Notes under the pieces: generated by a model
Seen by the model: the letters and a program-made list of their open reading frames with translations, nothing else
What the model was told of the DNA's origin: nothing
Databases searched by the model: none
Part shown: in pieces, positions 1-64,000 of the stretch
How the letters are laid out: the number at the start of each line of letters is the position of its first letter
Position numbering within the stretch: the first letter of the stretch is position 1
Program-made: the position numbers and the translations under genes
Assembly: GCA_000708835.1 (NCBI GenBank)
Contig: DF237229.1
Coordinates: 1-64,000, forward strand
DNA: 64,000 bases
Origin: Klebsormidium nitens
Taxonomy: Eukaryota; Plantae; Klebsormidiophyceae
Direction of reading: 5' to 3'

Positions 1-510
1 CCTCCGCTTTTCTGAATTTCCTTGGTGGGGCTGGTGGCCGGTTCTCGGAGCTCCGTGGCGAAGAGTCGAGGGGGCTGGTGGCCGGTGCCATCACTTTCAC
101 AGCATTTTAAAAGTCACGTATCTCAAAACACTCCGCCTATAAATATATATTGGACTTCGTATACATCTACCTGCCCTCGCCAGCCCCATGCAAGCCTGAA
201 GTCAGGCCACACCAACCGGCCGACGGGTCTCGAAGATGGTCAAACGGGTTTTGTCAAAAATGACAAGGGTCCGCTTATATACATCAGGCTTCTTGCCTTA
301 TACGGCTCCGAATTGGACCCTATTGGGCGTGTTCCCTAGCAAGTGAATTGCTTATGTTTTAAACATATTCTGCAGACCCCATCCTCCTATATATACATCT
401 GATTTTGACTTATTTTCGGTCGAGGCTTGGCCACCCCTGGTGGCCGGTGTTTTCTGGGTCGATTTTTGGCCGTGCCCCCTGGTGGCCGGTTTTTTTTTCG
501 GAGGTCCGGA
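1..510. mobile_element. Possible end of a non-autonomous DNA transposon or repeat, truncated by the window edge
   Basis: CTGGTGGCCGGT recurs near 31, 75, 439 and 479, with TATATAC motifs and T-tracts between. No credible ORF. The other end, TIR and TSD cannot be seen. Confidence 0.3.
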
Positions 511-1362
511 CGCACTTGCACAAGTGTTTTGACACGATGCCCTTTGAAATGTATAATTGTCTAGCTTGTCATCCGATCATCGCGCGATCGAACATGCATG
601 AGCCGCGCCGTGCGAAGGTCACTTCCGCGTACTCTTATAGCACGCATGCCAACGGGACCGGAGTCTTCGGTGTCTTACACAAGCTAGGCTGCCAGATGAT
701 ATATGACTCATGGTGAAAAGCTGAATTCATTGAAGCTAGTCTTACCGTACAGACAACCAACTTACGATCATGGCATGTCATTGCCCTGATATGGTATGAT
801 ATCGAGCTCAATACGGGATACTTCTTCATAAGTATAAGACAAGCAATTTATTAGCAGAATCACATGCACATGTGATTCCAATCATCGTTGCGATCGGACA
901 CGGACGCCATTGCGCACCGATTAGGGCGGTGACGGTGACTCATCATTGGCCTTAGTAAGAACATTCTTTGCCCCCTAAATGCAATTATCCAGTCGTCTGC
1001 ATGCCAAGCCCGGAGGCCATCTCAGTACCACATATGACTGCGAGGGCCAGGGCTCCATCGGAGCCTTCCTAGAAGACTTCGTAAGCGTGAATCTCCAACT
1101 CAAGATCTAAGGTTAGCTTTCAGTTTTGCCGTGCTGAATCTTGTATATCGGAGTCACTAGGCTAGGCTAGTACATATTTACACCACCTATGCCGAAGCTA
1201 CTACACGTTTCACATGCCTAGGCAGTCCGGTCAATTCTACAGGTTGATTTATGCTTCATACAAACAGCGGCTCTGCCTCGCGTGACTCTGATGGACCTCA
1301 AAAATACCTTTCAATGTTCTTTGACTTCTCTATAACAACACTGCTTGCCAGTTGCCAGCGGC

Positions 1363-3828
1363 TCAAAGTTGCGGATGGTGCAGACCCTGCGGCAGGTGCG
1401 GCATGACCCCAAAGTGTGTCCCATGGTGCAGAAGCATCATCTGGTGTTGTTGCTGCGGGTCATAGTGCATCATCATGGGTGGCGGATGATGCTCGACTGC
1501 CTGGTAAACTGTGTGCGATTGGTCTAGCTTCAAGCCCGGATAGCCCTCTTCTATCCCTGCGTCTATCACACCCCGACGACCCCGTTTCCGCTTGGCTTCC
1601 TTGATGAACGGCTCCTCCTCGGTGACCGCGAACTGCGGCTGTCTCCCCTTGAGCTGCGCCAGCCGCAGCTGCAGGAACGCTTCTTGCGCGAGGCTGCCCG
1701 CCAGCTGCAGCCGCACCTGCACCACGGCGCCGCATCAAACACATTAACGCTACCGGCTCATACGCACTGGCCTCACATGCCTTGCTCTCCTATTTGGGGT
1801 TCTGTAGCCGGAGCCCAACTGCGCCCAATCAAGTGCGCTCACCTCCTCTGCTCGGCGCGTGGTGGGGTCGGCGAGGCCCGCCCCCAGCTTCTGCATCTGC
1901 CCCCACAGCTGGTTGCGCCGCTCGCTGCTGCTGTCCAGCAGCGCCTCCAGCGTCGTGGGCACCCCCGCCGGCGCCACCTCGTACAGCGCCTCATGGCTGG
2001 CCACGCCAAACGAGCCCAGCGACGCCTCCAGGGGGGCCTCCAGCGCGCACACCGTCGCGATCTGGGCCTTGCTGCGCCGGGGCCGCCGCTGGCAGACAGC
2101 AGCGCAACCCAGTCAGGCCCGGGGAAGGGGGCGCAGCAGCCCTGGAACAGCACACAGACAAGACCCAAGAGGGGCAGCCAAGGGTCCACGGTCCATCAAG
2201 CAATGGTCCAGTGCCGCAAAAAGTGTGGGCAACATCGGCATCGAACAGCCCGGTACAAACAAGCTTGATGAAGGCTCCCTCTTTCGCCTCCTCACAACCT
2301 TGGTGATTGAACTGAGTGCTGCACGCAGTTGGTGTGCGGTGGCTGACCTTGTCCCGTGGCTCTCGTGGGGCGCTGCGACGGTCCCTGCGGCTGTACTTGG
2401 CGGCGGCCAGCCCCTCCAGCGCCGCCTCTGCGCAGAGCAGCAACAGCAGCCTCAGCAGGCAGCGCAGGAGAGGTCCGACCAGGCTTCTGCGAGGACGCCC
2501 CCTGATTCTGCAAGAGCACAGCGCTTGACACGTGCAACAAGCGGCCGCATGGTTGCTGCGGGCGCTCACCGTCGAGCAGGGCCTGGCCAAAGACCTTGGC
2601 GTTGGTCAGGGAGTCTGGCCCGTCGCGCTCCACCATGGCGCGGTCGTACGCCAGCGCGGCCGCCGCCTCTGTGTGGTACTCCCCCTGCGTCAAACACCGC
2701 AGGCAAGGCGTGAGCTGCCGGGGCAGTCCTGGCATTTGCTGGGCGCCACATGAGGCAGCCTATCAAGAGCAGAAGCTGATACGGCTTTGGCTTTTCATAT
2801 GAGCTAAGCTGAGGTCACCTGTGAAACCTGTTGAGCAAACCCCACTGTTCAAAAGTGTGGGGCAAGAGCGTGCCAGCCCAGGAGGGGGCGCACTGCGACG
2901 CTCGCTGCTGTGTGCACCCCGTGTTGACCCACAGCCAACTGGCCTGCACTCACCAGCTTCAGGACTTTGCCGTCACGATTGATCTGCGCTCGCCACTTCC
3001 GCGTCTCTGGCCTGCAGGGGGCAACTCCGCACTTTGAGAGCAATTCCAGACTGCTCGCTCAATCTCAGGCTGAGGCTGACTGATCCTGTCCACATTTCAA
3101 TCAGGCCCAATGATGGCAAGCAGCGAACATCAAAGCAGATGCGTGGGGCAGCACTTTTTGAAAGCGGTGCAGCTGCCGGCAGGCCTGGCAGGCAGGTCCC
3201 CCCTTGCGGGCTGCTGCTCACCGGTAGGTGACCCCCTTGTAGCGAGAGGACCCCCGGTGGAAGGAGCGCTTGGTAGCCTCCCATTTGACGGCTGCCACAA
3301 ACTCGTCCTCGTCAATGGAGTCCAGCTCGGCGCGCTCGTCCTCCGTCAGCTCAAAGTTGAGGTCCGCCTTGTCGCCACACACCTTGTAGGCCAGCCTGGA
3401 GAGAGGGCACACATGGAATTGCGGGGCGAGAAGGGGGCCAGGCTGCCACTGATAAGGCCGGACTATCAGGGGCCCTCACGAAACTGGTCCTTCGACAACC
3501 TTCGAGAGGGGCACAATGACCACAAAAGTTTTGCACTTGCCGCTAGGCACGCTAGGCGCAAGCTGAGCCACAGCACGTCACACTACAACCACCAACCATG
3601 TCAGCCCGCTGTTAAGAGGCGGCCACATTGGCGGGTGGCCACGTACTTGTCCCGCAGCTTGGCGGCCTCCTCCTCCACCTCAGGCCCCACAATGTCGAGC
3701 TGCTCGTGCGAGCTGCGTTTCATACGAATGCGCCATTTGTTGTGGATGTAAAAGATGCCCTTGAAGCGCGACTTCACGGGCTCTGCTTCCGGCACTACCG
3801 GAATGCTGAACGGCGTTGCATCATTCAT
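1363..3828 (-). CDS. AP2/ERF-family transcription factor with two AP2 domains (AP2 subfamily-like), 7 predicted exons
   Basis: Phase-consistent exons 3828-3647, 3395-3222, 3011-2954, 2684-2570, 2427-2348, 2088-1843, 1716-1363. AP2 repeat 1 is SRFKGI...EEEAAKLRDKLAYKVCGDKADLNF. Repeat 2 is SSRYKGVTYRPETRKWRAQINRDGKVLKLGEYHTEAAAALAYDRA. The C-terminus has an NLS-like KRKRGRR and a His/Gln-rich tail. Confidence 0.88.
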
Positions 3829-4787
3829 TGTTGGCTGCCACCCAACTCAATAGCACTAGTCAGATGCAGGTACTGTCAAGCGGCGTCTCAAGCCATCAAT
3901 GCATGAAGCTCAATAATAATGTACACTTTTTGTGGCACAGCTATCAAGGTCCGCTTCTGGCACAATTGAAGTGAAGCCAATAAGCTACAAAGCAGCCCCT
4001 TCTCATCTCCCCCGCTCTTGTTCTCAGTACCATATCTCAATGTAGGCGCACCTTTCACAAGGACCGTGCGTTCTGCAAGAAAACGGAAGTGGCATCTGAT
4101 TCTCCTGACACCTGAGTCCTGCCACTCTCACTCTTCTTTCACTGAAAGTGTCAGCTCGCTAAGTTTTCACACAAATGCAAATTGAAGTAGCTTGGTTTAA
4201 AACGTATTAAAGATGATGTTTATCAAGGTGACCCAATTTATCTATGAGTATTCGAAACGGGGTGCTATATGCGCCGCGCCGCCGGCCGGTCCTGTCTGCT
4301 ACCGGTAACTTATTATTAGGTAAGGTAGGCCTAGCTAGTGTATAACACTGTCAGTCTGTCAAGAAGCCGGGCGCCTCATGTTCAGCAACATATATAACAG
4401 ATTTTTAACTGGAGAGCACAGAGGATGCCGCTTATATTGTGACCAGCGAGCGAATATACATTTGGTTCCTTAAAGATCTTGATTCTGGCCATGTGCTGGC
4501 TTGTGCTGATCTCGTGCCACAACTCTTCCCTGTGCTTCTGGCAGCCTGATTCCTGCACCTGAGCCTGGAGGCCTGCTGAAGATGTTCAAGCTGCACTTCG
4601 CTGAACATTATCTGCTTTCTGTCGCCTCTCAACAAGGGCGCAATTTGCCAAGGTCCTTAGTTAGGAGCTCGACGCCAGCTTGCTGAGTGCACATTTGCCT
4701 ACACCTCAAAGCTTGCATTGCACATCTGTTTTTCCTGCGATTTGGGTGAATTGCCGGCTGCATTGCATTCCCATAGGACCTTCCATC

Positions 4788-7269
4788 ATGAAGGCCGTCC
4801 AGCAATTGAGTACCCAGGCATTCCAAGCATGCTTCTCCTCGTCAGTTTCTGGCCATGCTGCGCAGTCTCCTGCTAACAGCAGGAACGCGCCTAGAGGCGT
4901 TCCTCGCAGGCAGCCCCGGTGGCAGCGGGCCCCAGTCTGTCGGGCCGCTGGCGAGGGGGTGACCACCCTGCCCAAAGGGCCCAGTGCTGGGGGCAGCCCC
5001 TCCTCGGCGGTGCGGCCGGACCTGACTGCCACGCTGGGGGCGGTGGTGAGCGATGCTGCGGTGCCGGAAGGGCACAAGGGCCTGCACGGTTTCCTATATG
5101 GTGACGCGGGGGCAGACGTGCACGACGACGGTGCGGCGTTCCAGGTGCGTGGGGAGGAGGATGACGGGAGCGCGCTGGTGGGGCTGCAGCAGTGGCTGGC
5201 GGGGCGCGAGGCGGAGCGGCCGCCGGGGGTGTATGCAGTGTACGACCAGGGGGGCGACCTGCAGTACATTGGCTACTCGCGCAACCTGGTCCTTACGCTC
5301 AAGCAGCACCGCGCGCGGGTGGGGCCAGAGCGCAGCGCAGGGGTCCGCGTGAAGGTGTATGCCAATGCAGCGCTGGTGTCTCGCGCGCGCTTGGAGGAGG
5401 AGCGGCAAGCGTGGCTGGCCCAGCAGCCAGTGCCACCTGGCAACGGGCCTGAGAGGGACCTCTGGGAGGGGACAGGGCCCGCCACCGCCGTCATGACAGA
5501 GGCGGAGAGGGGCGCGTATGAGGAGAAGAAGCTTAAGATGAGGAAGGCCATGGGTGAGGCGCACGGCCCCGGCTGCTTTCTCGACCACCGCACTCGTGCT
5601 TTAGGGCTTCTTTGATTCCACAATGCTGCCACCTGGCGGTCAGTATTGGCGAAAGAAAAGGGTTGTTTATTCCTCATATCACTGTGGTGTTGGCTTTGAC
5701 TGTCCGTCCTTGTAATGGTCAATTGAATAGTGACAACGTGTCTTGACACGTACAGTTATTTAGGGTCCAGGGTCAGGATTGTCAGGAGCATCCCCTCCAC
5801 GTTTGCGCTTCAAGTCAATCCCCTACGCTATTTCCGCACGTCTGACCCTTGCCGGTGGTGCAGGCGAGAACTTGTACGACGCTGTGGAGGGAGAGGACGC
5901 GGACGCGCGCACGCGGCGGTTGCGTCTGCTGGCGGCTGTGGAAGGCGATGACTGGAGCGGGGTGATTGATGGGCAGACACAGGAGACACTGGCGCCGCCG
6001 CAGGCACAGCGGGCGGCGGCTGCCGCTGCGGCCATCGAGGCAGCCAAGGTACGGGGGGACACACTACAAGCAGCGCTCTGCAAGAGATTGGGGGAAGCAA
6101 GCCAGGCTTTTTAGCCAGCAAGCGTAGGACCTTGATTGATAAGCCGGTGCTGGACTCACGCCAGTGCTTACAGACAGACGAAGGGGTCTTCTACTCACAT
6201 CCTAGAGTGCGCATTGTTTAGAATGGGGCGATGTCTGATTCAGGCCTTATCTTAGCATTGCCCCCGGATAGGCGTCAGGCCACCAGCCCCTGCCTGCCAA
6301 ACTCTTATGGGTTTTTGAATCAGAGGGGCGTCTGACGGACCCCTGGCTCTTCCTCTCCCTGCTGCAGGCTGCGGTTGCTGCCAAGCCTCAAATTGTGAGC
6401 CCCTTTGCCCGCCCCAATGCCCCAGCCCTGGGCGCCCCTGCGGCGGAGAAGCCTGCCACCGTGATGAGCGTGGAGAGCGTGGACCGCGTGCTGGACGGCG
6501 TGCGGCCGTACCTCATTGCGGACGGGGGCAACGTGGAGGTGGTGGGCGTCGAGGACGGGATCGTCGCGCTGCGCCTGCAAGGTGCGCCTGCTCAGTCCCC
6601 TCGTACCCCTGCGAAGGCGGGCCTTTTCTGCGCCGCTTTGGTGCGAATCTCTGCCCCTCTGTTAAGGTCAATGCTATGAACAGGGCTATGAAGCCGAGTC
6701 AATCCTCTGGCCCTCGCTCCGCACCTTGAGGGCCCCCACTTTATCCCTTGTGCATGGTGCAGGTGCGTGTGGGACATGCCCCAGCAGCACGGCCACGATG
6801 CAGATGGGCATTGAGGCGGCGCTGAAGGCGCACTTTGGGGCGGCGCTGCAGCAGGTGGTGCAGGTGGACAAGCAGGACATAGGCGCCACGCTCGAGGTGA
6901 AGCAATCCCTGGCAGTCCAGTGACCATGAATCCTGCACATTCGGTAGGGAGTTGTGATCTTTGTGTACTGTTGCAGGCGTCCTCTTGCTGCTATCTCACT
7001 GCTCACTCCAGGACGGGACCCTGAGAAGGACTAGAGCGGATTGCTGACGTCCTGAGCGCGTGTGTGCGTGGCAGGCGGTGAACTCGCACCTGGACATTTT
7101 GCGGCCGGCCATCACCAACTACGGCGGCAGCGTGGAGGTGCTGGCGGTGGACACGCTCAAGGGCAGCGCGGATGTGCGCTTCAAGGGGCCCGCCCCGATC
7201 GGCATGGGCATCCAGGCGGCCATTAAGGACAAGTTCCCGGACATCAAGAAGGTGAACCTGGTTGAGTGA
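4788..7269 (+). CDS. NFU1: Plastid NFU-type Fe-S cluster carrier with an N-terminal GIY-YIG-like domain
   Basis: Exons 4788-5553, 5864-6048, 6368-6581, 6763-6896, 7075-7269, all GT-AG and in phase. Ser/Ala-rich transit-like N-terminus. GIY-YIG-like PGVYAVYD...LQYIGYSRN. NifU domain VDRVLDGVRPYLIADGGNVEVV...LQGACGTCPSS (CxxC), then a degenerate second NFU domain lacking CxxC. Confidence 0.9.
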
Positions 7270-7400
7270 CCGCACGCTGCGTTGCTGTCGTGTCACTGTG
7301 TTGTGTACCATAGGGACAGGCTGCGCAAACACGGAGTAGAAGTCCTTACAGGTGAAGAACAGGAACTAATGAGCTGCAGCAATAAGGCCGGAGGACAAGA

Positions 7401-7747
7401 ATAACTTTTCAGCGACATCAACTTTTCTTTCATCAGATGCTTTTGGGTTTTTTTGGGGTATGAATATAATTCCATTAGTCTCTTTGCAAAGTGCATGGTG
7501 CCCAGGCGGCAATCACTAATAAGTTTTCAGCGACAACAACTTTTCTATCATCAGATGCTTTTGCGTTCTTTTGGGGTATGAATATGAATCATTAGTCTGT
7601 TTGCAAAGTGCATGGTGCCCAGGCGGCAATCACTCATAACTTTTCAGCGCATCAACTTTTCTATCATCAGATGCTTTTGGGTTCTTTTGGGGTATGAATA
7701 TAATTCATTAGTCTCTTTGCAAAGTGCATGGTGCCCAGGCGGCAATT
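7401..7747. repeat. Tandem repeat, 3 copies of ~118 bp
   Basis: Units start near 7401, 7519 and 7636 (ATAA(C/G)TTTTCAGCG...CATCAGATGCTTTTG...GGGGTATGAATAT...TTTGCAAAGTGCATGGTGCCCAGGCGGCAAT). They are near-identical with small indels and lie just 3' of the NFU stop. Confidence 0.95.
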
Positions 7748-8038
7748 ACTGGCGGCTAGCCCGTTACTGGGCTGGGGCCTTGAGGCCGCCGAGTGTGGCA
7801 GACCGTCAATGGATGGATACTTATTATGATGCGTGGAAGTTGTTGCTGGCAGTCTTAATTGATTCTTAACGGCGGCGGCACTCTTTCCCGTCGCTTGAAT
7901 GGGCTCACTGAGGCAGTCCGGCCAATTTGAAAAGTATGTGCCAGATCTGGCTTCGCATCCCAACGCCCGGCACGCCGCCCATGGTATACACGTGCATGCA
8001 TACGAGGGCCGGCAGCATGCATATATCATGGCAGCAAT

Positions 8039-8058
8039 NNNNNNNNNNNNNNNNNNNN
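8039..8058. other. Assembly gap (N run)
   Basis: Run of about 20 Ns. Confidence 0.98.
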
Positions 8059-9315
8059 TGCGCATGAATTGTTTGTTATCACTGACTCAACGACGGAATT
8101 GCACTGCGGCATGCTTCAAGCCATGGCCTCGGAGCCATCATTGATTGCATGGCCGTCTATATGAAGCCAACACACGGTCGATGCGAAATCTGGTATAGGC
8201 TATTGCTCAACTCCTTGCAGTGCATGTGTTACATGCTAGCTAGCTCTCCTATACCGGTTCGATCATGCTGCAGCTTATCATAAGCTGGCATGATCGATAT
8301 AGTGTAAAGCTAGGTCTACTAAAACTAGCCTATAAAACTAGCCAGTGCCTCGACAGCATATGCAATAGCTAGCTGACGTACTCCACGGTTCTACGTACAT
8401 GTGAACATCAATTCAGAAGTCTCGATCCGACTCCATACTAATGATGGTCTCTTTTCGTACTCGCTGTAGCGCCAAATAGGCCATAGGCTTCTCCGACACA
8501 TGGCAATGATGCAAGCTCGTTAAGCTCCCGGCTGCTCTCCGTGTACGTCTTTATTATGGGTTTTGCATAACGCTGACGGTTCAATCTAAGATCGTTGTAC
8601 GCGTTAGTATATGCTGGGCAATCGTACACGAAGTGGTTTATAAGTTCGTCTTCATGACGCTGCTAGCTGCCGGAGAATTGAAATATATGCACAATCTTTC
8701 ACCACGTACGCGCTTTCCTCTGCCACTGGCCGCAAGTTTCCATGGCCAGAGTCTGGGCGCCGGGCCCACCCTCATTACATCGTGCAGATGTACACGATGG
8801 CGCCATATCATGCAAGATCAATCTTTTAGTTTGGCCCGACAGTTTTCATTAATTTGATCCTCAATAAGCGGCCGCGCCAGACACTTGAATGCTCTCGTTA
8901 CAACAAACGGCTTGAAAACTCGAGACCTTCTGAATTGACTCAACTCAACGCCTTGAAGGTCTTCCCAAGGGCGGCTTGCCGCAAGCTCACCTAGGTCACC
9001 CCTCTTTTTGAGGAAGCTGAATTGTCGCCCATCTCATGTTTGTGCAAATCCATATAACATGAACGAGCCTTGTTCCTTTTGAATTTCTACTCTATGCACA
9101 GAGCTCTGATTGTGACGGCTTACGATTGTTAAAGGGATCTCTTTCAGTCATTTTCTTCAGCTTGACTTGACTTGCTGGACGCCTAAGCAACATGTCTCTC
9201 TATTTTACAGACAGCCCGCGTAGCACTATGATACAGACGGCCGCATCATTTTGAGCGACGCGTGAGCTCTTGCCCGTATTTGCGCGCTGCTGCCTCCCCC
9301 GGCTGACTTGCGTGC

Positions 9316-12300
9316 TCAGTCCTGCGGCTTGGGCGATATGAACATGGCGGTGTACATGCGCAGCTTGTCCCGCCTGCGCGCCGCGCTCTGGCTCGCATCC
9401 GCTGCTGCCTCCGCTTCTGGGGCCCCGGGCCGCGGCAACGAGAGGCTGGACACGAGGGGCACCAGCTGCTTGCGCGGCCGCGCGGTGGCCGCAACCGTCT
9501 TGTAGCGCCGCCACGCCAGCTGGATGGTCACAGCCGCCCACGTGCGCCAGTGCTGCACAACAACGGGGCAGGGAGGCAGGGTAAGGGAACTGACAGCCGA
9601 TTAACGCCGGAGACAGGCGGCTAAGCACGTGATATGGGATGTCCTAAATCATCGAGACACTCCTAGGTTGCAAACCTCAGGGTTCCAAGATCCAGCTTGA
9701 CAAGGGACGCAGTTTCAACTGATCGTGTCCACAATTTTCAAGAAAAGCGGCACACGTCGTGCTAAGAAGACGCAGAATCCAAGCCAGCTCGGTCACGTCT
9801 GCATGTGACAGTGACTCGTGGCGGGCGCTGACCGGGGAGTAGTGTCGGATGGTGCGGCGCAGCTTGGCGGACTGGAGGCGGTGCGGGAAGTGCGCGGTGA
9901 CGTACTGCAGGTCCTCCGCCTCCAGCACGAACGCGTCCACTGTGTCCACGCACTCCAGGCACGCCGCCGACAGCGGCAGCCGGTGCTGGTCCGCCGTGCG
10001 GCCCAGCCCCCAAGTCAGCAGCTCCTCGCCGGTGAAGCTGCCGGGCCACAGGATGGCGGTCGAGGGCCGCCCGCCCACGATGTGCACGTTGCGCAAGTGG
10101 CCGCGCACAAGGAACAGCATGCTGCGCACTGGCTCGCCAGCACGCGCCACGACGAGGCCGGGCGTGAAGAGCGCGGGGCGCAGCCGCTCGCAGATAATGT
10201 CGAGCAGCGCCGGGTCCATGTAGGCGAACAGCGGGACGCGCTTGACCAGGTCCAGGCAGAGGTGGCGCTTGATGTCGCGGCGCAGGCCCTCGGGCAGGTC
10301 GGCGATGAGCGCCTCCTCGTCGATGCCGCGCGTGGCGGCCCACCGCTGCCGCTCGTACGCGCCCACGCTCGTGCGCAGGGGCGAAGGCAGCTGGCGGCGC
10401 GACATCCACCAGCCGAGGTCCTGGCGGCGCGCACGCATCTCCTCCACGCGGTGCCGCAGCGACTGCAGAAACACCTGCAGCACAACCGCAGCGCGAGGGA
10501 AGGCGTGTGAGCAGGCCGGAGATAGCCGGGCAGAGAAGGTCAGCCCGAGGCAGAGGGTTGTGGTCGCAGGCTGCTGCGTACGACAAACATGAGTCCGACA
10601 CTATCGTGAGGGCACGTTCAAGAACCGTCGAGGAAGCGTGTGTTGATGCAGGACCACGGAGCACTGAGAGCGGAACCTGATGTTGGTCGCACGTTCGTCT
10701 TGACGCATCCATACTGGCTCGCACCAACAGAGGAACGTGACAGCAGCGAGGCTCGTGGCACGCGGGGACGAACCTGGACGTTCCCAATGAGGCCGACGAA
10801 GAGGAGCACGCCGGACACAACGAGGACGATGCAGAAGATGGTCTCGGGCAGGTATGTGCTGGGGGTGAGCGCGTTGCAGAACGAACTGCATGAGATCAGC
10901 CAAGGTCAACACAACACCGGGGAGGCGCTGAATGCTTGTCCAAAGCAACCTTTGGTAATGATCGAAGCGCTTGAGCCAGCACGAAAAGTGCATAAACGTA
11001 CAACGTCGCAGCAGGGGCGGCGAGCCGGTTGCACGATAAGATGTACCGTCTTTCCATCATCATGAGCGCCGCGGGCTGACCTGAGCGTCATGAGCCCCCA
11101 GAAGAATGGGAACAGGATCTTCTCGGCCACGCTGGGGCGCGTCACAAGCGGCAGCGCGTTCCAGTAGATGCCGTACGGGAAGCCGCCCGTCCCCGCCAGG
11201 CAGAAGGTGCTCGCGGTGCTGTTCTGGGCCCACGCCAGGCGGGGGGCGCTCAAGAGTGTCTCCTCGTGGAAGGCGATGGGCGGAGCGCAGCCCAGGAACT
11301 GTTGCTGGCACCCAGAGGCTGCCCGGCACTGCCCACTGAGGCAGCTTTGAACGCGGGCTGCGGCAAACAGATACCACAAAGCGCCGAAGACCTGAAATGA
11401 GGGGAGACGACGTAAAGAGGTGACGATTTTGACGGGTAAATGAACAAGGGCAGAATACATACACAAGCTGGCATTAAAAAGCAGGCAAGGATTCGTTCAG
11501 AGAAACTTGTCTAACATGATGACAACCCATACCCATACCAGAGGTCCGTGCAGGATCGCAACTGGAGCAACTTCGACGTTAAGTCCTTCATAGGTGTGCC
11601 TAGGAAGATGCTCTTGCTGGCTGGAGAAGCGTCACCCTCACGATCTGTTGTCATGCTTTCTTCCCCCAAATCATCAAAACTGTCTGGCCAGGTCTGGCTA
11701 TGACTGACCAGGTCTGGCCACAGCTGCCATGAAAGAGGCCTTGATCGTTTTTCGAAAAATCGGAACAAGAGATGAAGAGAGAAGTGGGCTCCTTGCAATG
11801 ACACTGACTAGGAAGAGAAAGGCGTTCTTACATGTGCGGCCACGCAGTAGGCTGCGAAGTTGAGGAGAAAGCCCCACCAGGCGCCCCCAAAGATGTACCC
11901 CACCACGCGCTGCATGCTGCGCACCAAGGCCAGCGTACGCAGCAGCCGCAGCAGGTACTGCAGCAGCAGCGCAAACAGCAGCACGGTCGGGGCGCGCAAC
12001 GGGGTGCCGCTACTCAGCAGGTGCGGGACAATCACCCACACCGTCACCTGCGACAGATATGCAGGAAGGGCCGTGAGCACGGTGTAACAGCCATGATGCA
12101 CAATACCTTGTCAACACGGAGCGCTTGTCGTCAACCCAAAGCGCATCTGTGACTCCTGTAAATTCACTCTTTGTCAAACTCTGGCCATTGTACGAGCGCA
12201 GCCAACCTCAGCAGAGACCCTCGTAAAAATTTTACAGGCCCCCTGGACCCCCCCGGCATGGCGGGCCTGGCCCGCTGTGTGCGCTGCTGACCTGGGGGAT

Positions 12301-13345
12301 GGGCAGGATGACCAGCACGTCCAGCAGGAGGCCCCCCCGCGGGTGCGCGTAGTGCGCGGCCACTTTGCGCGGGTCCGTGACCAGCTCCCCGTTGCCGAGG
12401 CGCAGCGAAGAGCGCGAAACGTAGGCGAGGCGCGCCTGCAGGCCCATGTTGGCCAGGAAGAGCAGGTCCAGCAGCGAGCGCAGCACAGTGACCGCCACCG
12501 CAAAGCCAGCCTGAACGTAGACGCAGAGGCGGGCGGGGTCCACGCCGAGGAGGTAGTAGAACAGGGGGTCCACCGCCATGCCGGTGAGCAGGGACAGCAG
12601 GAACACGCGGTGCCACACCTGGGGTAAGGGGAAGAGTGACGGCAGGTCACTGTCTGCTCAGGCAAGAGTTCATCAAGGGAAGGAATGCATGACCAAGGGC
12701 GCAGAAAGAAGGGGCCAGGCTGCAAGTCCTTGGGAAGTTAGCAGTGGGGCCAGAAGAATGCCCAGATCCAAAGCGAGTCATACATGCCCATTTGAGTCCT
12801 TCTTCTGAGCGCACAAGCTTGACCCTCATTGTCTGCCCAAATTGCATCATTAAGGCCTGTTTAGATGGTTTCATCAAAAATTCTCATACGGTTGCTGAAC
12901 GGGGATAACCTGATCCAAACTCAGGCCCCAACTACAAATTTTGCTCGCTGAGGATTGCAGCTTTGTGTTCGATGAAAGCATCGAACTTTTTCTGTCAAGA
13001 AGCGGGGCCAAAGTTCGGGCGACGTGTCCCCCTGTCATAGAACGAGCAACTCACCTTGACCGGTCTTGAATGCGGGTTCAACACGGACGTAAACCACAAC
13101 CACCTGCGCTTGCCCCTCCTGCCCCGTCTCCCACCGTCCTCACCCGACCGCGCCTCCCCATCAGAGTCGGGATACATGTCATTGTAATTCCGCCACTCAG
13201 TGGCGCCTGCCTCCAGGTCCAGCCCATGTCGTCCGCGCACCAGCGACACCGCACTCCCTGTGCTGCGCCCACTCTCGTTACGGTCATACGTCCTGCAGGC
13301 AGCAGAAATGCGACCACTTTCAGCGACTTGCCAGGAGCTCCACAT
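9316..13345 (-). CDS. CNGC: Plant-type cyclic nucleotide-gated ion channel, CNGC2/CNGC4 (group IVb)-like
   Basis: Exon peptides include VLNPHSRPVK|VWHRVFLLSLLTGMAVDPLFYY, TM segments, pore EKILFPFFWGLMTLS and C-linker WWMSRRQLP...YERQRWAATRGIDEE. CNBD is RVPLFAYMD...GSFTGEELLTW. IQ motif WAAVTIQLAWRRYK and C-terminal KLRMYTAMFISPKP are typical of group IVb. The start codon is uncertain (ATG 13345, 13177 or a further upstream exon). Confidence 0.93.
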
Positions 13346-14397
13346 TACAAAACAAAGTAGCCAACCAGTAGAAGCAACAGACTTCGAACCGTGCTGATCA
13401 ACACCTCAGCCACTTGCCGAAGCTGATCATTAAACCTGGAGCCCACCAAGCGTGCCCCCACCTGGTGGGAGCTGTCCTGCTTGCTTCTCCGCCTGCGAGC
13501 CCATGTGGCAGAGGAGGCCGCCCCGTTGACCACCGGGTGTCCTCCACCGCCTCAGGTCCCATGAGCGAGCTGTGCGACGCGCTGCGGATCCCCGAGTCTG
13601 CAAGCGCCGTGGCTGCTCATACGCGGGACCCCTTAGCCAGCAGCTCTGTGCGAGCACGCAGCATTCTTGACCACCACAAGTACTCCAAGCATCGCTGCCA
13701 TTGATTGCCTTGCCACCACGTGGAACTTTAAGACATGGCGACCCCTGCTGCCCCTGGCGACTGCGGTCACGAGTCACGACCCACAAAATCATTGAATGTC
13801 ACAAATCCGCATGCCTCGGCTAGCCAGCCGTCGCCTCACGCGAGCACATGGCCACGAGTCGATAACATAGTGTCAAGTCTTCGCGAGGGCTGTCAGTTCA
13901 AGGCATGATAATGACCGGGAATTGGCTTCTGACACCCGTTCAGAATTCATCTTCAATTGAATTGAGTTACCTAACTTCGATGAGAAGGGAGCACGCGCGC
14001 TGGAGAACACGGTGCATGGAACCTCTCCAGCCTTCAAACTTCAAAGTTCACACCTGAGGCTGAGGCGTGATTTTCATCGAGGCGGCTGCCTTCACAATTC
14101 AGAAGCAAAGCAAAGCTGCTGATCTCCCTTGTTGGGCGGCTCTTCACGAAGGGATCTGCCACCATCTACAGGGCAATTGGGCTTCGCGGGGTTTCCTTGC
14201 TCAAGCAAGAGGGAGTTGCAATCGCCTGATTGCCATTCTGTTCTCTGTTGATTGTCACGCGGTTCTTGTTGGAGGTTGGACACAACATTGACAAGGGCAG
14301 ATTGTTTGACTCGACTTGGTGTCAGAACGGGTGCACCCAGCCCTCTGATCGTTGCTCAAGCTCTTCACGAAGGGTTCTGTGAGAGGATCCAGCAGCA

Positions 14398-15257
14398 ATG
14401 CCGCAGGTAAGTTCTTGAATGCTGTGGGTTTTCAGGCTGGCCCCCCCCGCTCAAAGTCCATGTAGTATGCCCACCGGTTGCAGAGTTTGCAAGCTGCCAG
14501 GGTGCAATGCAGAGGCATCCTGGTGCCCTCACAGAAATTGTGCTCCTAATTGCCAAAGAACCGCTGAAACTTTTTTACTAGGGACACAGGTCTGTATTGT
14601 CAGTCATGATTGGCAAGGTTTGATGTGCCCCATGCCTGCCTCAGCCTTGCTTGGTGCGCCTGGCCGTAACACCGCCTTCTGGAGAAAGACTTTCAAGTCC
14701 CCGCTTATTTGGTTGCCTCTCATCCTCCCAGACTGTGGAATTGAAAGTGGGCATGACTTGCGGGGGCTGCGTGGGTGCAGTCGAAAGAGTCCTCAAGAAG
14801 ACTGAAGGTAAGGCCCTCACGTGCCCTCCGTATGGTTGGTGGATTTTGATCACAACCGCCATGTCTACAACGAGCATGTCTCCAACAGCCATGCTTTTGA
14901 GGGGCGCTCCAAGTGATGTTTGGAAATTTTCCAGGCAGGGCCCACGGTCTGGAAAGTGACCGTGCCCCCAGACAAGCATCGGTTGCTTACATGCTGTTTC
15001 AGTTATGATCATTGACTTATCTCTGGTAGGACACTGCGCTCGAGTCAGCATGTGTCTATTCAGAGCACGCGAGCATCACTAATGGGCTTGTTACAAACCA
15101 TGCCGGAGTCCCTGGTCATGTTTCTTCGTCAGGGGTCCAGTCGTACAACGTGGATCTTCAACAACAGAAGGTGACGGTGGTCGGAGATCTGGACCCACAG
15201 ATGGTCCTAGAAAAGGTTGCAAAAACTGGAAAGCCGACAAGTTTTTGGACCAACTGA
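14398..15257 (+). CDS. ATX1: ATX1/CCH-type copper chaperone (HMA domain)
   Basis: Exons 14398-14406 (ATG CCG CAG|GTAAGT), 14732-14807 and 15133-15257 give [69 protein letters not shown]. Contains the MxCxxC metal site and the conserved KTGK. Confidence 0.93.
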
Positions 15258-16478
15258 GACTCTGTCAGAAGAGTTACCGAGAACCTCTTAGGTAAGTTGG
15301 TGTAGTTGTCGAAGTGTCTTCGGGTTTGGGGCCGTCGCATATGAGTTTGAGTCCTTGCTTACACCCCACACCCTTGCTAGGTCGTCACAATCTACCTGGA
15401 ATGTAATTGAAGAAAGCTGCTCCAAGTCTGATCAGCGCTTGTAAAGACTCAGATCCATGTTGTAGAGTATCAATCAAGAATGCTTAAAAAATTCTTGATC
15501 ACAGTCCTGCAACTGACCTTGAACTACCTTGAATCGAGAGTGGACTCGCAGCTTCAGGTCAGTTGAAGTTGCAAAAAACCCAGCGGCAAAGCCTCTGATT
15601 ACACAAGGGCTAGCTCAGCTCCTAAAGGAAGTTGCGGTTAGGGGCCCATGAGCCGGTACTTCAGGCTGCACATACATGAGCGTTTGATCTGGCACGCTCA
15701 GCGAATAAACAACTCTATGCAATGGGCGGGCCCCGTTTGGTGTGCAACCGTCGATCATTTGGATGACATGCAATTATTGAATTCATTCCACGTCAAATGG
15801 TGGCATGATCGAGGGCATCTCCCACGTAAGACTCAGATATACATCCGATATCAGTATCGAGAGTCAAGCAGTCACTACCGTCGATCGTGGTTGGGATATA
15901 AGATATTAGGTTAGACCTTCGATTCGGAAAGGCTGTAACTTAATTGAATTTCGTTGCAAGAGTAGCGGTTGATTACACGCCGGCCGTGCCGGTTCATATA
16001 CTAACATCCACGTTTGCCAACAGACAGAACAGAGACATCCATCCAATTTTGTCTGGGCGTGTATTCGTGTCCATGTAATCAACTTAATATGCATGATATG
16101 TATGGATGCAATCCAGCCTGCCGCGTGCAGCCCCCAGCAGGGGCTGTACAGTATCCGCGCCTCCATCACAGCATGGCGTGAAAGAGATCATGCACAGTTT
16201 CACACGTACGAATCGCGTGTTTAGTAGTATGCATGTTAAAGAAAGCGCATCTAAGCAATGCCCTGACCTTCGCATTAATATTAATGTGTACGTACAGGTA
16301 GTGCAAAGTACATCAAACTCAATCATCTCAACAGGGCAGCCGGCAAAATCTTTGACGGTCCATCATGAGTCCGATGGAAGAGCAAGTGAAGGAGTGAAGG
16401 CTTGGCTTTGAACCCTGCAAACCCGCAAGCGTGCACAGAGTTCCTCTCCCTCGCGGACTCCCCGCACCTGCTCCTCCG

Positions 16479-19400
16479 TCACAGCATGACAAGCCCCACT
16501 TGCCGTGGTTGCAACTCCTTGTTTAGCCGCCAGTTGTAGAGGTAGTAGTGCAGGAAGCCGTCGCCCGGCCCAAACTTGAGGTCCTTGAGGAAGGCCTCGT
16601 TGTGCTGGATGTCCAGCGCGTTGAAGACGTCGAAGTCGTCTTGCTTGGCCAGGATGAGGGCGTCCGTCATGAGCTGCTCCAGCGGCACGCTGGTGGCCAC
16701 GTTGTAGAACGAGTAGGCCGCCTTGAGCGTCGAGTGCTCCGGGTTGCCGATGATGGACGACGGCAGCGTGTAGAAGCTGCACAGGTCGCTCACGCGCCCG
16801 CCCTCGCCGCCAATCACGTAGCTGCTCACCACGCCCGCCGCGGGCAGCAGCAGGTGCGCGATCTCTTCCTCCGACAACACCGGCGCAATGGCGAATTGCT
16901 GCACCGCACAGGCCGGGCCGGCGGGTCAGGCTTGCTGGACAAAAGAGGGAGAGGGGCCCGCCTCTGCTCCGAGAACCCTTCCCCACCTCAAGACTAAACT
17001 GAGAGTTCGACAGGCAGGTCTCGTCAGGACTGCTCGCTCAGAGACGAGTACCGGACAGCGCCCAGCTGAGGCTTGCAGTCTCAAGTTGAAGTAGACGCCA
17101 TGTGATCAGGCGGACGTCCGTGAAGAAAGGAAGACAGGCCACACAGGACCTTTTCGCTCTTGACAAGAGAGCACAAGTCCGCTTTTTAGGCCTGTCCGCG
17201 CGCTAACCTGGAGGTAGGTGGTGACGAGCGCGGTGACGGCGGGGACGTCGGCGGGGTGCATGGGGCGGATGCCGGGCGAGAGGGGCTGCTCGGGCAGCTT
17301 GTAGAGCTTGATGGTGCGCGCCATGGTCATGTTGCGCGCGAGGCGGCTGAAGCCGACGTCGATGAGCTTCTTGGGGTTGAGGCTGCGGTGCCAGTAGCGG
17401 CACGTGGCCAGCGGCTTGGGCAGCACCACGCCCGCTGTGTACACCGCCTGCCAAGTGTCGCGCAGGTGCACGCGCCGCGTGATCTCGCGGATCAGCACCG
17501 GCGCCAGCCGCTTGCTGCGCAGCTTCTTGTGCACGCACAGAAAGTTGATCTCCGCCATGCGCACCACCGCAGACTGCACGCGGATGCGCGCAGGGACGCC
17601 TGGGGGGGAAGACAGCGGGACGGATTGGTTGGAGGACCACGAGACATGGTGAGGGATAAACTCGAAGACTCAACTTTCCCACGCCAACCGATCCGGTTGC
17701 CCTCCATGGATTCGAATACCGGAACGACCGAACGTTTTCCGAGCGCGGCAAAGATTGCCGCTCAAAGCTCGTGTACACAGTCATTGACGTGGCTTGTGGG
17801 CTCTTTGTGCGCAACCAGCTTGACTGCGTCAAGACGAAAACTACACGGATGCCGCTCCATTCCGAGTTGCATCCTGAAAGGAGATTCCAACATTCTCGTC
17901 TAATAGAGGGTTCTGCCGACACATGTAGTTCCCGGAAGTCTTCTGCCGAAGTTGCTAGTGACCACTTGCATAGAAGCCAGTTCGATAAACGGTGTGGTAC
18001 GAAGCGCATCCCACCCCGTCAGGCCCCATGTACGAGAGTCCACGTTCAGTCCCCGGTTCTGAGGGGGGGGTGCACTAACCTGAGATGAAGGCGACGAGCT
18101 TCTTGGAGGTTTTGGCGCGCACCCCGATGTGCCACTGCGAGGTGTAGCCCGGCAGCTTGAGCGCCCAGCGCAGAAACTCCTTGGAGTAGTCAAAGCGGAA
18201 CATGTTGTCGTCGTCCTCCACGTAGTTGTTGGTCAGCAGCGTGTACACCTCCACGATCTCCTGCACCGCACGAGAGAAACCACCAAGTCAGAGAAACACC
18301 CTCAGCTGGGGCTGACATATATCAACGAAAAGAGGGTACGGCCGCTTGCCGAGGATCATATGCCAATCCCTCAGAACAACCACTCCGGAGCACTAGTGTT
18401 TGGCATCACTTTACGTAATAGCTCAGAATGAAACCCAACCGCACTGGAAAAGGGAAGGAAGCGAACAAAACTTGGAGACAAAAGATCTGGGGACCTGCCA
18501 CAGCCTGCAACAATCAGAGTTGAACCCAGAGAAGCCCAAAAAGCACGAAAGAGTGGGCAGAAGGCGCAGGTCAAAAAGCCCTCAAAACCGGCTTTCTGGT
18601 CCTGTGACTTTCCTGAAACACAGACATCCTTTCCGTCCACGCCCCCTTGCCCTCACCTGGGCATCATTGACGTCGCAGGTGCACCACTCGTAGGCGCTGG
18701 GCAGCTTGTACGGCTCCTGCCGCACGTCCTCCACCTTCTGCGGCGGCTGGATGGCCCCCTCGGGCAGCTCCGGCGCACTGCGCTCTGCGCTGAACTGTGT
18801 CACCGGCTGCGTCTCCCAAAACGCGTGCGCCGCCTTGGCTGCGGCGTCCAGGTCCTTGTTGCTCGGCACCCCCCGCGCGCCCCGCATATCCGCATTCGCC
18901 AGCTGCACGCCACCTCGCACCATGAGTTAGGAATGCACCATCGCTCCGCTGCCCAAGCGCCTTGAGCTGGCGGACAGTGAACAGCACAAGTGTGCAAAAG
19001 CAATGAATCTGCTGGATTGCCTCATGACAGATGTCCCGCTCCTAAGATGCTTGCAACAGGGAGCGTCAGGCACCAAGGCCATGTAGCAAATTGCTGACAG
19101 CGGATTCCCCTAGGAAACTCAGAAAACCATTCACGATCCTCTGCACCCAGGCAATCGCAGCAGCTGAATGCATCCAGCCTCCCTCAGCAGTAGGAGTGTT
19201 GCATTTTAGGGTTCCAAATCCTTCTGCATAATCTTCTCTGGGCACTATCCAAATCACCTGCTTTGAAGCCTGATCGGACTCTTTCTCATGTTGTCAATAA
19301 AAGCAAGCTGGAAGCCAAGAGATCCAATGCTTTGGACAAACACCACCACTGCCCAGCTAGGCAACCTCACCGTCCGCGTCATCGCCTCCATCAGCTTGCC

Positions 19401-19655
19401 AATGTCCTTCTCCCTGTCCCCCTGCCCGTTGCTCCCTTCCCCCGCCAGGTCTGGCGGTGGTGGTGCCGCCTCTGCATCTGTGCCCTTGCCCGATGCCTTG
19501 CCCTTCTTCCCCTTCCCCTTGAGCCCCAGCTTTTCTTTCCACTTCTTCTTCTCGGCTGGCCCCTCCTGTGCTACCTGGCCAGCAGCCGCCTCTTCTGCCG
19601 CCCGCGCAGCGCCCCAGGGCACCGCACCCTCATTGCTTGGGCCCTCCGAGGCCAT
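16479..19655 (-). CDS. NMT1: Glycylpeptide N-tetradecanoyltransferase (N-myristoyltransferase)
   Basis: Conserved motifs [96 protein letters not shown] and terminal VGLVML. At least 5 exons. Lys-rich N-terminal extension. Confidence 0.96.
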
Positions 19656-20292
19656 CTTCGTAAGCAATACACTGAGTCACAACGTCTAAGCTGTGTGTAG
19701 CCGAGCACACTCGCTGCTCGAGCCCACCATAGGTTCTATATCAATGCATTGCCTCCTCAATCCACCAATTGCAGCAAGCAAGGCCGCACCCCTTCACGTC
19801 ACAGCTCAGCAAGCATAGCGGTAGCTGGAGCAATTATGAATCTGTTGAAGTGCTGCGTGCAGTGTCTTCCCAATTTACTGAAAATTAATTGCGTCTTTTA
19901 ATAATTCGTGATATTAAAGTCTTACTGCTCGGCAGCTTCTACCGTGGAACACAAACTGCCTTCTCAGACTCTCCGGCCTGATTTGTATATTCTGTACCTG
20001 GCTGCAGCAACAGCCGGGGAAACGCCACGGGGAATAGACTTCCTGTGATATCTAAGATATCTCTAAAAGTGAGGGATGAGCAGCAGCACTCTTTTTCCTG
20101 ATCATGTCCAACCTAGGACCAAAGCCTAAGGTAGTGAACTGTGAAGGCAACTGCAGGGCGGTCTGCTCGTGCTCAGTAGCGCAGCTTATTCCGTTGTTGG
20201 TTCCATCAGCTTCATTGCTAACAGCTTCTGTGTGGGGTGGTGCCAACTGTAGAGTCGTTTCTGAATCGATCGGTGGACGGGGCGGAGCCACC

Positions 20293-22145
20293 ATGGTAGG
20301 GCCAGTGCAGGGGGCGGATGCTGCGCCCAATCAGACGATCTATGTGTCAAACCTGAATGAAAAGATTAAAAAGGAGGGTAAGATTCTCCCGCGGATGCGC
20401 TAAGCATGCCCTGTACCATTTAGTTGAAATTGAATGAAGCAATCCTCGCAATGCATCTTATATTTGATGCGCTTAAGGAAATTTCTAGCTTTGCGGTTGT
20501 TGTGTTGGTTGTGAACAAGCATTCACGCACAGAGTCTCTTTTTTGTGGGCGCCTGCGGTAATGACTTCTTTGTGGCTGTGTGGGCGCCTTGCTCAGGACT
20601 CGTTGCTCATGTGCAGAAATGAAGAAGTCGCTGTACGCGGTCTTCTCCCAGTTTGGCAAGATTCTAGACATAGTGAATTTGAAGACCCTGAAGTTGCGAG
20701 GGCAGGCCTGGGTGGTGTTCGATGACATCACCGCAGCCACCAACGCACTCCGGCAGATGCAAGGTTTTCCCTTTTATGATAAGCCGATGGTGAGTCTCTC
20801 AAGCGCAGCGCTGAGCCAGGCGGTGTACTCTAGAAGCCAACCAGACATTGCACCGTGAACCTTGTCTTTAAGACGATTCAATGGTGTGAGCTCTTTGTTG
20901 TCGTTGAATGTTGGTTGCCAAAAGCAGATTTCCGGCAAGAGCAGCAAGGTTGCAGTGGCAGTAGAAAGGAGGTCCATGACAATTGATCGAAATCCTCTGA
21001 AAACTTGTTGACTTTGTATCACTGCCACCGCCACGCGCCTATTGGTGAACCTGTACAGATTGCCGGTAGAAAGTTGGCACGGTCTTGTTGCTCATGACAT
21101 TACACTCTGGCGTCCTTGCAGAAAATTGCATATGCGAAGACGAAGTCCGACGCAGTGTCAAAAGCCGATGGGACGTTCGTACCACGGGAGAAGAGAAAAG
21201 CAATCGAGGAACGAGGTGAGGCGGGGCATGGCGGCCAGCGTTCGTGCAGCCCCACTGCACGGTTGCCAAGCCTCAAAGCACATGTCTGAGCACTCAACGG
21301 ACACCTGACCTGCTGCATAAAATGAGTGCCATGTGCACTGCCCTCGAGTCCTCAAGTCGGATATGATCGAATCGGATTCCGACGAATCCCAAAAAAGTAA
21401 ATGATTGTTGTAGCAGCTTCACGCAGTGGCTCAGGTGACAGTCTTTCTTCTGTCCCATGTTGTCAAGGTGTATCGCTTAACAATATCCCCTGTGGTGCCT
21501 CTGTTATTCTTACAGAGAAGGAGAAGGCTCGCAAGCGTGCTGCTGCGGCGGGCCCCGTTCCTGCGGCTTTGCCCGGCCAGATGCCGGGGATGATGCCCGG
21601 CATGGTGCCGGGGATGGTGCCCCCCGCGTATGGCTACGGCATGCCCCCCCCGATGGCCGTCCCTGAGGCCCCGGCGCCCCCCAACAACCTGCTCTTCGTT
21701 GAGAACCTGCCGCTGGAGGCCAGCAAGCTGATGCTGTCCACGCTCTTCAACCAGTAAGCGCTCTCACTCAAGCTGCTGGGTTAGTTCGTAAAGTGATGCA
21801 GTGGTAGAGACAGAACTTTGCATGTTTTGTGGGATTCTCGTGAAGCCGTTTCTTTAGTGATTGAAGTAATTTGCAAGTAAAAAGGTGTAAATCACTGCAG
21901 GCAAGTCAATCAGGACAAGACGCGATTTGTGAATCAGTCTGTTGTGCCGAGACCCTGTTTCATTGGTATGTTCCTTCGTTTGCAGGTTCCCAGGCTTCAA
22001 GGAAGTTCGTATGATCGAGTCAAAGCCAGGTATCGCATTTGTCGAGTTTAGTGACGAGAATCAATCAACAGTGGCGATGTCCGGGCTGCAAGGGTACCGG
22101 ATCACGCCCACAAACCCCATGTTGATCACCTATGCGAAGAAGTAG
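20293..22145 (+). CDS. U1A/U2B''/SNF-family spliceosomal RRM protein
   Basis: RRM1 is [17 protein letters not shown]|[20 protein letters not shown]...[10 protein letters not shown]...[11 protein letters not shown]|[10 protein letters not shown]. An MPG-repeat linker follows. RRM2 is [12 protein letters not shown]...|[21 protein letters not shown]...ITYAKK. About 5 exons. U1A cannot be distinguished from U2B'' by eye. Confidence 0.95.
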
Positions 22146-23801
22146 GTGGCGGCATAGGGTGCGCGCTTGTTTTGGCTAGCCGTCCTTGCACCGTCAGTTC
22201 GTTGCCACACAAGATGGCGACCTGAGATGGAAGGCAAGCCCAACTGCGAACAGTACCTCTTAAGACTTCCCTCTTTCCAGGCTGCTCCAGCACTTTGCGG
22301 GCTGGTGCATCACTTGTATTCGCTGCTCTGGTGCCGCTGATGCTGTTACTGAAGAGCATTCACAGGCCAGTAAAGACACTGGCATGCATGCCATGATGGC
22401 AGGGTTCGTTCAATCCGAATCAATCATCAGCATAGAAATCACTTCAAGTGATTATGCACCGCAAGTGCTGTTTAGTACATTATCAGTAACTTAAGGTACT
22501 AAGAATTACTCAAGGCTTGTTTAAGATCCTTGGGGAGCCTTTTTAAGTTCATAGGTTACGCAGCGGCAATTGTCAGTAGGACGAAGTCTAAGTTTGGTGC
22601 GGTAAACATGCAACCGGCCGTACTGGTAACTATATATGTGATCTTGCATGCCATGAGGAAAGTATATGCAGATATCGATCATTGTATCAGCCCTAAGGTT
22701 TGCCAAATGTACTATACCTACATATGCGCGTTGGCCTGGCACGTACCGGCATATCACCGGCACATGCAGCTAGGCGCTAGCTGCCACACATGTTTGGCAT
22801 CATTGCAGTATATATTGCCACTGCGCACATGCATATTTGCCATGTGCATGCCATGTGCACCGCGTGCTCCCGCGACCCGGCCACCATCAATCGTCATGCA
22901 CCGGCCGCAGGCAAAAACGTGCCGCCAGCTAGCCATAGGTCTATGTACGCAGAATTAATTCAATTGAGTCAATTGTACCGTTCTAATTCGTATGACAATC
23001 ACTTGTTTGTTAACTTAGTTCAAATCAGCATGTTGAAGATAATTGATGATCAAGTGAAGCTTGACCATTGAATGAGTTGATTTTGAGGATACCTCTAATA
23101 TGCATCTCAATATATTGATTGTGAGGAAGTTACACCAGCTGACTCAACCTCAGTGAGCAGCTCTGGAAGCGCGATGTCACAGTGTTCTATCTACAGCGTC
23201 ATGGTTGCCAGTTAACCGATCCGGGCGGCTCGTTCAGGTGTACACCCACGGACGAAGCTCGATCCCCCTCTAGGGAACTAGACTAAATTGCTTCAGCCGC
23301 TTAACCAGGCAACAAAATGCCCATATTCAATTGCTCTCTACACTCACAAAACCTGTACGGGTACCCCACAGGTGGAAGGGGCCAAACAAGAAATGAGTGC
23401 TTGATGCATCAGGCACCAACTCAACTCCAATTATCTACGTCAAGAAGCTGCGAGGTATACCCACCTCATCTATGTTAAGCAATGGAGGTTGCTGCGGGCT
23501 CCAAGCAAAGCTCGGCAGATGCTCAGTGACGGACGCGATTATGGCGAACCCGCTCTAACGCCTGTCAGAATGTCAAATCTGACCGCCTAAAATGTCAATA
23601 GATTATCTCAACAAAGAGTCCTCTCTTCTCGTTTTCGGTGCTCGAAAATCAAGCTACCCCCCATCCCGCTGGCATGTATGTTGCCATAACCTTATGCTTT
23701 TAAGCACAAGCAAACATTTCGAGCGCCCTCCCCCCTTCCCATTTCCCCACATTCTCTCTTACGCCAGGCCCCGCCCCAATCCCCATACAAACTGCGGTTG
23801 T

Positions 23802-25573
23802 TCAGAGCCTGGCGGCGATGTGGTCGGCTGCCGGCACGAGCAGTGCGTCGTAGTGGGTGGAGCCGTTATAGAGCACCGCAATGGCGGCCTTGCCGTACTC
23901 CTGCCCGTACTCTGCGATGCTCAGGATGCCCGCGCCCGACGGGTCGGGAATATACACCGTGATGGGCTTCCTGGGCACACACACAAACAGCAGAGGGCGT
24001 TAGAAGGGCACCTAAGGATGGACGAAGGACGAGAAGCAGGGCCGCTGCCTGCGGACATTCAATGAAATACCAATGAAGAAGAATATGATATAGTTCAAAC
24101 ACGGCCGGAATTCAGTCATCGGAGCCGCTTGCCTCCAGCCGCTTGCCGCTCACCAATGTTCAATAGCACCCCACTTCAAGGAGGCCTGAAAAGAGGGCAA
24201 CTTTCACTCATGAGACTACAGAGCCAGGTGTGCCGATGCAAGCCAGCGCAGGAGAGTCGTCGGGGCCTCACTTGAGCGCATGAGACAGCATGAGCAGCTC
24301 TGGCTCGCCGCCCCAGACCCCGGGGTGGCGCATGCGGTGCACGTAGTGGTCGAAGTCGCCCTCAATGAACCACTCGCTCTCGTCACGCCGCCGCACCAAT
24401 TCGTCCAACGCCTGCACGCAGGGCATGCGACGGGAATAAGCGGGCTGCGAAACCATGTCTGAATGAGCTAAAAGGGAGGACCAAGAAAAGGGCATAGCAC
24501 GCCGCCCGCCTAAAGGGCGGACAGCCTAAGAAAACGGAGGATACTGGATCAGCCACCTCACCTTTCCGCCCATTCACCGATGAAAGAGACTATTCAGGTC
24601 GCTCTTTGAGGATTTCTACTTAACGGGGTTGTCCAGAAGACTCGAGAGCATTTGTGGAGACATAGTGTAACCAAGAAAAACAAAAATACACATTCTCTTT
24701 TTCCAAAAGGCAGTGGCAGACTTTAGAAATGAAAGCAGGCACAATACAGAACTCCTGCGGAATGCATGGAAGCATGACTGACCATGTTGCGAAGCTGGTC
24801 GGCCTGCTGCTCGTCACGCTCGCTGTCCTGCGCTCCCCTCTTCTCCTGCACGTTGTGCCCATACGCCACAGCGCGGAACAGGCATCGCCCATCGCCACGC
24901 ACGCCTGCAGCAGCAGCGACACCAAGACACCATAAGTAGGCCGCAACAGGAGCCCATCCGCCTCCTTAAAAGACGAAGTCCTCAATTCCAAGCAAAGATA
25001 TGCAAAGCAGGGGGAAAACAAATGAGAAAGAAAGTTGGAAACATCCGTGTTGCGGTTACCGACTCTATCAACTACGAAACCACTCGACTCAGATGCCATG
25101 CCAAGGGAAAAAAAAATTCCAAGTCTGTAACTGTCTTAGACTGCTCCTCTCCTCAACCGATTGCCTCTTTGCACCCTTGAGAATGTAGCCCTACTGCGCG
25201 GCTGCTTGTCCCACTCACCAATCCTCCGGTAGTTGGTCAGCACGTCCTTGGCATGGCACGTCGCAGCCCCCGCAGCCCCTGTCCTGCTCTCAGCGCACCA
25301 CTCGTCATCGACATCCCCCGAGTCCTCCCCTGTTCCTGGGGCCACCTCCGCAGTGGCCAGCCCCGTCGCACTTAACCCAAACAGTAACCACGCTCCCGGC
25401 CATGCGTTGCTTCCTACCCAAGAACCTGACCTCAACCCTGACCCGTCTGCACCGCCCCTAAGGCTGGAGGGCAGAAGCCGATGGCGGGACCGCGGGCGCA
25501 GACGAGGGCCCCCTTTGGTTGACTGTGTACAGAGGTTATATACAGGGCTGCCGGGGGCAGTCAGTGGGGACAC
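23802..25573 (-). CDS. OTU-domain deubiquitinase (plant OTU4-like)
   Basis: Catalytic GVRGDGRCLFRAVA in the exon starting near 24904, WGGEPELLMLSH, and C-terminal VLYNGSTHYDAL with the catalytic His. The true 5' end lies at or upstream of 25573 and was not resolved. Confidence 0.88.
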
Positions 25574-27788
25574 GCCTGAGGCGGAACGAGGATCATGCGC
25601 AAAGGGGTGGTGGAGGCAGGAGGTAGAGGAGCCACACAGGCTGGCAGACGTAGACGTGCAGTTGCCGGAGGAAACGCGCTCCGCAATGGCTGAAGGGGTG
25701 CAGTCATAGGAGTGCCGGGGAGAGGCGCCATCACTCTGTCGGACAAAGGTCGTTGAAGAGAGGGGGGAGGAGGAAGAGAGCCTGCAGCAAGGAAAAGCAG
25801 GCAGGGTCAGGGACGTTCAAGTGACCCAGCATATGAAGGCATGCACAGAAGACACAAAAGTAGCCCAACCCAAAGATCCAGAGCTGCACCCATTAAGCCC
25901 GTCTCTTTCTAGCCTCTCAACTCTAGGCCTCCCACAGTCTGGTAGCCCACTGTCCGTTGCTCGAATCTGAAAGAGGGCTTGACACCATCCACTTCACTGG
26001 GGCAGACAGCTGTCTTTTGGCTGCTCAGCTCACCTGGCATGCCTGCCCCCCTTCTGCACTGCGCATGCTGGCAGTGAGAGTGCAAGCGCCTGCCCTCCTG
26101 TCTGGGCTAGCCCGGCATGCGCACCCAGGAGCAAGCCCCCAGCATTCGCCCCAACACGACCACACACCGCCCCAATCATGACAAAACTGAGGCGGATGGT
26201 GGCACGGCAAGCTGACACCTGGAGGGCAGCCACGGTGCCAAGTGGCACAATTGGCGGCGTAGTGCGTGGCGTAGAGCGTGGTTCTTGATCAGAAGGGAGA
26301 GCTGCAGGTGTTGGAAGCAGAAATCAGGAGAAAATAGATGTGCAAATTGTAACGGCAACCTGTCCTGAACTGCGGCTCCAGTGTAGAGATGCACCGCAGG
26401 AAATTAAGAGAGAAGGGCCCTGCCTAGACCTTGCTCAGTTCCTTGCTCTTAGGAATGGGAGAACATGACCTGCATGAGAATTGCAGATGTCCATTGGGAT
26501 GATACCGAATGGGTTTTCTGTGTGTTTGGGTTTGCCTCACATACTTCTTGAACCAAAGGAAGATAAATCATCAACCCTTGATAACTTCAGCTTGATTACA
26601 CGCATTGATGAATTGGTGGCTTGAGTCCATCTACATGCTTTCATTGAACTGCAAGTTCCAAATTGAGAAAGTTTGACCACTTAAAGAAGGGGTTGAAATG
26701 AATTATCGGCAATTCTTATGACAGGAAACACAAGAAGCGTTCAGCACTTCAAAGCTCTATTTTCCTCCAAGAACCATTCTGTTGATAGTGCATGACATCC
26801 GCCATAACCCCACTGGGGTCCCCAAACTCCCAGTTCCCAGCTCAGAACCTTCCTCAGAAACTGATTCAGTCGAATATCCCCAATTCTTGCCCTGCCCCCT
26901 TGGGTGACCCAAGCAAGCAATGCTGCAGCAACCACTGCAATCGGCGCAATGCCCTGTCAATTACGTTCAACAATATAGCCAGGTTGTTAAGCTAGACACC
27001 ATGATGCCCTGAAGTACAACTGAGAGAGCTTGACTAACCTCGCGGACCTGTCAGAAACCCATAGCAGGGCCCCGATTACGCCCTCCTTGACCACTTCTGC
27101 CTTGCTGCAGTGGTAAGAAGAAAAGCACAGCCTTCTGTCAACCTATATATGTGAAACTAAAACTTCCAACCGTAAGCACTGTGTGCAAACATGCTATGTC
27201 TACCTGCTATACCCGAGGGCCGTACCAATAAGAACAGGAACACAAAACCACTGGAGCTGCTCGAACTTGATAAAGAGAGGGAAAGAGCTGGTCCCTTCAC
27301 TGTCAATTCCACCAAGGGTTTGGGAGCTGCTTCATAGGCAGCATTGCAATCTGGAGGCCAGGCAGAGGCAGAAGCTCTCGAAACTTGAAAGAAAGTTTTG
27401 CAAGAATCTGGATTTTGGAAGAAAAGTGAGCATTCTGCAGTGCGATATTCAGATGCCAGCAAGACAGAGGAAACATCACCAGCCAATTAGCTGCTCTTCT
27501 CGACCATTAACACCTGTACATTCCCTGTTCGACCTGCCAGAAAGGGCTGCACTTTTCTCAGATGGACGCTCTGAAACGAGCCACGCCAGTGCAATATGCG
27601 CTTTTGGGCATTGATATTTAAGATGGATGGTCGCATGACCACACCGTTCCACAGCAGATTTTAGCTGCCCCGTGTGCTACAAGAACGTCGGTAACGGTTG
27701 TGAATGTCGCACGCGCACAGTTGACCAGCTGCGGTACGTACCTTGCGGGATAGTCTGAGGGGTCAACGGTACGGTACCTCTCACTAAC

Positions 27789-27797
27789 AAACCCTAA
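27789..27797 (+). promoter_or_regulatory. Telo-box (AAACCCTAA)
   Basis: Exact plant telo-box about 250 bp upstream of the ATG at 28043. A 9-mer can also occur by chance. Confidence 0.4.
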
Positions 27798-28042
27798 TTT
27801 TCCTTCTGATCCTGAACAAATTCATCTTCAAGTTCACGGGCAGGCTTGTCAAATCAGCATTGCTCCCTGGGCTTCAGATCCGCTCTGCAGTATTCGCTGA
27901 GTGTTTTCTCTTGGAGAAGAAGCAATCTGCCAGAACAAAGGCCCGTTTGAACAAAGTTGTCAAGTATAGGTCGTCCCTTTTTAGTCATCTCATCATACAT
28001 GATCCTTCGATTTTGAAGGGACAATTTGTTCCCCCCGCCAGG

Positions 28043-30082
28043 ATGGCGTCTTCTCACTTGCTGAGCATTGCGGGCCCTCTCATCGTCCCCGACCTCAATG
28101 CAGCCCAGCAAGGGGCTTCCTTGGACCAGGCGCCCCTCTCCCCCGCCCGATCAGCGCTCAGTCCCGTCCGCCCCGCCTCCCCTGGCTTCCACAGCCTGCC
28201 TCTTCGCGCTCAGCCGCTGTCCCCCTCACGGCTTATGCCCGCACTAGCCCTTCCCTCCCAGGCCACCGCCAGTCTTGAGAGTCTCTCTTTGGCAGCGGCA
28301 CTGGATCAGCCCCCCGCTTTGCAAAGCACTCCTGGCGAGCACATTCTTGGGGGTCATCCTGCTGACCTGATCAGCGCCGTCAGTGCAGAGGGATTGGCAA
28401 GCGCCCACATCCTGATCACAGCGGTCGCCCTCCTGAGCAGCACCCCAGACGCTGGCGCCACTCAGGGGGGATCCCAATTGCCCCAGAACGAGTCTGCCCA
28501 AGGGACCTCCTTGAGAGAAACTGCAGCAACGGACGTCGCATTGGCCGTGCCTGAGGGCAGCGACACTGCGGTGTTCGCGGAAGGGAAGCACGGCCTTAAG
28601 GCAGGGCCATGGTGGCTGTCTGCGGAAGGGGGGAACACACCAAACGCAGCGGCGGGCGAGGGGCCAGGCCCGTCATGGTGGGCTCGCCAGGTTGAGGCGG
28701 CGCGGGCTGAGGACCGGGCGCAGGAGGGGCGCGCACTTCAAGACAGCCTGCACAGCGTAAGTTCCTCAGTCTGCCAATGACGCCTTGGTTTTGGCTTGTG
28801 GGGATCAGACAGACGCTAAAAGTGTCCATTCCTTCTGCTGGCGCTGAGATCGTTGCTGTGTGCCCTGTGATGGGCTCAGGGGGGCCCTCAGACATCCTAC
28901 AAGGTTTTGATGATCCTGGGTCTGGGCCAGTACCTTTCTACGCGCGCAGCACTTTGTCTTGCACTCCTTTGACCCCTTTAAATCTGTCGGGAGACGATCT
29001 GAGATGGAACAACATTCCTCAGAGCATCCTTCAACATGGGACTGAGTCTGATGTTCGTTGCTTTCTCTTTGCAGAACAAGGGCCCTGATGCCCCATATGC
29101 CTTGGAAGGAGCGGACACCCTGCTGGGCGCGGCCAGCCCGTCCCTGGGAGAGAAAGACAATGGCGGCGCCTGGTGGAGCCAGCTCACCAAGATTCCCACA
29201 GCCGACTGGTTGCACCTGGACCCACAACGACTTTCTGACACGAATAATCCTGCGACACCTGTCGGGAGGGAAAACGTTGACAGCGAGGAGCCCAGACGCG
29301 TAGAAGGGGCGGAGGTGCCTGCTGTGGCTCAGGCTGACCACAAGGAGTTCTCGACCTTCAGCTTTGTGAACGATGGGGCGGTGCTGACTATGAGTGAGGG
29401 GGAAGTTGCGACCTCCCCAGTAGAGCACGCAGGAGAGGCGCAGCCAGGTCTGGACATGCCACAGGGCCTCACACTGGCCGTTGAACCAAGAATCACAGAA
29501 GCAGTGGCCAGCGCAGAGCGGCTAGAGAGCGAATCACTGGGGGAGCCGGAGGCCCGCCTGTCGCTCCCCGTTGCAGAAGGTCACGGCACAGACGGGGCTA
29601 TTCACGCTACTAAAAGCAGTGTTGCTCAATTGACGGAAGTGTCGCCAGTTGGGGGGATCGACCCACCCTCCCTCCTCCAAGTCAGCGAGGTGACTCGTAA
29701 GGATCAGTCAGATCTAGCAGTAGACAGCCCACCAAGCGGAGCATCCGACGCAGAGTCGCAGTCTCCGGTAGAGATTCACGACATTGATCAGGTCAGCAGT
29801 GACCCAACGACTCTTGCCACTGCTGCCACACTAGCATCGGCTGAACCATCAGCGGCCCCTGTAGAAAACGAGACGAACAGTGCATTGGAGGTAGCACCCA
29901 AGAGCCAGGCGCAAGCAGCTACGGTCGAAGCAACACCAAGTGATTCGTCAGAGGTAATGCGAAAGCAGCGTGCGGCAGTGGAGGAGGCGCGGGCGCGGCT
30001 GGAGCTGATCAAGGCGTGGAGGAGCAGGCGGGCAGCCACACTACCGCTAACGGGTGAGCCGAAAAACAGCTCGTGTGATTGA
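28043..30082 (+). CDS. Hypothetical Ala/Ser/Pro/Glu-rich, likely disordered protein, 2 exons
   Basis: Long ORFs 27860-28780 and 29036-30082 join in phase via the donor after 28756 (CACAGC|GTAAGT) and the acceptor before 29075 (TTTGCAG|AAC). Repeated WW motifs and a C-terminal helix AAVEEARARLELIKAWRSRR. No family recognised. Confidence 0.7.
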
Positions 30083-31059
30083 ATAGTCTCGGCTATGCGA
30101 GCTTCGCCACTGGAGAAAGGAGCTTCCGAGCAGCTCAAAAGAAGGGCCGTGAACGGATCTGTTTCGATACAACGGGCTCAGGGTCGGTGTGGATAAACGA
30201 GTACAGCAGTTTGAGATTTGAGGGGCCCACTATTCACAACATTTTTCCTGCTCGATGCACCATATGGTCTTCTATCTCTGTGGCGTTTGGCGAACGATCA
30301 TTCTGGATCTGGCGGGACAGGATCGCAGTGAATGTTGGAAGTTTCAAGGTCCGTCTTTAGCTCCTTCTTTAAGTTAACCTTGCCCCTGGGAACGGACCCA
30401 CGAGGGCATCAGGGCAGGTCGATTGCTGCAGCTCCATACCACCCAAATGGGCGGAGCGCCCTTGAATCTGATGGCCTCCGCTCTTACTCCTCTTCTTTCC
30501 GCAATCAGATTCCGTCCAGGATTTGGGGTCCCACACCACATTGTCTCCGGCAGAGGAGTGTGACGAGCAAGCTTGAGTGAGCGCTTCAGCAAAAGCTTTC
30601 AGTCGAATCCACTCTGATTCGTCCATCCAGATTGGACTTTTCAGGGTGTTTCCTTCTTTCATTTCCGTTAGTTCAGGCATCGGCGGAGGGCAAGCTCGCT
30701 ATTCGAGCCCACGGTCATTGATGGGTCTAACAGCATGATAAATCTCGGTCGAAGCGTGTTTTATCGGGATTCCTGATTGATTCGACTTTGGTCATCCCCG
30801 TCCTTCCTTGGCTGCGAGCTTTTTCGTGTGAGTTTAACATGCCTGCCGACACTGTCCAGCCCAGACGCTGCATCTTTTGTGCAAATCCACTTCGTAAGCG
30901 CGACTACAAGGTTTAGCCCCACGTTCAATTCGTAGCGACGCCTGGAGGTGCGCGCTTAGTGCAAATCCCTTCTCAATATGCTATAAGCGGTTCGTTTCTC
31001 CGACCATCTTCTGATGCGCTCTCCCTGGTCTCTTTGCAGTCTCTCTGCCCCCCTCCCCC

Positions 31060-31738
31060 NNNNNNNNNNNNNNNNNNNNNNNNNNNNNNNNNNNNNNNNN
31101 NNNNNNNNNNNNNNNNNNNNNNNNNNNNNNNNNNNNNNNNNNNNNNNNNNNNNNNNNNNNNNNNNNNNNNNNNNNNNNNNNNNNNNNNNNNNNNNNNNNN
31201 NNNNNNNNNNNNNNNNNNNNNNNNNNNNNNNNNNNNNNNNNNNNNNNNNNNNNNNNNNNNNNNNNNNNNNNNNNNNNNNNNNNNNNNNNNNNNNNNNNNN
31301 NNNNNNNNNNNNNNNNNNNNNNNNNNNNNNNNNNNNNNNNNNNNNNNNNNNNNNNNNNNNNNNNNNNNNNNNNNNNNNNNNNNNNNNNNNNNNNNNNNNN
31401 NNNNNNNNNNNNNNNNNNNNNNNNNNNNNNNNNNNNNNNNNNNNNNNNNNNNNNNNNNNNNNNNNNNNNNNNNNNNNNNNNNNNNNNNNNNNNNNNNNNN
31501 NNNNNNNNNNNNNNNNNNNNNNNNNNNNNNNNNNNNNNNNNNNNNNNNNNNNNNNNNNNNNNNNNNNNNNNNNNNNNNNNNNNNNNNNNNNNNNNNNNNN
31601 NNNNNNNNNNNNNNNNNNNNNNNNNNNNNNNNNNNNNNNNNNNNNNNNNNNNNNNNNNNNNNNNNNNNNNNNNNNNNNNNNNNNNNNNNNNNNNNNNNNN
31701 NNNNNNNNNNNNNNNNNNNNNNNNNNNNNNNNNNNNNN
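31060..31738. other. Assembly gap (~680 N)
   Basis: N run. The same GCAGTCTCTCTGCCCCCTCCCC sequence occurs on both flanks. Confidence 0.98.
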
Positions 31739-33643
31739 GCAGTCTCTCTGCCCCCTCCCCCGCTCGCCCTCCCCGTTCTCTCCGGCCTCCCGTCGCCGAC
31801 CCTGGGTTCCGGCATCTTTCCGACACGTGGCTCTCCGATGGTGGCGACTCTAGCGAGACCGGACGGCTCCATCTGGAAGACGTTGCAGCAACTAGAGTGG
31901 TCCACCGAAGATATGGCGGACACCTTTGGGCGCTCCTCGGTTGCCGTCCACCTGGCGGAACGGCATGACGGCGAGCATGCGTGAGGGCAGGGGCCAATGA
32001 GTGTAACTTATTACTGGGGCTCGCGTGTTGTGTGCAAATAGAAAGAGTAGTTCAAACGGCTTTGTGTGATGATCTGAAGAGTGTGTGTGCGTTTAGCTAG
32101 GACGGAATAGGTTGACAGCCATGATACGCGGGATCAGGCGGGAGCCCAGGCTTGGATCAGTGCTCCACTGAACAAGCCTATCCTTGAGGGTACAACTGCC
32201 ACAGCTGATTTAGATAAAGTCAGGTGAACGACGAAGTTGTTGGACACATTGACGCCCAGCATCTCGTATCTGATGCAATCGTCACGTTTGGTTTCCAAGT
32301 TTTAATATTGTAGAGAGAGGAGACCGTCGTGTTGGCGGCCATGCCCTTGCAGGAACTGTGAGGTTTCTCAGGACAATACCGAAAAGACCTGAATGTATAG
32401 CACGTGATGTAGACCCTGAGAACTTCCTACTTCGTTACTTATACAGATAACAATGATCTATCAACACCTACATGACGGTCAGTGACTGACAATTCGAAGC
32501 TTTCAAGAAACTGTTCGATCAAGCCGATTGGCTGCAAATTATCCATGCATCTGGAAATTAACGGTGTCGTGCATAAGTATGTACTTAGTATATATACGCG
32601 TCAATCAATGGTGCATGAGTTCTCGCCGCCGCCGCCGGCGACGGTCACATATCGACGTACGTATATGTGCTCCGATTCGACCTGGCACGTATACTAATGA
32701 ACACATGCATGCTGCCATCTTTATTCCGGCATAATCAGAACTTCACGACCACGTACGTCTAGCTATCATAGTATAGCTTCAATATCTTATCAGTTCCGCT
32801 TAAATGCGGCTTAAATCGTGCCATGCCATGGCAGCTAGGGACTGTTGTGACTCGTGCAGCATGCGTATATGGATATTCTCCATAGTTGCCCAGTGATCCT
32901 GATACCTTTCTGCCGCTCGCACCGTCCAACGACTAACGTAAGCTCTCTAGTACGGTTGGTTGATACGAAGCATGGAGCCTGCACGAAGCCGGCGCAGGCT
33001 TACCTATAAACTTCGCGATCCGGATGTTTATATCACCATTGTGCATTTCAAACCCAGAGACACGAATGCAGCTATAGTGACGGGCCCAATCAAGCCTTCT
33101 GCTTGAGTGAGCCTGCCATGCATAGTGCGGCTTAAAAAGTACGTGATATGTTCACGGCCGCCGCCTCCACGTGAAGGCCAACACATATTCGCACGTAGCT
33201 GAGCCAGCACAGGCTGGGGGCAAGAATCACGACATACTACAGCATGCACAGCCCTCGATTCAGGATCACCAGGATCAGTGGCAGTGGTTTTGTTGCTTCT
33301 GATTGGACGAAGAGAGTAAGGATTTATTGCTGAGTCAGATATTGTACTTCGATGTTCCCGCCAGTTGTCAACAGGACCATGACAGCCTGGCATCAGGCCA
33401 ACACTTATTCTTAAGTAGCTTGGGTTACAGCAGACTGCGGAGGTTTGATCTCAGGAACTGCAAGCCTGAAGCTGGGACTTCAAATTCACAAGCTGTTGCT
33501 TTTCTGTGACGCCGCGGTGAACTTGAAACTGCTGAAGAAGCGCAAGGTGGAGGAGCTTGGCGCAGCAGAAGTTACTTCGTCACCAACGGCAAAGCGGAGC
33601 TTTAGAAGGACTTCATCGCGTGGCCCTTCTTCGTGTCGAAGCT

Positions 33644-35758
33644 ATGGCGCTGTCCGCGCTGCCCAAGGATGTCCTCCACATCATTCTGAAGAAGATCAGT
33701 CTGAAGGATCGCCTCCGCTTGGAGCTGCTCGACCAGAGCCATCTCGAGACATTCAGAGACCCAGAGCTTTGGCTAGACGTAAACCTTGGCGCCATGCAAG
33801 CATTGGATCTCACAGAACAAGAGCTACTCTGCCTTTTGTCGAGGGTCGAGCCTAAATTAAAGCAGGCTGTGAGTCAGATTGACAGCATGGCGGAGATCCT
33901 GAAGGACTTGTCCCATGACGTTATGAAGCAGACTCCCAACCCGCTCAGGGACCGGTTGGAAGAGGAGAAGCTTGATCCAACGCACTTTTTCACAATGTTT
34001 CTTTGGCTTGTTGTACGAAGCTTGGCGCAGCTTCATCAGATGTTCCCTGAGACCTGCGGACCTTTTCAGGTCAAGTTCTACATTGATAAAATCTCCCTCT
34101 GGTTCAGCGAACAAGTCCAGCGTCTTCCGCGCGTTTTGAAGCTGGTCTTATATTCAATTCGCTCGGCCGTCCAAAATCTGCTCAAAGCTCCGATCGCCTT
34201 CTCGAAGGGGCTGGTTGCCGGCATATGCAAGACGCGGAAGGGGACTCCCGAGAGAAGCTCCGGAAAGTTAGCTGTCAGTCTTGATTTATCAGGAGCTGCC
34301 AATGTGTCGCCCCAGTTTCTAGCAGCCTGCGTCATCGGACTCTCAGGAGCAGGTTTCAAGGTTGACTGCAAGATGGACGGCCGAAATGATCCTCTCTTCC
34401 CGCTCAAGTACCTTGAGCTCCTACAGATCCTGGCATTCGACTGCTCAATTCAGGTGAACCTGCTGTTGTCTGGCTTGCAGTATCTTTGGGATCATCCCTC
34501 TCTGAAGGACTTCAACCCCTTTGGGAGCCGGCCTGACCAAGGAAAGCAAGCGCCAGTTGATTCCATGAATTCTCTGCTTGAGACCATGCTAGAACATTCG
34601 CTCTTTGAGTTCCATAAGTCGAAGGCAGCTTACCTCCAGTTCCTAGACAGGGTCCTGATGCTCATACGACGCCGAGGTGACGTTGAAAATTTGACAGACA
34701 GGAGGCACATGCTGAGCGAGGGCTGGACTAAGGCCAAAATAGCGACCCCGACTGTTATGTTTGAGAATCTTGTCATTGGTGATGACCAGAGTCAGGTCTA
34801 CGACGAACTTCGAGGGTTTCTCCAGGAATCGCCTTCCAAGCTGCGCATCGTCTTTAGTAACTGCCTGCTTCCTCCATCGACGGTCCGCTGCCTCTGCAAG
34901 CTGCTGGGAGAGTGTGGTGCCGGCTTCGTTTCCTTCCGGCAAGCGGACAGTCCCTTCGACAGAATGAGCAACCCGCAGTCTGAGGATGCAGTTTTGGAAT
35001 GCGAGGCGCTGCAGAAGAGCAAGAATCTTCAAGCCCTGGAGCTCGATTTTCCGTTGATGCCGATGGATGTCGACTCAGCCGCGAGATTCTTGGATGTGAG
35101 CGGAAACTCAGCCACGCTCGTACTCCATCTGAGGACGGAGTTCTACAGGGGCGAACCAGAACTGGCACAGCAGGTTGTCTTGCGGCTTCAGGCTCTGTGC
35201 GCTTCGGAGAGGGGCCACCGGGTGACGCTCGTGCAGCATTGGAGGCCCTCGCGACTGTTTTGGTCGGACACACAAGAGAGAGAGGAGAGTGGGGGCGGTC
35301 TGAGCGACGCAGTCTTCCTATCAACCGTCGAGCAGGAGAGGGAGACCAATCTCCGGTGCAAGAGGTGGACTTTGCGCGTGATGAGCGTTGTGCGTGCGTG
35401 GTCTTTGCTGGACGTTGCGCTTGCTCCAGCGGCCTTCTTCGACGTCAAGCTCTTCGGCTACAGGGTGCAGTCAAGCATTGGAGTGGTTGGCTTTTCGGTG
35501 CCGACAGCAGTGGTGCTTCTGTGGAGCCCGCTCCAGCACGCAATGGTACAAGGACACGATTGGGACTGGACTGCCATCAGTTTTGGTTTGTGCATCACCG
35601 GTATCGTACCGTTCTCTTTCCTCGTGTTCGCATTCAAGGCCTTCTCAAGCTACATGGGAGCATGCCTGTTGTGGTCCGGGGGACGGCAGATCTGCAGAGT
35701 AGCTGTGAGTCTCTTCCATACGCTCAAGGGAAAGGTTTCGCAAGTCAGGGCGCAATAG
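33644..35758 (+). CDS. Intronless F-box-like protein (~700 aa) with a hydrophobic C-terminus
   Basis: Single 733-codon ORF. N-terminal LSALPKDVLHIILKKISLKDRLRLELL...FRDPELW resembles the F-box consensus. Leu-rich middle. C-terminal hydrophobic stretches VVGFSVPTAVVLLW and AISFGLCITGIVPFSFLVFAF. Confidence 0.72.
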   Translation: MALSALPKDVLHIILKKISLKDRLRLELLDQSHLETFRDPELWLDVNLGAMQALDLTEQELLCLLSRVEPKLKQAVSQIDSMAEILKDLSHDVMKQTPNPLRDRLEEEKLDPTHFFTMFLWLVVRSLAQLHQMFPETCGPFQVKFYIDKISLWFSEQVQRLPRVLKLVLYSIRSAVQNLLKAPIAFSKGLVAGICKTRKGTPERSSGKLAVSLDLSGAANVSPQFLAACVIGLSGAGFKVDCKMDGRNDPLFPLKYLELLQILAFDCSIQVNLLLSGLQYLWDHPSLKDFNPFGSRPDQGKQAPVDSMNSLLETMLEHSLFEFHKSKAAYLQFLDRVLMLIRRRGDVENLTDRRHMLSEGWTKAKIATPTVMFENLVIGDDQSQVYDELRGFLQESPSKLRIVFSNCLLPPSTVRCLCKLLGECGAGFVSFRQADSPFDRMSNPQSEDAVLECEALQKSKNLQALELDFPLMPMDVDSAARFLDVSGNSATLVLHLRTEFYRGEPELAQQVVLRLQALCASERGHRVTLVQHWRPSRLFWSDTQEREESGGGLSDAVFLSTVEQERETNLRCKRWTLRVMSVVRAWSLLDVALAPAAFFDVKLFGYRVQSSIGVVGFSVPTAVVLLWSPLQHAMVQGHDWDWTAISFGLCITGIVPFSFLVFAFKAFSSYMGACLLWSGGRQICRVAVSLFHTLKGKVSQVRAQ

Positions 35759-37594
35759 AACTGGTAGTCCAAAGAAAGGACTAGAAGCTGATTGACTCTG
35801 CTTTCTCAAAATAAGTTCGTGTTCACCTGTGAATAAGGATTTCGAGGAGAGCTGCTAGACCGCTGTGATGAGGATATGAAAACGTACGGTTGAGAGAGGA
35901 ACTTTCGTGCGTACACCCCTTTGTTGGCCGCTGAATCTAGTCTCGTGCACATTTATTCGCGAATTTTGTGCTCCAGACTTATCCTTCGGATCATATGATC
36001 ATACTATTGTATTTTGCAACTCGTCATGGGTGACTTCAATCTGGGGACTGCTTCGGTGATCGATCGTCAACCTGACATGTTCACTCAGGACTGAGGGCTG
36101 GCGGCGGCTAACTTTCGACTCGCGCATGATTTGAGATATTCTGCATAATTAACAGTGAGTCATGCCCGATTAAATTGTGAAGGCGGCTTCATTTTGTCCC
36201 AGAGACATTCAAGCTTAAGTATTCTGAACAACGGACTCACTTATTATGCAGGCCGGGCATGAATCTTTAGTAGTACATATAGTATACTACATACAGGAGG
36301 CCGCCCAGCATTCATTGCATAATACGGGTCACCATATGCTGAGTGGCGCGCGCGGCGACCAACGTTATACGTAATTCCGTTGCAACTGAAGTTGAACAGG
36401 ACTAGCTGACTTAGGTCGCAGCTAGCATGCTGCACATGGTTTGAATACATTCGATCGAGTCCCCGGTCTGATTCCAAAGCGATCAGGACCGTCACTCCGA
36501 CGAGAACACCTGCATGGATACATATGGTGCAAGTGCATGGGCAGCCGGCCAGGCATGAGGGTTTGCATGTCATGTCTGATCTGCACAACATTCTGCATGC
36601 CTCCCAATGATGCACTGATAGATATCACGAGCTAAGTGCAACACATGCAGTCCGGCGTGACTGGCAGCTTGGATTGGAATTAATGCTTGGACGTACATGA
36701 GTGCAGCCTACCCGGTGCTAAATAGGCTCAATCGTGCGACGGCGTCTGCTGGTGATCAGTTGGCAGTGAAGATTCCATTATTGAGACGCGGCCGGGCCTA
36801 GGCGGGCACGTCAGTGTGCCGCATGATGCCGAAGCCAGAGTTAAGTGTTACAACCTTCGCTCGGTTAACTCATCGTATCAGTGGTCGTACACAAATCTAA
36901 GCCGGCTGCTCGTAAAGGCCTGACTTCAAACAAACGAGCGAGTCTCTTGAACCGAAAAATAAAGGGCCTCGTACCTGCGCCTCACCACATTTGCGTCACA
37001 GGCCTTCGAATGTGAGTCTACTCACTTGTTACTTTCTTTTTGCAAGTCCTTGTGGAAGTCTTTCTGCAGCACACAATAAAAGCATTCATCAGGGTTGAGC
37101 CAATGCTGGAGTCATTAACCTGCGACCAAAGAAGGAAGAGTGGGAGGACATATGCACCGAGGAGTCGTGCTCTCATGAACGGACATTCATCAAGAAGGGC
37201 TTCCAAGCTGCGGCCACACGTGTAGGATACAAACGAGCCCCCCAAGGGCACTTCAACAGATAGGGCCAGTAGATGGTGACAGAGAGATTATTGCTGGTGA
37301 GACTCGCCAGAAACACCAATGGGAGAGGCTCCGCTTTTCTGGAGGCTCGGTCGGATGGAAAACGGTAAGCCTATCAACTCGCGACATAGTAATGCGTCTG
37401 AAGCTCAAGACGATGTAAGCTGTGTTGCAGACAGACAACTGATGCGCACACGCGGGTCATTGGGCAACGGTCGTTTTGTGATAGATCACGCAAAAGTGTC
37501 ATGGTTTCGAAGTTACCTTTTTGCATCCGAAGGGAGAAAGGAAGGAGATGACCGTGAGCGCTACATCCTTTCGCGCCTTTCGCTACCCGGGCAG

Positions 37595-40500
37595 CTACCA
37601 AGCATACCCTAAACCCCGGGCTGCCCGTAACAGACCCCTTACACGACAACCTTGAAACTGAGGGAAAAGGCGGATGACTCTTACTGCGGTGGACGTTTTG
37701 AGCAGTTCCCGGATGGCCATGGTCGCGTAGCACGACGACGGCAGCGTCATCTTGATCTGTAGCGCCAGGTGCGGGCCCAGAGCAGGGTCCGCGTGTTTGG
37801 AACCAGGCCCGCGCTGCGCCTCTGCCCTCTCGGCACCGACGTCCTCTTTCTTGACCATGTCCGACAACTCCGTAGCCTTCGGAGCTGTGCTGGGCTCCTC
37901 AGCACTGTCGCGTTCCGCCCGTGCCGACACTGTTTCCGGCATTGCGGCAGCTTCCCTGGCGCCGTTTCCTGCTTCCGGTTTACCCTCTTCGCGCCCGCCT
38001 ATTCGTGCGGCGCTATCGATACGCTTCCCTTCCTCTTCCGAACTTGGTGCAAGCCCTCTGGTCGATGCAGCCCCCTCTTGCTCGCTTGCGATCCCCCCTC
38101 GAACTACGACGAATGAGTTTCGTAGGGCAGTCAACACGTCGGTCTGTTCATTTGCGGCTTGCCCGCTCTCGGACGCTTTGTTCTGCCTAAAGCGCCCTAA
38201 CCACGTCGGGGCGTTTGGCTGGGCGGCGATGCGGTCAATGGCGGTGGGCCACAGAGGCTGGTCGGGGTCCGAGTAGCGGATGAGCTGCCTGTGGGGGGAA
38301 TCGTAGAGGTAAGTCAATCATTGGACGTGAGTCAACCAATAAAGATAAGTCGAACGACAAAGCTAAATCGACTGTGCTCAGGGGCGGGAGTTAGACGAGA
38401 CGGGATTCCATATTGGGGCCTTGATTGATTGGGTAGTTGCCCGAGTGGCCGCATCGAGAGCACAGCGTTTTACTCGCCGAGATTCTCAGCGAATCAATGA
38501 CAAGTCTGACGCAGGAGACATTTGACACGTTTCTACATCGCCGCTAGATTGATTCAGACAGCCGTGGCTTTGCTCTGTAGTTGCTCGAAGCAAGTCATCC
38601 ATCTCTTGAAGCCCTCAATACTTTGCGAAGGGGCATCTGTATTTCCCTGCTTTCCCTTCGCTCACCACTCCAGGTCGCGGGGCTTCTGCAGCAGCTTGCG
38701 GTACCCCCCCGTGAGATACGCAATTGAGTACTCTTTGACATTGTGCGTGCACTTCTGCAGATTCACCCCGTGCTGTGCTGCCACGTCGCGGTATACGTCA
38801 GCCGTCTCGTGCTGCGGATACTGCGTCGCGCCTCCCGGCAGTGGCAGCAACACGTCCGCGATGTTGTACGCGCCAGCCTCAGCCTCTTCCTTGCTCACGT
38901 GCTGCAGGGAAAGAAGTCAGCGGAGTGAGGAAGCGACTACACGCATGCCAAGAAGGGCACTGCGTCGAACTGCTCGGCAGCGATAGTGAGACGTCCGCAA
39001 TGCTACACGCCCCGGCCTCAGTCTCTTCCTGAGTCACGTGCTGCAGGCGAGGGGTCAAGGCAGTGAGGGGAGGTCAAGGGAGAGAGGGGAAGGAAGAGAA
39101 ACGAGGGGGAGTCAAGGAAGACTGAGAAACTCAAGGGAGAGAGGCTGTGAGGGTGTGAGACGAACGAGGGTGTGTCATAGTGGCAGGAAGATGAGATAAG
39201 GTGGCACAGTCGGTGGTTTTGGGAGAGGGAGAATGCTCGACGAATTGTGCAAGCATGGAGCTGTCTGAAGCTGTCAGGCGTAATAGCAGGAGTCATGGAC
39301 TTCCATTACAGGGACAACGACGAGTCGAAGGCGCAGACAACCGTGAATTACGGGAGAAGGAAGACCTCATCACAATGGACCTGGCCGAGCCAGTCATGTG
39401 GCAATCCAAGAGACGAAGGCTATCAAGTATACCCGCCCATCACGCCGGGCTCGACACATGTGGCTTTGTGTTCGCCTGTTCGGTAACAAGGAAGGAGCAC
39501 CGACGAGCTTCAGGGACGCCACACTTTACGCACGCGTCAGCATGTTTTCCATGCAACACCTACTTCTGCCGTGAAAGTCAAGGAAGCGCTGTTGAGTGGT
39601 AGGCTCCGTTACCTTGACCCTGTGGCTGGCCGGCACGTCCGCATCCACGGTGTCTTCCGCTACAGCATCCCCCTCGGGGCTGGGATCGCTAGCCGGGGCG
39701 ACCGCGCCCTGCTCGCTCTCGAACACGAGGTCGCCCTCCACCGCACGCTCGGCCCCTGGGAACAGAAAGCGGACGTCAGAGAAGTTGCTTTTCAGGACTT
39801 GCAGGACAGTACGCGATGCAAGAATCACTCAAGAAAGAGAGGCACAGAGGTGACCCGATGAACTTCCCTAAAAGTAGGTTCCTCCCAGGGTATCGTACTT
39901 CTTGCACGATTCTGAAACGAAAGGAACCAGGGCAGCCGGAGCTGAGCGGTGAATCCGGCCAATTTCTGAACGAAGCATCACTCGATCGGGAACCTCTGGA
40001 GTGCAGTCGCCGATCAACCACCCTGCAAGCGTCAGTAAGAGGCTTTTTGAAAGAACGATCCGCCTTGCAAGGAAGGCCAAGGTCGTGGAAAGGACGAGTT
40101 ACCGTCAGTCGTTCAAGGAACGTTTCCGTTTAATCCGCCGGTGCGAGCTCACCATAGAGCATGATGCGGTGCGTGGCGGCATGGTTCCACAGGAAGCTCT
40201 GATACGCGTGCACGTACCTGCAAGCAAAAAGGGCAGCGTCAGGCGCAAGAACCGCAGGCCAGACTGTGAACTTCCAGTCTTCGCGCAAAGCACTTTAAGG
40301 CGGAATTTCAGAAAGGCTTGTCGCTTCTTCACTGTCAGGACGGATGCAAGCGGACGTTGATTTACGTCAGCCTTCTGAAAAAGACTCTAGATCGATAGTC
40401 GATCAAAGAGTCAAAGACCACTGGGCACACCCCGTGGCATCCACGCTCTCTCATCTTGAACGCACCTCTGTATTACTTAAGAAACGAGCACCTGGTCACG

Positions 40501-43500
40501 TCTTTATTGAAAGCTTGTAAACATACAAGCTTCTCGCACAATGACAAGCTGTATTCCTTCTCTCATTTAAGCTGAAGCCGAAGTATCTGGCGAGAACCCG
40601 GGTGCAGGACAGGTCAGATGCGAACACAAGCATAGCCCTACACCGCCAGGAATATCAACTCCGCTTGCATCATAGTCTCTCATTCTATATGCTCGTCACA
40701 CAGACTCAAAATCTTTCACTCACATCATCCTCAACGTCCTGGGTATACACGCGAGCGCCCCAACCCAGTCGTGCGGCGCCGTTCTCAGCCGCTGCAGCAG
40801 GCTCCTCTCCGCGTTCATGTAGTGCGGCATCCGCGCCAGCGTGCCCCCCGCGTCTCGTGTCCGGGCAAAGTAGGCCCGCGCGGCCGCGGCGTCGGCCCGC
40901 TCCTCGGCGCGCGGTCGGAGCAGCAGATCGACGGCCGCTTGGAAGGAGCCCTTCAGCAGCGCCGCGCCCACCTCGTGCGTGCGCACACTGCCCGTGCCAA
41001 AGCGCTGCGGGGCAGAAAAGGGAAAATGTCACCGAAGTCACAAGGTATCCTCCTGGCAAAGCTGATGAGATCGTGCTCGAGCCCACAAACGATACCAGAT
41101 GCTACTGATTTCGTCTGGACAAACTTGTGTGTCGGTTCTTTCGTCGCTGGGCGCCTGTTCTTCTGACTGCCTCACAATCTCGTCTCCAAGTGTCTGCGAC
41201 CGACTTCCTTATCCAAAACAAAAAACAGACCATCCTGTGCCAGCGTAACGGGCACAAGACTTAATTTTCTCTGCTTACGGAGCTGTGGATCTGAGTCCGT
41301 GGATTGGATAAGCACCACCCAAGTAGACCTCAAATGAACGCGCAGCGGCTGACCTGTAGGCCGAAGTAGTTGATGAAGCCGTGCTGTTGCAAGGCCTGCG
41401 CTGCAGCCACGGCGTGCTCCTGGCTCTCGAGGGGCACACTCCGCAGCGTGATTGCAAACTGATTCCCGCTCAGCTGACCCAGCGACAGGCCCTCCGGTAC
41501 ATACCTGATGGAAACAAAGGCGCCCACGTTACCATTCAATACTTCCGGAATTTGACCTACACTTTCGAGGAAGCAAATGGGAACCACCACAAAAGTGAAC
41601 ACAGATTGGTCCGGCCGCATGAGGTCGTGATCGAGGGGCTGATAGCAAAAGAGGCCACAAGCAGAGGTTCCAAACAAGATAGGTTCAGGCCCTGATAGAT
41701 AGTGGTCCGGTCAACTTCGCATACTCATAAATTAGACACAGGCTCCCTTAACACCCGTTTCAGCTTGACGAAAAACCAAAGGAACAACGATTGTCGAGTG
41801 TCACGCCAGTTCCATCCAGGGCATCTGAAAGGAAGACTGTTCAGGAGCACACTCAATGAGGACATGATGAAGCTTGAACCAGCTAGCAGTCGAAAAAATA
41901 GTTCAGCATGACGTCAGCTCACGTGAAGTTGCCCAGCTGGATGGAGAAAAGGCGCGGGTTGAGCAATGCCAGCCTCTCCGCGGTGACCCTGTGCAGCGTC
42001 ACGTGCTGCACCGTGACGCCCCGCTTATCCTTCGTCCCCGCATACCCAAACGCTTTCGGCAGCACGCCTAACATCTTCCCAATCAGGCCCATCGCCTCGT
42101 GGCTGTCTTTATTTTCCTTGTACAGCGTAAAGCGCACGTGCTTCGGCCGTTCCTTCGGCCACCCACTCTGCCCTCGGCTGTCCAGCGGAACGTCGTCGGC
42201 CTTTTGCCGTTTGTCCCCGCTTCCCGACCCGTCCTCGTTGCGGCGCTTGCGGCCACGCTTGTCAGCTTCGCCGGCCTTCTTCCACTTCTTGTTGAGGTAG
42301 ACGCGAACGCTCTTCTGAGACACCTCGTTGGGGACCTTGCCGTCGGAGGGGGCGAAGCAGCGCGCGCCCTTGAAGTCGACTGGCATAAGGAGGACAGGAT
42401 TCAGAAGAGAATCCAAGTCAAATGCTGAAAGTGAGCAGTTGTTCGCCCAGATTGGCGAGGCAGCAGGCTGAACGTGAGCCACCTTCCATCGTAAGCCATC
42501 AGGTTTCTCACACTTCATACGACTCTGAAGACGTGCACTCAGATATCCAGCTGTCAGTGAGATCTACATCAGCGAGGGTATAGATCGACTTGTAAAATTT
42601 AGTTTTTTGAGTGGTTCCGAGTGGATAGCTGCACGACCTTGGCATGAACCGCTGACGACCTCTTCAACATTCTCTGTTGCCCAACACGTGCCCCACCCAG
42701 CCCCTCCTCTGACCCCTTCGCAAACTTCCAGCGGGCGGAGCGTCTCTCACCAGTATCTGTGACCAACATGGGCAGCCGCGTTTTGAAGAAGTTGTGCACG
42801 GATGTACGGTGCGCCTTGTCCCCATCCGGCTGCAGCACAAGTGGCTCCACCGCCTGCCCCGCCCCCACCGCCCGCAGCAGCGCCTCAAGTTTCCCCGCGT
42901 CTAGTTCCCCCGCAAGCTCCCGGAATGCTGCCACCGCTGTTGAGACCTCGTCTTCGGGGGCCTTCTCTTCGTCACCGTTAGTCTGGGCGACCGCTGTTGC
43001 ATCTTTCTCAATTTCAGCACTCGCTGATGGAACAGTCTGTGGGGGCTTTGCGCTGTCGGATGGGGCGGGTGCGGACGGTAGGAGTGCGTCAGTCTTTGCT
43101 GAATCTGAGGGCGGGCCTGTGGTTGCTACTGGAGGCACCGGACTTTGGCGCCCAAAGTCAGTGGGCAAGAGCAGGTCCTTCGCATCTGGGGCTGCTACCA
43201 CCTGCAGACGTCAGGCAGACGTCAGGCGTGAAGTGCAATGGCTCAGTTGCTTGAAGCTTTCTAGCTGCTCAGAGCATTAGCGTAGAGAAAAGAGTACGGT
43301 TCTCCAACCTCGGTTCGAGCACCATATTGCAGCTTCTTACCTTCAAAGATCCTAAGGCTTCTTGACGTTTTGAAGCATGATTTCAAACAAAGCCATCGCA
43401 GAGTTGTCTACATCACAAAAGACAGCAGTCTCACAAGAACATTGTGTGAGGATCAAACTGACGTCTTTTGTAGAACTTCACATACCTCTTTTGGAGCCCG

Positions 43501-43911
43501 GAGGTCTGTCAGTCGCACCACATTCCCTTCCAGATCCACCTCATTTACACAAAAATCGGCATATCTGCAGGTGGAAGTGAACACTCAGACTTGAGTTGCC
43601 AGCTCCATAGACGGCAGCCAATGGAGTGGTGGTGCAATAAGGAAATGGAGCCTGCTTCAAGCATGGCCCCCAGAAATGCCCCCCAAGGTGACATCTGGTA
43701 TGAAAGAGGTCAGTCGGAGTCATTGCCATCATCAGAGACCAGTTGACCGCTAAGACACAACCACCACCGGGTATGCCATCCAAAGAGTAAACCGCATAGG
43801 TTTCTGTGCGTACGGTGGTGGTTTGCTTCCGCCTCACCTGTGTTTCAGAACGCCGCTAAAGCCTGGGACATCGTTCACAAAGCACTGAATGCCAAGGACC
43901 TCCTCCGCCAT
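37595..43911 (-). CDS. PUS7: TruD/PUS7-family pseudouridine synthase, multi-exon
   Basis: MAEEVLGIQCFVNDVPGFSGVLKHR|YADFCVNEVD, HRTSVHNFFK, RFTLYKENKDSHEAM, FGYAGTKDKRGVTVQ (catalytic Asp), GNQFAITLR, GFINYFGLQ, M|YVHAYQSFLWN, VLLPLPG, LTGGYRKLL, MTLPSSCYATMAIRELLK. The terminal exon after the donor at ~37685 was not located. Confidence 0.95.
38945..39046 (-). repeat. Degenerate tandem duplicate of the 5' part of a PUS7 exon, with its splice acceptor
   Basis: From 39040 the copy translates HVTQEETEAGACSIADVSLSLPSSSTQCP. The real exon from 38901 translates HVSKEEAEAGAYNIADVLLPLPGGATQYP. Both are preceded by CTGCAG. Confidence 0.85.
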
Positions 43912-44150
43912 CTCTCGTTCAGCCGTCTTGCCGAGACTCAAAAATTCTGAGCACAAACTTCTCCTTAGCAAGGTCTGAATGTGGCCTCGAAACAGGCCAA
44001 GGCGCATTCTATCTTGAACTTTGCTGAAGAGCGCCACCCTTGCACCACCACCTGCTGGCTCCTCGACTTTTTTGTCTAGATAGCACAAACACAACGCAAC
44101 GCTGGTGCCACTGCTAACCTGGTTCTGATCTCTGTCAAGCTTGTATATAA

Positions 44151-44679
44151 GGGTACCGTCATTTTGTAACTGGTACCCCCCCATTAATTCTATCGACCAT
44201 TTTTCAAGGGGGTGTTTTCCTAAGGCCCAGGGGGGCCTCGGCTTCGCCGAGGGGTCCCAAGCCCCCCCCCCCCTTTCACCCGGCGGCATAAGGGGGTCGT
44301 CCGGCCAAAAGTAAACGCAAGTTTTTGCAAGGGCTTTCATAGGGCTTTTTTGGAAAAATCCGCATATTCCGCTAAGTTCTTGCACGCTGTAGAGCCGCGC
44401 AGGGCCGCTTTTCAGCATATTCGGCCCATTTTGGGGCAACCTTCGTACGAATATGATCAAGATATGTGAACAAAGTCTGTTTATAAGGGGCTAAATGGAA
44501 ACTTTAGAGACTGAAGGTCCTGGACTCTTGGGGGTCCTCGGTGGTACCCCCCAGGGACCCTCACTCTCAAAAACTGCGCTGGGTCCCCCCCCCCTCCGAC
44601 CATGGTTCTGCATCTCGGTCCAGGGCCCCCCACCCCCATAGAATTATGGGGGGGTACCACTTACAAAATGACTCTACCC
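44151..44679. mobile_element. PIF/Harbinger (Tourist-like) MITE, 529 bp
   Basis: ~42-bp imperfect TIRs: left GGGTACCGTCATTTTGTAACTGGTACCCCCCATTAATTCTAT, right (rc) GGGTAGAGTCATTTTGTAAGTGGTACCCCCCCATAATTCTAT. Flanked by TAA at 44148-44150 and TAA at 44680-44682. No transposase. Confidence 0.9.
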
Positions 44680-44806
44680 TAAGGTAACCGCAATTCATAA
44701 AACCCGGGTCGCTGGCCTACGCGCTGGCTGCCAAGCTCAGTACCGTTTCACGAACGGTTTACTCTAACCAACTATAACCACATTTATGATTTAAGCCAGG
44801 GACATT

Positions 44807-44815
44807 TTAGGGTTT
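44807..44815 (-). promoter_or_regulatory. Telo-box (TTAGGGTTT)
   Basis: Exact motif in the divergent PUS7/FYVE intergenic region. Telo-boxes are known upstream of plant RNA-processing and translation genes. Confidence 0.4.
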
Positions 44816-45051
44816 GCGCCTACCATTGGCATTGGATGATGATGGACCATGGAAAAGTATTAGCAGTGCAAAGGCAAGCTAGACAGGACAATAATAGACG
44901 CGTCTGATCTGTAGGGCTTAGCCCTCTGCCATTGAAGGGCGCCCATCCACTCCAACAACACATCTGGTGGGAAGATTGTAAGTTGGAGGTCTAGCGACGC
45001 GGTGTTCCTTGAAACGTCCTTGCGCCTAACACCGTGAGCCTGGGGTTGCAG

Positions 45052-48000
45052 ATGGCTGAACCGCCACCTTTCCAGCAAGCTGCAAATTGTGCCATCTGTA
45101 ATTGCACATTTGGCACGTTCAGGCGCAAGGTGAGGGTGCACAGACTAATTGAAGCCTTCAATTCGTCTCAGATATCCTGGGTCAGCCGGTGACTGCGCTT
45201 ACTTTTGAATTTGCTGATGAGCTTTTCCTTGTTAAGGTATAGGGTGTTAGATGAATGAGGTATTTGTTGGGGACATTGCTGGTGGTTGGTCCTTGGTCTC
45301 TTTCATTGCTCAGCTTACATATGCAAGGCGATCGTAGCATGGCTAGCTGAATATGTTCCATTTTTGCTTCCTCTAAACCCGCCCTTTCCTTTCTTCATGT
45401 AGCATCACTGCCGCGAGTGTGGTCGAACAGTCTGCGCGGAGCATGGGAGCAAAAGTAAAGTGAGCCTTCTGACCTTCATAACAATGAGTGTAATCAGGAA
45501 GTATCAGCCCATTCTTGAATTGTTCTTGGAGCTTGATTGGCTGAGTAGATCAGTGTCCACAACAGACTTGCTCTCTGGATAGTGGCACTGCATACAGCGA
45601 TCATAAGCGAAAGACTAACGCGTACCTATTTGTCTTTCTATGTGAATCGGGGCGTTGTTTCATTGCAAATGTCTCTGGTTTTGTACTCGTCTTGCTGTTG
45701 CTCTTCTACAAAACCTTTCAGTGTGAAACGTGGGTAACCCTGGCTGCAGGCTGTACCTCAGTTCAATTTGAACACCCCAGTCCGTGTCTGCGATGAGTGC
45801 TATGACAAGAAAAGGTACGAAAGTTTCTTTGAGTCTGAAGTGTTGGCTTGCATCGTAGTTGCTGGAGCTGCCAGCATGTCAATTGTTGAGAGGCAGTTTG
45901 GGGAAGGGATGTACTTTTTACCAGGTTAAAGGTTGCTGCAAGAAGAATGAAAAGGCTTTCTTGATGAATGTCGTGTTCGCCTACCGCTGACTTGAATCGA
46001 AGTTGCATAAGTACTTCTGAAGTTGCATAAGGAGTCCTGAAATTCCACATGTACTTCTAAGTTGCAGATGTATCATCTCGTCTCCTCTGACCAACAATCC
46101 GTTCTGCCTCTCCAGTGTCAGCCCGTCCTCTGCCAATGGGGCCCAGCCTGTGGGGGATGCCCCCCGGTGGAGCGCCACCAGCAGCCAGGCAGACGGGGAT
46201 GCAGACTCGCTGGCCGCCACCCTGGCGGAGGCGCGACTAGCCTCGTCCATGCCTCCCGCTGCCGCCCCGGTGGTTGACTGCACATGCGGCATGCCCCTCT
46301 GCATCTGCGAAGCACCGCCAAAGGAGGAGGTGACCTCTGCAAACAGTGGCCTTGTCTTCTTGTTTGAAATGATTTTTCTTGCACCTTTTGTGCTCGAGCT
46401 GGCTGTCACTTGAGGACTTGCCGTAGATCCCATGTACTCTTCTAGGTTTGAGAAACTTCATGAAATTGGTAAATCATGGTTGACGCCCTCTGAGCATTTG
46501 ATCTAGATTTGGAAGGAAGACCAGCTCCTCTCAGGAAATGTTGGATGATGATGAGTACGGTCGGAGAGGTCGATGTGCAACGAATTGTTTGTCTTATGAA
46601 ACCCCGTAAGACCATGAATGGGTTCAAGCACGTTTTTGTCAGTTGCTTTTCGAGACCTTGATTCACAATACGGCTGAAGGTTTTAAAACATTTTGATTGT
46701 TCTTGATGGAGGGACAACTGTTCGATATGACCGGAGTAAACTTTGAACGAAATTTGAGCGGCACGACTGAATCACCGTACAAAGTTCAACCATTTCATGG
46801 CCACGCAGTGTTGTCCGTTGCCATCTTCAGACTCGCTTAAAGAAGTTACACTTACAATAGCCCCCGTGTGCCCCTTCAGTTAGATGGCAGAAGACTCTAT
46901 AAGAAGTTCGCTTTATGATCGTTACAATTCGGCAAAAAAACGTCTTTTCAAACCAAAATTTCGGGTCTGGTTTTTAACAGGGTTTCCGTCTTTCCCCAGG
47001 CACCCTCTGGGCCCTCTCCGTCATACCCGAGTCCTCCCGTCCAGCGCTCCCCCAGGGTCGCCAAAGCTGCACCCCAGACGACTAAGCCGGCCCCTGCCTC
47101 CGGGAACGAGATGCCCAGGTAAAGTAACCGACTTGTATTCTTCGTTGTGATGGACCTGAAAGAGCGCGCTCGAGTTCCATACCAGAAAGACCATGTAAGG
47201 CAATAAGACCCAATTTTCAAGACGGGACCCAGTTGGTTGGGCGTTTTGCGTATGTACTTCCGTGTGTCAACCCCGAAGAAACGTCCGCTTCTGATTCAGC
47301 GTCAAAATTTGGTAAACGTCATGCCAGCTCGTATGGAGTTGCAAGCAGGGTCCAAGTTGTGGGACGGATGCGCCTACAGACACAACGTGTACTGCGGTCA
47401 CACTCAGTCCGCTCAGGCCAATTGCCGTTCTTAAGACCTGACAGCTTGCCAACAACCGCATTCTTCCGACCACAGCAGATTGCTTGTTCCTCTAAATTTG
47501 TTTCATACCTTCTTGCCTCGCAGTCTTTTCTTCCAATCGACCAACGGCGGGACACCGGAACCATCATCCAAGCCAGTGTACGAAGAGTCAGGGGAGGTGG
47601 GTAGCCTCTGCTTCACTCAAAGCCCGTCTCATGGCTTTTTCCGGAGCAAAATCCTCGACCGGAAATCTTTTTAAAACACAAATATCCGCCAGCGAAGTTA
47701 TCGAACACTGAACTGCCAGAAACGAGTCGTTCAATGAAGCAATTCTATTCTGAACTCGAGAAGCGCTTGTCGCCCTTGGCAATTTCGGAGCCATATTTGA
47801 GCTATTGAATAATCTATCTATCTATGCCCGTCCAATCTTCGTTCTCATTAGTCGGTCCTCCTCCAAGTGCCATCTAGGGACGGCATGCGTTTGCTCGTTG
47901 GTCAGTGGACTTTAGGGGCATGCAGAGCCGAGTTTGACGTGACTGTCCGTTCTTGAGCAGGGCTTGCGCGAGGCTGTAAAAAGAGGGGACGCGTCTGGAG

Positions 48001-48726
48001 TCAGAAGCCTACTCGCAAAGGTGGGGCCGCCGGATCCGCTGGGCCGAAAGCTGTAGACAGCGATGTTTGAGAATCTGCATCTTGCCATTGCACCAACTCG
48101 TGCACGACTCGAACTTGTTTTCTGCACAAGAGATCTTCTGGCATCAGCCGACTCAGGATCGATTGCTCAGCCGTTGCGTGCTATGCAGGGTGTGGAGCCG
48201 TCGTACGTGGACCGGCAGGGCATGTCGCTCCTCCACCTGGCAGCCATGTTCAACCAGACGGACATTGCATTCATGCTGATTGACGCAGGCGCAAGCGTAT
48301 CTGCCAAGAACGGGCAAGGTGAGTCACCCTCCCCGAACTCCAGACCGATGTTTCTGCGACCGGGGCTTACCCGACATTTGACGCCTGGTCAATGCTGATC
48401 AGAAAGCAGACACAGCCTGAGTGCCCAGTCCTTTCTTAAGTCGGTGGCCTTCTCATTTCCTTCATGCAAGCATGACAGATGAGGTTGCGATTGATTGATT
48501 GAAGACAAAAAAGTTGCACTGATCGGCCGGCACTGTTGCACGCTGGCAGCCATTTTGTGATCGCAAATGTACGAGGCCAGCTTATGGTGCTCGACAGCCA
48601 GAGTAAGCTAGGAAAGTAGACCAGAGCTGACCCGACATGAACTACCTCAATGCAGGCGAGACACCCCTTGATTGCGCACCGGCTACCTTGTCCAACAAGA
48701 TCAAAGAGAAGCTTAGAAGAAGCTGA
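45052..48726 (+). CDS. FYVE zinc-finger plus ankyrin-repeat protein (plant-type)
   Basis: MAEPPPFQQAANCAICNCTFGTFRRK|HHCRECGRTVCAEHGSKSK|AVPQFNLNTPVRVCDECY (FYVE). Central CTCGMPLCICEAP. Then YEESGE|GLREAVKRGD, ankyrin YVDRQGMSLLHLAAMFNQTDIAFMLIDAGA...KNGQ|GETPLDCAP, and the stop at 48724-48726. Confidence 0.9.
46000..46070. repeat. Degenerate 20-bp minisatellite in an intron
   Basis: AAGTTGCATAAGTACTTCTG-like unit repeated about 3-4 times. Confidence 0.7.
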
Positions 48727-49916
48727 TTGGATCGACTGATTTCGCGAGTTGGATGAATTGTACTGTATCTTTGGAAGGTGTACATTAAGAGCCGATATAG
48801 CCTTTAGTCATGGAACTGGTTGTACGTACTGTATGGTTAAGATGGCCTTTCCTAGACTTGAAATTGGTCGATGATCCCGCTCTTTTTCCTTGAATGGTCG
48901 AAAGCTGTTGCACAAGACACGTTGGGAACGTGTCTATACCATCTGGCACGTCTACCTGGTAGTTTGCAAGTAAACGAGGCTTGAGCATGGTAAAGTCGCA
49001 CGATTTTTGGCGAAAGGCGAGGAATTATGTCACCTGTACCTCTAACTTGTCAACATGCTGCAATGTTTGCACCGCGCATCTGACTTGCCGATAGGAACTT
49101 ATGCTACTATTAGTGATCGACATGGAAAAGGTGGCAGCTTCAAAGCGTACGCCTAGTCAGCGCCCGCTTTGTAGTAGTAGCCTAGCCTGCTCCATCCATA
49201 TAATTAGTTTTATATTGAATGCATGCAGTGCGCCCCTATAGTCGCAGTGTGCGGCTCACTGAATAGTACGGTAAGCTATCATAGAACGGTAGCTACATGG
49301 TAAGTACGAAACAACTAGTGTTCTGGTCGGATCGTTGCATGCCTATGCTGATCGCTGCATGTGGCAGGCACCAGGCTTGAAAGCTGGAGTCGCGAGCCAT
49401 TGCAAGTTGCAATTTGCAGCATTGCCTGGCATCGCTCAAAGAATTCGGAGGGATCACGCATCTGCCGTCGCCGCCGGCCGGTAGTTCATGCAAACGGCCA
49501 TCATGCATTGTCGACGATTGGGGACCTAGAAGCAGCCTCCGTGCGCCATATGTTCCTGTTGCCGGGGCCGCTGTAGGTTGAGTGGGCCTACATGTTTCTG
49601 GTCGGTCAGCTAGCCCGGGTATATGATACATCCGACCGGGCAAGTAGCTGACGCCGACGGTTCATGCAAAAGCTTTGCTGATTGCCGGCATGAGAAACGG
49701 CATTGACCTTGCATGTGCAAGTCTGTGCAGCCAAACTTCGGCAACCTTTCCTCATTTCTGAATTTTCTCCCCCACTGGCACGGCCACGGCACACGACTCA
49801 CAATCGGTGCTGCAGCTCCTGCCCCCCTCCTGCGCTGCCACAATTACCGTGGCTAATTGTGGCAGACTAAGTTAGAGGAAGGACGGGCCCATCCCCTCCA
49901 CCAGCCGACCGTTCTA

Positions 49917-51513
49917 ATGGAGCCCGCTCAGAGGAAGAGGCGCGTGCTCTTTGTCTGCAGCCATAATTCAAACCGCTCCATTGCTGCAGAAGCCATTGCC
50001 AGGAAGCTGCGTCCGGACCTGGATGTACATAGTGCGGGAACGCTTTCTGCGGGGTCGCTCAATCCGGTCATGGTCAGCGCGTTGGAAGGCAGGGGGTTCT
50101 CCACGGAAGGCATGTTCTCCAAGGTCAGTACTTTAAGCTTCTGATGACATTTGGCCAGTGTCAAAGTGGAAGTCGTCAACCATCTGCAGCGCCCCAGCAA
50201 ACCAGCGCGGCAGCCCTTTCGATTGCAGCTCTGCAATGCACTGTGGTATTGCACGTCACAATGCCTCTAGTGGACTGGGGCACTTTTGGTTTAAGTAAGG
50301 CAAACCATGATTCAAACGAGGCTTCTGACTGCCTGTGCTGCATCCCAACCTTTTGTAGTGGCAGACTTGATGCGAATCCCATATGTGTTTGAGAAGCATC
50401 ACCGCATGAATGAGTCAGCCCAAACTGCTGTCCTTCTTGGAAAGGAAGCAACATGAAGTGGGGGGCTTGGTCGGTAGATTATATGCTAAAGACCCCTGTC
50501 GGCTTGCAGAACCAGTCATCCGGATACGCTCTGATTGGGAACAGAGTATTAATACGCTGGGACAGTAACCAGCTCGGCACATGTAAGAGCAGAATTCAGT
50601 CTCCGATTGGCTTTCAATCCCTCTGTGGAGTACGTTGCTTGACAACATATGTCCGTGTCTGAGAAGGCTGACATCGGCAAGAGCAAGTGCTGATGCGCGG
50701 CTGGTTTATGCACGCTGTGCAGGGCATTGATGACGACACTGTCAAGGGACTGAACAACCATTGGGATGTAATCTGCACCATGGGCTGCCTGGTAAGTGCA
50801 TCACTGTGTAAGTAGGCTTGAGTTTGGAGACAGGTGAGTCCCAGAGTATCAGCTGCTTGCATCAAAGCTGACATCTGCTTTTGAGGACTCTGAACATGGT
50901 TCCTGGTCTTGAGCCGTTCGGTCAATGGCAAGGAAGACATTGTAATCTCAAGATCAGGAGCAATGTTGCGAAAAGTTGGAAGTCGATGGCATGCTTGACA
51001 CAAACCGCTGTATCAGCCCTTTATTCAGAACACACGATGTTTCGGAATCATGGGGATGTTCTACTTGAAGAGTCAGAAGGGTTGGACAAGGACAGATCGA
51101 ACGAGTCGTGCTTACTTGCACGTGTGCCGGTGTCAACATCCTATTATCTTTCCCAAGCACAGTGCCCACCAACTTGTGCAGCGGCCCGTTTCCGCTGCGC
51201 ACTTTCTTCTTCTGTTAATCACGCCTCTACTACAATGTGTGGCAACGCGGTTTGTTGGCCAGCATGAAAGCAGTATCATTTATTAAAGCATTACCCACTC
51301 TTGTTTTGATGAAGTACACCCTTAGTATGCCACCTCCTTTTCAACCAGTAGGGATCTGCGGTCTTTTGCTTGCCGCAGGCGAAGGGCCTACCTTACGACC
51401 CTCCTTCATCAACGGAGGTCTACGACTGGGGCCTGCCAGACCCGGCAGCGCAGCCGGAGCTCCTTGACATGGTTGTGGAGAAAGTGATTGAACACGTGAA
51501 AAGTATAAAATGA
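49917..51513 (+). CDS. Bacterial-type ArsC / low-molecular-weight phosphotyrosine phosphatase-fold protein, 3 exons, ~136 aa
   Basis: Exons 49917-50123, 50723-50791 and 51379-51513, all phase 0. Product has RVLFVCSHNSNRSIAAEA (P-loop CX5RS), VHSAG, WDVICTMGC and YDWGLPDPA. Confidence 0.85.
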
Positions 51514-52418
51514 GCCCAACACATTTTTGTGGTCACACTGCATCTGTAAGTCCCTGAGTTGTACGGTCAAAGGTTTCGTACCCAACGTTGTTTTGGTCCT
51601 TTGCTGCGAACTTGTAACAGGTTCGAAACCGCGCTGTTTCGGTCAAATGCATGTAGGCCAGGTGCAGTACAATGTTGAGCTCGATGTCAATCTTAGCTAA
51701 AGTGAACTTTGCAGGGGGCCCATGCAGTGCTCAAAGAAAAGGTTACAAGGTTAGTAGACTTCACACTGAGGGCCTCACGACATGATGATAGATGCTTGTC
51801 AGGCCGTGCTCAGAGCAAACATCGGTCTCAGTCTTGCTAACAAACACCGCCCAGGTCAAACGATGGTCTCGCTTTGAAAACATGGCCACGCGCTCGTCAT
51901 CTTAACAAGAAGGCATTAATCAGCCGGCCGCGGGCGGTCACGCACGTGATGATAACTTAGTATCAAATTGTGATATAGAATTTGTGTTCGCACACATGCT
52001 GCAGCGTTTTATAGGTAAATTGTCGGAACGTACAACCATGCTATGATCCGTTTCGATCCGCCAATACTGAAAGTTAAGTATATATACGTACTGATACTAA
52101 CAAACACAAGTAGACGGTACATCATGGTATATATATGCAGCCTGAGGCCAGTGCATTTCATGCATCATCCCGCGCAGGCATGTCGGATCAGTGCCTTCCG
52201 TGCATGCAGTTCGTAATATAAACAGTTGAAAGCAGAAACCTTATCAAAAAGTCTGGCACATGCATAGATCCACATCGTATGTCACCAATCCTTCCCTACA
52301 CCCTTCAAATGACTCACAGACGCAGCTATCCGAGTCTGCCTCTCGCTTCTATGCCGCTACCTATTGTCTTGGAAAGATTGACAAGAGTAGGATTGATCAG
52401 GCAGGTACGAAGCTATAA

Positions 52419-53889
52419 CTAGTTGTAGAAGTTGTTGCCCAACTCGTCCACTAAAGTCTTGAGAGCTGAGCTAGCTGGTATTTCAAAGTCAATTGTGTCC
52501 AAGAGTTGCGCAGATGAGACGTAATGTGGAGGTTCTTGGAACGTGATTACAACATCTGGATAACACTTTTGCAAATCAATGGCTCTCTTTGCAAGTCCAT
52601 CTATTGGACCCGCAATGTGCCTCAGATCTACATCCAGAGCCCTCAGATTAGGACAGCAACTCAGGACCTTGGTCATTAACCTGAAATCCTCCGAATTTCT
52701 CACGCTAAATTGGATGGACTTCAGGAGGGCAAAACGGATGCTCTCCAAAGCCTGGCTGCAATTGATGGACTCGTACAACTGACCAATTCCGGTCCCCATT
52801 TGATATTCTACTACCGTATGAGGCAAGATTTGTAGAAAAGTTGCCAGCGGACATCGCTCGCTTGCTATTGCCCAGTATTCAACGTTGATGTCGAGGTTGA
52901 CCTTGTCAAAACTCTCAAACGTCTGTAAAAGCGTCTCCACATTACTCACATGCCAATTCCCACCTTCAAACCGCAACTCGGTGAGGCTAAACTTGCGGTT
53001 CCCAAGTTCTAAGGACTCTATTGCCCCGGTAAAAGTCACACTTGTCTATTTCGGTGCTTTCAAGATGAGTCTGCTTAGCCGAGGGACTCCTTTGAAGGAC
53101 TGCAGGTTGGGTGCATTTATCACCAGATTGCCCCGGATGATTGCACGGAAGAAGTCTAGCTTTTCTAGTGTACAAGACTTTAACTTTGGCTCCTGCAAAC
53201 CAGGGCAGTACTTGAGGCTAAGTACCTTCAGTGCAGGCGCCTGAGTCAGCAAGGAGTGCAGGAACTGGTCGGAGATAGTTGCACCTTCCAGTCGCACTTC
53301 CAAAAGGTTGTTGAATGCCAGCAGTCCTCCCCAAGGGAACTTGGAAAGCAAACCCCGAATGCTTCAACAGCACGGTCTCGAGAGGGAGGGCTGCCAGAAG
53401 CCTCCAAAGCTGAGAGGATGCTTCCTCGGTCCGCGGACATTGACCACTGAGCAGGGCAAAGACCCTTAGGTTGGTGCACTGCCTCAGGATGGCAGTCAGC
53501 AACTCAATCGATGCACAGACCTGCACCTTCAGTGGATCGCCTTCGAACGTCCGGGTGTAATGCAAGGCCAAGCTGCGGAGATGAGGACCCATCTGAGTGA
53601 CCGCTTGCACACCCACCATGCTCCCCAGCGTATCGGAAAAGTCCCAGAAGACATGTCTAGCAGCTGCCAGAGCGTTCAATGCTCTAAATCTTTTACAGAC
53701 CACCGACAGTTGGCCCAAGCTCCGGGCGAAGACCCAGTGGCCCTCCCCAGCCACAGCTGGGATGGCTGGGAGCGGCCACACTTCCAAATGCGCGTCTTGC
53801 TTTTCCGCTGCTCTCTCCAGTATCTTCTGCAGAAGCTCGTCATCGAGCTGGTCAAAAGTGCAGCCGCCTCTGTGCTGTCCGCTGGCCAT
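52419..53889 (-). pseudogene. Intronless F-box/LRR gene with a frameshift and an in-frame stop
   Basis: F-box-like TFDQLDDELLQKIL...LSVVCKRFR, followed by LRR-like segments. The frame changes near 53330 (GTTCCC-T-TGGGGA). An in-frame TAG sits at 53046-53048 (KAPK*TSVTFTG). No intron signals bridge either lesion. Confidence 0.75.
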
Positions 53890-54877
53890 GTTCACGAACA
53901 AGGAGAGGTCCAGGGCGCAAAAAGGTCAAAGAACGAAGTTGTAAAAGTGTTCACATGCTACTTTTACGCAAGGTGCGTCAGCATCTTTGACAATCGGGGC
54001 ACTCTGCTCTCCTCGGTGACGATTTACAATATCTTGGTTAAGGGCTAGGTAACCGCAAGACAACCGGGTGGTTTTTGAGGGTCAGCTTGATCACGGTTAA
54101 AGCTTCCGGTCGAGCTGACACGATATACATTAAGCTTCGGTTTTGATCTTGTTCAGACCCCGGTTTGGTATTTGACTACCTAGAGAAGCAGTGACTTTTC
54201 GGTCATGGAAGGAAGGCAGGCTGCTACTGTAGTTAGTCTCTGCCCGGTGGTTTGGAGGAGTATTATAGGGTCGCCCGGTGCTTTTTTCAGGTTCCTTGGA
54301 TGACGCGCTACCGCACGCGCGACGACGAGATCTTTGGCAATCTGGCGGCCGACAGTGCCGGCCTTGGTAACACTCAGCTGGTAACACTTTTACAACTTCG
54401 TTCTATGTACTACTTGCGTCGAGGGCCGCCTCCACTACACCGTACACGGTACACCAACACTGCCAGGTGACCTCTCAATCTGTGCCTTGATAGTGTCCGA
54501 GACTGCGACTGCACCCAGGACCAGAGTCCAGGAAGCTACCGTAGCCTAAGATGGATTGTCGCTGTTTGGTCACCGGGTAAGTTGCTCGTCAGCTACCGTC
54601 ACGGCGAGTTCCCCCGTCATGCTCGCCAGCAGGTCCCAGAAACCGGCGTGCCTCTTGACGTCTTTCGGGGCGACCCTCCTGCCTTCAAAAGTAAATTGCC
54701 CTTCTTTCCCGACGGCGAAAGATTGGCTCCGACTCCCGGGTCCAGCAGGCGCTGCCAGTGCCAGGCGCAGCCTTGAAGATCACTGCTTCAGCGCTCTTTG
54801 ATTCTTGGAAGGTGGTCACTCGCCAACTTCGCAATCTGCAGAGAGTCTCGGGGTGTTCTGGCGAACAGAAGAGCGCC

Positions 54878-57800
54878 ATGGCAGGCACCCACACTCTCTT
54901 GCGGTTACCTGGACCCACTCTTACTACTTTGCAGTGCAAGGGCAGCCAGCTCCGGTCTCGCTTCGGGCAGGCTATTGCCTGTCCTCTGGTGGCGCGGCCC
55001 GCTGCGGGCAGCTGTCTTGAGCAAAGATGCACGGCGCACAAAGGTGAAAGGTTTGCGACACAGGTGGTTGCGGACAATGACGCCATTTATTGACACGGTG
55101 CCAATCAATCGTGCTTAGGCCCAGCAGTAATGAGACAATGCAGAAGTCTATGACAGGAGCTTTCAAGCACAAACACATCCCGCTGCCGTCTTTAGGCCAT
55201 AGTCCCGCAACCAAATGCTGCCATCTTACACTTTCTCAGACTTACTTCAATGTTTGTGCTGTGCCCTTCCTGCCGTCTCCTTCCTCTTACCTTTCTGGCT
55301 GGCTGTCTTTCCAGCCTGCTCAGCTGACACTAACTTCTTTCTGCATTGGGGCAGCCTTTCTCCCTGCTGGAACGGGACTATCAGCATCCCCGTTTCACCA
55401 GCGGCTTCTGCACCAGTCTGAGAGGAGAGGCGCTCTGAGGCACCGGCCGCAGGCGGTGGCCGACGTGCTGACGGAGGCCCCCCTGCCGGAGCAAGAAGTT
55501 AGAGAAAAGGTGCGGCTTCTTCAGCGGGCACTTGTCGTTTTCACTAGGGGTATTTTGACATGCAATGTAAACAAAAGGAACAAAGTGCTAGTCATGTCGC
55601 TGTAGCTTTGCTTAGCCGTCTTGGAGTGGTACGCTGGTGGAAGGCACGTGAAAACCATTCACAAGGTTGGTAAACGAGCGGCTCGGATTTCTTCTCAACA
55701 ACTGCTCAGTTTTGGGGGCAGAATCACCTTGTTCGGAGTTTCTTGATTGCCCTTTCCCAAGTAGCAGAAAAAAGGGCAGTGACAATTTTCAAAAAGAAGA
55801 CTTTATATTACACAATCCGCCGCAAAATATGAAAACGAGTTATCCTGAAACCCGCCGTCGTTAAAGCAGTCGGGAAATCAGCAAGATCTGTGTAGGAAAG
55901 ATTGAAGGTTTGAAAACCAGAGGTTTAACGTAACCTAAAACCCTGGAGTCGATATATCACACCATGGGCATGTATGTCTTGTACACTTGTGAGATTGTTT
56001 TCTTTGGAAATCATTCCTTTCCAAGTCGTAAAAGGTGTTTGTCAATCACGAGAGAAAAAAATTCCCAAGAGACTAATATAAATAGCAGCGACTTGTTCTT
56101 TCTTAAAATACAGTCCATACTTTTTGATAAAATGTGAAGGGACTGAAAGGGCCCCTGAGTCCTGCAGGCCATTGATGAGGTTGCGGCCCGCCTGGCTGCG
56201 GAGCATGGGTCTCTTCCAACGGGCCCGAATGGGCGGGATGACCGCGACCTGATTCTGTGGTTCCTCCGGGACCGCAAGTTTGACGTTGACAAGGCGGTTG
56301 AGAAGCTGGCCACCGCAATCGTATCCTTACAGCCTCTTCCGGGCAACTGTGGCACATCGACCGTTTTCTTCAGGGGTTTAATTTAAGAAATTCTTTCAGC
56401 CTTGCAAATGCCTCAAGGATATTCTAAGTAGCTGAGCTGAGCCAGGTTGCAGTAGGTCAAGGAAATGCAGGGCTCTACAAAACGATTGCTTGAATACTAC
56501 AGCGGGGGGTTTCTGTCTGGCGGACGCCGTAAAGGTCTCTTTTTGGACATTGCCCCGTTGCGCGTTTCCTTGACTCCCTGCTCAGCAATGGCGCACCGAC
56601 TTTGGCGTGGAGGCGCTCACGGACGAGAGGGTGGCTGCGTGCGCTGCCACGGGGAAGGCCTACTTGCACACGGCCAAGGACAAGGAGGGGCGCTCCGTCG
56701 TTGTGGTTGTCGCAGGACAGCACCGCCCCGAGGTGAGCACTTTCCCATTGCCCCACGAATCTTGATACAAGTTTTGTGGGCTGACACATTGGCCTGGTTG
56801 GTCAAGAAACACGATGGGAAGCCAGGTCGTAGAGCTACTCTTCCGGTCGAATCGTACTTACGAGGAGAGGTCGTGGATTCAGGTCCTTTGGATGGTCATA
56901 CAAGCGCTTTTTTTTTGTCAATCTGTTTGGCAACTTCGATGAGCTCCTTAGGGAGCGCAGTCGGTACAGGTAGTCCACAAGAAACGCTGGGTTGTAAGCT
57001 TCAACGGAAGTCTTAGAACGGGGCCAAAGTCGAACGTGGAGACTGCCAACGACAAGTTCGCCGTCTCAACGATGGCCAGTTCACCGAGCAGCAACCACCC
57101 ATCATTTGCAGTCGACAATCCATTCTCTTTTTCCTTTTCTTTCCCCCGTTTTTCCGCAACATGTAGTCCCTTGACTACAGATATCATTCTAAGGAGACCC
57201 CGCAACCAGATCCTCGGGCTTGTTAAACACACGAACATGATTCAGATCGTTACATAACGAGATGAGATGCTGAACTCGATCCTGCAAGACTTCCTTTCTT
57301 GTGATATTCGAATCCAGACCATCAGTCGACCCTTCGCATGCTCTCGCAACATTCATTCCTACGTTTCTGGGGGGGCCGGTCCAAGGTGGCACGGATCAGC
57401 GCCTTCATCCATAACCTGGAGCCAAGACAGAGCGAGAAGCGAAGACACCCCCATCGATTCAGTTGATCACCCTTAGAAGCGTGTCTCGCAGACCTCGGGT
57501 GTAACAACTTCTTCAAAGTGGCGGAGTTCTCTGGAGAGACTCGCGCCCGTTGCTGTCGTGCGTACATGTCCTTTGAAGGACGTCTCAGCTGATTATCAGC
57601 AAGACGTTGTGTCACAGACTTCGTGCTGTGTGAAACCATCATCAGAGTTACGGAGTTCTCCGGAATTCTGCGCGCCCGTCTCTCGCTTGCAGGAGTCTTC
57701 CGTTGGAGGACACCTCGGCTGATCGTCAGCAGAATCAATTGTTAGAGACTTCGCGGTGTCTTACACCACCTTCCAAGTCATGTGTTGGAGTTTTCCGGAG

Positions 57801-59351
57801 AAATCACGAGCTCCTCTTTGTTGTACAGGAGTTTTCGCTGGAGGACAGTCAGCGGCTGTGCGTGCACATCGTGGAGCAGGCGGTCGCCAACCTGGAGCCG
57901 CCGACGGAGCAGATTTTGGGCATCTTCGACCTGCGCGGCTTCCAGCAGAAGAACACCGACTGGCCCTTCATCAAGTTCCTCGTCGACATCTTCTTCAAGT
58001 GAGGCCGCTTTGCCACTTTTTCTTGTCCGCTCTGAGAATATGACGAAAGTGGTTGATGGAAATACCAACGTAGTACGGAGCTTTAGGTTGTAGAGGGGTC
58101 ATTTGTTATACTCTTTCGTCGTCAACTTGAGGAGAAAAGTCTGCGACTTTATTACGTGCCACTTCTCCTTGATGATTCAAGCCTGAGGTTTCGCAATGTA
58201 CCTCAATACCCTCTGTCCCTCCTGGTAATCTCGTTTGCCAGCGCTTCCGGACAACCCGCGGTTGACCTTCGCCTAGGTTAGTTTTTCAACAAGCAGTCTC
58301 ACGAAAGTTGTAAACGTCCGGACGTAAAGGCGGCGCTCGGTCGCCCAAGTAACGGCACCGCGATCTCCGTTCCCCTAATCCTTTTTGCCGTTTCTCTTGA
58401 TTCCTCTGAACACTTTGGGCACTTGATTCCCCTTTGTTTACCGTCAGACGCCGCATGCACGTTTCTGTATAAGCATTGGGGCTCAACGTAAATCTGCCGA
58501 CAAAAGCGCCTGATCATGCGCCCTGTTCTTCCAGGTACTACCCGAAGCGCCTCGGTCACGTGCTGTTCGTGGACGCGCCCTTCATCTTCCGGCCAGGCTG
58601 GGAGATCGTCAAGCCCTGGATCGGCAAATACAAGGAGCTGGTAAGCGCGCCGGCTCAGCCTGCCGCTGGAGCAGACTGCCTCTGACAAGTTGCGGATAAG
58701 GGAAGGCTGCTAGATCGAAAAGTACTCAGCAATGTCACAAGTGGAAGTGGATCCCGTATCGTCGCTTCTGTTCCGTGCCTTTGGAGTCATTTGATTTAGG
58801 CGAGCTCAACTTGTGTCGTCGACAAGCTCAACGGTGGTCCCCCTCTGGGGGCGACACCCAGTTTGATCGACCACAATTGACGTTTTTCACTCACCTTCAA
58901 GATCCTGTCTCCCTTTGTCTGGGGGCATTTTCACAAATTGGAAACGAAGTTAAAAAACAGTTCCTTTTTCTGTCCCACAACAGGGCATCATATATCCACT
59001 TTTCTATCTTTTTGATCCATCGCTGACGGTGGACTAACTCGAACGTGTCCAAGGACGTAAGCGGTGCTGTCTGCAGGCTCCGGGAACAGCCGAACCCCTC
59101 TCACTTTCTTAAGTTCCATTTGGTCCAGTCGAACGTCCGCAGCTTGTCCTCGAGGATCCTCCAACCAATTGGTTAAAAGAGACATGCTGCTTCTGAAAGC
59201 AACTGCATAGTGCAAACTTCAGACGCCCGCAAGGCAGGCCAAAGCGGGCGACTGAGCACCGTTTTGCATACCGCAGGTCCGGTTCTGCTCCGCCAAGGAC
59301 GTCAAGGAGTATTTCACGGACGAGACGCTGCCTCCCAACTTTCGGACCTGA
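54878..59351 (+). CDS. CPSFL1: Chloroplast Sec14/CRAL-TRIO lipid-transfer protein, CPSFL1-like
   Basis: Transit-like exon 1, then [33 protein letters not shown]...[35 protein letters not shown] and terminal [24 protein letters not shown]. These match the Arabidopsis CPSFL1 motifs as I recall them. About 7 exons. Confidence 0.9.
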
Positions 59352-60927
59352 CTTCTGTGAGCGCTGAAGCCGAAAGGGGGCCTGTGTTTGGTGCCCCCCT
59401 TTGGCGGGGCGGCTCCCATTTCAGTTTGGGATTGTACGCGCAGGTTGTTGAGTGTGCCCAACTCCGAGATTTTGAGCGTGTTGAGTTGTAACTTAGAAAC
59501 AAGGTAGCGGTACTAATCGTCCCCTAGGGATGTTGAGATTGGACCTATTGTTGCAGATTAGCTAGACATCCCCACGGCCATAGGTGTTGCTTGAATCGAG
59601 GCGGTAGGTCTGGTGGACTTCACCGACGGATGACCCCCTGATTTGTTGATGCTTTTACAGCTGTAGCTAGTGGACCATTTGAGCACTTCTGCGTGCTTGA
59701 GCGAGTAAATGATCACGGGCCGGTAGTTGTGAGAACAGGCCGCCCAGGCTTCCACTGCAGCCCGCGGCATATGTTGCCAAAAGAAGTGTAGTAGTGTCCG
59801 TTTACAACTCTATGTGATGCCCACCCCAGGCGGGGAGACCTGTTTGCAAGCTAGCCCGGCCCGCCCTTGATCGAGTTACTGATTGATTGCGCTCACCAAT
59901 GTCAAACTTAAAACACATATCTCATGCGCGAGTTCAAATTAATTGCAAGCGCGCCTTGACGAGCGGGGCCGGCCAGACATTTTTACCATATTAAGGTTTA
60001 TGTATATGCGCATATGAGCAGCCTAGGTGCAGGACTCCGTCCGCACGTGGCGCGCGGCTTTTACCATGTGATGATTGGTAAATTGAGTGTTCAATGAACA
60101 GTGGGCCGAAGTGCTCCGACACATATTTAACATACATTCTGATCGAGAGCTACTGAGCGACACACGTTCTCAAGCATATAGCGCGCAATTCCTAGTAAAC
60201 TGCGCCAAGCGCAAGCTTCGCATCAAAATCATCAATTAATATGAGCCACTGAGGGCTGCATAATCAAAAGAGCGGAATGCGTACATATGAAGACGTTTCC
60301 ATGGACCACGCTCAGTGTCCTCAGATCTTACATGTGGCAGGCCCTGCATGCGCATTCAGTTGGCATACGTTTCATGACCGAACATCAAACGTTGGTGGTT
60401 GCAGTATCAATTAGAATCACAATTGTGCGCCACGCGTGCACAGCCTAGACTCACTAATATCAAGTGAACCTTGGAACAACATGAAAATGATCTAGCTGTC
60501 AAGCGTTGCGTAACCGCACGGCCCCAATGCTCTGTGTTTGTGCAACATATCTATGCACCCAAGCTCTTTCGATCGGATGATCTTGCACGTCCATTGGCAT
60601 GACGGTCACAAGTTAGGCTGGAATGCAGCGTACCGTGACTGACTAAGCCGTACGTTCAATTGATCCTATAAAATGAGACGGCTTTACTTGCTTGCACGTA
60701 GTATGGAATGAGCCGCTGATCGACAGCTTTTGCAATATCGATCCAGAAACTTTTCCGCTCTTATTTCAGAAAGAATGCAGCTACAAGCTATTCCTTTGGC
60801 GGGTGCACTGATCATGCCTCCAACGGTGGCAATCGTGCATCTCGGTTTGACGTTCCTAAACCATCGAGCCTGACTATATTGGCTGGAAAAAGCCTTGCTC
60901 CTGTCTTCCTTCGACCGTTGCAGCCCC

Positions 60928-62629
60928 TCACCCGTGGTTCCCGTACCTCCCGGCCGCCTCACCCCGCTCATTGGTGCGTACCGGCGGGCCCGTGGCTTTC
61001 TTGAGGTACTCGATGACGTCAGCCCGGTCCTTGGGTTCGGGGAGGCCCTCGAAGTCCATCTTGGTGCCCTGCACGTACTTCTGCGGGTTCTCCAGCCAGA
61101 CGTACAACGTCTCCTCGTTCCAGATTGTGCCCTGCGGAGAACGAGACGAGAGTCGCTTCAGGGCCCTTTGAAGGCCAATCGATAATTTGGAAACACATCT
61201 GTAAACGAACACTCAACAAAATCCTGATCGACGTGGGGCGGTTGAGGAAAATCAGACGCAATTTTCGTCGACTTTGGCGACCAGCTCTTGCCTCCGTTAA
61301 AGAGCGAATAGCCTAACGACACGCGTTTAGATTCAATCCATGTACCGACCATGATGTCAACTAGAGCCGTCATTTTTCTTTTCTTCAACGGACCGCTGGT
61401 GCTGGCCTGCCAATGCAGGGCATACCGTACACAGGCAGCCTTTTTTCAAGAGCACCGAAATGCACGTTGTTTGCAATAGGAAAGAAAATTTGAATTGTAG
61501 CAATTTAATAAGTCCCAATGCTTTTGACTCATAAGCCTCGCCAAGAATGACGGCACCCTGACAACTCTACGAGTGTTCCCACCGGGGGCCGGAATCGGTT
61601 GTTTTTCTGGCCGAATTGCCGGTTCCAGAACCTTGCCGCACCAAAAGCATCTCGACTTCTTCACGAAGAAAAACCACATCTGCTTAGAGATTCTTATAGG
61701 AACCACTTCACACACTCGGACCATTATGCGTCTCATTCGAGAGGTGGACACCCACCTTCAGCTGGAGTGCTTGTGAGTAACCCCGAGGGAAGTCGGGAAG
61801 CCTCCCTGACCTACACAAACCGAGGCAGGCTGAGAGTGAGCAACCTTCAAGTATTTGAAACGGCGCTTTGTGAAAGTTCGAGAAGGAACTCCTTTGCAAC
61901 GCTATCTATTCAAATGCACACTACGGACGGTGCAATCTGCGACAAGTTCCGAAAACGCTGCACTGTCATGAAAGCTACTAAATGACGTACAGGATCAGAT
62001 ACCCTGAGCTCTTAACCTGCCAATCAAGTGGGGTGCTCATTTTCGAGCAGAATTTTTTGGAAGGGGTTCCAAAGACAGGTAGCCTTTCCTTAACCCGGTG
62101 CATGCAGCAACACAGTTGTTCAGACCTCATCCCTGTCTTGAGCCCAGACTCATCAGAGCGAGCATCCTCTAGCTGTATTTGGAATCAAGAGTATTTAGAA
62201 TACTAAGAAAGCCTAAGTAGAGCAGATTCTGTGCAAGTTACAGCGCAGCAGCTCTACAACCCCCATCTTCACCTCCCGCCACCTCTCCCATTTGATTACC
62301 AACCCTCCTCCCCAGCACACCCCTCTCAGCACCTTCCCACTGGCAACATTTAAGTGCTTTGACTTCTGAACGCCAGTTGCCCAAATGTGCACCCAGCCTT
62401 TCGCTGCATGACCTGGAAACCCCCTGGTCTTATCTGCGCGCATGCCCTCTCACCTTCTCCCAAACAGTCCCCACAGGTTTGGCGCTTTGGGTCCATGGGA
62501 GTCTGGCCCCGTTGCATTCGGGTTAATGGCGTGGCACTTGGCACACGTCTGCTTGTAGATCTCCTCCCCTCGTTGTGGATCCCCTTGGGGAGCTTTGGAA
62601 AAATCCTTGTCCGCGCCCGCCCGTGACAT
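60928..62629 (-). CDS. Divergent class I cytochrome c, 3 exons, with a C-terminal extension
   Basis: Exons 62629-62454, 61810-61756 and 61131-60928 are phase-consistent. Product is [144 protein letters not shown]. CxxCH and the GTKM axial Met are intact. Confidence 0.9.
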
Positions 62630-64000
62630 TGCCCCTCGCAGCTGGTAAGACGTGCTAATGTGGGTATACTATGATCTGATTGATTGGACTTCAGATCGCC
62701 TCAATCTTTAGTTGCTATATCGCATCAAGGCCCACTTCACTAGAGGCGCTCTGCAACTAACCCCAATGTAGCTTAAGGTGCATGCAGCAGATTTAGAAGG
62801 TTCAAATGCAAACAGAACCTTGAACTCTTGAACTGTCACGAGACAGAGTCAAAACACTAGTTTCAGTCCTTGCTGATGATAAATGATCGGAGTGAGTCTG
62901 CCTTGGTTGTCTAGCTTCAAAGAATCAGCTCTAACGTTCCGGAACAGCAATGCAACTGCGGTAGATGTCAGGTTCGCATCCTGCGGTGGTTGCAATGATG
63001 GTCCGAAGCTGGGCCAATAGATTGATTGAATTTCAATACGTGACTCTCGCGCCCCTCGTGCCCCAAATCGAAACCCTGTCCAGGTCCCCTTCCGCTGCAA
63101 GAAGGACAAAAGCAGAATCAGGAAAGCTCGTCAACGCAATCAATAAGATTATTAGAAAGCTGGCAGGGTCTGCAAGAGGAGTAACGTCTGTGCATGTGCC
63201 GTGGATGTAGCTGCGTAGAGCAATGCTACGCAAGGCTACCTATAGTCCTATCTCATGATCCTCCATCGGCAGCAAGTTTACGGGGCTGCAGGGGCGCCTC
63301 AATGGTCAGACTGCTATGACAGGTGGCGGAGTGCATGATGCTCAACGTCAAGCCAAGGCAAATTCGAGCCGGGGGGATCCCTCAAGCGGCGTCTCAGACT
63401 CAGATGACCACACTGGAAGTCCACACTGCGCGCGCGGCTTGTTTCACCGGCCGCGTGCTGGCCGCCCAGCTCGGCGTCCATGCACGGTCACTCGCGCTCA
63501 ATGAAATTCTGACTAGAATGAGCAGCCGTCCCGCCTAGCATGCAGCGTTCCAAGTGCCTGGCCGGCAGAGCTACGGTATATGTTGGAAGCCAGCGCACTT
63601 GATTAAGCTGGCTCGGCCACTCAGGTGACAAATCTTGCAGCTGGGCCGTCTTCATCCTCTTGCCACGTCATGGATATGTGCAACTAGCGCAACAGCTAGT
63701 GACACATAACTTAAGTCAGCAACTGACTGGAAGCAATGCGCATGGGTTGCGATATTGCATAGTACAGAATCTATCGATCCATTGTTGGAGGCAATCACTT
63801 TTCGAGGCTAGGAACTTACATCAGTTCTGACAATGATACACATGCATCTTCATGCGCATGCCACCTTGGCAGGGCTGCACGCAGCTCTCCATATCAGGAT
63901 ATGCACATGCATAGTAACTGTCCCGCTCGAATCGCAGACTGCCTGCAACTATGTGCGCAATGCAGACCCTAACTTGCTGGTGGTTTGCTTGGATCTCCTC

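Follow-up and report, generated by a model that had tools for sequence, protein, structure and literature searches.

The gene described here lies on the forward (+) strand of scaffold DF237229.1 of the soil alga Klebsormidium nitens, in a stretch of 64,000 nucleotides (scaffold positions 1 to 64,000) that was analyzed as a whole and is called the window below. The annotated coding sequence spans exactly positions 49917-51513, and the product, GenBank entry GAQ86282.1 (P0122 among our database entries), is identical to the 136-amino-acid translation and is annotated as 'phosphotyrosine phosphatase I superfamily/ARSENATE REDUCTASE'. Piece by piece, the exon translations match residues 1-69, 70-92 and 93-136 of this entry. 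This confirms that the three-exon gene for a protein of about 136 residues, as proposed in the initial annotation, is genuine and was previously annotated.

Exon 1 (49917..50123) encodes 69 amino acids that, according to the translation and a Pfam LMWPc match, include strand beta1, the P-loop and an HSAG motif, and it ends with the residues GMFSK immediately before a GT donor. The P-loop codons, read from the sequence as C14-S-H-N-S-N-R20-S21, occupy positions 49956..49979 and would provide the nucleophile (Cys14) and the oxyanion binder (Arg20). Intron 1 (50124..50722) is 599 nt long, has the boundaries GTCAGT...GTGCAG and interrupts the frame in phase 0 after Lys69. The 23 residues of exon 2 (50723..50791), GIDDDTVKGLNNHWDVICTMGCL, include Cys87 (codon 50774-50776) and Cys91 (codon 50786-50788), the latter being equivalent to the first resolving cysteine, Cys82, of pI258 ArsC. 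Intron 2 (50792..51378; 587 nt, GTAAGT...CCGCAG) is likewise in phase 0, after Leu92. Exon 3 (51379..51513) encodes the last 44 residues plus the stop codon, including Leu96 (codon 51388-51390), located where relatives carry the second resolving cysteine, and Asp113 (codon 51439-51441) of the DWGLPDP motif, the putative general acid. All motifs initially quoted for the protein (CSHNSNRS, HSAG, DVICTMGC, LAKGLP and DWGLPDP) are present in these translations.

Both introns have GT..AG boundaries and are old. The position of intron 1 is common to the K. nitens paralogue, to L001 (a Klebsormidium-like metagenomic alga) and to Chara, where it follows RSK, and two gene models from Closterium, P0026 and P0027, are interrupted at the same place, immediately before GIADEE. 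The position of intron 2 is shared with Closterium, where it falls between MGCL and PNLP, but not with Chara. Domestication with spliceosomal introns, as first suggested, is thus borne out. A Trinity transcript from the congener K. subtile (P0001), whose product is 91% identical to the window protein, spans both exon junctions uninterrupted, and therefore no hidden exon brings back the Cys-Pro pair of canonical enzymes. A tblastn search of the window with Cys-Pro-bearing relatives from Tetraselmis and Prasinoderma also gave no match inside the introns, and we reject such an exon. Analyses of the whole protein used the entries P0001 and P0122, whereas the exons were searched separately.

The neighbours of the gene on the 113.7-kb scaffold encode TruD, FYVE/ankyrin, CRAL-TRIO and cytochrome c proteins. 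Neither a tblastn search of the window for ACR3 nor the annotated neighbours revealed ACR3 or any other ars gene nearby, and comparison of the window with the L001 alga revealed no synteny beyond the ArsC gene itself. This unclustered position counts against the explanation that we favor below.

Exon 1 alone matches the Pfam family PF01451 (LMWPc) with 36.8 bits, above the gathering cut-off of 23.2, and the K. subtile protein scores 42.3 bits. The resemblance is not due to chance. When the whole protein was compared with the PDB by phmmer, solved ArsC structures were found at E values of 1e-10 to 1e-6, whereas eukaryotic LMW-PTPs had E values above 0.01 and phosphatase structures of the eukaryotic or Wzb type as a group ranged from 0.003 to 0.9. 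The AF2 model (pLDDT 93.9; strands at residues 8-14, 35-41, 85-88 and 105-108) has the LMW-PTP fold. Foldseek returned 94 PDB matches at E <= 0.001, and the best 50 of the 94 are all ArsC proteins or LMW-PTP/Wzb-type phosphatases, headed by Cg_ArsC1' (3t38) and the C89L disulfide intermediate of pI258 ArsC (1lk0; TM 0.81) and followed by other ArsC structures. The best NCBIfam matches of the K. subtile protein are likewise all ArsC models, with scores that fall short of the cut-offs by a wide margin (about 43 bits versus 157-215). Glutaredoxin-type TIGR02689 is the top match at 43.2 bits (cut-off 157.6), and NF010053 scores 42.9 (cut-off 215) and TIGR02691, the thioredoxin-coupled ArsC model, 38.6 (cut-off 174.3). 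The P-loop additionally gives a weak Ssu72-like Pfam match (E 0.0085 to 2.8e-4). Among the residues that follow the DP motif in the window protein (LPDPAAQPE) there are no aromatic phosphotyrosine-binding residues resembling DPYY. These comparisons and the predicted model support a grouping with bacterial LMW-PTP-fold ArsC rather than with eukaryotic LMW-PTPs, and uphold the thioredoxin-type affinity originally noticed.

In a phylogenetic tree, the K. nitens gene falls into a clade with 100/100 support that also holds sequences from Prasinoderma, Tetraselmis, Chara, Mesotaenium and Closterium, which brings the number of algal genera to six, together with a rare bacterial MAG lineage of the NIOZ-UU106 type. 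In this tree of ArsC sequences, the 100/100 branch parts the clade from the other ArsC. Its members span Prasinodermophyta, Chlorophyta and streptophyte algae, which supports an old acquisition and the presence of the family in green algae since before the chlorophyte/streptophyte split. Three bacterial MAG sequences form a polytomy with the algae even in a careful tree, and so may be sister to them or nested among them. The nearest named bacteria are Actinomycetota and one unclassified MAG lineage; none of the 120 best profile matches or the 80 genome loci bears a cyanobacterial name, and the tree has no explicit cyanobacterial outgroup. Of the old horizontal or endosymbiotic acquisition initially envisaged, the age therefore stands, but a cyanobacterial or endosymbiotic source finds no support. 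In the nearest bacterial members of the clade, the gene resides in an operon of an SDF transporter, the LMWPc protein and a metallophosphoesterase, which is not an ars operon. No land-plant homologue appeared in our searches, and this absence fits replacement by HAC1/ACR2.

Paralogues were found in K. nitens, and both orthologues and paralogues in K. subtile transcriptomes. The paralogues have diverged by more than 1 at synonymous sites, which are saturated among the Klebsormidium-type lineages, and dN/dS is 0.06-0.11 when the window gene is compared with its paralogue and with the L001 gene. The window copy is under purifying selection.

Residue states were counted in an alignment of 24 clade members, nine of which form a derived subclade of Klebsormidium and Zygnematophyceae, and 94 other ArsC proteins. 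Cys14, His16, Asn17, Arg20 and Ser21 are invariant across the clade (24/24), and the P-loop thus has the CX5R-S/T form of thioredoxin-coupled ArsC (C14-SHNSN-R20-S21). Cys91 of the TMGC motif and Asp113 are also kept in every one of the 24. In the derived subclade, the P-loop CGHNAGRS found in the rest of the clade has become CSHNSNRS through the changes G15S, A18S and G19N. Ser15 and Asn19 are present in all nine subclade members and Ser18 in eight (Closterium has Ala18), and Asn19 occurs in none of the 94 other ArsC.

The second resolving cysteine, corresponding to Cys89 in the xCP motif of pI258, has changed in the same subclade. A cysteine stands at position 96 in 15 of the 24 clade members and in 77/94 other ArsC, and the common state of the clade is the canonical three-cysteine set (TMGCMDGQCP). 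In eight of the nine derived members the position is Leu, and Closterium, with a different loop, has Pro in that column. The reported absence of this cysteine from the window protein is accordingly a substitution of Cys by Leu, column for column. As judged from the alignment, the lineage has naturally lost one of its three catalytic cysteines, so that recycling of the enzyme is probably unlike that of textbook ArsC.

The additional cysteine of the CTMGC sequence, Cys87, is indeed present, but the proposed likeness to cyanobacterial hybrid enzymes is not sustained. This residue occupies a hydrophobic position inside the predicted strand 85-88, in a column that is Val or Ile in 93 of the 94 other, bacterial ArsC. 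Closterium (IVMMGC) and Mesotaenium (FVFTMGC), which both lack the third cysteine, have Val or Phe there. Because it is missing from these sister taxa and sits at a V/I strand position, Cys87 is probably a buried core substitution outside the relay, and a Synechocystis-like cysteine pair is unlikely.

Linkage to ACR3/ArsB or ArsH, absent from the window copy, is found among its relatives. In both Closterium and the L001 alga, ACR3 is arranged head-to-head with an ArsC gene that lacks the position-96 cysteine. The K. nitens paralogue (GAQ82424.1), which also lacks this cysteine, adjoins ArsH and a MIP channel, and this locus corresponds to a published cluster. Foflonker & Blaby-Haas 2020 reported nuclear ArsC, ArsH and ArsB(ACR3)-like genes in Chromochloris, Coccomyxa and K. 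nitens, and described two paralogues of each ARS gene but only one two-gene cluster in K. nitens (PMC7826186). The window gene and the clustered ArsC of that report, kfl00111_0010, are paralogues, and the unclustered window gene does not appear in the SI table. The accessible supplements do not name the accessions GAQ86282 and GAQ82424, and the accessible parts of the text do not take up the remodeled P-loop or the set of cysteines, nor the ACR3-ArsC pairs of Zygnematophyceae or the wider clade with Prasinoderma, Tetraselmis and Chara. The gene itself is not new, being annotated in GenBank and belonging to an algal ArsC group that was published, K. nitens included, in 2020 (PMC7826186).

The closest characterized counterpart is Cg_ArsC1' from Corynebacterium glutamicum (PDB 3t38), a thioredoxin-coupled HN-type enzyme of Actinobacteria that is the best match of the window protein in both sequence (E 1.2e-10) and fold. 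The two proteins share a CxHNxxRS P-loop, SAG, D-V-I/V-x-TMGC with the first resolving cysteine, and DW-L-DP with the catalytic Asp, at an identity of about 28%. However, Cg_ArsC1' carries the second resolving cysteine (TMGCGDVCP) and an N-terminal dimerisation domain, whereas the algal protein has TMGCLAKGLP with Leu96 and no N-terminal domain; its loop is one residue longer, with Pro at +6 rather than +5 from the Cys, and its P-loop contains Asn19. The enzymes of S. aureus pI258 and B. subtilis, which use a Cys10-Cys82-Cys89 cascade, share the fold (TM 0.81-0.82, rmsd 2.0-2.1 A), and the algal protein has equivalents of pI258 Cys10, Arg16, Cys82 and Asp105. Their P-loop is of the GN type in pI258 (CTGNSCRS) and the HN type in the alga, and wild-type pI258 needs Cys89 for hand-over to thioredoxin, a residue that the alga lacks. 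The algal protein is thus a natural C89L state, and the pI258 C89L crystal (PDB 1lk0) represents the trapped Cys10-Cys82 intermediate.

The glutaredoxin-coupled hybrid ArsC of Synechocystis PCC 6803 (PDB 2l17/2l19) has the same fold, is the second-best PDB sequence match and resembles the algal protein in having two close cysteines in the loop after beta3. Its Cys8 / Cys80-x-Cys82 triad is nevertheless not reproduced: the spacing of Cys87 and Cys91 differs from that of the Cys80-Gly-Cys82 pair, the P-loop is CKRNSCRS, and algal Cys87 aligns with Ile while Cys80 of 2l17 lies in an insertion. The Cdc25-like ACR2 and rhodanese-like HAC1/ATQ1 enzymes share the presumed reaction and a CX5R-type oxyanion loop, but are unrelated in fold and ancestry. 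Since an ACR2-like gene, kfl00445_0080, is present in K. nitens as well, the ArsC-type enzyme is an addition rather than a replacement.

The analysis establishes the gene model, the predicted fold and the ancestry, together with the residue states, the linkage of relatives and purifying selection, and from these we infer an activity and a recycling route. With moderate confidence, we regard the window gene as one of two K. nitens paralogues, the copy outside the cluster, that encode an HN-type ArsC of bacterial ancestry, whose product is cytosolic, still reduces arsenate and is recycled by an external thiol. Arsenate reduction has most likely been retained, and the cytosolic location is assumed because there is no N-terminal extension. 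Cys14 of the CX5R P-loop would attack arsenate, which Arg20 would hold in place, and Asp113 would act as general acid. Cys91 would next attack Cys14, which would free arsenite and form a Cys14-Cys91 disulfide. Because the third cysteine is Leu96, the textbook Cys82-Cys89 hand-over to thioredoxin would be impossible, and an external thiol system would instead have to resolve this disulfide or a glutathionylated Cys14. The likeliest such system would be GSH/glutaredoxin, which is abundant in the eukaryotic cytosol. The laboratory C89L mutant of pI258 ArsC was reportedly trapped after one turnover with thioredoxin (Messens et al. 2002), and multi-turnover activity of the algal protein would therefore need another route. 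The 'distinct chemistry' of the initial annotation is something that we only infer. More tentatively, and with some doubt, we propose that the Klebsormidium and Zygnematophyceae subclade is a naturally evolved two-cysteine arsenate reductase, which switched from the thioredoxin cascade to GSH/glutaredoxin after entering the eukaryotic cytosol.

The remodeled P-loop and the cysteine loss could also mark a change of substrate. The window copy, or the whole CSHNSNRS subclade, might have become a neofunctionalized phosphatase that employs only Cys14, Arg20 and Asp113, with arsenate reduction lost after duplication and loss of the relay. The new loop departs from the CGHNAGRS that other clade members carry and resembles the CxxNxNRS of Ssu72, to which the weak Pfam match points, and both the lack of ars neighbours and the SDF transporter operon of the nearest bacteria are consistent with such a role. 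We nonetheless consider it unlikely, since a pure phosphatase would not need the Cys91 that every clade member keeps, and since relatives with the derived P-loop and without the position-96 cysteine are paired with ACR3 or ArsH at three separate loci. The lack of aromatic residues after the DP motif and the fact that the best matches to families and structures are all ArsC likewise argue against a phosphatase.

It is less probable still that Cys87 replaces the lost cysteine in a rewired relay, where the Cys14-Cys91 disulfide would pass to Cys87-Cys91 for reduction by thioredoxin or glutaredoxin, in the manner of Synechocystis Cys80/Cys82. Cys87 is only four residues from Cys91, and all seven aligned Klebsormidium-type proteins (three paralogue lineages) as well as the L001 gene have kept it despite the saturation of synonymous sites, but at a strand position that is probably buried this conservation probably reflects packing. 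Closterium and Mesotaenium retain the gene with neither cysteine, in Closterium next to ACR3. The top NCBIfam rank of glutaredoxin-type TIGR02689 would fit such a relay, but its score is far under the cut-off, and Synechocystis Cys80 does not lie opposite Cys87. Finally, the general LMWPc membership is common to eukaryotic LMW-PTPs, and a gene of this kind could in principle be vertically inherited, a contaminant or a very recent transfer. The shared intron positions, the ordinary eukaryotic flanking genes, the K. subtile homologues, the divergence between paralogues, the far stronger match to ArsC structures and the well-supported clade with six algal genera refute this reading, to which we assign almost no probability.

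The practical significance of these findings is modest, as the gene was annotated and the general point published. According to a 2022 review, homologues of the prokaryotic arsenate reductases are absent from eukaryotes (PMC9454679). This is contradicted by a green-algal family that extends to those streptophyte algae most closely related to land plants, as the 2020 paper had already noticed (PMC7826186). What is added here is that one algal ArsC clade is old and inherited across the green lineage, and that its streptophyte subclade lost the cysteine that defines the thioredoxin-coupled mechanism, yet kept its linkage to ACR3 or ArsH. It offers a natural experiment in which a bacterial redox enzyme may have been re-plumbed to a eukaryotic thiol system. 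If the two-cysteine, GSH-coupled reading is true, GSH coupling would have arisen in LMW-PTP-fold ArsC by yet another independent route, the third after the Synechocystis and mycothiol types, and a prokaryote-type arsenate reductase would be present in the algae that are nearest to land plants.

The ArsC-type gene spans positions 49917-51513 of the forward strand and is composed of three exons (49917-50123, 69 aa; 50723-50791, 23 aa; 51379-51513, 44 aa plus stop) separated by two introns of 599 and 587 nt, both GT...AG. The window covers the initial 64 kb of Klebsormidium nitens scaffold DF237229.1 (GCA_000708835.1), whose annotated CDS has exactly these outer bounds. Its product, GAQ86282.1 (P0122), is labeled 'Putative phosphotyrosine protein phosphatase I superfamily/ARSENATE REDUCTASE' and is identical, piece by piece, to the translations of all three exons. 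The reading contains every motif quoted in the initial annotation (CSHNSNRS, HSAG, DVICTMGC, LAKGLP and DWGLPDP), which had also named a further exon as grounds for refuting the missing CP motif. A K. subtile Trinity transcript encoding a 91% identical protein (P0001) is continuous across both junctions, and tblastn of Cys-Pro-bearing relatives gave no match in the two introns. Thus, no extra exon gives back the canonical CP. For this K. nitens strain, the evidence for splicing consists of the GenBank model together with the K. subtile transcript. Analyses at whole-protein level were run with P0001 and P0122.

Exon 1 by itself passes the Pfam LMWPc cut-off (36.8 bits against 23.2). The NCBIfam matches of whole-length relatives are to ArsC models only (TIGR02689 and NF010053, 43 bits each; TIGR02691, 39 bits), far under the equivalog cut-offs of 157-215. 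By sequence, the best solved structure is C. glutamicum Cg_ArsC1' (3t38, E 1.2e-10), followed by the ArsC of Synechocystis, B. subtilis and S. aureus. Eukaryotic LMW-PTP structures match only at E > 0.01. The fold ranking of the AF2 model of P0122 (pLDDT 93.9) agrees, with 3t38 at the top and then 1lk0 (TM 0.81, rmsd 2.1 A), which is the disulfide intermediate of the pI258 ArsC C89L mutant. Together, the family matches and the two rankings place the protein with ArsC inside the LMW-PTP fold, exclude a vertically inherited eukaryotic LMW-PTP and bear out the proposed bacterial-type affinity.

Column statistics were compared between 24 aligned members of the top-tier clade of relatives and 94 other ArsC. 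Cys14, His16, Asn17, Arg20, Ser21, Cys91 and Asp113 do not vary in the clade (n=24). Position 96 is Cys in 77/94 other ArsC and in 15/24 clade members, including Tetraselmis, Prasinoderma and a bacterial trio, which carry TMGCMDGQCP. In the derived subclade of Klebsormidium, Closterium and Mesotaenium, eight of nine members have Leu, and Closterium has Pro in that column and a different loop. Because TMGC-LAKG-L-P of the window aligns column for column with TMGC-MDGQ-C-P, the second resolving cysteine (pI258 Cys89), that of the CP motif, has truly been replaced by Leu. Engineered Cys89-to-Leu substitution in pI258 ArsC reportedly traps the Cys10-Cys82 intermediate. The P-loop of the derived subclade has also changed, from CGHNAGRS to CSHNSNRS, and Asn19 occurs in none of the 94 other ArsC.

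Other changes occur elsewhere in the clade. SCGT replaces SAGT (column of window Ala40) in 10/24 members (P0008, P0012-P0014, P0016-P0019, P0021 and P0023; all from the chlorophyte/Prasinoderma-type side) and in 0/94 other ArsC sampled, placing an additional Cys beside the conserved Ser-x-Gly. Four of these ten have an extra loop Cys too (MGCMDSGACEKLGPC). The Chara orthologue keeps the second resolving Cys, but the next Pro is Gly (TMGCMQMQCG), and it has an eight-residue loop insertion.

In the profile search, a top tier (> 140 bits) is sharply set off from the next (<= 96 bits), which is mostly ArsC of actinobacteria. The top tier includes three proteins from K. subtile and two from K. nitens, representatives from Closterium, Mesotaenium endlicherianum, Chara braunii, Tetraselmis and Prasinoderma coloniale, unnamed metagenomic sequences, and bacterial P0020, P0024 and P0025. 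The search placed no embryophyte protein in it, which would fit loss in land plants. The ML tree recovers the tier as a single clade (100/100) with the bacterial trio at its base as a polytomy, and the derived subclade within it (100/100). In this tree K. subtile 'a' is the orthologue of the window gene (100/97), and the second K. nitens gene, GAQ82424, pairs with K. subtile 'b'; thus, the duplication is older than the split between these species. Synonymous divergence between the K. nitens paralogues is saturated (dS > 1). A relative from JGI and Logan metagenomic contigs of ~1.2 kb (P0010 / P0126), with CSHNSNRS / ICTMGCLQKGLP motifs and an Asn-rich N-terminal extension of 60 residues, is placed with the K. 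nitens paralogue 'b'.

Intron 1 (after ...SK) is common to Klebsormidium, Chara and Closterium, and intron 2 (after MGCL) is common to the window gene and Closterium but absent from Chara. The GAQ82424.1 introns are at positions equal to those of the window gene and are shorter (378 and 271 nt). In the Chara braunii orthologue (L008:10001-21358, BFEA01000963.1), introns of ~4.7 and 6.2 kb stretch a gene of 145 codons to 11.4 kb. Among 185,579 prokaryotic species genomes, algal-type ArsC was found in one, MAG NIOZ-UU106; the next best matches were from Streptomyces (~40-45% identity). Contamination and recent transfer are excluded as explanations of the window gene. Our reading is that the gene is old and of bacterial ancestry and, if vertically inherited, was in the green lineage before Prasinodermophyta, Chlorophyta and Streptophyta diverged. 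The breadth of the clade and the shared introns support the old acquisition suggested initially, but nothing in the profile and genome searches points to cyanobacteria as an endosymbiotic source.

The annotated neighbours of the window gene (39917-49900 and 51600-61513) are all ordinary eukaryotic genes, coding for a TruD pseudouridine synthase (minus strand), a FYVE/ankyrin-repeat protein (plus), a CRAL-TRIO protein (plus) and a cytochrome c-like product (minus). None is arsenic-related, and tblastn found no ACR3 in the 64-kb window. By contrast, three independent loci join arsenic genes to ArsC relatives in which the position-96 Cys is likewise missing. In Closterium sp. (L005:3222-9426, CANIUD010000238.1), an ACR3 homologue and the ArsC gene lie head-to-head, and a Klebsormidium-like alga (L001:2903-7281 and L002; JGI metagenomes 3300060284 and 3300060285) carries the same divergent pair, which is thus conserved across two streptophyte algal classes. 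The ACR3-type arsenite exporter of the pair has Pfam SBF and the motifs RCIAMV and SNNFELAIAV. The third locus is that of GAQ82424.1 (L007:554-11613, DF237060.1), where the next genes are ArsH (FMN_red, on the minus strand) and a MIP channel; this is the published K. nitens ARS cluster.

This linkage, together with strong purifying selection on the window gene (dN/dS 0.06-0.11), favours retained arsenate reduction, which we regard as probable. Cys14, Arg20 and Asp113 would reduce arsenate, and the first disulfide would form with Cys91. Since the thioredoxin-facing Cys is lost, recycling would depend on thiols from outside the protein, most plausibly those of the GSH/glutaredoxin system. An alternative that seems unlikely is a change of function to a phosphatase, to which the remodelled, weakly Ssu72-like P-loop and the non-ars operon of the bacterial kin would point. 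That conserved operon, which houses the clade's only bacterial members (MAG contigs L003:4814-7373, L009:3092-5817 and L010:1920-4644, NIOZ-UU106 among them), encodes an SDF-family transporter, LMWPc and a metallophosphoesterase, with start/stop overlaps among all three genes in L003 and L010 and between LMWPc and the next gene only in L009. No ars genes were found near it in these three contigs.

A rewired Cys87-Cys91 relay is more doubtful still. The 'extra' Cys of CTMGC is present, but Cys87 is restricted to Klebsormidium-type sequences (seven aligned proteins and the L001 gene); its column is Val in Closterium, Phe in Mesotaenium, and Val or Ile in 93/94 other ArsC, and the AF2 model places it inside beta-strand 85-88. 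From alignment and model, the simplest reading is that Cys87 would be a conservative core substitution and not a new redox partner. The initial observation is confirmed, and its overall interpretation holds in part.

A previous study (Foflonker & Blaby-Haas 2020, PMC7826186) describes nuclear gene neighbourhoods resembling arsBHC in Chromochloris, Coccomyxa and K. nitens, the last with two paralogues of each ARS gene but a single two-gene cluster, and algal ArsC homologues nearer to assorted bacterial ArsC than to one another. Its SI table has only the clustered copy, kfl00111_0010. With the GenBank annotations, this means that an intron-bearing bacterial-type ArsC in a soil alga was already known. 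A 2022 review states that prokaryote-type arsenate reductases are absent from eukaryotes (PMC9454679). The searched literature did not contain the second-resolving-Cys loss and P-loop change in the Klebsormidium and Zygnematophyceae subclade, the ACR3-ArsC pairs of Closterium and the metagenomic alga, or the clade's wide extent (Prasinoderma, Tetraselmis, Chara) and its rare bacterial kin. The gene is thus known, and its altered cysteine chemistry is a variant, of modest interest and open to testing, on an enzyme of a known kind.
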